64,000 nt of DNA from Phoronis australis (Eukaryota; Animalia; Phoronida): positions 520,888 to 584,887 of the forward strand of contig NMRA01000031.1 of the NCBI GenBank assembly GCA_002633005.1, read 5' to 3'. A program made the position numbers and the translations under genes. Position 1 is the stretch's first letter; every line of letters starts with the position of its first letter. The notes beneath the pieces are model-generated. The model was not told where the DNA came from. It searched no databases and saw only the letters and a list, made by a program, of their open reading frames with translations. Of the stretch, positions 1 through 64,000 are shown in pieces.

Positions 1-877
1 CGGATTGTAATTGTGTAATATCCGAAGAGCATTTGCGAACATGACATGCTCGAAGCTCGGCTGCAGCATTGCTGGTAACGGATAAAACACCATGTCAGCT
101 AATCTACCTTGGCTGTGTTTCAGAAATGTTCATCTCGTCAACAATATTGTGTCCTTTTATTGCCGTAGTGATAAACGGCCTACTTGTGCTTTTGTTATGT
201 TGAAGCGGTTATGGCTAGAAATTGATACCTTTAAACCTGTTCCGTAGAAAAAAATAAAATTTGATTGAGATCACTTACCGCTATACAACGGTTCAACTTG
301 TTATTTTTTACCTAGATGAGACGTGAGTTTGTTCTTGCAGAGATCAGACAGTTCGTTATTCCCCGAGACAATGATGATGACACGTCATGACAAGTCAAAA
401 AAAACGAACTGTCGGTTACTTTCAAGTGCAGAAATCGCACTTAATTTGACTAAGGACCAGTTTCACAACGGTAAGTTGTCTAAATCAAACACTTGTTGTG
501 ATGTAAGGCGAGTTTATCGCCAGCACACCCCCCCCCCCTCCCATCACTGAATATTCTAAAATAAATCAATTGGTTTAAAACACTTAATTAAGATTGAATC
601 TACTCAATTTAAATATCATAGGAGATTGTCACTGCGANTGCTAAAGTTGAACGCTCTCGTTATCAACAGACCACGCCACTTATTCAATAGGCCTTTCTTA
701 TGCATGTCTCACATTCCAATCCTAGAAAAACAGTGCAGGTGGCCTGATGTCATTTGCGGTGCATCAGACGTGCGCAGGCCTCATGGTTGGGCCCATTGCA
801 CAAAACACCTGAGCAAAAGCACGAGAGCCCAATTATGGCTCTTCGTGAAGAAAGTTTTCAAGTCTGTCAGTCTTCTT

Positions 878-1400
878 TCAGAAAACGGACAGACGTTTCC
901 ATTTGTTGCCATGAACTATATGTTGTAGGCATGTAACAGTGCCGTCCAGTAAATTGCTCCTTAGCCTATAAAAAGCTGGGCAAGACTCTACCAGGTGTTT
1001 AGGCGATTCTACGTCAGTGCCACACTCGGGACACGCTGGGCTCCCCACATGCCCAGTAATGTGTCTGTGTCGGGCTAGGTTACAATGGCCCGTCAAAATT
1101 TGAATGACGTGTCTTATACCCAATCTATCTAGTCTCGGAAGGTTTTTTGAACCTTTCGGTTCGATCACGTTGGGAAAATTCCCCTTTGTCTCTCTACAGG
1201 TGTTAAGTGTTGCCCACTGCTGAACGGGTATGTACCCAGTTGTGTATACTCATCCTGCAACATCCGTAAGATACCGCGATAGTAGGTTTAGGCACAAAAT
1301 GCAGAACACTTGCTCCTATCTTTGCGAGTCTGTCTGCATTCTCATTGCCATCAATTCCCGCATGGGCCCTGATCCCAGCGTACATTGATGGTTCTTTCAA
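878..1400 (-). mobile_element. 5'-truncated, frameshifted non-LTR retrotransposon 3' remnant (RNase H end plus C-terminal zinc knuckle; I/LOA/Nimb-like)
   Basis: The translation shows the RNase H C-terminal motif 'RAHAGIDGNENADRLAK'. The next frame reads 'ILTGHCNLARHRH...CPECGTDVESPKHLVESC', typical of the ORF2 C-terminus of RNase H-bearing LINEs. Confidence 0.85.
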
Positions 1401-3876
1401 TTATAAGCTTGTTAAGCTCATTAATACAATCATAACACAACGAGAGTTGGCCCTTAGAACGAGACTAGTGCTGTTATGTCTTATAGGGAGCTGTCTGTTT
1501 ACAATGAATCTCTACATAAACCATGGCAAACTACTGTACCACTTGTTGCACAAATAACCATAGAAACAAAGTTTTGTAATGTCGCCAATTTCATACTAAC
1601 AAGTATCAGGAATCTTCCTGCAAGCATTAATAAGACAGTCTGTGGCTACTGAAGATTCGTAGATACAATGACCACAATTTTCACACAGTAAACAAGGCCA
1701 GACCAGGACACTGGGTCTGACCCTGTTACCTGAACTGTACACATAGTCTTCTTTAACTGAGCACAGCTGACACTACTCCATTTGCCCTTTGTGACATTCC
1801 TGCCACTAAATATGCATAATTCACTACGCGACCCTGGCCACGGGTCGATCTCAGCATTATCATTTAACTACTGTAGTAACTAAAAATATTTAAAACTTAG
1901 TAGGTAGGCCAACTGCTATTATTATTCTACTTCAGTACTGACTTGTGTTCACCGAGCAGCATATACTTGCCAGCAGTAGTAGAAATATGTAATGAACTTA
2001 CACTTACCTCACCTTATCGTTGAGACAAGCGAAACAAAAAATGCCTTACTTAGTCTGATGCGCCGTAAATCACTCATGAGGGTGTCCAGTAAGTTTCGTG
2101 ACCTGGTGTTGGGGAATGACACTTGTCTGTATGATGCGTGCTATGTGAGCCCCCAACGCACGTCATTAGTTCAAAGGTCACCTATTGGCAGATTTTTTTG
2201 TTTTCACATTTACAAGGTATCATTGAATACAACTGCACTTTGTTTAGCGTAGACGATGTTCAAATAGCATTGTTGTTCAGTTAGTGCTATACATTAGCAT
2301 CGTTAGGAGCATGCAAATATATCTTTAAACAAGAAGCAAATTCCTGATGACACTCCCCTGGATATGTTGCGGAAACAAGATTTTTTATTATAGTTGGAAA
2401 GCGATTGAATGACTCGATAAGTGCACCACACACTAAGATCAGAATGCAGATCAGAAGCTTGGCACACTCACTGTGCAAATTCAAGTTGCCGCAACGCACC
2501 AATGAAATTGTCACACCTTCAAAAATGTGACAATTTGCTTAAACGCTGCTGGCCCAAAACTGTCGCAACAACTTTGCGTGTGAAAATTTTGGCTTTTACG
2601 AAGTACGGGTCCAAATAGGCACGATAACAAGATGTGTCATGGAAATATTCCAACTATAAAGTTTGGATGTTCTGCCGAGGGTTTGTGCTTTCCTAATGAC
2701 AAGATGAAGACACCATTCTGTTTAAAATTGACATATACCAGATGTTCCAGCGCTATGGTGGTTCACATGTGTACGCGAACGATCGCCAGATTCACATGCA
2801 CAAACCACTGCAGACTATTTTTTATTCCAGTACCGGTGGAGGACCATACATTTCAGTAACATGGGCGCCGCGGTTACCCTTATCAAGGCCGTAGAAATCG
2901 GGGGATGTGGGGACATACTCCCCCAAAAAATTTGCAGGCATCAGGCTTAAACCGTGGCAATCGACATAGGCGTGGGCCGGGGACAGTCGAGAAAAGAAAG
3001 ACTGCGGAGAGAAAACATTTCACAACTCAGTATCGGTGCAAGGTTTACCCTTTGAGGACCTTGGCCAGGACATTGCTGTTAGAGTATCCGCTTTTGCTGC
3101 ATAGGTCGTGTGAACGCTCTTGAAAACGTCCACTTACTCATTCATACATGTATTTTGAAAAATCGAGAAAATTTGTAAAGCGAAGCTTTTGCGGAGCTTA
3201 TTAATTCACCGGAATTTTAAATTCAATAAGACAATTTTCGAATGTAAAACTATATTTTTCCAGAGGCCCCTCTCTGGCAAGGGACAAAGAGACAACTATT
3301 TTTCGTCTTTGTTTTTTCCAAATTCTATATCACTTGAGAAACATTGATGATCTGACAGATATCATCAATTGCTGATTTTTGAAAGTATAGATCTTTTCAT
3401 ATTTAGGGGCCCAGCCCTTGATGAGGGCCATTGATGACATTCAAGTGACCACCCTTTTTATATTTATTGTCAAATTCTTAAAGGGTAGCTCACGGAGAGA
3501 GGGCCCATCGTAATTACCTCTGTTTTCCTGTTTCTTGTAAGTCGTACAATCGGCTTTCATGTGGAGAAGGGACGCTTCTTGGAAGATCACACCACGATTA
3601 ATTGAACTGTCATTCTTTTCCAAGCTTTATGATGTTCAAGCACCTTACTACTCGGACTAGTGCGACAGCTGTTTTTTTTTTCTTGAACTTTTGCTTAAAT
3701 GGTCTAACAAGGTCTTCATAAAGAGCCAGGTCTTCACTGCCTGCGTATCACGTAAATTCACTCTTGACATCGTCAGGAAATCTTCCGTTGTACACACGTA
3801 ACTTAAATTCGTAACACGAGTGAATGAGAGATTTTTCAAAAGTGTTTATAGCATTATCTTTGCTATTACATGGTAA

Positions 3877-4131
3877 ATGCTCGCACCCAACCTAACAATT
3901 GGGGACGCGCGAATTTTTTAGAATGTGGACCTTCTACGAAGATTCTCAGGGTATGTTCTGAGCTATGCATTGTGTATTCGCCAAATTTTGGACGTTCCTG
4001 CCTTTTTAGTGGACTTTTGTCTCGTTTTGTACTTTTTTCAGAATCTTAAAGTTTGTTCTCTGAGGCGGACCTTTTTGCCCACATCGCCAAATGGGGGCTC
4101 GTTCGAGACTCCCCGGCAGTGGTGCGCACAT
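3877..4131. mobile_element. MITE (non-autonomous DNA transposon), copy 1 of a family also at 55191-55442
   Basis: Ends are atgctcgcacc...ggtgcgcacat. It shares the internal block 'gacctttttgcccac(a/t)tcgccaaa...ttcgagac' with 55191-55442. Confidence 0.6.
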
Positions 4132-4849
4132 TGGAAAGTTCAAGATTGTTATGTTACTAAGATAAGTGGACTGTGGAAAATTACATCTGCATTCATAATA
4201 AAGAGATAGGTAAATGTTATAATGAACATATGATGCACAGTTGCCACTGTTTAACATTCGTGAATGGTAAAACGAGGTGACTGTATTGAAAAGCGGGATT
4301 CCCGGATAAGAAACGAAACATCTGGGTCCATGCTAGGAACCTGGTTCCTAGATCTATGCCAAAACGCAAGGGTGAAATATTCTCTGCGACACTCAAAATC
4401 GTCCCTAAAGCGTATGTCATGGAAAGGCGTTTTTTTTTGGTTGTTGTTGTAGTTGAATGGAAATTTGTGGGTGGGGTAAAAACCCATGAAACAACCTCTT
4501 TTTCTTTTTAGTCGACTGGGAAATAGGACCGTGTCGCATGGGAAATTACAATATATGTTAATTTTGCTTTGTGTCACTGAAAAAGCACAACATTTTCAGT
4601 GAGACAGTCCCCCAAGAGCGAGACAATTGGCAAGTACAATGTGTATTGTTAGTAACACAAAGTACTGGATTGGATTCTTCTATGAATTAAATTTTATTTC
4701 GTGGGCTTAGGTAAATGCAACATACTGCTCACAACAGGTGGGTCTTAAACGTAGTACTGTTTTATCCTTTTGCACATTAACGTATTCAAAATAATGTCTA
4801 CAATCACGTGTTAAAGCCAACGTCACATGCATCTTGATCTGCACTTCAC

Positions 4850-5300
4850 CGTTCTCGAAGTTTTTAATAAATTTTTCGACGCTTTTGCAACTAACGTTTC
4901 CTTCGGCACGATTTATATTTTGACATGTTCTGCTTGCCAAGCTTTGCTTGTGTCTTTTGTCGAAACTGAGAATCCATTCCTTCCCAGAAAAGTTTTGTTT
5001 CAACCGTTTCACTTTGCGACCACTTTTGTCTAGAAAGGCCTTCACCATCAGGCGTAAATCCAAATTGTCTACGGGAAACCCCTCTCCGTCATCACTGCTA
5101 CATTATCTGCGATTGAGTTCTTTTCAGTGTCCGACAACACCTTCTGGCTTCCGTAACATTCCATGTGGTCGCCCTTTAGGCGATTTTGCAGGTTCCCGGC
5201 CCTCGGGACCTTAAACGTTTTCGCTGCCTCGTTTGACTCGTTCCACCTTCAACTGCAGATACTACATTTGAGGCTCTGGTAACTGGATACATATCCGCCT
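4850..5300 (-). mobile_element. degenerate pogo/Tigger-like transposase N-terminal fragment (CENP-B-type HTH)
   Basis: 'DLRLMVKAFLDKSGRKVKRLKQNFSGKEWILSFDKRHKQSLASRTCQNINRA' resembles the CENP-B HTH region of pogo-like transposases. Flanks carry stops and frameshifts; no DDE core was seen. Confidence 0.7.
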
Positions 5301-5992
5301 CCCGTTCAGTAGCGTTAGGACCTCGCTAAGAAGCAAGACTTCGCGAGATTACGTGAGATATTGCCGCGCATTTTAAATGAGAACACGTGACTTTGACTAG
5401 CTTTTAGTAACTGGATACATATCTGTGAACTCTAACAAAAGGTTGCGAGAAACCTTCACAATAGATAAAGCTGTTATCTGATGTTGAAAACCTCTTTCTT
5501 TCGTTTGGGGTTTTGTTGGAGGATGTTAGTGAAATAAGTTTACATAGGCGGGCCATAGGCCGGCCACATTGGCAAAACTACTGGTTTTTAAGCATCGGAA
5601 ATCGTTTAATAAAGCAGGTACGTTTCAGCTACTGCGTTTATTTTGTATTGGAATTACTCAGAAATAGATGTGAAGTCCTGTATCCACCCTGTCATCCTTT
5701 CGAAGCCATGCAGCCCAAGTAATAGAATACATAGGTCACGTGAGAGAGTTGGCATTCCAGGGCTAGAGTTCTATTGTTCAATGCATTCACGAACGAGCAT
5801 TTAATCAATGACCCAGTCGCCAGGCTCGCCTGTCCGCCATTCTGCTCACTTCAGTGGTCGGCTTTGCCCGTTCGGGCGGGCAAAGCAAACCGACGGAAAG
5901 CCTCGAATCACCCAACACCCAGTGTTTCAAATGTGGTGCTATTGACACTAAGCTGAACCACAGGACAACACGCCCGACATCTTCACACAAAC

Positions 5993-6555
5993 TATAAGTA
6001 GGCCGAAGTGGAGGTTAATCAATGCGGCCGGCGCAGACGATCGCTTCCTCATAATTCAAGCAAGAAACAAGATGGCTGACGCGGAAAAACTAGAAAAAGA
6101 AGTAAGCAAAGGATGTTCAAGCCTACACGGCTATAGCCGAACGTGGCTGACTGGACTATTGATGAAAATGAAAGCCATGGTGGTTATTGTCCTAGTGAGC
6201 NAAAACTTCCGAATCGATGAATGCGGTATATCTGTGAGAGTTAAATCGAATCCTATTCAGATCATAACTTTGAAGTGGAATAATTCGGTGAGTACAACAG
6301 CAAGTCGGTTTTATGCTTAGGCGGACGAACATTGGGCTCCCCAGTATATAAGTAGGCCGAAGTGGAGGTTAATCAATGCGGCCGGCGCAGACGATCGCTT
6401 CCTCATAATTCAAGCAAGAAACAAGATGGCTGACGCGGAAAAACTAGAAAAAGAAGTAAGCAAAGGTCGGTTCAAGCCTACACGGCTATAGCCGAACGTG
6501 GCTGACTGGACTATTGGTGAAAATGAAAGCCATGGTGGTTATTGTCCTAGTGAGC
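5993..6555 (+). repeat. ~210-bp near-identical direct duplication of the promoter and first exon (MADAEKLEKE|gtaagc) of the TPR-NTase gene
   Basis: 5993-6200 is repeated at ~6346-6555 with few differences. Copy 1 ends at a single N (6201), which suggests an assembly junction. Confidence 0.85.
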
Positions 6556-9500
6556 TGCGGCAAAGCCTGTTGCCGCCCGCGAGTATCGGAAATGACCGCA
6601 TCCCGCATTGCCTGGGCTTCGGAAGGAGCGGTGAATGGACGCAGCTGATTGGGAGCCCAGCGCTGCATTGTTTAATCTCAGTTGTGTATCATTCTAGTGT
6701 ACTTCATTCACCAATTAAAGTTGCGGAAGCGGACACGCTAGGACAGAACTTCCGGTTGTGATTGATAGACATTTACCCAATTGCCCAATGTTTCCCCCGG
6801 CTGCGTGTAAAAACCTGGGTCGCCCGTCACGCTCTTTTTTGCCCAAATTGACCTCCACAAACCTCCTGAAGGGAAAATGCGCAATACAGTGCTGTAGAGG
6901 TAAGTAGGCGCCCAAAGCCCACCGTATCACCTCAAGCACTGAACGTTACTTACGGTGCGTAGACGCTACGTTCAAGTGCCAAAAGGTGGTCGGCTGCGCC
7001 TACGTGCGCCTACGCCCCACTACAGCACTGGCGCAATGAGGTTACGTGGCTACTGTCGATGTTTGTGGATCAGTAATGGACATTAATTAGTTAATCAGCT
7101 CTAAAGACAGATTCAAATCAGTGGGAAGTAGGCGCAGACAACCACCTTTTGGTATTTACACTTTACGTACCGTTATACGTTCAGTGCTCAACTTAGGTAA
7201 TACGATGGGCTTTGGGCGCCAACGTACCTCATATTTTATCACTACAGCACTGGTTCAATACTATTTTCATTATACCTACATGTCTAAAGAGTAGTCTGAA
7301 GCCCTGTCATGGCGTGCCCGCATCCTAACAGTGATTGAAATACATTAGAATGATACAAAACTCTTCATACACCAAGATCACACAATGACTCTTTATTGCA
7401 GCGCCGGGCTCCAAATCCGCTTCCACCAATCTCTACCACGCCCCTCTCGAAATCCAGGGGAAGAACACTTCCAGTATATGATGAAATCGGTCATGAATGC
7501 CCAAACAAGAAACAGTCCCAAAGATATATCCAAGAACATGGTGATCAATAATTACGAAGCACACTGCGATGAGCATTGTGTGAAGTTTCAAAACCAAGCC
7601 TGTCACGTGATATAATACTGGTATAAATTACATCAAATGGCACTAAATTACACAGTGATTTTCCTTGTTATAAAAAACGACATAATACTGTGGAAAGAGT
7701 GACCAAGGTCACTGAAACCAACAGTAAAAAATTATTATTTTGCTCAAGGTTGAAGCTTGTCTCAAATTCTAGAAGTAGGCAATATTGTCCGTCCCAAATT
7801 CAAGAATCATCCGAAAAACCGTAAAATTTCCCATTCTGTAAATCAGTTAAAAGTTAACAGAAAAATCGTACTTGCCCCAAATTCCAGAATCAAGAGTTTC
7901 CGTGTCCCAAATTCAACAGACTGTCCCAAATTCTACAGGGAGAATTTTTACCGTAATATTATAAACTTGTATCGTATAACGTATCATTGGTGGTAGAATA
8001 TAGGGATGTTTAACGAACACAATGTTGTTAATTCACTTTCCAAGACACTACTAGTTCTCTAAATCAAGGACCATTATATTGGACAATTGATCTTTTTATT
8101 CGCCCATGTGGTCACATATTGTCGTCTTGTCTGAGTGTCTACTCGATATCTCAAGAAACCCTGGTTGGATATTTATGAAATTTGGTACAACGGCGAAGGG
8201 CGTCACAAAAACGGTCCGTGCAGTCTGGTCATGGCGGCGTTGCTTTCTCAGTATTTGTGGGAAGAGTTTTTCCAGATGTTATCTAAAGAATGAATTTCAA
8301 TGAAACTTGACCCAGAGATATGTGATGTCAATGCGTTGGCACCATTTTGCTTTTCGGGCGACGGGTTCCTTCACTGCAGCGCGGCGACTGGTTCCACCAC
8401 TGCAGCGCATCTTGAAGACCATTTTGGGAAAGAGTGTTTCCGTATGATATCTAGTAAACGGGTTGATGCCTTTCAATGAAACTTAAACACCAAAATATTT
8501 GATGTCAATGCCGACGCCGGTGTCATTCGATTTTCGGGTGCATTGGAGGACTAAAGCAGTGCTTCCTAGTGACCATCTTGAAGAAGAATGTTACCGGATA
8601 GAGAACCCATTGATGGATTTCAATGAAACTTGCTAATGTTTTGCATCTTGGTAAAATTGATTAAGTAACATTAATTGCACCTCACCTTAACCCATAGGAA
8701 CATGTCGTTTGTGTTTGCGATGCACCTTGGGTACGTGTCAACATCCCCAGCTGGTAGATTGTTGATTTTAGCGTGGTAAACAAAACAAAAGTTGATAGTT
8801 TACTGTAGCTAGTGGCAAGTAAAGACAAGGAGCTGACATTGAGGCCATTGTGACATATTCAATGGCAAGTAGAGACAAGGAGCTGACATTGTGGCCATTG
8901 TGACAGTTAGGATACATTACTGTCACTCAACGTACAAAATATATTCAAAAGAACAATTACTATATACTAAACTCCTTTTGAAATACATAAGCCGAATTGC
9001 CAATATTGTCCTACTTTTGGAAGTGGATATTGTCCCGCTCGCTGTTGGAAGCTCTGTATCACGTCCTTCCACAGCATTGGAATGTCCTGCTTTTGGACTT
9101 GCAAGTCGAAACTTCACACACCAACACACTGTTAGTGCGCGGATGCATGTTTTCATGCTTTTGGGCATGGTACACCCTATTTCCCTTTTCCATTTTCGAG
9201 ATGACTGGACACTTTACCAACTTGCATTTATATCGTCTCATGCCTACACAGTTCTTAAAGTGATGTCCCAACGTTTTTAGGCTCAAATTGAAAAGGAATT
9301 GGGCAATGCTGCTTACATGGAAAAGAAATTTGAGGAAGCTCACCAATGTTACGACAGAGCTATTCAGCTAGATCCGACCAACATCACATTCTACACTAAT
9401 AAAGCAGGTATGGAGAATAAGCGCTTTTACTCACCTGATCAGCACTGTTTGCGTTTCTTTATTGTTGAAGTTAAAAACTGCATTTCACCCTTTTACTCTT

Positions 9501-12500
9501 ATAAGATGTGTCTCAAAATTTTCAGGGCTCGACAAATTAGCTGCACTATGGCCGCTTTGAGACATGAAATTTGGAAATGGCAGGCTCAGATTGTGTCCTA
9601 CTATCCTTAATCACATTAACTGAATGCAACATTTGAAGACGCATGTGTTAAAGTGCCAGTAAAGACAGCGGAGTCTCAGATGTGAACTCATCTTTACAAT
9701 GAATCAAGTTTGGCCAAATTTGAAGTGCATTAAAACACTATGTTGCGTCCCAAACTGGATTAGTTAATAATCATTTAAACTAATTAACAAGCACATTTTA
9801 CCCTGCTCTGGACTACAAAATTGTTCTACCAGAAGTCACTCTTACTAAAACGGCATTGTTTGAAGGGTTTTCTAATTCTAATTTCACAGAACCTTTTCAG
9901 TTATTTCTTTTTATATTGAATCTAGCTTGACTTATGGCATCTGCGATTTTTACCCAACCCACCGTTGCACTTAAAATTTTGTTACCAGTGCCTGTTGAAT
10001 ATTTCTGGCTACGACAGTGATTGCGACATGACACATCGGGTTATTGCGACGTCACGAAATGTAGCAGTCCAACACCAGTGCTCTCGATAACCTTCCTCGT
10101 TTTGTTTTCAGCTGTCTACTTCGAGCAGTGCAATTTTGTGGAATGTATAAAGATATGCGAACAAGCTGTCTCAGTGGGCCAGAACAACCAAGCAGATTGC
10201 AAGTTGATAGCCAAGTGAGAATTGTTCTGAAGAGTCCTGACAAGCGTTGTTGCAGACCTTTCTGCAGATGGGTTTTAAATTCTTGTGAGATAAGACCTTG
10301 TGAAATGGCAAGCTTTGGGGACGAGAGTACAATCGTGACATGAATTTTGTCTAGATCAGACATTTAAACTTACTGATGCCAACTGTACACGTAACTGAAA
10401 TTGCTTGTACTTCAAAACTTACGAGAATGACAACTGCACAGTAGAATTGTTAAAGTAATCTAGAACTTGGTACTTAGAACTGGAGGCAAACGACATACAC
10501 GACTGTTTTTAAAATTGAAAAGTAAATAGTAGCCGTCTTTGAATTTTTAAAATCGATGCATAATAACATAAATTAGTGAAAAGTGTTTCTTCAGTGTGGC
10601 ACCTAAGGCAGGAGCATTAATTTGCGAATTAATTAGGACGGGTTAGTCACTGCCCTGCACAGGCTCGGTTAGGAGTTGGCATAACAAAACCCAAAATGTT
10701 AGCGTAGGATTTGTCTCATATTCAGGAACACCGTCAATTTCACAAGAGAAACTTGTGCAGTTTCTGTTAGTTTATTGAATGGCACATGTTCCGATGTATT
10801 CGCAGGGCCTTTGCGCGGATGGGGAAAGCATACAAGCGAAAAAGTGACTTGAAAAATGCATTGTTGAATTTCAACAAATCATTAGCAGAACACAAGGCCC
10901 CGGATGTAGAGAAATTAGTGAAAGAGGTAAAAAAATGAAGTGGAGTTAAACAAGCTTCCTGATTCAGTAATGTCTGGATAAGAGTGGGCCGTTACAGGCC
11001 GGTGTCAGATGACCACTGGTGTAGGAGTGGGTCACTGGCCGGTGTCTGAGGACCACTGGTGTGTGCTGGTAGAAGTGTACTGCAAGCTCTTAAATTTCAC
11101 ATTTTAATGCCAATTGACTAAAGTTTACTATTTTAATTTGTTTGTTTGTCATGTCTATTGGCAATTTACTTCATAATTGTAGACCTGGGTTGAGTTGCAT
11201 AAAGCTTCAAAAGTTATCCCCTGGATAAGTTTAATTGTTGCATGACCTCATGTGCATTGTTCAACAATAATAACGTGACGCGTGATAATGCGACGTCATT
11301 GTTGCTATACCGCGTATAACTTTTATGCAACTGGGCCCTGATGGTTGGAAACTGTACAGAGAACATGAGAGAGTGTCTGTGAAGCTATCCAATTAGAAGA
11401 AATACTGTTAAGGAAAGCCAATCACATATGTCGGGCACTGGTTACAGTCTGGCTAAAAAGAACGACATTGCAACTTTAGTGCAACTACATGAAGTGTTGC
11501 TTTCCATGTTACATACGCGAAAGAGGAGTTGGTTTTGATTATAGTTGAAATGTTGTAAGGTTTTCTGTATGCTCCAGAGATGAAGTCAAACATGTTCCCT
11601 TTTTGTCTCTGCATATCAAATAATTGTTTGTTTGTGATAGATTTCAGAAGAGGAGCTGCGTGGGCTGGATGACAGAGAAACTGAGCTAGCGTGTTCACTT
11701 AAAGAACTGATAAAGTCGGAAGGAGGGTCAGCGTCAGCTGGGACCATCTTTGTCAAAATGGGCAATATTCATAAAGAGCGGGCTTTGTTGACAAAATGTG
11801 TCCAGCATTGTGTTACTGCTTCCGCGCTGTATAACGCTGCTTTAATAAGAACAAAGGATGAAGAGTTAGTTAAGGGTCTTGAGGCGACAGTAAGAGAAAA
11901 TGAACAAGCATTTTGTGACCTATTGTCATTGCCTGGGAATAAAGTTCCCGTTGATTACAAGGCAGATGTAAAAAATATGTTGGACAGTATCAGAAAAAGA
12001 GTTTCACCAACGGCCGAAAAATTATTGGAGGATTATAACAAGGCACTCCAATTAGATCCAACTGAAACTGAGCGTTTGTCGTTGGAAAAAGAGTTTGTAG
12101 AGGAAACTAGGAAAGTCTTTAACGACATGTGTTCTGATATAATTTCTCTTGATGGGCTTCTCATGTCAAAAGCGGAGGAAATATTAGGGTCACCTCCACA
12201 GGAGTACGCAGCTATAGCCATGGGGTCTTTAGCAAGAGGAGAGGCAACGCCGTTTTCGGATCTTGAGTGGGCAATTCTGGTTCAAGATGAAAGTAAAGAC
12301 CTTGAGTACTTCCGAAACTTGGTACGACTTGTGCATTTATTTGTCTTAAATTTTGGAGAGACATATCTTAGAACCATGAGTATCAAATCACTGAATGATT
12401 ACTATACTCCTGGTGGGAATTGGTTCTTGGACGACGTAGTGGCACGTGGGTTTGAATTCGACAGTGCCGCCCCCTATGCGTGCAAGACCCCGTTAGGACG

Positions 12501-14532
12501 AGCTGACAGACCAGATAGACCAGGTATAGAGTTGATCAGAACACCTGAAAAGATGGCCGAGATCTGTGAGTATGATACAGCATTAAAGGAAGGCTACATA
12601 TTTGATCGCATTCTTTCCACTACTGTGAAGCTTCATGGTAGCCAAGGTGCCGACCGTCTTGTGGAAGAATTTAAAGAAAAGAGGAAAAAGTATAAAGCTG
12701 ATGGCCGAGTACTTGAAAAGGTGCATCGGGAAGTCATGGAAATACTCCAGGAATTTAGACCACAAAGAATGCTTGTTGACAACATGGTTAATGACGTTAA
12801 GCAAGATATGTTCCGATTGCCTACTGTGATCATGAGCTTGTTAAAGACACTGTTCGGAGTGGATAGTGAATTCACATGGGACGTTTTGAGCGAAATGGAA
12901 GATAAGAAAATGTTGACAGAAGACGGTTGCCATAATTTACTGGTGGTTGTGTCCATTGTTGCTCTCCTGAGGCTGGTGATGTATTGTCAGAAGTCTTGTC
13001 AAGGGGAGTTGCTATCTTGGGCACCACAGACCCTTGAGAGTAGTGAAGCAGACTCCAAGAAAGTAACCCGACTTTACAGATACAAACCTATACTCATTCG
13101 GTATGCTTACACCATTTTTCCATTTGCTGATTGTGTTGATGGTATAGATTTACAGACCATCTGCAAATCAAAGAAACTGGACGGCGTTTTCTACGATCAG
13201 AATTACTATCATGTCGGTTTGTTAGAGCAGAAGTTCTTTGCATTTGATAAAGCGCGACATAACTATATCTGTCATATTGAGACCAGAGCGAATAATTCGT
13301 CTTTGGAAGAAATGAATTCCAGAGATTTCCTGGATGTCAAATATGGGCCCGAGGGCAAGAATATTTCTTGCAACGTTAACGATGATTCCGTACTGTCTTG
13401 TTTGCGACTGATTGGAGGTACGTATCACGCCGAGGGTCATTTTCGAGAGGCGTCTGAGTTCTACACATATGCACTGAATGCAATTATCAGGCGGTATAAA
13501 CACACCACCTTATCGAAGTCGTGTCTTGAATCAATTAAAGAGGCTGGTGATAAAAGCTCATTCTGTGGACAAGTCCTTCATGATATGTGCGAAGTATATT
13601 ATATATTGGGTCATTATGACTTAGCTCTAGATTTTGCGAACTACTCGTTGAAAATTTTCCAAAGTTTGAAAATCATCCGGGCCACCATATATTGTAGAAA
13701 GAGCATTGGCATGATTTGTTGTGCAATGGTAAAGTACGATGAAGCTTTGGGAAATTACAACATTGCATTGGATGGTCTAAAGAATGACTGCGAGAGCTTC
13801 AGTCTGCAAATATTAAAATATCATATTATTCATCGCAAGGGACTTGTGTATGAAAGACGTGGAAATCATGACTTAGCACTAGAAAATCATAAAGAAGCGT
13901 TGAAAGGCTTGCAAGAGATCTGTGGATACGGGGACCATTTCCAAATTGCATCTGGTTTACGAGACGTTGGAAGTGCTTACGCAAATAAGGCGGAATATGA
14001 ACTGGGGTTGAAATACTTTAAGGACTCGCTAAGTATGTGTCGAACTCTAACTAAAGATGAAGACCATATTGCTACAATGGGACTGTTGCGTAACATTGGA
14101 AACTTGTACATTAAGATGGAGAGAACGGTCAAATTAGGATTGGAATATTGTGAGAAATCACTTGAAATGTGCAAACGAATTTTTGATAACGCCGACCACC
14201 CAGAAATCGCAGCATGTTTGCTAAAGCTAGGCGTTGCGTTTGGCGTCAACAATGAACACCATTTGGCTTTGCAAAGCTTTATAGACTCATTGCGCATTTG
14301 GAGAAAATTTCATGGTTATGATGACCATCCTGAGATCGCTTCGTGTTTAACTAACCTGGCATTAGCTTACTACAACACACAGAATTACCAGTCTGCCTTG
14401 TTTCATTTCGAAGAAGCAAAAGATATGACAATTAGGATTTTCGGGGAATCGCAACCTAGTAAGTTAGCTAGTTTGTTGAAATTTATTCGAATGGTGCGTA
14501 ATGCAATGGGCAATGATGAAGAAACCAGTTGA
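6426..14532 (+). CDS. chimeric protein (~1090 aa): STIP1/HOP-like TPR2A domain + DUF294/GlnD-like nucleotidyltransferase + helical substrate-binding domain + C-terminal TPR array
   Basis: Exons: 6426-6455 (or its duplicate 6072-6101), 9281-9407, 10112-10214, 10806-10926, 11641-14532. All introns are GT-AG with compatible phases (0,1,2,0). The spliced N-terminus reads MADAEKLEKE|AQIEKELGNAAYMEKKFEEAHQCYDRAIQLDPTNITFYTNKA|AVYFEQCNFVECIKICEQAVSVGQNNQADCKLIAK|AFARMGKAYKRKSDLKNALLNFNKSLAEHKAPDVEKLVKE|ISEEELRG..., continuing in frame into the 924-aa ORF. Confidence 0.8.
6887..7030. mobile_element. hAT-type MITE with 11-bp TIRs and 8-bp TSD
   Basis: TIRs are CAGTGCTGTAG...CTACAGCACTG, flanked by gcgcaata / gcgcaatg (7/8 TSD match). 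A diverged inverted copy follows at ~7119-7251. Confidence 0.8.
8095..8640. repeat. dispersed element with internal ~150-175-bp diverged tandem units (Helentron-associated/HINE-like)
   Basis: The core 'tttcaatgaaactt' recurs at ~8296, 8472 and 8618, with 'tgatgtcaatgc' and 'catcttgaaga' in register. Similar inverse-orientation 'aaatttca' units lie at 53.4-54.6 kb. The family assignment is inference. Confidence 0.5.
8813..8904 (+). repeat. short direct duplication (~43 bp x2)
   Basis: tggcaagta(a/g)agacaaggagctgacattg(a/t)ggccattgtgaca occurs twice. Confidence 0.85.
11185..11340. mobile_element. small MITE in the intron before the NTase exon
   Basis: Imperfect TIRs ggg..agttgcataaa / tttatgcaactgggccc. 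Confidence 0.55.
11641..14532 (+). CDS. single 2.9-kb terminal exon: pol-beta-superfamily nucleotidyltransferase (DUF294/PII-uridylyltransferase-like) + TPR repeats
   Basis: The frame is open from the acceptor tag|11641 through the ATG at 11758 to TGA at 14532. It has the NTase signature 'AMGSLARGEATPFSDLEWAILV' (GS at 12223) and 'GFEFD...CKTPLGR'. C-terminal ~44-aa TPRs include 'DHPEIAACLLKLGVAF' and 'DHPEIASCLTNLALAY'. Confidence 0.92.
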   Translation: MSEEELRGLDDRETELACSLKELIKSEGGSASAGTIFVKMGNIHKERALLTKCVQHCVTASALYNAALIRTKDEELVKGLEATVRENEQAFCDLLSLPGNKVPVDYKADVKNMLDSIRKRVSPTAEKLLEDYNKALQLDPTETERLSLEKEFVEETRKVFNDMCSDIISLDGLLMSKAEEILGSPPQEYAAIAMGSLARGEATPFSDLEWAILVQDESKDLEYFRNLVRLVHLFVLNFGETYLRTMSIKSLNDYYTPGGNWFLDDVVARGFEFDSAAPYACKTPLGRADRPDRPGIELIRTPEKMAEICEYDTALKEGYIFDRILSTTVKLHGSQGADRLVEEFKEKRKKYKADGRVLEKVHREVMEILQEFRPQRMLVDNMVNDVKQDMFRLPTVIMSLLKTLFGVDSEFTWDVLSEMEDKKMLTEDGCHNLLVVVSIVALLRLVMYCQKSCQGELLSWAPQTLESSEADSKKVTRLYRYKPILIRYAYTIFPFADCVDGIDLQTICKSKKLDGVFYDQNYYHVGLLEQKFFAFDKARHNYICHIETRANNSSLEEMNSRDFLDVKYGPEGKNISCNVNDDSVLSCLRLIGGTYHAEGHFREASEFYTYALNAIIRRYKHTTLSKSCLESIKEAGDKSSFCGQVLHDMCEVYYILGHYDLALDFANYSLKIFQSLKIIRATIYCRKSIGMICCAMVKYDEALGNYNIALDGLKNDCESFSLQILKYHIIHRKGLVYERRGNHDLALENHKEALKGLQEICGYGDHFQIASGLRDVGSAYANKAEYELGLKYFKDSLSMCRTLTKDEDHIATMGLLRNIGNLYIKMERTVKLGLEYCEKSLEMCKRIFDNADHPEIAACLLKLGVAFGVNNEHHLALQSFIDSLRIWRKFHGYDDHPEIASCLTNLALAYYNTQNYQSALFHFEEAKDMTIRIFGESQPSKLASLLKFIRMVRNAMGNDEETS

Positions 14533-15992
14533 TCAGTTCAACTGCTGTTGAAATAACAATTCGACAGGATATATGGACTATTCCTCAAAGAAATTCCTTC
14601 AGCTAACATTCAAGAGAATGCAGTTATGTCACATTTAAATTCGTTGAAATCATATATTGTAAATTCCAGACCAGTCAAGTTTTACACAAAACAGAGTTTT
14701 CATTGTAACCTATGGCAACCGTTACAATTTGGAAGGATCCTATGAATTTTAATTATGTTTGCACGTGGTATAGCCTCTAGCAGGAAGTCTTTTATTTGAG
14801 TGTTTTGTGTTTTTTCTGTTGTTCCTGTTACTGTTTTGGTATGTCCAGGTGACTGCTAATGTTTTTCTCCCACAAAGTACGTAAGATTTACTAACGTTTA
14901 CTATCAGTGCGTTCTAGACCATTATTTGTTTATACTTATTCAGTGTTTTTAAGTGCTCTTCCGGCGATTAGTAATATTTTAGCTGTTAGTCAGCTTTCCT
15001 AGATTAAATTGACAGTTCTTAAAGGGTCACTACAACCATTTTCTTAAAGGTCTATTCATTGAATTTTAATTGAGTTTTCCAGTTCATAACTGTTTTCGTA
15101 GTGTTTTATCTCTTTTTCAGCTTCTACGGTGTGTTTTTTTAATGCTCTTGGGAAAATAAATTCCTGAACCAGGAGTTCTTGTGTTTTTGTCCGTAGAAGC
15201 CAGCTAGGGGGAAACGTATATATTTTGATTTAACTTGGGCCTACATGATAATAAGTACACGCTTCCATAGTTTCGAATTGAGCATATGTGCAGCGCTTGT
15301 ACACTCACGTGGTGGAGAACGAGGTAGGGTCAACAAGCGGATTTGTTGATGGTTTTTGACCGAAGCACCTTGCTACGGGACGCTGTCATTGTCAGATTGC
15401 CTCGTTTTCGATGCAGTCGAAGGCAGTGTTCCCTTTTGTCAGTTGAATAGGGACCGAGCAATAGAATGCAAGATTTCTCTTAAAAAAGTTTGGAGATATA
15501 GAATTAAGCAGGTCTCGATAATGAATTTATGACAACAGTACAACACCCAAGGAGTAGTTGGAGCAGAAACCTTAGACTCAAAAATGCCTGTGGACTGTAC
15601 ACCCAGCGATTTTGACCGAAAGTCTCAAAAATTGCTATACATCGGAGTTCATATCTCGTACAACACAAAATGGCTGCTAGACCTGACGATCGTGTATTGA
15701 ACGACGTAAAAGGGCTATAGACTCGACGATCGTGTTCAGAATATACAAGGAGATCCATGAATGCGAAGGAGGCATCAGATCCGACGATTGTGTCGCAAAT
15801 GTTCACAAACTAAAGGCGGCGGATTGTGTACCCAGGGTGTGAGGGAGAGCAATGTAATGGGGATTGAGAAGACGTTGTCATGCTTGCGTGGCGTGCCGCT
15901 GGGATGAGGATTTTCCATTTCTGAGATACTTTTTGGGTAATTTTTCATCATTTTGTTATATAATTTAGGATGGCAGTTCGAATTAAGTTATC

Positions 15993-16188
15993 ATCAAAAA
16001 CCGGACGATCGCCGCACAAATAAAAAAGTTCATGTTCAATCCAACATACAGCTCAGGTAACATCCATAGTTTGGCACTTGTTGTCCTAAATTGTTGTAAA
16101 TATGATGCTGATGATGTCTAATGAAAAGACGAAACGTTGAATTGAACATGAACTTTCTTATTTGTGCGGCGATCGTCAGGTTTTTGAT
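15993..16188. mobile_element. foldback/MITE with ~48-bp terminal inverted repeats
   Basis: atcaaaaaccggacgatcgccgcacaaataaaaaagttcatgttcaat (15993-16040) pairs with attgaacatgaactttcttatttgtgcggcgatcgtcaggtttttgat (16141-16188). Confidence 0.85.
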
Positions 16189-19100
16189 ATTATTGTGGCC
16201 AAAAACTGATTTAAGTTATTATCAATAACGAGACGGTACTGGATCACTACTTCTGAACTTCTGCAACTCATTGGACAGTCGTCATGGTTTAACAAATGAC
16301 TGACGCCTGTAGGCACTTAACATAGGAATTTTCCGCCTACTTTGATGTCACAAAAATGAAGCGTTTCCAGTGAGTCACTGCTGGTTTCGATGTTTTTGTT
16401 GGCCACTAAATACTGAGGAAATGAAGTTTTCGTTAACTATAAGGCCTCCCGCATCTTATTTTTTTTGAGTTGACGAAATAATTGTAAAAAGTTTACTAAC
16501 TCAGTGGACAAATACGCTTAGAAAACCCGCTAAGTTGATGATTATAATGGTTAATCCATGTTGTAAGTAATTATTACTTCGCTTTTTGCAATATTGCACT
16601 TAACGCTTCACCTCTATAATTACGTGGCGGCCAAAGTGACCTTGAAAACAAGGCTATACCTGAAGGCCAAGTTGTGGTTCAACAGCCTTGAGTGAAAGTC
16701 GATGGTCATTGACAAGCAGAGCCTTACAGAAACAAAAGCAAAAGGAAAGCAAAGTTGATTCACAAAAAGAGAACTTTTTATGAAGAAGGTACAGTCTGAG
16801 TTAAATCCTAGTAGCCTTGTGTCATTCACGTCGATTATACAACCTTACCGATAATGTAGTCCGATTTTTTGGAGCTTCGTGATATTGATTCTATATTATG
16901 CCCTGGAATCGAGTGATAAGTGTCAGCTAAATTTTAACCTGGGAAGATTACAAGCCTACCGCTGCGTGCTCACTGTTGCATAGGTTAATAAAGACCAGCG
17001 CATACGATGTGATTTGTCGTCGCCTAAAATGTGCCGGGGCCATAAAAATCGCACAATTTATCGTTTTTTCTAGTTTAATGACACAGTTTGTAGCCGATAA
17101 AAAGACGCGAGGCCTACCGACAAGAAGTATATCGCGCGTTTGTTGGCATTAAACTAACTTTAAGCTTAAGCAGTCATAGAACTGGATTTCTATATGATGC
17201 ATTCGTTAAGATCTCATTAATGAAAAAAAAAAATGTCGACGTCATTAAACTGGACAAGTCTTAGCCCGGCCGCCTGACTACTTGCATTTGCCGTCAATTT
17301 AAAACCAGACTCAATTCAACATGTCCCTTTATCATTGTTACTGTGAATGAAAGTTTAAAACTTAAATGTTTTCAGTTGAGGCTAGTTATGATATAAAATA
17401 TTCATTTCCAGAACAATAATACATCACCATTAGCCTACGCTTTCGTCATGCAAACTGCTGCGCAAGGGGATACTCGAATAATTTTGACGCAGATTTGCTT
17501 CTAGTTACACGCCTATATCAGGAGAAGACATGGCACTTATACTCGAGAACATTTTCCCAGTAATATTAATGTCATTGTTTTTAAAACTTCCAACGGGCCT
17601 AAGTATTAGCGTAGGCTTACATGCGGTATTTTGCTGTGGAAACAAAACGAGGCCGCTGTGGTGCACTAAGAATGACCTACTAACCACAAGACGTCGCTGC
17701 ACATCGCAAATCCTCAAAACGAGGTGAAGCGGAAGTTTTAAAATGTTTCCAGAAGACGAATGAAACAAGATCAGGTAATAAAGAACTTTTCTGCACACAA
17801 AAAGAACACCCGAATGGTGATTTTGGTATCGTTCGATTCCTCGCATCGTAATTATTCCAAAAATAAACGAAACTGTCCCCTACCCTGGTTTTGCCTTTGC
17901 CTTTGACTTTTGCCAGTTTGGCTTAAGTCAAGAATATTTCATAGTCAAATTTCTGCTCGTATTAATTATATTAATATTTAAGTAACTGTTTCACGCCTTT
18001 TTCACAGTACCGTATTGCGTTATGTTGAATGAAGAGTCATATGGGGATCAAAAACTTAAACTAATCTACCGACACCCATACTCTGCAGGGCGTCGCTCTT
18101 CATGAATTCAAACTGACAGACCCGTCGACCCCGAGCTACAGTCGATCCCAGGGCCAGGGCTTGAATTCCTGTGGTGACCCTGGACCCTGGTACGCATCCG
18201 CTAACAACAATCCAGCAAAAAAGAGGTTGTTTTAGAGTGTTGTGAATGTAGGTTTGTGTGGTCTTGTCTTTCATGTTGTCTCGTGTGTTCGTCTGTTAGT
18301 TGTCATTAGTGCCGTGGCCAGATGAAACCAAGCCTGGCCATTTCGCGTCCGACGCTACGGGCTGGACGCCTGGTTTTGGTGCTCTGATATTCTCTGTGTG
18401 TTCAAGACATCAAATGAGTAAAGGTAAGCTGCACGAGAACCTGCAGTAAATAAAATAAGATTTTTAGAGGTCCAAATTTGTGAAAATGGTATTACCTCAG
18501 AGAATTCTGTGTTAAAGGATCAAATGATCAGAATTCTAAAAATTTATGGAAAGGGGTTAAATGCTGCCCCTTGTTGCTCCATGTTTTCTCAGGAAAACTT
18601 TAGGGGGAATCTCACGAGCAAACACCATTTAGAATCGATGCTGTTTAACTTATATATCAACAACATGTGTCGCTGTAAAGTTGAATTGAGTGAACATGAC
18701 TGTGTGAATCGGAAAATACTACGAACAGAAATTTTGACGATAAAGTACTGAGAAAACGCAATAGGGGATACATTCACATATTTTTGGAATGAGAACGATT
18801 GCCAAATCCGAAATTGTGCGTGTATAAGTCAATGTTGTCATATTGTAAACAATTGCCAAGATTTGCAGTACTTGTAAAGTTGAATCAAATCAGTTACTGT
18901 ACTTTGTTAAGAAATACTAATTGATAATAATTGAATTACGAATTGCATGACATTCGGATAACAGTGTACAACTTACCTGGCACTGCCTCTGGCACCGTCC
19001 ACAGGCATTGTCATCCACAGGCACTCTCATCGATCGCTATTATAGTATCCTGTCGGGCATCTGATTAGAGGACCTGTGCTCTCATCAGCTGTTGGAAGGT

Positions 19101-19368
19101 ATGTGATGAATGTGCTGTGAGTGTACTAATATAAAGCAAGTTTTTTGCTGTAGTACTATAAAGGCCTACCACTCGCCTACGGGCAATAGATTGTCCCGGA
19201 TTACACAGCGACACTCGAATTTGGCTATCAGTATTTACCCACAATGCCATACACATCCGTCAGGCACATTTGCCACCTTATTTTCGTGCTACTGGAGTTT
19301 CACATGTTTTGTTGTTGCCTGACTCTTTACAAGTTTTTCTTGGAAGCATTACTCTATTCGTCCTTCCA

Positions 19369-19485
19369 ATGCCAACGAAGTATTACTGCTGCGCTGTAGG
19401 CTGCAACTCTGACGTGACAAAGTTTGATAAACTCGACAAATGTCCATGGACGCGTGATCTGAAATTCTTCGCCTTCTTGACATAA
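19369..19485 (+). mobile_element. truncated THAP-domain N-terminus (transposon remnant)
   Basis: MPTKYYCCAVGCNS...LKFFAF matches the THAP start (CxVxGC...FFxF), then terminates early. Confidence 0.55.
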
Positions 19486-20413
19486 TGAGAGACACGAAAA
19501 TGAGCCCGATTTCCAAAACTAGGTCACGCGCTTTCTTATCTCCAGGACAAAGGAGAGTTCTATCACTGTGTAATTTGGGACAGCCCTATTGTCGACTGGT
19601 TAGTATGCCTGGCATTGAAGCAAGATGTACTGGGTTCAATATTTGGAAGAAGGTAATTGTTCGCTGTTGGCAAACAAAAGCAATCCAATATGGCCATCGA
19701 GTAGATGGGGCTGTTGAAAATAACACTTCAAATCGGTAATTAGAGGTATTGTCTATTGATGTTTAATTTACTGATCCTTTAGTGAAAACACAACCGACTG
19801 ATATAAGCAATATGCCTCAAATTCTACAGCTCACTCACTAATTAAAAGCTGTCTTTGCTGAAGTTGTTCCAATGTGCATGCTCAAGATAACCTGGCACCA
19901 AGCCAGAATTACGACATATTAAGTGGTGGGACATTCAAGTGAGGCTCACGCAAGTAAAAATTAGAGCATTTCTTCTTGGAACATGCGCATGTTCATCCAC
20001 TCCTGTGTTTTTTATTTGACTGAAATGAACATGCTGTTAGTGTTAGAAGCCGGCTCCATTTTCAACACTGCAGGATGACCCAAATTGAATACAAAGCCTG
20101 CTCTGTTTCGATCCTCTTGAACAGCACAGAACTTTTAACCAATCCCCAGCCCCAATTTACTGTGTATTGCATGTTGTTACATGTTTCACTTGATGTGAGT
20201 TTTTTGAGCCTGTTTGACAGTCATTTAATGGGTGAGTGACTTGTGGAATTTGAGGAATATTGCCTACATCAGTTGGTTCTATTTGTTTTCAAAAACAAAA
20301 ATATCAACTTTTGGTTATTTGTAGTCAAATTTCTGACTTTGAGTATTCCACCAAATACATTTATCGGTACGTGTCTGTAAAATGTTAAGGTTTCTCGCTT
20401 CAGCTTTGCATGG

Positions 20414-23400
20414 ATGTTTGAGATGATGGACTTTGACAAATATGGCTTTGCAATATTCTCAGAGAGCAGTGAACCTGATGTTGGGCACAGAACACATGAA
20501 TACTCGACGAGGTATGATTTAGCATACTGCACTGTACAACACATATGTATGAAGTGCTGGCAATATCTGTGACATTTTAATCTGTTCATTGTACTTTCAG
20601 AGATTTTAAACACAATTAAGAATCTAAGCTTCCAATTTCAAATGACACGTATCATTTTGCCTTCATTTTGTTAAAAAAATCAACTTTTGTCAGTTTCTGC
20701 ATAATAGTGTCGAATCCGTGAGACAAAATTCTTCCTTTTTTGAAGCCTTGTTTTTACATGGGTATAAACCCGCATATTATGTCACAGTGTTAATTCCATT
20801 GTCTCGAATGAAGAAATTAAATTAAATTAACTAGAGGACTTTTAAGATAATTTTGTTTTGTAACTTTTTTACATTGCAGGCAACACTTGTCTGAAAAGGG
20901 CAGACTTGGGTTTGAAAGCCTGTTGAGCTCTTGGAAGGACTGCAATAGTTTTCGCAATAAGGTATCTAAAGAGTTCAAGTTCGATTGACAAAATGTGTCG
21001 TGTGCCTCAGGTTCCTTAGTAATGGAATAAATACCATGATACCTTTACTGGTACTTGAAAAGTGGGGTCACTGACAACTTATTATTTCGTTATCCACATC
21101 CATCAGCCTGCAGGGCGTCGTGCTTGTTTTTCTAGTGAAAAAGTATATGGTATTGAAAAGAACTAGAAGTGCACTTACGAATATTTTGTGTCCGAGGGGT
21201 ACCTGTGTGCTCTGCACTTTGTGCCAGTCACAACAGCAATGAACCATTGCCATAGAAACAATGCGAACACTGCCTCAATCTATACTCTGCACCTATTATA
21301 TAGTGCCAGTGTCATGATTAGTGATCTCAAAGGTGTTACTTTTGGTAAGTTGTCTAAGTACAAAAATCTGAGGTGCGGAATTTTGGCTGTGATGGTTATA
21401 TGATGTATTGAGGGTTTTGGAAAGAGCCCCACGGTGAAATGTTCAGTTTATCGAAGAGACACTGCTTCCAAAGGCGCACCCAGGCAATCTTTTGGAAACC
21501 TGCGTTGCTGCCCGCAGAATGTTCATTCAGCTATGGCCCTTTAACGTGTTGAGTTGTGGAGAAAAGGAAGGTTTTTCAGCAGCTTTGTTACTATATGAGA
21601 AGACTTATTATGCTTCTGTTGATGAGTGATGAACTTGAAATAAATTATAATTTAGCGGTCCTTTCAAATATGAAAAATTGACTCAAAATATCAATGTGTT
21701 GTCCACAGTTTCCACATGTAGGCTACCAGACATGTGAAAAGATACAAAGAAGCTCCCCATGGTAGTTATTTTAGCCTTGTTTCCAAAAGAGTCCCTTAGG
21801 GGTCTCTTTTTCACAACTCTGCGGTATTCTCCCACATTAGTTAAATTCAAATTTCTCATGGGAACTCCTGATATTTCACTTCTAAAATTTGTCCACTATG
21901 CTCTCAAGTGCCACTCTATGTAGTGTTTTGTGCACCTGACAACTTGCTATCTTGTATTTGTTATACTTCAAGCCAATGGCCATATGTATGTATTCCAATA
22001 TTGGAACATTCTTCGCAAGTTCGCTAAATCATCAGCAATGATTTAGCGAACTTTGGAAGACTGTTTCAAGGTGCTGTTGCTAAGTTGTGAGTTAACAAGA
22101 AGATTTGAAGATTTTGGTTAATCCCTTTTAACATAGTTTTGTACCTTATATAAACATTTAAGTCTTCTAATGTTGTACCTTGTTCCCTTGTTATGAAAAA
22201 TTCATTGCTTATTGATTATCCTTTGTGTTCTGTAGTTAACCAAAGCCGTGCGCCAGGGTGTACCCAGCTGTTACAGAGCCCTTCTGTGGAGAAGACTACT
22301 CAATGTAGATGCATTGCAGACATCATCTTCATTTAACTACCAGGTGATTATTATCCACCTGAGTTATTTTTAGCTGTATTGTCACTGAGGATATGTAGAA
22401 CCATATCCACACGCCTGTGCATTTCGATCAATATCTAGACAATTATAGAAATTACCTCAGAGTCTGTAAAAGTATGTATTTTCAGATTTTTAACTTTTTT
22501 ATTTAGTCTAATTTGTCAATGCGTGACCGTGTCTTTAATAGTAAAATTTAGCAAAAAGAAAGCTATTCAAAGCAAAACAATGGTGTCAATTAAATTAACA
22601 AGTTTCTGTTTGATTTCGTTTTTGTTTTATGCAATTTTTTTGTGAAAAAATATAAAAATAGCCTTCATGCAAGTGTGGAAGATTTTTAATAACTTCTTTC
22701 AGCGTTTTGAAGAACAATGCAAAGCGTAGTCCATGGAAGTTCCATATGAATCCATTCTGACTTCCTAAATTGGTCAAATATGGACATTTTTGTAGGGTAC
22801 TATGCAACTTTTATGTCTGCACAATGTTAACTATTTCAAACTATGTAGGTGGCAAATAAGTTAGATTTACCATTGAGTAGTGAATTTTTGTCAAATTTCT
22901 TGGTGTCAGGTGTTTGAAGAGATTTATTTATTGCATTCTTTCCATGAACTGTGAGACTGTGATCAAATAACTCATGTTGAGAATTTATACATTTTTAGCT
23001 CTGTTGCAATCCTTAGACAAGATTAGAAAAAAGTCACTTAAGCATTGATTTTTTAGCAATTCTTCCTCTAAAAATACTTAAATACTAAAAACTAGTAATT
23101 ATAAAAATGCTATGTTGATCTAAGACCATACTGTTCTTTATCATTTTATCTTCTTAATATGGTAATAGCTTATGAACTGATAATAGGGTTTCACCAAATA
23201 AAAATCACGATGAGAAAAGCAAGAAAACTTCTATCTCATAATGACATCCGTCCATGTATTAACTATCCCGAGTTGGTTTCAGGCTCATCTAGTTGCCGTG
23301 CGAGAGCAGTTGGTTGACTTGGGCGTGTCAGAGTACGGTGGCGCCCACTGCCTGGACGTGTTATGTAACATGACATCAGAGGACGATGAAGGGGTCAATC

Positions 23401-26400
23401 GATGGGGTCACCTGAGCATCAAGCACATCAGGCAGATTATGCTAGACCTGGGTGAGTTGGGCGACCACCACGGACACGGTTGACTGAATACTGGGTAGTC
23501 TACAGTGCTGTGTGAATATGGAGGCCAGTTTTGAGGAGTAGCTGCATGTTGACATACCGGCGACTTGTTTGGATAACTTCTACAACTTGAAATATATTTA
23601 ATTAGTAGCATTTGAAATTCACCACATTGATTGTTTGCTTAACTTAAATTGTAAGTGCAAGATAACTGTAGCAAATATTTAAGTCCCGTCAGCACGCCAT
23701 CTGTTGGCCACATCACATCATGATGGCTAATTCTGTTAACAAGTTACTGGTAATAAATATTAGGGTGGCAAAATGCTAATTAGAGCATGGCTCAGCCACT
23801 TTACTAACGTTCCTGTTAATTACCCTTCATTCTCTGCCATCAGGGGAGACTACTCTGGTGAAGAATTTGGCTTCTCTGCCCAGTCATCATAATGGTTAAT
23901 TCCATGTCATTTTGTGCAAATATTTTTGGCTTATACTGTATCCATTTCACCTTGTAAATATGAAATATTCCATCTGTGAGCATATATAGCAGTAACGGAT
24001 TAATCATTTTGCGTACTAAATTTTATAAGAAATAATTTTTCATGTTCTGAACGTATCTCCAATTCCACCTCGTGATAACCACGGAGTCCTCTTGTTACTG
24101 TGTGACTTAGAGTTTCAAGTCCGAAGCTGTTTTTCGATTTGACTGCAACTCCAACCTTCTATTAACCATGCGCACGGTGGGTGACTGGTGAATGTGATTT
24201 GCACTGCATATTATGTATATAACTTATTTCAAATGTTGACATTGCAGACCGGTCTTATCCAACTCACAGGCTATTCATGGGTAACACGCAGGAAGCCAAA
24301 GAAGGAAGGGCGTCGTTATTCCGCTTGCTGTCTGTCTACGCTCGCTACAACACTGCTGTAGGATATTGCCAAGGTTAATATTCAAAATGACTATCACATC
24401 ACGCCTATTGTGTAAACCGTTCCACATTTAGTTACAAAAATAGAGATCTAGTTGATTTGAAATATGACGCAGGCATTTTTAAACAATCTTCGGTGGACAT
24501 TCACTATTGACTGGGAGACATGCAGCAATTCATACTGCTATAATTCAAATGATTCACATTTCCAGACTCTGCTGTCACAAAGGTATGCGTTATCTATCCT
24601 ACTATGTCTCTAATTCTTCAACTGAGCCTGTTAAGCAGTCCAGTTCAAATTCCGCTCCACTTCCAGGTATGGGTTTCATCGCTGGCATGCTGTTGATGCA
24701 CATGTCTGAAGTAGAGTCTTTCTGGTGTATGGTGGCGCTGTTTGAGCGACACAAATACCTTCTCGGCTATTTTGACAGCTCACTGGTTCGGTAAGTCTCG
24801 TCGCATATGTGCAGTGAAACTTTCTAGGCAATGTGATTTAGTTTAAGATAGTTTGAACAAGAGGGCAGCACTGTCTATATAATAGTAAACCAACGTGCCT
24901 CATTTAATAAACATTTCAATAATTTGTATTATTTCGATACAGTCATTTTGGTGACTAGTAACAAGTTACACAATTACTTGATAAATTGCCAGTTTCTCAA
25001 ATAGGAAGGTTGTTTACTTTTTATTTGACCCCAGAACACTATCTGTTGAAACTGTACTAACTGCTGGATGTACATTCACCAAAAAGAATTTTATATGCGC
25101 TAACTGCAAAGCGATACTGAAGCTAGTTTACAGTGAAACAACACGTTTAGATGAGATAAAAGGTCATATATATTATGACAAACTAAACTACTACAGATAT
25201 CGGTAATTACAAAAGTTACATAATATGTTGAACTGTAAAGGTGGGTGAGAATTATCTTGTCAGTTGCAGAGATTCTTGAACATAACAGGCTCGAAGAGAA
25301 ATCATAAAAGTACTATTTTTGTAGCCTCTCATGTAAAAGCGGAAATTTTAAAAACAATTTGTAGCAGCGTTTGAAGATCAGTACATAAAACAAGGTAAGT
25401 GAAAGTTGAGCCATTTATGAGATATGTTGTTTCAAAGTTAGCCAAATGTGGACATTTTTCTAGAGTCCTACGTAACCTGAATGCCACAACCTTTGTGCTA
25501 TGGTTAGCTGTTGGGGGCAAAGTGCTTGCGAAGACAGTTGAGACCATTGTTACAGAAGAACACTTTGCCCTCAACAACCATAGTTTCATTGCTGTGTCCC
25601 TGAAACAACACTGTAACATGAGTGTACATGAAGGAAATCCCCACCTTCATTGAAGAGCAATTTTACCGTTTCATTTTTTTTTTTTTGGTCAATTTCAGAA
25701 TCCAGACACATGCGCAGGTGTTCCATAAGATCCTTCAACAGAGGCTGCCCAGACTCCACAATCATTTTGTAGGTTGTTTTGTTTAAAAATGGAAGAAAAC
25801 AAATTGTATTGCTCTGTCAATGCTTAGTGTATGCATCCCGTGCATTCGGACATTATTCTTCTTACAGCTTATTCCTACCTACCACTTCAGTGGAAACTGC
25901 CAAGTTCACTGATGTTAGTTTTTATGGAAAACAAATATTGACTTATCGCCATATGTTTTCTCACCTGTTTTTGTGAGATGCTACTGTCAAGTCTGCTAAC
26001 GTGAATACAGTTCTGATCTTACATCAACTTTTTTCATGTTGGTGCGTTAGTTCATAGTCAGTCCCTACTATATGCAAAATTAAAACGATCCATGACAATT
26101 TTTGCCCCAGTTTGGCTGAGACTGTGTTGCACTGTTGGATATCTGCTTTGAGCCTGTATCCTATTTATTACAAGAGTTTATTGTGCAATTTTATCAAAGT
26201 TGTGAAAATTATTTCCATTGTGTTGGTTTATGTAATGAGGTCTAAACTTTTGAATTTCTACAATGCTGTTTGTACTATAGATAAATATGGAGAGAGATCT
26301 GATGCTGTACTAAACAGAGCCATTAAGGAATGTGACTCAGGAGGCACCATATTGTTGTGTGGATCTCACTGTAAATAAACCAGCAAGGCCGTGGGCGAAT

Positions 26401-29400
26401 TATTGACCTTGATATGTTAAATGCATAATACTGACGATTAGGAACAAATAAAACAAAAATATGCTGGGCATTATTAGCAGAATACTTGAATTAAGGTGGA
26501 TTCTCATTTTAATTAAAAAATATCCTGAAAGAGATATCACTGGAAAGAGTATGAGAATAAAAGCATTAACTGGTACCGATTTCATCAAAATCGACCAAAT
26601 GGGTTCAATGCCGGTGCCCGTAAGCCCACCGACTTGCGTGGCGCATAACACCCACACAACAAAATGGCTGCTCTGCTATACTTATACAAAAAAATTTATG
26701 TTAAAGCCAGTCTTTATCTCTATATCTATGGTTTGTTCTTATTGACAGGAGTCGCTGGGCCTTCACCCACTGATGTATCTTACGCCGTGGTTCATGTGTC
26801 TGTTCACCAGCTTACCATGCTGGGATACTGTTCTTGCCATCTGGGATAAGATACTATTGGAAGGTTTGTGACGGTTGACCAATCTCGGTTATACATGCAG
26901 TGAGAGTGGTACTGGATGGCAGTGTAAATACCATTCATCTCCTCTAAAACATTTCTGTGGCTGTTTAACAGCTGTTATTTGTGTGAGGTTTCTTGTGAGC
27001 TCACTGTAACTTCCTAGTCGACCTAATTGACTCAAAGAAAATTATGTATAAATATCTGGTTATTTTCTCGTTATAAGTGAATCCTTTGCATAGCTTGCTC
27101 TATGTTGACTCATATTTGGTGTTTTACTGACTTGTTTTTTGCATTGACTCAGTCGATTAGGTGTAGGTCGACCATTGTGACGAGATGTCACACCAAAACC
27201 TATGGATTCACTGAGTCGTGAATATCCTGGTGCAGTGCCTATCTAACCATCCATTCACAACCAGTCTTTTGCTAAAGCTGTTGCTGTAGCCACTGCCTAG
27301 TGGATGCTTAATGTTCTTTGCTAAATTTGACCAGGAGTGGTCCAGCTAATGGCATGTCATCTTATTTGATCGTTTTTGTCAAGCAGTATCAATTTGTTTT
27401 TACTGCGACATCTGACATAACTGAGAACTATGTAAGGCTCAATAGTAATGAAGCAACAAGATTTTCAATGTTAAATGTATCGATGATTTTGAAGATACTG
27501 GCCGGTACTACAGTCTTTTGTATTCGATTCGTTGTCTGTATGCAGCAACCTTTTATTTGCCAGTTGAGTATATTTCAAAGGGAATTCGAAATTCACCAGG
27601 TGTCGCTAGTGAGCCAAATCTTACAATACCTATAGAAATGCCTGCATTGAGATAATTACTTGAGAACCATATTACATAAATGCCCCCTCGCTGATCAACT
27701 GCTTTCTGCTCTTAATGTATTAAGAGGCAGTCCATATAAAAACCAGTAGATTTTCAAAAATCAGTCTATACGTCAAAATTTAAAACAACTTCATTTTTTG
27801 TACATGGGTAGGTATCCTAACAAAAACCCAAATGCCAAATTTTGTGCANTTTTTATATGGAGTCACTCTTAAGTTGTCAAAGAGTCTGCCATTCATTTTT
27901 TATTATTTTTTATTTTTTGCTCTGATAATGGTTTATTTAAGGATGATGAATAAGACCTCTTCATGTTTTCCTGTGGACATGAAAACAACAAACTACATGT
28001 TTGAATTCACTTCTTAACATGTTAATTTCGAATAAATAATTAAATTTCTCTTAATAACCTCCCATTTCTCTAAATCATTCTCGACACCCATTTCCAATGC
28101 CTTCGTTCATAATGCCAAATATGGACATCACAATGAACTCAATGGAAGAACACCTAACACAGCTACTAAGTTTCCCTGTATTTCTACAAAGTTGTTAATG
28201 TTCCTGCCAGCCCCATCAAGAGTTAAGTGCTTCATTTCCTTGCTCAACGGTACATATTTAGATGAGTGATGATCTGTATAGACACAACAGCTTTACAAAT
28301 TGACCTTAGACATATCTAAACATTTTCCTATCTCTTGTCACGATGGCAACCAATGCTTAGAACTTGAAGTTGACAGATTGACCCAAGCCAATTTAATAAC
28401 CCTCTGAATTCATTAGTACAATATTGAGGTCATGAAATGGCCATCCTAGCTCATAATTACTTGACTACTTTTCTTTGGACGTAATTATAAACTCTTCTTC
28501 AGGTGTATGGACCATATTCCCAGTCGCTCTGTCCATCTTGGAGATCTATGAAAATGAACTGTTGACTGTCGATGACCTGGCTTGTCTCCTGCCACGGCTA
28601 TTGCATCTCAAGCCTCAAGTGTTAGTACAAAATATACAATTAACCTTGTCTAATGCAATATATCCTCCATTTCTCCATGTGTCTGATTTACCAGAATTTT
28701 ACGTTGTTTGCCGTCTGGTAATAGAAGTGAATAATCCATATTTTTATCTTGTCAAGTGTTGAACTGTACAGCACCCTCCATGGTATCTAATGGTTATCAT
28801 AAGTGTTATTGGTTTTATAATGTTTCCTGCTAATCAAAAAGCCAGGATGTTGTACTCACAATAATGGCCGACTCTTGCAGAGTGAGCTGCGATGTGCTGC
28901 TACCACACGTGTGGAGTTGTACCCTGGAAAAATGGGAAGTAGAGAGCTTCCAGGCCATCGTTGTTAACCAAGCTGATGGCACGACCAGAAAGAGGCACAG
29001 AACAGATGCCAAAGAAAATGCGCCGTCGCAAGCCAAGCGCCCGAGACACCAGTCTGGTAACAATGGGCTTACATCTTTTATGTTGTTAGTCCCGAAGTTG
29101 ATGTGAACACTCACGCTCAACTTTGGGTTAAACCACAGTTAAAATGATAAAATTGTTCGCCTGGTGATGAAATATTCTAGTGTACGTGTCTTTACTAGAC
29201 CTTTTCATTATACTGTTTATTCAAATGTTTCAGAACAACCTCGCTCACAAAATCCGTCGGTGTTCCGGAAAATTCTCAATGCATTTGCCCAGTCATTTGA
29301 GGATAACGTTGAGTTCAACTCGGCAATGCAACAGGCAACACAAACATCTAAAGGTGCTCCAGTCTCTAAGTCACAGAGGAAAGTCCCACTCACCACCCCA

Positions 29401-32400
29401 TCACGTCGTGGGAAAGTCAAGCGAGCAATCAAATTTAACTCTCCTGGCACAGTGCAATACACGAAAGTGAACTCTCCTGGCTATGCATTCAGTCTCCAAA
29501 GTGTGTAAGTGATTGTATAATATATTCATTATCTTATATCGGACAGTCTCCGCGTTTAGCTAAATGTCTACAACATATAGACTTGTACTAAAATGTATGT
29601 TATGGATTACCTGAAGAATTTGATTTTGTCTTCATAAATCTTCTTTTAATTGGGTTGAGTGACCACATCCTTTTTAGTAAAATTAAGTTTAAAAAGAAAA
29701 GGGCATTCATACTAACACAATACTTTCAATAACATATGCAAAGTTTAGAGGAGAATGCCTCCAGATTTAATTAGTCTTTTTTACCGTCTTAATCGGTCTA
29801 CATCCACATCACCTCTTATACGGTCGACCTCACCTTGCTGAGAGGTGTTGCGTTAACCTGTGTAGAAGGTGAGAAACAACGCAGCGACGTCAGTGGTTTG
29901 TCTGCAGAGTTAATGCTGCTATATTGCAGTGCATCGTTCCCGCTTGTCCGAAATATGAAGCTGCGAAGAAAGTGGGTATATCGTTTTTTCGACTTCCTCG
30001 AGAGCCCGAAATGCTTAGGAAGTGGCTCGCGGTAGTTAAGAATGAAAGGTATGCTGTTCATAGCAAGTATGAGGCCGTGAAACATCTCCGTGTCTGTGGC
30101 CGGCATTTTGTCCACATTGATTTCTCTGACAAATTCCGGCTTACCAAAGAACTATCCATACATTCCGTTGTCTGTGCATGGTCACGGCGCTTCTCTAGTG
30201 TTTCTTGATCAGTGTACTCCGGTTTGAACTGATAGCCTGTGAAACCTAACGATCCGACTCATGAAGTCTTCGTCGTATGAGCTCTTGACTAAGTCAGGAT
30301 TGGCGCCGGGCGAGTTGCCATGTATTCTGCATTCTGTTTCAAAATGAATTATTATCATCCTAACCATTGCTTACATAAAACTGTAACAAAGTCTGTCTCA
30401 TTAGATACAATTGCCTTTGCAGTATTCGTGAGTGCAAACATTGAGAAGCCAGCAATGAATAAATCACTTCGTTAATGGCTTTTGATGCCGGCAATAAGGT
30501 AATTGACCGGGCACCCGAGGCTGTGTGAGCACTTGCTAATTCGGTGTTTGCTGACAGAAAGCTGTTGTGAAACAATTACTCGATTTTATAAGCTATGGTC
30601 ACATGTTAGGGGAATCTTTATTTAGAAATACAAATACATTATTCAAATCATTGTTAATGTACAACCTTTGCCCTGGTGGTCTGTGGAAGGGGAACCCGAC
30701 TTTGCGGCCCCCGACATGTAGATTTTCAGTTTCGTGGCTAATTCACGTAAATAATTACATGCACATTATTTCTTTGGCTCATTATTATAGTCTTTTCGTG
30801 ACTGGAGGTTTAGTTTCTAACTCAAGCTGGTTTATGTTCATGCCAGTCCCAGCGAAATAAAACAACATGTTTTTATAAGAATTCTGTGTATTTTTATGGG
30901 GGTTTTACATCGAAGTTTGGTTATTTATTGGTGCTAAACGATGAATTCAAGCGATAAGGTGAAACTAGTAATCCGTGTTGTGAACTGCTGAACAGACTGC
31001 GTTTGAAACCAATGACATCATTGGATAATTTCAACACCTCCGTCTGCCGTCAGGTAACACAACCGAACGTGCCGTTATCGTGTATAACTTCTCGATCTAA
31101 ATTGATACAAAGTAGGTAGTTTTTTGGGTGGCATTCTCCTTTAACATCTTCTGGTGCCAGTGTTCAAGATGATTTCTCAAAAACAATGATATGATTTTTT
31201 CAATTGTCATTTTGTTTTGTTTTATGGAAATTTTGTTTTGTTAGAAAAATCTAATTTAAAGTCCAGTTTTGATAACCAATTATGTCAAAGTGGAATGTTT
31301 TAAACGACAAATCCTATCAGCGTTTCGGACAACAGTTCATAAAGCATAGTATGATAAAGTTTCCTTTGAATCTAATCAGCCGTTCATTGACTTGAAGTTA
31401 CAAATAGCCAAATTTGGATATTTGTCAAGGTTTACACAAAAACTTAACTAAACATCACTTCTTGACCTGTGCTGGTGTATTGTTAGGAGTCTCACAAACA
31501 GTCCTGTACTGCCCTGATTTGTCGCTGACCGACAATTGGAATGAAACACCTAACTTCAGCCCATGTACTCCATGCTGTCCAAAGTGACCTCTATTGGCCC
31601 TTTGCAAAATAAAAGTGATCAATAAGGTGGCATGTTGGGGGGTCATTGTTCCCATGTCAACTTTGGTCATTACTCGACAAATTGTATTCTGATGGTCAAT
31701 TACAGGGCAAAGTGCTCATGTGCGACTGAAACAATAAAAGCAAACACTAATAGTCAAAAGAGTGATCAGTACAGCCTAGATTTATAACTGTTGAGAAAAC
31801 ACTGATGTCGTTATTAGGGCAAACTGGTATTGAAAGTTGAGAATTTATCTATTGATTAAAAACATGCTTCTCGGAGTTTAACTCCGTGCACACTGACTAC
31901 AACTCTAAACCAGAGTTGAGGTTGATGTCGAGCATCGCATTACGCAGAGTCTATTTAGTTATTGACTACATTGCCATAGAGGTAGACAGTGCGACAACAG
32001 TGCAACAACAGTGCGACAACAGTGTGACAACAGTGCAACGTCACTGGAGTTGTTACAGTCTTAGTCTTGCCACTTCTCTATAGGATATCACTTTGGATCA
32101 AAAGTGTAAAATCACCAGATAATCTTTGTTTTAGATTATAAACACTGTGAGTATGCTAATCTGGATGGTTCACAAATTGTGCGGCATGAGCTTCAGGTTG
32201 TAAAAAAATAACTTTTGTTGAATTTTTTGCTGTATTTGTGCAAATGTGAATATGCCACTGCCACAGTGTTTGTCTCCAATTTAGAGTACTTTAGTTGCTA
32301 GAGGCGTGATATAATCACTTTCCGTTCCTGTCACCTCTCTTCTTTCTTCTTTCCAGTCAAGGTAGCCCTAAATTTGCTACACCGCTGCGCCGAAGTCCTA

Positions 32401-33232
32401 GAATAGCGTTTCAGAAGTGGCGAAACATCAACACTCCATCAGAAAAGAGGCTTATCAGCAGGTAGCGACATCTGTAGGGTTTTGTTTCAAACTAGTTCTA
32501 ATTAGATTCAACCAAGGTTATAAATAAGAACAGTCCCTGTCCCCTACTATAACACCTTTTTTTGATGTAAGTAATGAGTCGTACCTTTCTAGGTAAGCGT
32601 CAATGTCTCTATTTATGCAATGATGATTTTATCGTGCCAAAACTAAACACATCATCCGGAAATGCAAATGAAATGTTTCTGTTTCAATACAAATTAAAAG
32701 TCCAATTCGCACGTTTAAACATTTTTCGTATTAATCAATATTCCATTGGTTACACTATTAGTTTTTGACACTGTTGTATAATCACCACCCATTGTTGTGT
32801 TTGCACATCACTTAGTGGTTCGAATAGTTGTGAAATGGCTTCAAGAGAACTAAAACGTGTTCACCCGTACTGAACTTGTGTTTGCAGATTCAAAATGTTA
32901 TCTGACCTAGTGATGCTAATGTTATAACTCAGTATACCTTTTATAACAATAGCTAAATTTTGTACTCCGACGATGAAAATTCATATATCAGTGATGCACA
33001 CTTGCCTCATTGTAGGGACCCCTCGGTACAACACTCATTCAAGTCGTTCCACACCCCCACCCCTCTCCGCCGCTCGCAGCGCTCAGTGAAGAATCTGACG
33101 GAGAGTCCTTGCAATATCAGTCTAACCTCTCTACAGCTGACCTCGCCCACATACCTGTCCAGTCCAGACATTGAGCTGAAGCCACTGACCAGAAGCAGGA
33201 TATCAGCCTCCAGTGTCAAGGTCGTGTTGTGA
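20414..33232 (+). CDS. TBC-domain Rab GTPase-activating protein (TBC1D10/USP6NL/GRTP1-like), ~592 aa, 13 coding exons
   Basis: Exons: 20414-20511, 20880-20961, 22236-22343, 23283-23451, 24248-24373, 24667-24790, 25699-25768, 26749-26863, 28503-28620, 28881-29056, 29234-29504, 32357-32461, 33016-33232 (sum 1779 nt, phases consistent). Motifs: DKYGF, GVPSCYRALLW, QIMLDLDRSY (Arg finger), GYCQGM (Gln finger), WFMCLF, IWD. The C-terminal exons are less certain. Confidence 0.88.
23720..23910. repeat. dispersed repeat, homologous to 43205-43390
   Basis: Shared blocks 'gctaattctgttaaca...actggtaataaatat...cctgtt...cattctc...gaattt(g/a)gcttc' occur in both places. Confidence 0.7.
29749..31140 (+). 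mobile_element. Kolobok-like DNA transposon remnant with THAP domain, intronic in the TBC gene
   Basis: Perfect 11-bp TIRs AGGAGAATGCC (29749-29759) / GGCATTCTCCT (31130-31140) are flanked by ttag / ttaa. The internal THAP reads 'CIVPAC...SFFRLPREPEMLRKWL...LRVCGRHF' (29924-30115). TTAA target plus purine termini plus THAP fits Kolobok. Confidence 0.75.
31986..32039 (+). repeat. 11-bp minisatellite (acagtgcgaca) x~5
   Basis: acagtgcgacaacagtgcaacaacagtgcgacaacagtgtgacaacagtgcaac. Confidence 0.9.
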
Positions 33233-34459
33233 GCTGTTTGTTCAGATGTTATTGTATAGTACACACATCACTGTTTCTGTTGACTGTGGAGAAAAAGAAA
33301 CAGTCATCGAAATTTCATTTCTATCTTCACAAAAACTGTTAGAAAGACACCATAGACTAGAAAGCAACTGGCTAATAATTATTGTTTTAATGTGCAGTTA
33401 ATATACTTTTAATACAGAAGGGAACCAAAAATAACATTCACTGATAACTACTGAAGCATGATTGCTGAGGTTAACAGCAGCTTATTATTGTTCAAACACG
33501 AACTGAGGGCAATATTGGGTTATAAGTGAACCGAAGAAGAGCAGTGCTGTCTGAGGAACGATTTGTCTGTGGAGGTTCACGTAACTTGATTTATGTCCCC
33601 CGGGATTGCTCTGCATTTGTTTAATTGTGTGACTTCTTATGCTTCTGTTCTTGATTTCTTTGTCTCCTGTTAGGTTGGGATGTCTTTTCCTGCTTTGCTT
33701 CTCTGCCATTGTTTATTTGCTAACGTTGCTTTCACAACCAGAAGTTTGTGTTATCCGCAATGTGCAAATGGTCAGATCATGAATAATGACACCTGAAGTC
33801 TAAGCGACTTGAATGAAATGTGATATATGACTGGCCGGGCAACATCACTTAATAACATAAGTCGTCATACTGTTTTTAGCCAATCATATCACAGAAGTAT
33901 CTGTGCTCACGTAATTTTTGTTGATTTACTTGATAAAGAATGATTTCAGGGGACTGATAATTAATAGACAGTCCAGTTCTTTTATGATTGACTGTAATAC
34001 ATGCTCTCCTTTTTTTTCATCAGTTTAGAATACGGCTTTGAGAACACAGACCACTACAATCATATAGTTGTCATTTTAGTTTTTGGCAAGCACAAACTCG
34101 TGCCTTACCCAAGAGGTACCGTAGGCAGTCACTATTTTGACGCCTGTTTGGCCATTAAATTGTTACTGTAGTGTATTTCTTGTCAGTTTTAATTGGGCAC
34201 CTCCGGCACTGATGTCATGAAAACAGAATTTTTCCATTATACATGTTTAGTCGCTCCACAATCTGTTCCAAAGAAACATAATATGGCACCAGGTTATCCA
34301 TTACGTACATCAAATGAAAACATCTGTTATGTAACTGGCAAAGCCATTTTAAGGCACACATCATGCATTACGCTTGATGCATGATGTGATGAAAGTTAAA
34401 TGACTGAGGACAAATGATCAGTTATATCGACCTCCCTCCAAAATGCCTTCATCTGCCCT

Positions 34460-34715
34460 TATTTTATGTTAAGGACATAGCATCTTTATTTAACAGAGTG
34501 TCTTAACTGGATAAAAATATTTAATCGTATAACTGAGATATTGGAGTTGTGTCATGTAAGACACGTAATCAAAGCTAATATATGGATCTGCTCATATTTT
34601 ATGTCTAGGACATAGCATCTTTTACTCAACAGAGAGTCTTACTTGAGAAAAAGAGTATTTGATTGTATAATTGATATGGGGTTGTGTCATCTAAGGCATG
34701 TAATCAAGGTTAATG
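34460..34715 (+). repeat. diverged ~135-bp tandem duplication
   Basis: 'attttatg..aggacatagcatcttta..aacagag.gtctta...gttgtgtcat..aag.ca.gtaatcaa' occurs twice. Confidence 0.8.
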
Positions 34716-35769
34716 CATGCATCCTTGAAAGACAATCTGCGGGATTTCAAATCATTTTAGTGTACACAGCAGCACTGGAGGTGCTATTCAGCCATTGTGG
34801 TAGTAGAAAGTGGATGTTCATGTTGTCTTTTAAGTCAATATATCCAGTTTTAACTTGTAGCTAATTGAACTCTGTTATGTTATAACACGAGCCTTTCTAA
34901 TACCATGGCCTGTAACATTTGCATGTAAATAGATGTAGTACCTTACAGTTTTATGGTTATAAGATCTTGCCTGTGAATGTATACTACACTAAGCAGCAAT
35001 AACAGACCAGTTTGGTAAACTTCTTGTGTTTCAATTCAGCATTTTTTTTCAATTGTCACATCCTTGCGAATGATGGCCTTTTACAGTTGAAATACTGCAC
35101 AACACGAGTTTACAAATTTATGAAAGGTGAAAATTTTGTTCCACTCGAAAGGCGCAATATGTACATATACGAGTTTTCGACACGTTTTACACAGGTGGAT
35201 GGTGATACGGGACCTGTTGGTAAAAGGTGCGGCGTGGAAAAACGCAACACCGTTCCAGTTTCTGAGTAATTTTTTTGCAGTGACCTTTACTTTATGAAGA
35301 TTACTTTTCACCAACTTGCATACAAATTGATTCTTAGTTTTTCGCTAACTGAAGTGTGTGAAAGTTTTTAATTTATCGTTGCCAACAGTTCGTTGTTCAG
35401 CCCATGTGAGATATATGAAAATAAAAAATGTTAAGTCGTATTTTGGGACGTGTTCAAAGTGTTCTTTTCGTTAATTTAGCTCCACGTGTGGCATTGGCTA
35501 TTGATACATAGTGACGTTCCGTTGGAAAATTGTCCTAACCCACCTATGGTGATCAAAAATCGAAATTGTCTAAAAGGGAGCGCATTTTATGATTTCCCAG
35601 CGTTATGAAATGAAGGCCCAATAAAAGCAAAAATATAGACGCTGGTGGGCACATGTATGCCGAGTCCGCGGCTCTGTCTCGGCGTATGCCGACACAGCTG
35701 CCCCTGCACTCCAGTTCATCCCACCGAACAAAAATTGTCCCTGTCATTTTCAGATAATTTTGTAAAATT

Positions 35770-38299
35770 CAGTGGCGGATCTACGTTTTCAGCAAGGGGG
35801 GGTTTAGGATTCCCGCCAAGGTCGAATCGTAGGCGCGTGGCGCCGAGCGGGGTGAGGTCGGGAGGGGGGTTTCCCCTCCCGTTTAAGATATTTTTTTGTT
35901 TTTGACAGAGGCGGATCTACAGGGGGGGTTCAGGGGGTTTAAACCCCCCCCTCAAGACAGGATCAAAAATAAAACCTGGAAAAAAATCTCCAGAAAAACG
36001 AAATTAGCTACTAAAAATCCAAAAAAATCCTACACGGGAGGAGGGAAACCCTCTCGCGACCTTCCTTCTCCTCGGCGCTACGCGCCTCGGATTCTTTCGA
36101 ATCCTAAACCCCCCCTTACTGAAATCGTAGATCTGCCACTGTTTGTAACCAAATAGTGAAATTTCCATGCATCCTGGTAAGTTTCTGGCACTTAACATGT
36201 CTCTGGAGTTTTTCTTAAGATAATTAAAAACCCTTCTAGATTTCGTCACAGGAACTTGGCACATAAGTTTCGTGAAACCATATTGTGCGCATCTGGGTAT
36301 GAGTCACGCCACCAGCAAAAATTTTTGTTGGAACATCTGCTTACACACACCTTTTTTAGCATACGAAAAGTCGTATACGAAAAAGTTTGGTGTGTATACA
36401 GGGGTTTAGACAATTTCCAAATATTCAAGAGAGAGCATAATTAAGGAGCACCGACGGGGCGTAAAAACTTGAATATCGGATGATCGCGCAACAGCAGCCT
36501 CAAGTTGTTTAAGAACGAAGACCTGTACTGTTCGTCCGGAAATAAACATGTGTTCTGTCTCGTTACGAGAAAAACTGGCGAACGATGGTGCTCTCAACTC
36601 ATAGTCTATTATTAAAAGCGACAATAAATAATTAGGTATCACTTTATTAAGCTGAATCACGTTGAAAACAATTGAAAAACGTCAAATCTATCAGGAAACA
36701 AATCATCTGAAAACAGTTTCACGAAACCAAAACATCCTGTGCACAGTGGTGAAAAGATACACTGGACTAGTTTGCAGAGGGACCAGAAGTACACTGAGAG
36801 TACACAAAAAGTTGACCTGGTCCGTCACGAGACCAAGAGTTCACCTGTGCTTATTATGCCTATAAAAATAGTCGATCTGTCGCGGGACCAAACAGTACTG
36901 GCTGAGATAAATAGTTTTACAAAGCACATTTTGGTAAAAAATCACAAGACTAGTTCGCCGAGGGACCAGAAGTACACTGAAACTCAACATCTACACAAAT
37001 CAAGCTGGCCTGGTCCGTCGTGAGACCTAAAGTGTACTATGCAAAAAATTTGAATTGAAAACTTCTTTCTAAAACTTTAATCCCCAGTGGTTACTCATAC
37101 GTTAGTCCTGTCGGCTTCTGTTGTCTAGACTGCCGAGGAATTTGTATATCGGATCCAATGATTTACTCGTCTTGGAACCATTCTACCCAGATATCTTGGA
37201 TGTTTATTCCCAACGCTTGCACTTCGTCAACTGCTGTGTCAATGAGCTTGTGAGCCTCTACAATGTCAGCATCTCGTTTCGCAGCTCAGTTGACACTAAG
37301 ACCCTTGAGGTTGCCAAGGTCATTCGAAAGACTTATATATGCAACTAAATTTGATCCGTTCATCATGTACTACTGAACCTTGACGAAGCATCCCAGGACC
37401 TATTTGCATGTCTTGCAATTTTCGAAATAAACGTCCCAATGTCTGAAAGCTTGAAACCCGAAGTACTAATATCAAATAAATGCCCATGGGCATGAGCGTT
37501 TCATCGGGTGAGCCTTTCTGCGGAAATTCCCAGTATAGAAGACGGCAGTGTGCTTATTGCAGGTAGACAGACGGTAGGTGTTGAGGTCGGCACTAGGGCT
37601 CCTTAGGANNNNNNNNNNNNNNNNNNNNNNNNNNNNNNNNNNNNNNNNNNNNNNNNNNNNNNNNNNNNNNNNNNNNNNNNNNNNNNNNNNNNNNNNNNNN
37701 NNNNNNNNNNNNNNNNNNNNNNNNNNNNNNNNNNNNNNNNNNNNNNNNNNNNNNNNNNNNNNNNNNNNNNNNNNNNNNNNNNNNNNNNNNNNNNNNNNNN
37801 NNNNNNNNNNNNNNNNNNNNNNNNNNNNNNNNNNNNNNNNNNNNNNNNNNNNNNNNNNNNNNNNNNNNNNNNNNNNNNNNNNNNNNNNNNNNNNNNNNNN
37901 NNNNNNNNNNNNNNNNNNNNNNNAATCAAATCAAAACATATCTAAGAGTAAAGAAGCTAGTTACCTAAAGAAATCAGCTATAGAACTGCTCTTTCAGCGG
38001 TGAATCCATCTAAAATGCTTGGCTACTTCAGAAGTGTCGACGGAAGCGCGCGCACCATAAATCCCCGCGCGTTTTGCCGATGAGACACAAAGACTCAACA
38101 ATTCACAATGCAAAAAACTATATTTTCAGAGTGAACCCCCCCCTCATTTTTTTCCAAGTTGGTTTACTTGGGGTTTACACACGCTGGCGGTGCCGTTTTT
38201 GTTTTGCTTGAGACGCTTTTGTTTTTTTTTTTTAATTTTTGGGTCCTGGCCCGAGGGGGGGTTTAAACCCCCTGAACCCCCCCCGTAGATCCGCCACTG
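35770..38299 (-). mobile_element. decayed hAT (Tip100/PRKRIR-like) element(s) with interleaved TIRs and a degenerate transposase fragment
   Basis: TIR ends: CAGTGGCGGATCTAC (35770), CAGAGGCGGATCTAC (35906), GTAGATCTGCCACTG (to 36141), GTAGATCCGCCACTG (to 38299). The minus strand at ~37110-37330 translates 'LKGLSVN*AAKRDADIVEAHKLIDTAVDEVQALGINIQDIWVEWFQD', resembling hAT-Tip100 transposases. Internal ~190-bp repeats lie at 36765-37040. Confidence 0.7.
37609..37923. other. assembly gap (N run)
   Basis: Run of Ns. Confidence 1.
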
Positions 38300-41106
38300 A
38301 TTAAATTATATGGTTTAAGAAGTTCAGCAACAGAGTACTCAATCGATTGATGTGCGACGGTGGTTGAAAGCCGCGGTCGGTCGACCGGTGAGCGGCGTGC
38401 CCGATCGACTAGGGCTGAGTCGGCAGGCCGGGATCTCGGATTACAATTCATTGACAAATAAGGAAGCGAGTCATTACCGGAAGTCGCCCGGTTCAGTAGG
38501 CTAACACTCAAGCGGTGTTCAACAAGCGCTCTTGCCCAATACCTACTCGAAAGAATACCTAGGTCTAGGTTAGTATCAATTGCGTTATTCACTTAAAAAA
38601 GTTGTTGAGGAACGTGATAAAATGATCTTGTTTTCGGCAGCCTGACGTTCAGCGCAGGCCACGGAGTTGGTCCGATACGCTTGCCGGACTAGACAGTACT
38701 CCACAGTAGGCCTACTCTGTACTAGTGACTAGTGGCCTACCACATTGCCCACAGGCACCGGTCGCCGAAGCCTTTCGGCGAATTATGCCTCACACTGATT
38801 AAACCGGCATCAAAGTCTCGTTTCTATAAAAACCTTTTGTGCACAGAGGGGCACCTTATCAAGCCATTGATTCAGCTTGAACAGATACTCTCCCAAACTT
38901 GTTTTCGAACTGAATTCGTCCAGTTGCCCAAATTGGCTACTGGCCATTTTTACACTGCGCGCGCCAGGACATATGACTTCATAGGCCTATCTGACTGGCT
39001 GCAGAAGACCAATCCCAAAATGCTTGGCCACATGTTAAGAATCTTCCAATTATCCCCATGTTTTCTTACGATCAGACAAAGTCACATTTTTTGGCCAGGT
39101 CATGTAATTTATAAGAATAAAGTATGGCTGTGATTGATAGCAATTTGCATGTAAGTGTCAGGACAAATTTCACTCTTGAGCAGCTTGTATAGTGAAAACA
39201 ATGACTTCAGAGCGACGACTTCAACCACTCATGTAAATGAATGAGCATGTAATCGGGACCAAGAAACATAAAACTTATGCAGACTCGAAGAGTTGCGCAA
39301 TGTCGAGGTTGCTTGTACAAGTAAAAAATATATTTTGACGCTAGTCTACATAATGTATAGTCGATCTACACAAAGCTAGCTGGCACTGCTTGAATATAGT
39401 GGTTTGCAATTTAAAGGGCCAGTTTCTTGCACTGAACAATAAACCAGTTATTCAGTGATTAGATTTTTCTCAAAATCAGGGATCGCTTTGTATACAACTT
39501 GTGTTGACAGTGCGTTGTTGTCTGTAGCAGAAATGTTCCTCTTCCAGCTGCTCAACTGGAGATCGCTAAAGAACAGAAGAGCCAATCAAACTTGTATTAT
39601 TCTATATTAATTTTCTGTTCATGTTGGTGGTAAGGTTGCAGTGAAGCTCCTTTTGTGCCATTCTTCTGGAGTGTAAAAATCAAATTTCCAGTAGCAGGAT
39701 CTAACCTAGAATCACAGTCGATTAAACCTGTCATGCAAGCCTTTTGTGTTGGTACACAATATTGTGGTTTACCTGGTCAGAGCTTACAGTACAGTCACAT
39801 TTAAAGGAATCAACAGGTGAAAGTTAAGTCTAATTTCTCTGAAAGTCAACAGTTTTTCTCCAGATTTTACAGTTTTTTGGTGAAAGTATTTCATGCAAAA
39901 CACATCTGCTTCACGACATGTGTTGAAAGTCGTTTGCAAATAGTATTTTTAAATATCCGCCTCCGGCTCACTGTTAACAACATAATCACTGGATTACCTG
40001 AGCTTATCAGATGAAAACAGACAATAAGAGAGCTAGACTATGAAAACACTGGTTTGTCACTGTCACACTAATAATGCCATGGCTGTATCCCCACTGACCC
40101 ACCACTCAGTGGGGATACTCATTCCACAGCGCGTGCGTAACGGATGACAAATCCTACTTAGACCAGCTGAGACGATAGCATTGCCTACCCTTGGTACAAA
40201 ACTGTATGAATATGGAACCCCTACATTTTAGCAATCTGAATAATCTGGAAATGATGACAGCCAGTTATTTCCACTAATTATCAGATGTAAATGGGTCTCA
40301 GTCCGTTCCGGTTGATTTAGATGGCTAAAATTTAAGATTGCCCATAAATACACAGATCGGGGTTCGTGGTTGTAAAAATCAGTAAAACAAAATCTCACAA
40401 AAACTTCATGCCATTAAAAACTGCACTTAGCTGTGACTGAATTTTGAGTTGACTGACTCTGAATGATGTTGAATCATTGGGACTTGAATAGTGGTCACCA
40501 ACCTCTACAGACCATGTTTGCAACATCTTTGTCACCCTCGATGACATTCAGTGATAATTGCTGATTGGCTGTGTTAGCTTTGCACGTGATGGCCCAATGT
40601 TACTATTAGGATTTTCTTACAAAATTTGAAGAAATTTTAAAAATCGAGTGCCTATTTTTCTTTGAGTAATTTTAGAAGTGTATGCACAGTGTTAGTATGG
40701 CATGGAAGTTCTGGGAGGTTTATAGTCAACTCCTCAGGATAATGAATGAGTCTTTAATAGGTTAGGTTGAGCACAAACCTAGGCTCTTATGACTTCATTG
40801 GAAAGTTTTACAGTCTCTCAAACACTTGCCTTAAATGCTGAATCTTGGAAATCGGGCATCTTCCACTTTCAAAAAGTCAACCCACATTTAGACCAATAAT
40901 GCCCCAAAAATTAATATCTGATCCGTGCGTTAATGTTTTGCTTTTGCTTTGTTTTGACAATAAATGCCTTTTTCTGGCTTTTGACATTTTTCTCAAATAA
41001 TGAGTGTGCTTGACCTTTTCGAATTTTGTTTTGTTATGTGAGCCGCATTTCAACTTTTTTAACGTACCTTAATTTGTTGTTTCATTGTTTCAGAAACTCT
41101 TGTGTA

Positions 41107-43080
41107 ATGGCTGTTGAGGAAAACAGGGACTCTTTTGAAACTTTCTTTGCTGCAGTCAACGAAGTCTGTTGTAGTGACAGTTTCGTCAATGTTTTTCGGG
41201 ATCTCAACAGTGACGAAGAGCGTGTTGGATATCTCTACTCTCTGGAGGTAGTTAAAGAGTACAACGTTGAAGCAGATCTTCACTGGACCAGAAAATCTCA
41301 AGAAGAGTCTGTTAAGCTTCGTAATGAAGGCAATACATTTTTTCAAAAGAAAAAGAATGTCGCTGCGTTGAGTAGATACAACAAAAGTGTTGCATGTGCA
41401 CCACTAGATGGAGATAAAAGAGAACTGGGGCTTGCGTTAGCCAATCGGTCAGCTGTGTTTTTCCATTTGAAGAAATACAAAGAGTGTGTGGCAGACATTG
41501 AATGTGCGTTTGAGTGTGGCTATCCCAACGAATTAGCTTACAAGCTCCATGATCGACAAGGAAAGTGTTTACTTAGGCTAGGACAGGTAGATAATGCCAA
41601 GGTGAGCTTCGAAAAGGCAACGACACTGTTGGGAAGTTCTAAATTGGATGACAAAAAGAGGGCATCATGGTTAAGTGACTTGGGATGCCAAATGAAAAAC
41701 TGCCAAATTACCGATAACAAAAAGGTTAACTGTGAGATAAAATCTGTTAAAGCGCACAAACTTCCTTCATTAAAATGTCAGAACCCTAAGTTTCCTTCTT
41801 TGGCTGCTGATGTTGGCGTGAATCAGAGTGAAGAGAGAGGTCGCTTCCCCTATGCCGAACGTGATATCAAAATTGGAGAGATTGTTGCTATTGATAAGCC
41901 TTATGCGTCAGTTGCAGTTCCTGCTGAGATATTTTCTCATTGTCACGAGTGTTACACATTTGTGCATGCAGCAGTGCCTTGTCAGCATTGTTCATTTGTT
42001 GTTTACTGTAGCGAGCAGTGTCGCCAGTCATCCTGGGACAGACATCATTCAGTGGAGTGCCCTCTATTGCCAGCTGTATACAGCAGTGATGTTGGGCTTG
42101 GGCGCCTGGCATTGAGAACAGCAATTGTGACTGGGATGAGTGGAATGAAACAAGTTCACAGCAACTCAACTACTGACACTGATGGCATAGTGGGCTGCGA
42201 TAAGGATGGTGTGTTTGGTACTAGCTATGACTCCATCTATCACTTAGTTAATCACTCTGATAAGCGTGCAGTTGGTGATCTAGTTCGCATGACAGCAGTC
42301 ACGGTGTACCTCACAAAATTGCTGTGCAAAGTGAATTTTCTGGATGAATCTGAATCCGATTTTATCCTGGTCGCGAGTCATATCTTACGTAATATTCAGA
42401 TGATGCCGTGTAATGCTCACGAGGTGTCTGAATTAGAACTGGATAAGAGATCTGTAGCCACATCCAAAAAGATTGAAATTGGTTCAGCTATCTACGCTAC
42501 GTGCAGCTTATTCAACCATTCATGTGACCCTAATGTTGTGCGTCACTCTTATAAGGACGTCTGTGTTGTACGCGCCATTCGTCAGATTCACAAAGGTGAG
42601 GAGCTTGTTGACAACTATGGCTACCTGTCTGCTATGACCCCTCTACAGAGGCGTCTGTTCAGACTCAATAAGCAGTATTTCTTCACATGTTCTTGTATAG
42701 CATGTGCCAATGACTGGCCTCAGTATTTAGAGATGGAGGATAGTCTACCAGTATTCAAGTGTGTCAAGTGTTCAGGAGCGGTCTGTATCCGTAGCGACAG
42801 TTACGACAACTTGTACTTATGTGTTGACTGCAACCTTCCACAGGACATCAGCGGTAAATTCGACGTCTGGAACCAGTCACACATAAAGTATTCTCGCGTC
42901 ATGGAAGCTCTTAAGTCATCATCGAGTGAGTTGGATGTGAAACCGTGGATCAAAATCTTGACTAGCCATTTGAGGTTGTTGGATGATTTGGCATGTCGGC
43001 CATGTAAGGAGTACAATGAATGTCAGGAAGCCTTAAAACAGTGTTGGAGCATTAAAGCCAACTGTCATGTGGTGAATTAA
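41107..43080 (+). CDS. SMYD4: SMYD4-like SET and MYND domain lysine methyltransferase with N-terminal TPRs, single coding exon (~657 aa)
   Basis: TPR 'LRNEGNTFF...LALANRSAVFF', S-sequence 'ERGR', MYND 'CHEC...CQHC...YCSEQC...HHSVEC', SET 'SLFNHSCDPN...GEELVDNY', post-SET 'YFFTCSCIAC'. An acceptor cag at 41093 precedes the likely ATG at 41107. Confidence 0.92.
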   Translation: MAVEENRDSFETFFAAVNEVCCSDSFVNVFRDLNSDEERVGYLYSLEVVKEYNVEADLHWTRKSQEESVKLRNEGNTFFQKKKNVAALSRYNKSVACAPLDGDKRELGLALANRSAVFFHLKKYKECVADIECAFECGYPNELAYKLHDRQGKCLLRLGQVDNAKVSFEKATTLLGSSKLDDKKRASWLSDLGCQMKNCQITDNKKVNCEIKSVKAHKLPSLKCQNPKFPSLAADVGVNQSEERGRFPYAERDIKIGEIVAIDKPYASVAVPAEIFSHCHECYTFVHAAVPCQHCSFVVYCSEQCRQSSWDRHHSVECPLLPAVYSSDVGLGRLALRTAIVTGMSGMKQVHSNSTTDTDGIVGCDKDGVFGTSYDSIYHLVNHSDKRAVGDLVRMTAVTVYLTKLLCKVNFLDESESDFILVASHILRNIQMMPCNAHEVSELELDKRSVATSKKIEIGSAIYATCSLFNHSCDPNVVRHSYKDVCVVRAIRQIHKGEELVDNYGYLSAMTPLQRRLFRLNKQYFFTCSCIACANDWPQYLEMEDSLPVFKCVKCSGAVCIRSDSYDNLYLCVDCNLPQDISGKFDVWNQSHIKYSRVMEALKSSSSELDVKPWIKILTSHLRLLDDLACRPCKEYNECQEALKQCWSIKANCHVVN

Positions 43081-43559
43081 TGACCAGTTGGCTCATGCAG
43101 TGTGAGATGCCATCATAACTCAGTACCAGTGTGGGTATCATGTTATGTCATTTATACTGCAGGGCATAACAATTAGCAATCGGACAAAGTGCCATTTTCC
43201 TGTCATAACTGCTAATTCTGTTAACAGCAAAAATGACTGGTAATAAATATGGCAGAAGAATTCTAATTACCCTTAGCTACATCACTAAATGTCCTGTTTA
43301 TTCCCTTTCATTCTCAGCGGTAACGGAAGCCTACTTTGATGATGAATTTAGCTTCCGCTTAGCCGTCATGACGGGAAATACCGTGTCAGTTTATCTGTAC
43401 TTTTGATATGTACTGCAGCTCAGGTGTACTCTCCTTCACTTGGTAGGTCAGAACGAGGTTTCTATTTGAAGAGGAGATTTTGCATGGACACTTCTCTTGG
43501 GTATGACTTGATTTTATTAATAACAAGCATATTTCAGTTTGTAACTTTTGTAACTTGCA

Positions 43560-46500
43560 GGATCCTAGAAAAATGACCCAATTTGGCTTACTTCAGAACA
43601 TCATATCTCAAAAATGGTCTTTCGGATTCAATATGCAATGTTCTCTAAAACCCAGTTGTGTTTAAATTGATCCACTTTAACATGTGGGACTATCAAAACT
43701 ATGACTTATGTTTTTACGAAAATAAAAACAGAAAGTTGCATCAAACTAAAATGTAATAAATTGTAACAGAGTTTTTGAATGAGATTCAAATGAAATTTGG
43801 TGAATATTGTTGGTAACATTTTTGCAATGATTGTACCTTTCTTTTTCCTGAATTGTTTTTAAAAAATCACAAATTAATTTAAGTCAAAACTCAAAATCTA
43901 CAGGCTTTTTGCTTTCAGAAAATGTAATACTTTCTCCAATTAAATTTTATTGTAAGTTATAAATATTTGGCTGAATGCATTTAGCGATAAAGTCCCACAT
44001 AACAGTCTAATAGAAATTAATAGGCTTTTTGTTGGGTAGTAACAGTAAAGAACAGACATCTGTGCTTCTTGTTTTAAAGTCTGCGAGTGAAATTGTCAAA
44101 AACCTGGCCCTTAACCTGTGATACAACATTGAAATCCTGGCTTAAGATTTGTTATCAACTGGTCACAATTTAAAATGCAAGAACCGAACTCAAAGTTGTA
44201 TGTAGCCAATTTCCGTTTTTGGAATATTTTAAAGTACATGCACTTGAATTTTTTTGGTGTGCATTTTTGTTGTGTGCCAGTATTGACCATCTTGCTACAC
44301 TCTGATACTGTTAACATTAGATTAAATTACATTGTCTGGTGTTAACAGGGAATTTGTATCACGTTTAGTCCTCATTATAACTTGTTGATTTAGAAATAAG
44401 AGTGTCTGTTTTAGGTAATACAGATACTTCCGTTTGTTGTTCGCTACAGGAAGTTCCATACCTGAACAGTTACTCTCGTTCCATTTAGCAACTAAGTATG
44501 TGACTCGATGGCTGTAGACATAGCAAGAAATATATCCAGGTTTAATTATGAAAGCATCTTTATTAACCACTAATAAGATGATAACAGATAATGAGCATTA
44601 TGTATTCAATAACAATAACAGATTAGCGTTATGTTACAGTAATACTGGTTATCAACATTCAGACCATTAGATTAACACCATACTATGCTTACACAATCAA
44701 TCCTATAAGGCACTGTGCATATCAGTGGGTATTACTTTAGAACATAATCTGAGTAGCCATTTTACGACATAGCAAGGACATAATTATCAAAGCTAGAAGG
44801 TAATAGAGTAGTTGATGAATAGTGTTCAGTGTTCTCGAATAGGGATTTAATAGTGTGGGATTTCCCATTTTTTAGAGTCCGCCATCATGCTGTCAAATTA
44901 CCAGTTGTACGGAGGGATGTTGAAATGATTTCCGTAAAAATCTGATGTCCAGGAACATGAACATGGAATAAAGAAGCGAAGAAGCAACAGAGCTTCACCA
45001 TAGATTAGATTAATTAATTATTAATTATTAATCTACGGTATCACATAGTAGTTTATCTCGTGGAATCCGTCCATTTATAATCAGAGACTGACATAGGTGC
45101 TAAATATGTAGTGTGCACATTAAACCAGAAGAATCTATTTAGTATTAAAGAGTTCTTTCACTGCCTCTGCCAAACGCTACTGATCATTTTTGTGTTAATC
45201 CATATTAATTAAACAAAGCTTAAATCATTGGTTTATATGTTAACTGTACTGTTTCAACAGTCCCGTTCTTACATAAACACTCGGATGCGTATACATTCAA
45301 GGTCCATACAAACATATTTAAATAAATCTTGTAATTTACAATTGACCTATCGCAAGTTCCGCCCCCTTGTGAAAAGTCGACAAACAATAACTTTTACCCG
45401 ACAACGTGTTATTGGTCGGGTAAAAAGGTGGCTTGGAAACGAAGGTAGGTCGAGAATGCTGCGTTCTGATTGGTTAGTTAAGCCGTCACTCAAAATCCTG
45501 GCGATAGGTCAATTGCTAGCTTAACAATGTTAACCTATATAAACTTAACATATTTCATTACACTTGTTCAAAAGCCAGCATTGTAACACCATGGAAACAG
45601 AGATAAAAGATTTTAACAGTAAATGGTAAACAACACTGAGATCTCATCGGCAATAAAATACTAGCAACACCATTTGTAACAATAACATGACTAGGTTACA
45701 TTAAAGTTTCTCCAAACAGAAGATTAAGTGAAGTTAATTCAGACCACTTCAAACTGACCTCGTTAATCCAACTAATGAGAAGTGATTTTTGGTTTTGCAA
45801 AGAACTCGCTGTTCGTTATTCTTCAAGACCACGCTCTGTGCATAAAATTACACGGCGTGACACGCCCACTTGTAGGGCCTAATCTCTAGCATTTATGAAC
45901 TATTAGGTCTCTCGAAGCACCAAATTCTTCAGTTTACCTGAGGAAAAGTTGAAAATGATTTCAACATGGTAAGTGGGCTAAATCAAAAGTTTTTTAAGAT
46001 GGAAGCTAGGTTTAATGCCACGTTCAATTTTCTTTTAAATTAATAATGTTATGACATATTTTTGAACGTGAAAGACTTTCTGGTCACCCAGTGGGTTATT
46101 TATAATAAACACATGACAATAAAAATCGTATTAAAAAGTATGTATTTGGACAAATATTAAAATAACTAATAAAATTTAATAAACTATGAAAATGTATTAT
46201 ATTTTCTAAATCTGTGTATTCAAGTTACTTCATACCAAGCTACTATTAATTGGGTCATGTGGTCACTTCCTTTTCACAAAATAAGAATACATTTATGACA
46301 ATAACATATAACCAAAATGATACAAATCTATGAGATGAAATCTCAAACAAATGCATTAAGATTTTCTAAATTATCCTAGTTTTCATTTTATGCAAAATTA
46401 ATTTATATTTTTTCCCAAAAAAAGCCTGTAAGTCCCAATTTTTGATAGTCCCCAAAGTGGGTTTGATAGTTCCTAATGCCAAAGTGGGACACTATAAAAG

Positions 46501-46635
46501 ACAATATTCCTGATAGCGGTTTGTTTCAGAGCAGTAAATAAAGTACATTATCCAAAACTTTCATTGAAATCTGATCAGTCATTTCTGAGATATGTTTGAA
46601 AGTTAGCCAAATTTAGACATTATCCTAGGGTCTCA
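43560..46635. repeat. inverted pair of a dispersed repeat family (43560-43700 vs 46435-46635); further copies at ~25430-25470 and ~22760-22800
   Basis: 'ctagaaaaatgacccaatttggcttacttcagaacatcatatctca' is the reverse complement of 'tgagatatgtttgaaagttagccaaatttagacattatcctag'. Also 'tgggactatcaaaa' / 'ttttgatagtcccc'. Confidence 0.6.
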
Positions 46636-47542
46636 CTTCACCCTAAAATATTAGGCTGATGTTGCAGACGCAACAAATTATGCACAACGACACAACGGAA
46701 ACGTTTTTTCAAGAGATCCCATCCATTTATCTTTGTCGATCTCTGATGCCAAAAATGAAATTGTCAGGCATAGCTTTTCATTTCGCATGCCGAAAGCAAT
46801 TTGAGATCCAGGAATTGACTGAATCAATGCCCAAACACTAGATGGAGTAACCAGTCTGTGCGTACCGGCTTGGGTGACCTCAACAAACCAATCTGAGACT
46901 GTAATATGCAACGTTTTTCCAACAAGTGCGGTATAACACGGTAAAAACTCCCCAGTTTGGGATACCGAAAAAGCATTATTTTGCTCAAGGTCAGAGCTTG
47001 TACCAAGTTTTAGAAATGGGCAATATTGAGCATTCTAAACTGATCATTTACCTCAACGTTACACCATGGAAGTGCATAAAAACATTACGTTGGCAGCTGT
47101 TTTATGCACCTCCAAACCTGTTTTCAGGTTCTGTTGATACAAAAGAAAAAGTCTATTACCTGAGAAAGATGCTGGATGCCAAAATCGCAAAAGGATAAAT
47201 GGCAAAAACCTTGAGAATCACAAAAATTCAACTTCAGCTTCAATTTCAGCATTGTTTATTTTAAAGACTATCACAAACTGGGAAATTTTTAGCATAAACT
47301 TAATAAGCACATATTAAAACCTAAACTAGGAAAAAGTTACGATAGAATTAAAATATAAAATGAAAATCAACAACACTACACAGTACTACTAAACTGACAA
47401 AGTAATCAAATAACACATCCCAATACTACCTGCCTCATCACATGAGGCTTTTAATAAAAAAGTTAACAAATTTTACCACAACAACCAGAAATTTCGCTGA
47501 CTAGAAATTATTCTCACACACCATTACACACGACATGCAAAC

Positions 47543-50500
47543 TCACTTGGGCTTTGCCACGGTCACTTCATTGCAAAATGTGACACTCTTTTTGGTACTG
47601 ATCTTGTTTGATGAGCTGAAACTTGACTCAGCAATGTCATTTGGCACTGAACACACACAGGGCACCTGTTCGCCACCTTCAGGGTCAGTGCAGAATGCTC
47701 CATGTCGGAACTGCAGTGAATTTGAGCCACTGAACTGATTTACGTTGTTTGCATCATTGTCGGCAGTATTTTCCAAGTCAACCACAACCTGCGCAGTATG
47801 ACTACTATAGGTGACTTGACTAGTTGAACGATTCCTCTGAGAATGGTTTCGTTTTCTGTTACTGAAATACGACTCGAACTGAGAAGACCCAAGAAACCTT
47901 TGATACTCAACGTCAATTTTCGGTTTCCTAAACAAAAAGCATAGACAGTTAGATACAACAAATTTTACTTTTAATACTTTGAAATCTTTAAATGGAAAGG
48001 AAGAATTTCCTTGCCATCAACTGCTAAGCACAAAATCAAGAAAATCACTAATTAAAGCAGTGCTATAAATCCCCCTTCTATCACAAAAAATACTTCAGAT
48101 TTAAAACTCTTACCAAAACGAAATTGGTTTAAAATTGTTCTTTAGTCAAATCGGAAATGATTTCGGGACTACAAATTAAAGAACAGTCTGCTATTCCTTA
48201 AGGCCAGGCTCTACGTGTTGGTTTGTTACGATGTGTTATTTTATTAGTCAAGCTTCGTCTTGAGGAATAACAAACTAAGTTTTCAGCAAATACAAAAATC
48301 ACTTTTCACCTGAGAAAGGAAAAAGTCAAGACCAATTTTATAGACTCTGAGGTAAAGGCTATTATTAAAATCTCTTGATCTATTTACACCAACCTCTTGT
48401 AAACAGACCAAGAGATTTTAATAATAGTTGTAACACACCACCACCTCAGAGCGGTTTAGAAATTTATAGAGATAAAGGATCTTCAAAAGTTCGCTTCTTG
48501 GGCAGAATGGTGGTTTATAGCCATTTTAAACCTATTAAACTGGAGTTAAAATTGCCTAGCCATGATATCAACAGTTTCCATATTGAGTTGGAAATGAGAA
48601 GTGATCTGTGATTGAATTGGGTCGGTCAAATTTTGAAAAGGGTGTCCGATCCTATAATTTTCGTAAGCATTTTTGGACTTGTTATTACAAAGGATCTCTT
48701 TGGTAGCATATCATGGTAAGGAAGTTTTTGATTTTGTTGTGACAAGGGACCTAGTTTTGTTTATTTTGTAAACAGCTAAGAAAGAAAAGTTGCAGTTATT
48801 GTAAAGATATGATGCAATACATTTTATGCCAGAAGATGATATTTATGAAAACAATAAAAGTCAAAAGAACGATAATAATACAAATTGGTTAAAGCTTAAC
48901 AATTTCTGGGGCTGCACTCATTTTTTACTAATTTCATTTTTGATTCCCATTATTTACGCAATCTCACTCAGCTTTGTTGATGATGCCCAGAATTTCTAGT
49001 GACTCTTATGGCAACTCCAGTATTGAGCTTGAAAATGGTAAAGCATTGAGAAAACAATATTTCGTTTGCCTTCCATATAGTTTCCTGCATTGGTGAGGCT
49101 TTACTGCATCATATCAACTATTGTACGTGGTCAGTGTAGCATGATGGATTATAAACGGCCCTACGGGTACGTGGATATGGCTCTCCGCGGTGGAGAGATA
49201 ATTTAGACAGGAAGCCATCTTGATGATCACACGTCTGTTTGTTTCTTTCGTTAACAGTCATCACTTAACAAAAGGCAATAAATCCGTTCTTTCTGTCAAA
49301 AAACCCATAATCTGTCCTGATTCCATGAATGTTTAATTCTGAAAACAGAACAATACAGAAAGCTGCATTAACCTTCTATGTTGGTCATGGAGCGTTCCCG
49401 TCTCCTTAACCAGTGCCAGGGTGTTGGCCTTGCACTTGCCCTGTATAATTCGTTGAATATCCTCGGTGATCACACAAGACTGTAGAAACAGGTGGGTGGC
49501 AGTGGCAGATAAGAACTCGTTGACAGAAACCAGCCTGAAACACAGTATTGTAGGAATCAGAAACACACAATTATAAGCGAATAAAATACTATATTGAAGC
49601 AGACACTTGATGTTGGTATATTGACAAAAATGAGACTAAACTACAGTGATTTAACAAATCGTTATAACTGATAGGTGGCACCACAGTACCATAACCACAT
49701 CAATTTATGATATTATATGATTAAAGCTGCAACCGCTTTCACAGACTCGTGTTCTTGCTCTTGGCTGATTGTATGAAACAATAACAATAACTGCCAGTTC
49801 TTCCTAGAAAAAATCAAAACTAAGAATTACCAAATATTATGGATTTCAGAATCATCATGGTAAGTGCTGTAATGACTGACTCAAAAGCACTTAGAAGACT
49901 AGAGTGGAATATGTGTTATGTGAACTAGCTATCTGAATTTTCTAAACTGAGCAAAAACCATACCAACTAATCTGCAAAGTCACACAAGTCTATTAGTTTC
50001 TATTTCCCAAATTCAACAAAGCAATGCAGAAGAGGAACAAGTTGCAGCAACAGTTACACACTTGGCCAATAGGGGGCTTTCAACAGCTGTTCAGTGAATA
50101 AATTCTCAATATAAAGAATCAACTGCATTCCATATAGCGCACTCATGAATGGAACTGTTATAAGATGGCACTGCCAGACAGGAAGTCTGGCCACAAGGCA
50201 GACCCGGAAGTCTGGCCACAAGGCAGACCAGGCGCTCAACACCAACGTCCACAATGGCATCATATAATTAGCATAACATCAATGCACAAAATTCTAATAA
50301 TCTAGTCAATCACCTTCAGTCATCATGGATGGTCTCCAGCAAATCAAGAAACATGAGTTTTATGTAAATGTTGTCACTTCGACTGAAATTAAAACATGTA
50401 CGAACAGACATGCATTATGTCAAAAATAAAGCACTTATTAGAAATCAAACAACGTTACTTTCATAACACGTTGACCCTGATAGATACCTGTTGACGAATT

Positions 50501-53500
50501 CTTCAAGACCTTGCATTCTTAAGTGAATAAACGCTGGATCAAACCGGTTATGGAATAACTGTAGAACATTACGAGATGGAAGTCGAGGTACTTTCCTGAA
50601 ATCAGAAATAACAAATCAAAAATGGCAAATTCAAAGAAAAAAGTTGGAACTATCAGGCAACATGGCCTCATTCAACAGAATCCCAGAAGCTGCATAGTTT
50701 GTTCCTGCATTTAAGATCTCACAGACAACATTTTCAAATCAAACTCAGTGTAACCAAACCATTAGTTAACTGCTATGAATCTTGTTTATAAAAACAAGAC
50801 TTCTGAATTAGACTACGTATATCTCTTACTCAAATTTGATAAATTTAAATAAAACTGATAAATTACTATTGATATGGTTGAACGAGTTATGTACTCCTGA
50901 AAAAAGACAGGTACGCCCAGAACATCTGAAGAGTTAACAATATATTTAAGCGACACAGACTTGTCGATATAGTGTCATGCCAAGCATGGTCTCGGGCAAC
51001 AACAAACTGTCAGCTGTTTCCAATTCAAGAGACCACCTCTCACCTGAGTCAAAAACAAGTTGGTACCAAGGACCTGATTCACAAAATGTGACTTAAGATT
51101 TAAAATTAAAAATCTGGTCCAATGCCCCCATTCACGATGACGCAATAAAAATTTAGCCAAGTAATTATGAGAGCATCACAGTCATAGACATTATCTCCAC
51201 TTAAGGATATATTTTCAGAGAATTGATATTTTTGCTCAAGTTAGATTAAATTATTTTTCAAAAATAGTTGCATGGAGGTTGAGGTTTAAAAGTGATCTTA
51301 ATCAGATATCTTAAGTGTTTTGATGTAATGCATGTTTCTAACCTGAAGCTGCTCTAATTGGGCCACTTATCACTGAGCGCTAAGCAACAAGTCTCATCAA
51401 ACTATTAATATCTGAATGCTTTTCTATCATCACCTGTTTACTGATCCTAAGTACCGTACAGTGATTCTGGCTTTATGCTGGCTTAAGCCAGACCTGATAA
51501 CAATTTTACAGATAATACCCTACAATGGCCACAACCCAATACCCCAGTTGACACAGCTAGCTCTAACAGAAGACTGTGAATTGATGGCCCCAATCTGCAA
51601 AGTACTGTGAGGTTCAGTACAGTGAAGATGAAGATGACAAAATCTGCCTTTAAACTCACCCAACCCCATATTTTAAAGGCATGTTTTTGTACATAAAACA
51701 CAGTTCTTCCATAATTTGTTACAATTTCGGCCAGTTTTCACCTATTACAAGAAGTGCTCTGAAACAGTAGCACTGCAAAATTAAATGTCTGCAGTGACCC
51801 ATGGTACCCAAAAGCTACAGTAGTGATCATTACTAAGCCTGTGATAATTGTCGTGCTTAAATGCATTACTAGGTCAGTGAGTGAGAAGATGGATAGCTAT
51901 TACACCTGTCCAATTACCAAAGTATGCAGAGAGCAGACAATATCACTCTTGTTGGGGTAATGGTTGGATATAATGTGCCTGAATTTTGAGAACCAGTTTT
52001 CTTCTCCACTGTGTAATGGGCATCAAACTGGTTCTCAAAATACGGGCACTTTATATCAGACTATTGCCTCTCTTAGAACAACAAGTAAGCTAATTCATGT
52101 GTTTTAGATCTTGGCATCTCATACCTTTTCATTAGAGGGATAATTAAATGCTATTCTAAGATCTATGCATGCTTAATTAAATATATCCTTCTCAACGTAA
52201 GTGCCAAATACTTAATACAAAGAATATTAACAATAAAGTGCAACTTGCATAAGTCGCATCATAGCACAACTCAGCGAAAGTAACGAACTCATTGATCAAA
52301 ATAATGGAGTATGGTCATTGTAGTTCGAGCAATCAACAGTCTCCGTACTAGAATAGAACGTTTTAATTAGCATGGGTCTGACTTATGCAAGTGCTTAAAA
52401 TAGTCGCGTGTAACTGTCTCACTCTCTGCCATTGTAGTTCTCTAAAATGTCCTTCAACCATGCAAACTCTGAGTATCTTCGCCGGACACATGACTTGAAC
52501 AGCGTGAATGCTGGGTTGTTAGTCTGCAAAACCAAGAAAAATTTTGCAGTTTGTAAAACACACAAAATTGATGCTTTCTATAACAACTGTAACTAGGACA
52601 AATTCTAATGACGAGTCAGCAAATAATAATTGAGTGCAAAAAGTAGACAACGGTAAGTCAAATGAGTTCAGAACCCATGAAGCAACAAAAGCATGCACTA
52701 TAAATGACCCTTTAGTGCATCCAAATAACTGACAAAAGGACAGCACTTGTTACAGTCAAGCAGCAAATTTCATGACGTCTTTAAGGCAAACTAACAATTG
52801 AAGCTAATTTGAAATTCCAGCATCGGAATCAATTTTTTTCAGTGGACAAACTCATTCTATCAGACTCAGTTACACTTTAAGTTACTGCACACACACACAC
52901 ACACATTTGGTATGGTACATTGCATACTACAAGATTAAACTTTGTAATGAACTTCAGTGATAATACCATTATCAGCTGATCCAAATTGGATGACATTCAG
53001 TATACCACGTCTATCTTGCCACCAAAACAATAAAGCCGACAACAAGCTGTTGTTAGGTCTCTTATGAATATTTTTCCTGAACTAAAATTGTGGTTAGACC
53101 TCCCTTACGGCTTCCTAGGTACACCAAAGTGGCGCATATCATAACCAAAACAAGAGAATTGTTACCTCAATTGAGATCTCATAAGTTGTGTATTTTCCAC
53201 TGTCCCATGTGTTGTGGGTTATTGGGTTACACACTCGAACACGCGTCCAGATCTGAAAATATAATATACGGTAATATTATAAAAACTGATCACCCATGAG
53301 TCACCAATTAACCCATTACTAATTATTATTAATGTGGTTAATTATAGTCTATCAGGTTAGAATAGAAACAAATTAAGTAATTTAAATGGTAATAAACTTG
53401 CCAAATTTCACAAAGATCCTATACACATGTGGTTTAGGGGATCTATACAGTCGTAGATGCAATACAGGCATTTTGGGCTTGGAAGGGTAAGTACCTGCAG

Positions 53501-56485
53501 ATGATTATAAATCATGGGTGTCATTCACACACAATAAGCCTTTTGAAATTGACATGCAAGGTCAGTGAAGGCAGTTCTTTGTGAACCCTGCCCTTAGTCA
53601 TACAACTCTCCCAGTTGAACTGTGTAGTAAGCACAACATAACAAAGGGTTTATTTTCCTGGTTGAGAAGTTTATGCTTTATTACCCCATATAGATTCTAA
53701 ATAGCAGAGCTTGCAATGGGGTTACCACAGAAGTTCGGTGGACATGTTTGAACGTCAAGGTCAGTCGTGCACTAAGTGTTAGAGCCAACACACTGCCAAA
53801 TTTCATGGTCATCTTCGAACCGGTTTGGCAAATAATCAGTAAGTATAATAGAATGGCCACTAGGTGGCCCATATTATGTCAAATCCATCTCAAAATGAAA
53901 AGTGTTGTTGTGTCCATAATAGAAACCTAAAATTCATGAAAAAGCACCAAGGATCACTGACAATACAGACGCAAATGTAAATACTAAAACTGACGCTAAG
54001 GGGTACAGTGGTTGTCAGATTCATCGAAATGTTGCGGTCAGACTTTGTCAAATCCAACAGGAAAAATTTGCCAAATTTCACAAGGATCCTCCAAAGAATT
54101 AACTTAGGCGAAACGGCCAAAGTAAGGGGGTGCAATAACAGATAAACCTGTCCGAAAATCAATGTCAGCTGTCATGGTGGTTTCAGGAACACATCTACCA
54201 ATTTTCATAATAATCTTTATCTAAAGGAATTTGGCAAGTGAAAAGTGGAAAGGCAAAAAACAGACCAAAAATAATAAACAAAGACGCTGGATGGCACAAA
54301 ATATGTTAAATCCATCCGAAAATGAAAAGACTTTTTGTCAAATTTCATGAAAATCAATTCATGAACTCAGAAGGTACAGAGGTGGTAAACACAAAGTAAG
54401 TTGCTACAAGGGGCCACAGCAGTAGTTGGATAGGTGCGAAGCTCATAATCGTCCATTGTCAGCTTCATAGGCACACATCTGTAAAATATCACAAAGTGAT
54501 TACAACCACAAATCCAAAAAACAGCCAGTAGGGGGCACCACAGAAGTAAGACCCATATGCCTGTAACTATTCTGCAGCAGATCTCAAATTTGGGGACTTT
54601 CAAGTTAGTAGCAATGTGACAACTGATCCCGCGAGACTAGACAGTATTAGTCTCTAGAGGGACCGCAAAGGCAATTTCGTATTTGTTGCATCATGCGTAA
54701 TTCCCTTATTCTACACATGAAAAAGTATACTTCTACAAGTCCGACCCTCATGTGGAGAATTTCTCGCTTACACTGGTCACCCCTCAGATTCCCTTAGCCC
54801 CAGACAACTTTTAGGATGCCTATTCAGCACGTCCTTTGTATTGATGTAGATCTGAGCTAATGAAGTGGAAAGGTAATTACTGTTTCAACAATGGTTGTTG
54901 TTAGAACCCCCAACTTGGTTTTCTCTGGCATTTGCAGAGTTACAGCCTGCAACTCTGGAGAGTAGTTTTAACTTGGTACATTATAAATATTACAAAATGA
55001 CAAAAAAAGGTTAACTTGTGTTTATCTTCACAAAGGGCCACTTCCTAAAGGAACGATATGTTTCATATTGGTTTTCATTATTTAATTTTTAATGCTTCTG
55101 CCCACTTGTTTTTTTTCTTACCAGGAATGGGTTGATAATTAACTTTTTATCCAAGTTTCAAACTTGAAGTACCAAAACAGTGGTAGATATCATGTGCGCA
55201 CCCATAGCCTTCAATTTGGGAGGGCTCGAATTCCCGGCGTTGTGGACCTTTTGCTTACAAAAGAGCAGGCGGACTAACAAAAAGGGAGCACCACTAGTGT
55301 GAATCGTGTATTTGGCTTATTTAGTGAAATTTTTGTCCCATTTCCTCGGACTTTTTGTCTCTCAGGGGCAGACCTTTTTGCCCACTTCGCCAAAGGAGGG
55401 AGCTCATTCGAGACCCCCGAGCCCCCCCTGGGTGCCCGCATGGATTTTGATTGTCAGCGAAACTTATAGTTAAGTTCATTGTGAGCCCATCCCTAAACTT
55501 TGCACATTACAGATAAAACAGTCATGTGTCATTAAAGTTTAAAATCTTTATTAGAACTCAAATCATAAAATATATACAAAATATGGTGATAACCAGAACT
55601 GAAGATTTGGAATCTCTGGACAGTTTTGGTGGCACTGACTATATAACTATTCTAGCTATTTGTCATTAATAAAAAAATGATAAGTGGGCACAAGTTAAGT
55701 ACAACTGTTTCCTGTTTCTGGTTTAACGAGATCGAAACAATATTAAAAAATGAATCCATGTGATATTATTAACACTGATCAGCATTATATCCACGGAGTA
55801 TATCGATACGCGCTTCAATCGTACCCAATGGTTGTAGTTTTTAGATTTTTAGTTCATCGATTTTTAAAAATCGAAAACTGTACTTGATTGTTTTTTCCAG
55901 CTGAATACCGCCGTGGTGTTCGTTTTTAATGAAAATTAGTGGTTAATGCATTTTGAAAATTCGCCATTATATACAGTCAGCGATGTTTAATACAGTTTAT
56001 GGTTGAATAATTAAATTTAATTGGGTCTTGCTCGCATCGGGCAATGCGGTTTCCACAACTGTACCTGATTCCGGCACCACGCTCTCTTTAATCCTAGTAA
56101 AAGCTGCTCAGAAGGACAAGCGGTGAAAATTCCCACATATCTTTAGAAATGCGTGACTTCCTTGTTAGCGTATTATTCACGGTTAGGCAATGACGATCAT
56201 TGCCTACACGGTATGCTATGTACCACAGGCGGATCCATGGCAGCTAGGATTTTGAGTTACGGAGGGGGGGGGGGGGGNCGGATTTTGAGTTTGGGGGGGC
56301 CAAGGCAGAGTATTAGCCAGAATTTTGCCCGCCAGATGTTCACACCCCAAACTGCCAAATGGAATCGGGGAGAATTTTAGGCGGGCCATGGCCCCCTTGC
56401 CCCCCCCACCCTGTTAAATTCACCACTGTTTACGAGTCCCAGTGAATAACTAAACTAGTCTACTCTACGCTCACCCAAGATCCAT
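47543..56485 (-). CDS. SNX10/11: sorting nexin-10/11-like PX domain protein (~309 aa)
   Basis: Minus-strand exons: 56475-56485, 56065-56140, 53166-53252 (IWTRVRVCNP...YTTYEISIE), 52423-52523 (TNNPAFTLFKSCVRRRYSEFAWL), 50488-50595 (KVPRLPSR...FIHLRMQGLEEFVN), 49373-49534 (HLFLQS...IQG), 47543-47927. Phases are consistent. The first two exons are less certain. Confidence 0.85.
51968..52056. mobile_element. palindromic mini-MITE; related copy at ~59430-59492
   Basis: atataatgtgcc..attttgagaaccagttt / aaactggttctcaaaat..gggcactttatat. Confidence 0.7.
55191..55442. mobile_element. MITE, copy 2 of the 3877-4131 family
   Basis: TIRs CATGTGCGCACCCA / TGGGTGCCCGCATG, with internal similarity to 3877-4131. 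Confidence 0.7.
56226..56428. mobile_element. G/C-run hAT-like MITE
   Basis: Starts caggcggatcc and ends aaattcaccactg, with poly-G and poly-C subterminal runs similar to the ends of the 35770 element. Confidence 0.5.
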
Positions 56486-56819
56486 CTTAACCCTAACAAT
56501 GAGACAGGCAGTACTGGAAAAGACACAGTGGCATTTGTGCATTATTCATAAGAACAGAAAATGAAACAAAAGTCCACACAGGTTAGAAAGAGATCGACTA
56601 TAAAAGTATAAACAACATCCCGATCAACGAACATTACCGCTTCGTTATCCGTCAGCCCCATCGTCAGCTTCCAGAATGTGCTGTAGTTAGTATCTAGCAC
56701 CTAAAAGTGGTGTTCACTCTGTGGTTGAAGCAGATAATCACCCATCACATGATGGGGATTTTGTTTGGTTTCGGCATTACATCTCGTAGTAAGTAAGAGC
56801 GTGAAGCCTTCCTCATGCA

Positions 56820-57067
56820 TTGAGTGTTTACTGAACAGTGCGGATAGTTCTCCTAACAGTCGGTAGAGGACAGGACAGTACACTGATTGGAGTTCCTCTC
56901 ACTAATAATACTTCACAATTTTTGTATTTGACTAAAATATTAAAACTTTTATCACGTAATTCTTTTATTGATACCATTTTCTTATCTGTTAGCGTAACAA
57001 AGATCAGGGTTGAGGCGTCGTTAAAGACGTTTTTCGACCATTTTTGATTTGTTCCATTTTAAGGAAA
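56820..57067. promoter_or_regulatory. probable bidirectional promoter between SNX10/11-like (-) and PFDN5 (+)
   Basis: Divergent start codons are ~580 bp apart, with probable 5'UTR exons of the minus gene at ~56638-56820. A YY1-like AAAATGGC overlaps the PFDN5 ATG. Confidence 0.55.
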
Positions 57068-60000
57068 ATGGCTGCCAAGGCTTCAGGATCCGGCCAGTCA
57101 GGTCAACAAATCGACATTTCCCAGTTATCTGCTCCCCAGCTTAGTCAGCTTTCTCAGCAATTAGACCAGGTATCCCCTTTTAAAGATGATCTCTGGTCGG
57201 ATATAGCGGTCCCTGATTTAGAGAAGCAGACAATCATTGAATAATGGACCCGTCAATGTGTCATTTAATGATTCAGCTACATTACCTTGGAACGCCTGGA
57301 ACGGTAAACTTGAAGTCGACTACTACTACTAGTACTAACGAGTCGCTTTTGCAAATGGCGACCCAGTGTTTACTGAAGAGCAGTAATGGCAGAGGGACCC
57401 GTATACTTGACTTTTAGTTTATGGGATGAATCTGGTTCTCTGAATCGCCCAATCAGGGACTGCTATACTCGATCATCAGATTGACAGTTGTTCAATTTGA
57501 GGGAAGGTGTCACTGAACTAGCAAATCAGCTGTTGAGAGTGACCTCAAGCACTTCTGTACACTTGCAAGTGCTTGCTCGCTGAAACTGTTCAAGAAACGA
57601 GAGCTTGCTGACTTGTGCTATGGAAAATTTGTTTGCTCCGACGTATTTACCGCTAACGAGTTTATAATGTTATAATTTGTCCAAATCATATAGTAATAGT
57701 CAATATTTAATACAAAGTACACATTTTCAGGAAATTGAGTTCTTTGTCAATTCCATGACTCAACTAAAAGGTGCGCAAGCCAAGTTTGTGGAGTCTCAAG
57801 ATTGTCTGGAGAAGCTTACTCCAGATAACAAAGAGAAGGACATCTTGGTACCTCTCACAAGCTCTGTATCCTAGCAACAGTTGAAGAGGATATTGGTGCT
57901 TGGGATTTGAAGGCAATGCCTTGACAGGCATTTTGGTCTAGGCTGTTTACACTTGGAAGTGAAATTAGCTCGTACCCAAAATTACTTGAATGAAATTCAG
58001 AATATGTTCTTTGCTTTATTGTTTTTAGCCCCATGCTCTGCCATTTTTGAAAATTATTGGTTATGTTTTGGATTGGAACCCTTTGTTTTTGTGTTCTGTT
58101 TTAATACAGCAGGTTAATATTCCATGATGACATCATCGCCTGAATCAGTGCATCCCCTGATGGCTTCAACAATTAGATTGTCCACTAACAAGTTGTCGGA
58201 TTTATTTGAATTTGATATTTGTGTCTTCAGGCTTCTCCTAATTAGCTCTGCTTGGATCTTAGTTAGTGACCAATGCTGCTCAGTGACAAACATTATTTCA
58301 TCAAAAATAAATCATTGTACTCCCAAAGGTTACTCCATTTTCCTGGTTAAGCAATTGTATACAGGGCCCTTGATGGCTGGATTTTGGGGTTGAATATCTT
58401 GAGAGTTCTTTGATGGATTTTCGTGAAAATCGACTTATAAGTGTGTATTAAGAAGATGATGATGTGTTCTGTGCAATCCACCAAGTGATCAATTATTTTT
58501 GACTCCATATTTGGCTTCCGTCACTCTAGTCACCAAACTGCTTGAAAGGTCATTTGGAAAATTAGGTTATTTGTTCCAGCTAAGATATCCACAACAGACC
58601 TTGATTTTGGGATGGGTTTAAGTACTGTGGTACTCCCTAGTGGCAATTGTGTTTGTTTTGCTAGTTGTGTCCATTGTTTCCTTAACTCCCATGCAGATGT
58701 ATGTACCAGGTCAGATAAGTGATGTAGAAAATGTTCTCATAGATATTGGAACAGGTTACTTCGTTGAAAAGGTAAGCATAGTCACTCACTTCACAGATCA
58801 GTGATAATCATAAGATATGCAGTCCACCAAGAAGAGAATGTTTACAATGTGAAGTCCCGATTATAAATTGGAGTAACCACGTCGTCAAAAACGAGCATTT
58901 AAACAGCATAATTTGAAAATTCAAGGGTTTTAAGCAGGGTGAACATGTGATTTCAGCTCAAGTGACCTAATTAGCACTACATGGGTCTTCAAAACAGCTG
59001 TACTCAGTGCTGTACACAGTCTTCTGTGGCTAAGTCTGTTCTTGGTGAATGTATCTTATTTGGGGGGTTCTCCTCTTTGTGGTAACTGTGTCATTGCTGT
59101 TTTTGTATGTCAAGTGAAACATTGTACTATAAACATTGTCATGACGACACTTACGACTTGTTAGTTTAATGCAGACTTTAAATTCTCACACCCTGGATTC
59201 AACTCTCCTCTTGTGCGGAGGGAGAAAAACGTATGAGATTGACTTGGATAGTTTAAACAGGTCGGATCTGCAACACACTTCTGAGCTCAGTCAGACAAGT
59301 AAAGAGCATTTTTATTACACCTCGCTTGGCTTTTCAAATATCTTGATGTCTGCATCAAGGAACTCACTATGCAGCAGTAGAACTTAACTGGTAGCGGAAT
59401 GACAGGCAAGAATAGTCACTTACATGGGTCGTGCTTTTTAGAACCAGTTTGATGCCTGTTATTCAGTAGAGAAAGCTGGTTCTCAAAGTGCTGAACTCCT
59501 TATTAAAGTGACTATTACTGAATGACATGCTTATAATGCAAGAAGTGATTGCTGTGGCAGCTGTGTACAACTGCGTACGAAGAACCCTATGTGTGCACAG
59601 CATTGTGGATAAAATGTTGCAGAGTCCGAGAGTATTCTAGAAAGTGGTTATAAAATGGATTGTTTTTATCAGTTTGCAATATGTGTCGGAATTGTTTGTT
59701 ATGACATCTAGCACATTATCGTCATAGCAGCTGTCCACCGTGAACAAGAATGACGGGCAATCTGAAAGTGGCAAGTCATTACTAGTCATTTTTGCTCAAA
59801 GCGGAATTGACTGTTACTACGGGCAACCAGCATTTTGTCTGCTTGCTCTTGGGATGTACTGTACTTCACGTCATTTAAGTTAGGGAGACTGTTGAGATCC
59901 AATATCACCCTTCTTTGATGAGTCACCTTATTCTGTATCTCACACACAGCACACTTGTATACTATTTTACTCAGCAGTTGTTGTCATTAGCAATGGAGAA

Positions 60001-60956
60001 TGCTGTGAACACGTGACACTTAACCACTGATGTGAGATACCTAACATTTATCCACTTCAACTTGTGTCATGTCTTCACTTGATGTGTAGTAATGCAGAAC
60101 AAGTGTTCACTTATTACCTTAGTTGTTATTGTGGACTCCATTAACAGAGCGTGGCTGACGGCAAGGATTACTTCAAAAGAAAGGCAGAGTATGTAGCAGA
60201 TCAGATCAAGGTGATACAGCCCGTCATGGAAGAAAAATATAAAATGAAGCAAGGTAAGGGAGAAAGTGATTTTTCAGCTTGGAAAAATAGCGTTAGATTT
60301 CTGTTTGATAAATAACTGGACTTTTCTTTGAAGGATTGTTTACAAACCTGGGAAAAACCCTCTTGTCTGTGTCATGTAGTGTTCTGATCTTACATATCTT
60401 TAAAAAAACCGCTGGCTAACTGTCCTCTGCCCCAAAAACAATGTTTGATTTAGACAAATTACCGTTATGAAATTGGTCTTAAATTGTTTCATCTTCTGTT
60501 AGCCAAATTGAATGTGGATTTCAGGACTTTTAAAAGAATCGACAGTCCGTCTTTGCTAGAGACCAGGCTGTACATGTTCACTTGCCTCGTCCTGTCATTT
60601 TATCCATTAAGAACAGTCTTACGGAATTACGAACTGCGTGTTCTTTGCAAACTCTGAAATCACTTCTCATTCGAGTTCGGAAAAGGTCGAGACCAGTTAA
60701 TATACAACTGTGTAAGTGGCCTAAATGAAGTTTGCTTCTTGTACAAAATGTGAGTTCATGGCCTTTGTAGCCGTTTTAAGGCATGAACACTTAGGATTCT
60801 AGTTTGGCTTTCTTTCTAGGCAAGACTAGGAAGTTTCAGATTCTTTGTTTTGATGTGTCAATTGTCATTACAGTCGTTACAGAAATGCTTCAGTTTAGAA
60901 TACACGCCCAAATGAAGCCTCAGCAGCTGGCACAGAACTTACAAGCCAAGTCCTAA
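57068..60956 (+). CDS. PFDN5: prefoldin subunit 5 (166 aa)
   Basis: Exons: 57068-57169, 57731-57865, 58697-58771, 60148-60253, 60874-60956. Hallmark sequence 'ILVPLTSS|[25 protein letters not shown]|[12 protein letters not shown]'. Confidence 0.96.
57866..58696 (+). other. U12-type (minor spliceosome) GT-AG intron of PFDN5
   Basis: 5' splice site GTATCCTA, branch point TTCCTTAAC (58678-58686) about 10 nt from the CAG acceptor, and no polypyrimidine tract. Confidence 0.88.
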
Positions 60957-61822
60957 AGTAGTCCGTGGCGTCGTGATAGCCTAGTGTCCCCTACAGGCAG
61001 TCTTCAAGAGAATTACAGTCCTTGTGTTCAAACGTGACGACAGTCAGAATCACCAAGACTCATCATTACAGATGGCCATGGTCTGCACGGAAGTGGATGT
61101 ATCGTGATATATAGTTAAGAACTTTTTTCAATCAATGGTACATAATTTGTAGAGTATACTCAATTCTGACAATCTTGTGAGGGGACCGAAGAGGTTGTTT
61201 GCTTTTTCAAGTGTATATGTGTGCTTAAAATGTTGAGATATTGTGTAACGTAATGTATAATTTACATTAAAACACTAAAATATGAATGATATAAATATTG
61301 TATTAAGTAAAGCTTAAAACAACATTTGGTTATCAAACCACAAATAAATTTTCTTTCAAGTATGTTATCACAGATCACAAATAAATGTTTTCACAACATA
61401 TAAAGACTAGGTAATGCTGAAAAGACTTGGCATTACCAATAAATAGAACTTTGGAATGCAGGAATATTTTTTAAAATTCACATTCTTCATAAAATGTGGA
61501 ATGTCTACAAAACATTTAATTATACAACAAATTGCGGTCTCTTAAATCATGATTACAAAAGAATTAGAAGCAGAGAAATCCCAACATAAAATAATTTACT
61601 CAGATGCACAGGTTGGTCCATGAACACCCAGCAGGCACAAGTTCAAATTTAGTTTTATTTAGATGATTTCCACACAATATTTTCATGCTGCATATCATAT
61701 AACAGGAATTGGTAAATGCAAATCAAAAAGTGACCTCCCTGGGCAGCAAGTCTTTGAAACAAAAAGACAAGTACAAAAATATACTGAATCAAATTACGCA
61801 TGGACGGAGTAGGATCAGAAAT

Positions 61823-62791
61823 TTATGGACAATACGCGCCCCTCATTTCCGCAACTTTCTTCAGGAAATCATGATGGTTTCCATGAAAATTTTCGTTGTC
61901 GATAATAGACCTCCAGCTGACGGCCAGTTCTGAGACACCAGGCTGCAGAAAAGAACAAAATAAGTTTATTAACAGTACTAGGTATGTGCCACATTTGAAA
62001 CAATGATGCCTACCTCGTGTTAACGTGATTACTAGTATTCACAGAATAATCAAATCATTCAATGATGGATTAAGAGTAAAACGCTTAATTAAGACGCAAC
62101 CATAACCTCAAGAAGAAAATGAACTAAATTTTAACGAGTGTTGAACTGTAAATTCTCCAATGGCCGTGTTGGTTAAAAGCAAAAACGTATTGTGCTGTCT
62201 TCAAAACCATCTATCAGTTTGTAACAATAAACCAAATTACTCAACAGTACAGTTCATGAATATCTAATCAAACGTATAGAGGACCCCTGATTGACAGGTG
62301 CGGACTGTTACTGACAGCAGATTTATGATCCCCTTTGATAGGTGGCTGGCTGCCCCTCGCAGTCCTTCAGATGTCCAGGCATTGCTTTGCTGCTGTCGTC
62401 AAACAACAGATTTCTGTACTACATCCTCTCCTTCACTTTGAAAAGTTAGTGTAAACAATTTGTGAATTCAAATGTCAATATCTTGTGGTCAGGAGACGTG
62501 ACTCATGCACATGTGAACAAAATGTAGTTTTGACTTGTTATGCAGAACATGAATTTTTGCCTTGGGAGGGAACCATCACACAATTGACCTTAAAGTTGAA
62601 CACAATTGACCTTAAAGTTGACAGCTGATAATCTGAAATTACACACTGCATTCCAAGACGCCAACCAGCAAACTTACATCGAACAAAATCTGATCGAGTG
62701 TATCCCCAGTGTTGTCGTGGAAATTAAGCACAGTGGTCTCAATCCAGGCATTGTCCGTATTTCTTGGGTCATCAGCGTACCCTTCAAACAC
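61823..62791 (-). CDS. last two exons of a NUDT9-like ADP-ribose pyrophosphatase or TRPM2-type channel (NUDT9-H domain); gene continues beyond the window
   Basis: Exon 62678-62791 reads VFEGYADDPRNTDNAWIETTVLNFHDNTGDTLDQILFD. Exon 61823-61942 reads PGVSELAVSWRSIIDNENFHGNHHDFLKKVAEMRGAYCP*. 'GYxDDPRNTDNAWxET' is diagnostic of NUDT9/NUDT9-H. Confidence 0.88.
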
Positions 62792-64000
62792 CTGTCAATG
62801 AATAAACCATGATTATCCACAGGATGGATTGCTCGTCTTCACTTTTTAAAGGCTTCAACTCTCAAAAAGAAAATGGTTTCAATTAAATTAATGTATCCAA
62901 AAAACAAAACGTTTTACTGCATGAGAAATTAGAAATAACTTAAAATTCCATTAATAAAGAAATAGACAAGTCATATTATACTATAAATTTGTAACTTGCA
63001 AGTCTCAAGAACATAAACTGGCCATAAATTTGCCTTTTAAGTCTGAATTGCCATTTATTTGAGTTAGTGTGCGGTCATTTACAGGAGTAAGTACAGCTGA
63101 CTATAGGTTAAAATTAGAATTCGTAAGTAGTTCATCACAACAGAACTATCATGAAGTCGAAAAGCTGCAAAAGTAGACTCCTTATGTTGCAATTATCTTT
63201 GTCAATAACTACAACTTTAGAATTCAAAGAATTAACAGTACCTGGGATAACAAAAGTAATCAAAGAAAATGACCCAGAATTTCCTGCCGAACACAAGTAG
63301 TGTTCAGCGACACTAGCTATCCACCACAGTTAGGAACGGCAGAGAATTTACAGTCAAATGGTAAAAAGGGTGTAGACAGAATGACAAGCCACTACCAGTT
63401 CACAGTTAGTGGAATAAGCTGTCATGAAATGAAAATTGAATTTCATCCGATTACTTAAAATGAGATGTACTCCATTCTACATATTGGTCATTTTTTACAA
63501 GAAGGGGCTCTGCTACAAACGCACAATCCATGTAAAAAAAATCTTCTGATTTTGATCACTTAACCTTATGAACTACATCTCAAATTGTTCCATAGTCAAA
63601 TTAAAGTTGGTTTTTTCAAAGTTTCAGTTGTTATTGCTCAAGACCAGGCTCTGCAAGTTGGCTTGTCATGGCGTGACATTTTATGATTTCTATGAATTAT
63701 GAACTGCCAGTTTTTGCAATCCCAGAAATTACTCCTCGTCTTAATAAGGAACAAGTTGAGGTCAACTTTATGGCGATGAGGGGTCTACAAATCAAAAGTT
63801 GGATATTGGACGGAACGCGGGTTTAAGTTAAGGCCTTCCTTTATATAAGTGGATTTCTTTGCATTTATTGCACAGTTCGGGAAGGTATTACTTAAAAGGA
63901 TATCAAACCCAGTTTTGGGTCATCAACAGATCTCTGAAAGAAAAAAAATGCTCTCTAACTCTCGACAACCCTCAAAAGTTTGGAGGAAAATTTGAAAAAT

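Follow-up and report, generated by a model that had tools for sequence, protein, structure and literature searches.

An exon-shuffled HOP TPR2A-nucleotidyltransferase-TPR gene in Phoronis australis: a putative AMPylase tethered to Hsp90/Hsp70

Can a docking domain of the co-chaperone HOP (STIP1) and a nucleotidyltransferase (NTase) belong to one animal gene, and if so, on what might such an enzyme act? A locus of Phoronis australis raises the question. It lies in the window analysed here, that is, the whole stretch of 64,000 nucleotides from contig NMRA01000031.1, for which an earlier note had proposed a chimeric gene that combines HOP TPR2A, an NTase and further TPRs.

A transcribed and spliced fusion gene

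The gene model and its surroundings comprise the following features.

6072..6101, + strand: second, identical copy of exon 1, within a 208-nt duplicate (5993-6200 versus 6347-6555)
6345..6351, + strand: TATA-like box, ~75 nt upstream of the ATG (consensus match only)
6426..6455, + strand: coding part of exon 1, 10 codons (30 nt), phase-0 donor GTAAGC
9281..9407, + strand: exon 2, 127 nt, first TPR of the HOP TPR2A domain (reads and sequence matches)
10112..10214, + strand: exon 3, 103 nt, second TPR of TPR2A (reads and sequence matches)
10806..10926, + strand: exon 4, 121 nt, third TPR of TPR2A, phase-0 end (reads and sequence matches)
11641..14532, + strand: intronless exon 5 of 2,892 nt, running from a helical lead-in through the NTase and a helical C-terminal subdomain to the TPR array and stop
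11767..13170, + strand: DrrA/GlnE-like NTase module (predicted model, residues 14-481 aligned to DrrA 14-349)
12223..12267, + strand: catalytic motif G322-S323-L324...D334-x-E336 (sequence, alignment of relatives)
13405..14427, + strand: C-terminal TPR array of TPR_12/TPR_10 (kinesin-light-chain-like) type (domain matches, bounds approximate)

All four introns are GT-AG and the joined five-exon frame is open for 1,090 codons (1,090 aa), as the earlier note had held. We checked its splice joints in three stranded RNA runs with the same species label, from a different individual (~18-19% of each run used; joints listed from 3 reads upwards). Joints 9407/10112 and 10214/10806 are each spanned by 12 reads across the three runs, and joint 10926/11641, which links the HOP exons to the NTase exon, by nine exact reads with a short side of up to 74 letters. 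Another 12 reads cross the latter in a variant copy, where the last nine bases of exon 4 differ at three places and the splice point is the same. Over 11540-14993 every read has one orientation, fitting a + strand transcript. The gene is thus a transcribed, spliced fusion, with three of the four predicted joints seen in RNA. The reads across 10926/11641 rule out a separate HOP pseudogene fragment; bacterial contamination is ruled out by the spliced reads and by a GC3 of 0.41, compared to 0.43 in the neighbouring SMYD-like ORF.

The remaining joint, 6455/9281, fared differently: it is absent from those listed at three or more reads in the RNA sampled, but seven reads from one run end loosely before 9281, and their 30-nt consensus (agreement 0.75) starts with the ATG nonamer of exon 1 and matches that exon at 20 of 30 places. 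The 10-codon first exon is therefore supported for the gene family, and only indirectly for this copy. Some upstream start is needed, because exon 5 has its first Met at residue 40 and 103 of 180 relatives align ahead of it. The two copies of exon 1 flank an N at 6201, and the duplication probably reflects two haplotypes or an assembly overlap. No perfect heat-shock element was found near the promoter, the single match in the window being at 29263 (1.03 expected), and the exact 924-aa and 963-aa translations were not found in the protein collection searched.

Sorted by likeness to the window, the reads group into several classes (99+% down to below 90%), which points to expression from several divergent alleles or copies. 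Read depth is ~9-17x over 11854-13109 and falls to 1-8x over 13110-14679, in the TPR array. Among the differences listed, which are unphased and come from mixed alleles or paralogues, 10 are silent and four replacing in the NTase core (crude pN/pS 0.11), compared to 10 silent and 19 replacing in exons 2-3 (pN/pS 0.44). The exon frames are open in all read classes listed.

The HOP TPR2A module

By sequence, exons 2-4 encode a HOP TPR2A domain with intact clamp residues. The module is 58% identical over 126 aa to STIP1 TPR2A, versus 32% and 27% to the other two STIP1 TPR domains, upholding the identity first proposed for it; 66 of 110 residues are identical to anemone STIP1, and exon 2 reaches 74% to Actinia STIP1 (the exon 2 search of longer proteins scored four candidates and is of little weight for fused forms). 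Exons 2, 3 and 4 align to human HOP residues 228-266, 268-300 and 302-337, respectively, free of gaps across 228-337 (PDB 1elr, 7kw7; Caenorhabditis elegans STI-1, 4gcn), and a STIP1 control (P0035) matched the window strongly at residues 235-354 (TPR2A) alone. The other parts of the TPR1-DP1-TPR2A-TPR2B-DP2 architecture of HOP, namely TPR1, DP1, TPR2B and DP2, are missing from the fusion.

All five carboxylate-clamp positions are retained, again as the earlier note had it: K15 (9293-9295), N19 (9305-9307) and N50 (9398-9400) in exon 2, and K87, whose codon is split by the intron, and R91 (10816-10818) in exon 4, corresponding to human K229, N233, N264, K301 and R305. Among six further contacts taken from peptide contact lists in the accessible portions of PMC9826382 and PMC7524759, four are kept, namely Y236 and Y248 (Y22 and Y34, exon 2) and F270 and E271 (F56 and E57, exon 3). 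Human Q298 is replaced by L84 in exon 3 and N308 by K94 in exon 4, and these two changes, besides the fused enzyme, set the module apart from HOP TPR2A. Hence 9 of the 11 contact and pocket residues checked persist despite 40% divergence from anemone STIP1. The solved domain of STI-1 (4gcn) likewise has leucine at the Q298 position. None of the read variants alters a clamp residue (not significant, P 0.56), and F56 is Leu in one read class. The module would probably clamp the EEVD tail of Hsp90, and HOP itself makes secondary Hsp90 contacts partly beyond TPR2A, according to the part of PMC7524759 available.

A predicted DrrA/GlnE-like enzyme from a module-swapping family

Exon 5 is predicted to fold best like the protein AMPylases DrrA and GlnE. 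Its enzyme model (pLDDT 86, pTM 0.88) has the polymerase-beta NTase fold with a helical C-terminal subdomain, and its top structural match is the AMPylase domain of DrrA/SidM (PDB 6yx5; Z 26.9, 324 residues aligned, rmsd 3.7), followed by two GlnE domains (Z 22.0 and 21.9) and then by another two fragments of DrrA along with unrelated helical proteins at Z ≤9.8. Foldseek returned four matches at E ≤0.001, all of them GlnE or DrrA chains, and weak rows with aminoglycoside NTases and HalB (E 0.06-0.7). Identity to DrrA and GlnE is just 11-14% (14% for DrrA), a level from which neither donor nor acceptor can be deduced.

The NTase motif noted earlier is intact (G322, S323, D334, E336), these four positions being kept in 175 of 181 relatives, and its G-S-L...D-x-D/E spacing is the same as in DrrA, whose motif is G98/D110/D112 in the accessible text of PMC7815794. 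The conserved acids E367, D391 and D401 are candidates for the third metal-binding acid (DrrA D150, GS-AT D753). DUF294 (PF03445) scores 32 bits against a cut-off of 21, whereas Pfam SidM_N reaches 20.5 bits where 27 are required; the domain scan of the translation found no other SidM domain (GEF, P4M) and no HD or ACT domain. Unlike DrrA/SidM, with its GEF and PI4P-binding domains and a Rab GTPase rather than a chaperone as substrate, the fusion is a host gene that is spliced and carries TPR modules. The original assignment to GlnD/GlnE-type NTases needs dividing: structural and DUF294 matches place it near GlnE and GlnD-like DUF294 proteins (PDB 3k7d, 1v4a), but there is a single catalytic domain that falls far below the GlnD equivalog cut-off (TIGR01693, 16.8 bits versus 519.4), and DrrA/SidM is nearer in predicted fold.

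The NTase and TPR parts are those of an existing family. In the fusion, DUF294 scores above its cut-off and is followed by a TPR_12/TPR_10 array, with homology across the whole core to a family of 1,074 clusters from invertebrates and host-associated bacteria; matches of single-domain length are ~24-39% identical. Single-sequence patterns gave no match in prokaryote genomes and an alignment query found 18 loci; a search limited to proteins of 2,562-5,000 residues gave mostly generic TPR proteins, with no bearing on the fusion. N-terminal add-ons in 16 scanned relatives include CARD, CARD plus fn3, IRF, EGF, eIF5A, ankyrin and a RickCE-like domain, and Neochlamydia NEX2 is described in the available text of PMC4209131 as F-box/OTU plus DUF294 plus TPR. 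The fusion has its core, motif and C-terminal TPR array in common with NEX2 and with unstudied invertebrate proteins named 'Protein-PII uridylyltransferase N-terminal domain-containing protein'. Fewer than 120 residues precede the core in 123 of the 181 relatives. HOP TPR2A occurs in none of the 181 proteins and 97 loci examined, which is weak evidence of absence since exons lying upstream frequently go undetected. Of the architecture thought to be new, only the HOP module is so by these searches; the rest is already a large, module-swapping family. We found no description of the fusion or of the animal family in the open-licence literature, and the accessible sections of PMC3482391 hold nothing on NTase-TPR proteins. 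A quick tree of 90 of 127 cores (37 left out as >85% identical) shows lineage-specific radiations; its unresolved backbone and the long branch of the P. australis protein permit no inference as to which lineage was the donor or in which direction transfer went.

A proposed chaperone-docked AMPylase and its alternatives

Our best reading of the sequence is a protein AMPylase that arose by exon shuffling within one lineage and would be tethered to Hsp90/Hsp70. Three STIP1 exons would have been copied at the DNA level as a phase 0-0 module and placed ahead of a pre-existing intronless NTase-TPR exon. TPR2A would then dock on Hsp90 or Hsp70 by the EEVD tail, and the enzyme would AMPylate a protein at a hydroxyl side chain, with ATP as the putative donor; the acceptor would be the chaperone itself, one of its co-chaperones or a client bound to it. 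The C-terminal TPR array may act as substrate selector or brake. That TPR2A, the NTase and the array together form such a cytosolic, EEVD-docked enzyme we rate at a little under an even chance. The NTase-TPR family repeatedly gains N-terminal targeting modules, which speaks for it; the K in place of N308, one of the peptide contacts on the lists, and the absence of the TPR2B and DP domains were counted against it. The design would parallel PP5 and CHIP, which are other TPR-clamp enzymes. Similarly, FICD/HYPE uses TPR motifs to direct AMPylation of the ER Hsp70 BiP (PMC8065156, accessible part), but it has a Fic fold, lies in the ER lumen, and its TPRs bind the BiP linker, not an EEVD tail.

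Several observations would also suit other roles for the module. It may be a trigger rather than a substrate tether, an integrated bait or sensor in an expanded invertebrate defence family, for which plant NLRs with integrated decoys offer the model; by monitoring Hsp90/EEVD status, or when bound by a HOP-targeting pathogen factor, it would set the enzyme to AMPylate the family's usual target (perhaps a small GTPase, as for DrrA), with cell death or a trafficking block as the outcome. We consider this somewhat unlikely. CARD, IRF, eIF5A and EGF at the same position in relatives fit it, as do the lineage-specific radiations, the expression of several divergent alleles or copies, the excess of replacement changes in exons 2-3 over the enzyme core and the drop in depth over the TPR array, expected if the array diverges faster; however, the add-ons of predicted relatives may include mis-joined gene models, depth may be lost for other causes, and a pN/pS of 0.44 is not positive selection. 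The same relaxed constraint in exons 2-3, together with N308K, would suit HOP exons that are mere passengers of a young fusion, which gave exon 5, with no Met before residue 40, the promoter and start codon it required, TPR2A no longer binding EEVD. This is the least probable account, given 9 of 11 residues kept at 40% divergence and frames open in the read classes listed; moreover, exon 1 alone could give a start in the same phase.

Docking might instead serve the enzyme itself, TPR2A recruiting Hsp90/Hsp70 only to fold, stabilise or de-repress it while the C-terminal TPRs choose a target unrelated to chaperones. Hsp90 binding relieves PP5 autoinhibition, and most relatives lack such a module yet keep catalytic core and TPR array, so that target choice, with the short N-termini of 123 of 181 relatives, need not depend on the N-terminus. 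Against this, which we find quite unlikely, Hsp90 client folding normally needs no clamp domain. In its favour, DrrA is under allosteric activation from a site remote from its catalytic centre (PMC7815794, in the text available). A diffusible nucleotide signal, or modification of nucleic acid or a small molecule rather than protein, is very unlikely: the polymerase-beta superfamily contains such enzymes and aminoglycoside NTases and HalB appear among the weak Foldseek rows, but the enzymes that match its structure strongly and over nearly the full length all modify proteins.

The docked AMPylase would matter beyond this locus. Clean, read-supported exon shuffling could here have created a new TPR-clamp co-chaperone enzyme, and, more ambitiously, the HOP MEEVD clamp may have been grafted onto a bacterial-effector-type AMPylase of DrrA/GlnE fold to give a new Hsp90 co-chaperone, a metazoan class beyond Fic and SelO whose docking domain points to the family's first substrate; this fuller claim is possible, if doubtful. 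Fic and SelO are the only metazoan AMPylases listed in the accessible part of a 2021 review (PMC8097203), and no functional study of the large invertebrate family with this predicted DrrA/GlnE fold was found in the open-licence literature. If true, the borrowed domain would indicate a first substrate for >1,000 candidate enzymes. Because the ligand of its N-terminal module is known, the fusion is an unusually testable family member, and the obvious assay to begin with is Hsp90 docking together with labelling that depends on the clamp.

Exon structure and transcription of the fusion gene

The five exons proposed in the earlier note are separated by GT-AG introns throughout, and the joined frame is open for 1,090 codons.

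Exons of the fusion gene
6426-6455, + strand, exon 1
9281-9407, + strand, exon 2
10112-10214, + strand, exon 3
10806-10926, + strand, exon 4
11641-14532, + strand, exon 5, the large exon

Because alternative donor/acceptor pairs around exons 4 and 5 also leave the frame open, reads were required to fix splicing. Stranded RNA from three runs labelled with the same species (X1-X3; 18-19% of each was read) gave 12, 12 and 9 reads across the joints 9407/10112, 10214/10806 and 10926/11641 respectively, as predicted. Twelve more reads, registered as 10917/11639 with seven letters between, represent the 10926/11641 splice on a copy with three base differences in the last three exon-4 codons. The remaining joint, 6455/9281, held in part: it was absent from the joint listing, but seven X1 reads extend before 9281, and their 30-nt consensus (agreement 0.75) opens with the ATG nonamer of exon 1 and equals that exon at 20 of 30 positions (hand count). 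No joint was listed from a fourth RNA run (contigs), and no single read in the runs examined covers the entire transcript. Large-exon reads were all in one orientation, fitting a + strand transcript, with a depth of about 6-17x in the 5' half and 1-8x in the 3' half. Exons 2-3 were covered at 2-21x, with introns almost empty, and this resemblance to large-exon depth argues against the parent STIP1 gene as the source of their reads.

X1-X3 reads over 9281-10214 and 11641-13100 split into several likeness classes, one with at least 10 differences per read, and three reads run past 9407 into an even more diverged exon 3; several paralogues or highly divergent alleles are expressed. Relative to the window, reads carried 10 silent and 4 replacing differences over residues 320-460 (crude pN/pS 0.11) and 10 silent and 19 replacing over exons 2-3 (crude pN/pS 0.44), counts that cover displayed rows only (219 others left out) and are unphased, with alleles or paralogues mixed. 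F56 varies in one read class. Near-identical 208-nt copies at 5993-6200 and 6347-6555, each with a TATA-like box and exon 1, flank an N at 6201 and differ in their upstream DNA; they probably represent two haplotypes, or else an overlap in the assembly. The stretch 6202-6348 acts as a dispersed repeat in reads. Introns 1 and 4 also hold dispersed repeats (6895-7031 and 11187-11338), with loose-ended reads on both strands.

HOP TPR2A module and nucleotidyltransferase domain

Exons 2, 3 and 4 align to human HOP 228-266, 268-300 and 302-337, each matching TPR2A in the right order and register, in line with the resemblance noted earlier. Residues 11-120 are identical to sea-anemone STIP1 (P0035) at 66 of 110 positions, gap-free, whereas TPR1 and TPR2B of that protein match far less (32% and 27%). 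By sequence comparison, all five carboxylate-clamp positions (K229, N233, N264, K301 and R305, human numbering) are indeed retained, and those in exons 2-3 are invariant among reads, as chance alone would readily give (P 0.56). Among contact residues listed in passages of PMC9826382 and PMC7524759, Y236, Y248, F270 and E271 are also kept, and two are changed, Q298 to L and N308 to K. Leucine at 298 also occurs in the solved STI-1 domain 4gcn. The three-exon block starts and ends in phase 0 and is, judged from sequence, a module ready for exon shuffling. Its exon sizes (127, 103 and 121 nt) are presumably identical to those of human STIP1 exons 6-8, from which DNA-level exon copying, not retroposition, would follow.

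In profile searches, the large exon passed the cut-off for DUF294 (a GlnD-like NTase domain) and fell short of those for SidM_N and NTP_transf_2; its final 350 residues gave strong TPR_12/TPR_10 scores. The structure of residues 1-511 of this exon was modelled from a 31-sequence alignment (pLDDT 86.4, pTM 0.88). When the model was compared with 48,161 solved chains, DrrA (SidM) came first (Z 26.9; rmsd 3.7 over 324 aligned residues), followed by two GlnE domains (Z 22.0 and 21.9) and then unrelated chains (Z <= 9.8). All four Foldseek matches at E <= 0.001 were GlnE and DrrA chains. Sequence identity to DrrA and GlnE is just 11-14%. The NTase motif is intact, as first noticed (G322-S323-L324...D334-x-E336), with its G, S, D and E kept in 175 of 181 relatives and a spacing equal to the G98...D110-x-D112 given for DrrA in part of PMC7815794.

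The NTase-TPR family

At a threshold of E <= 1e-10, the enzyme region retrieved 1,074 cluster representatives. Relatives with a species name come from octocorals and one tunicate, and Atlas clusters are mainly eukaryotic, with one chlamydial. Prokaryote genomes held 18 loci (Parachlamydiaceae, Rhabdochlamydiaceae, Holosporaceae, Midichloriaceae, Gammaproteobacteria and unclassified bins), and metagenome contigs gave 309 matches, of which 79 loci were retained. Neochlamydia NEX2, as a section of PMC4209131 describes it, has the bacterial architecture F-box(+OTU)+DUF294+TPR, and a passage of PMC3710099 places DrrA among GlnD/GlnE NTase-HEPN proteins. The family tree (search unfinished) has lineage-specific radiations on a backbone lacking resolution, and hence we make no claim on family origin. 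Two or three NTase stretches per protein, or tandem genes, occur in P0156-P0161, P0036, L057, L061 and L074.

At least 120 residues precede the core in 58 of 181 relatives; among the 16 of these that were scanned, the add-ons include CARD (2), fn3, IRF, EGF, eIF5A, ankyrin and a RickCE-like domain. In the predicted gene models P0207, P0209, P0201, P0191 and P0278, IRF, CARD, CARD+fn3, eIF5A or EGF lies ahead of the core. The IRF, CARD, eIF5A and EGF add-ons suggest an immune-type family, which deserves separate study. The window's TPR2A had no match above 33 bits in the 181 relatives (of 1,074 or more), compared to 140 for true STIP1, and HOP-like exons were found in 0 of 97 family loci (48 of the 79 metagenome loci have at least 2.5 kb of upstream sequence); the identical exon test recovers all three in the window. 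This negative is weak, because many records have intronless gene calls and nothing closely related to the P. australis gene was found.

Possible function and neighbouring features

The fusion gene is real, expressed and directly testable, so far from one lineage. Its component parts are known kinds, the animal NTase-TPR family appears to lack prior study, and no description of the HOP-NTase-TPR fusion was found in the open-licence literature; part of a 2021 review gives metazoan AMPylases as Fic and SelO only (PMC8097203). We infer every functional step, here and in the alternatives. The reading we place foremost, at somewhat under an even chance, is that TPR2A would hold the enzyme on Hsp90 or Hsp70 by clamping the chaperone's EEVD tail, that the docked NTase would AMPylate chaperone, co-chaperone or client, and that the C-terminal TPR array would select or gate. 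FICD (PMC8065156) offers precedent for TPR-guided AMPylation of a chaperone. The main rival, rather unlikely though agreeing with the CARD/IRF fusions among relatives and with the several divergent expressed classes, is that TPR2A serves as bait or sensor within a defence protein. That Hsp90 is instead used through TPR2A for self-activation of the enzyme seems improbable, a soluble nucleotide product more so, and TPR2A as a passenger domain the least probable.

Elsewhere in the window, an intronless 688-codon ORF at 41014-43080 (+), which we take to be SMYD4-like, carries TPR, MYND finger and SET domains. A frame at 24483-24794 (+), probably a single exon of a neighbouring gene, contains a partial Rab-GAP TBC domain (E 5e-7); that it lies near a DrrA-like enzyme is most probably coincidence. 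A THAP domain (E 5e-12) at 29873-30208 (+) is either transposon-derived or a THAP gene exon.
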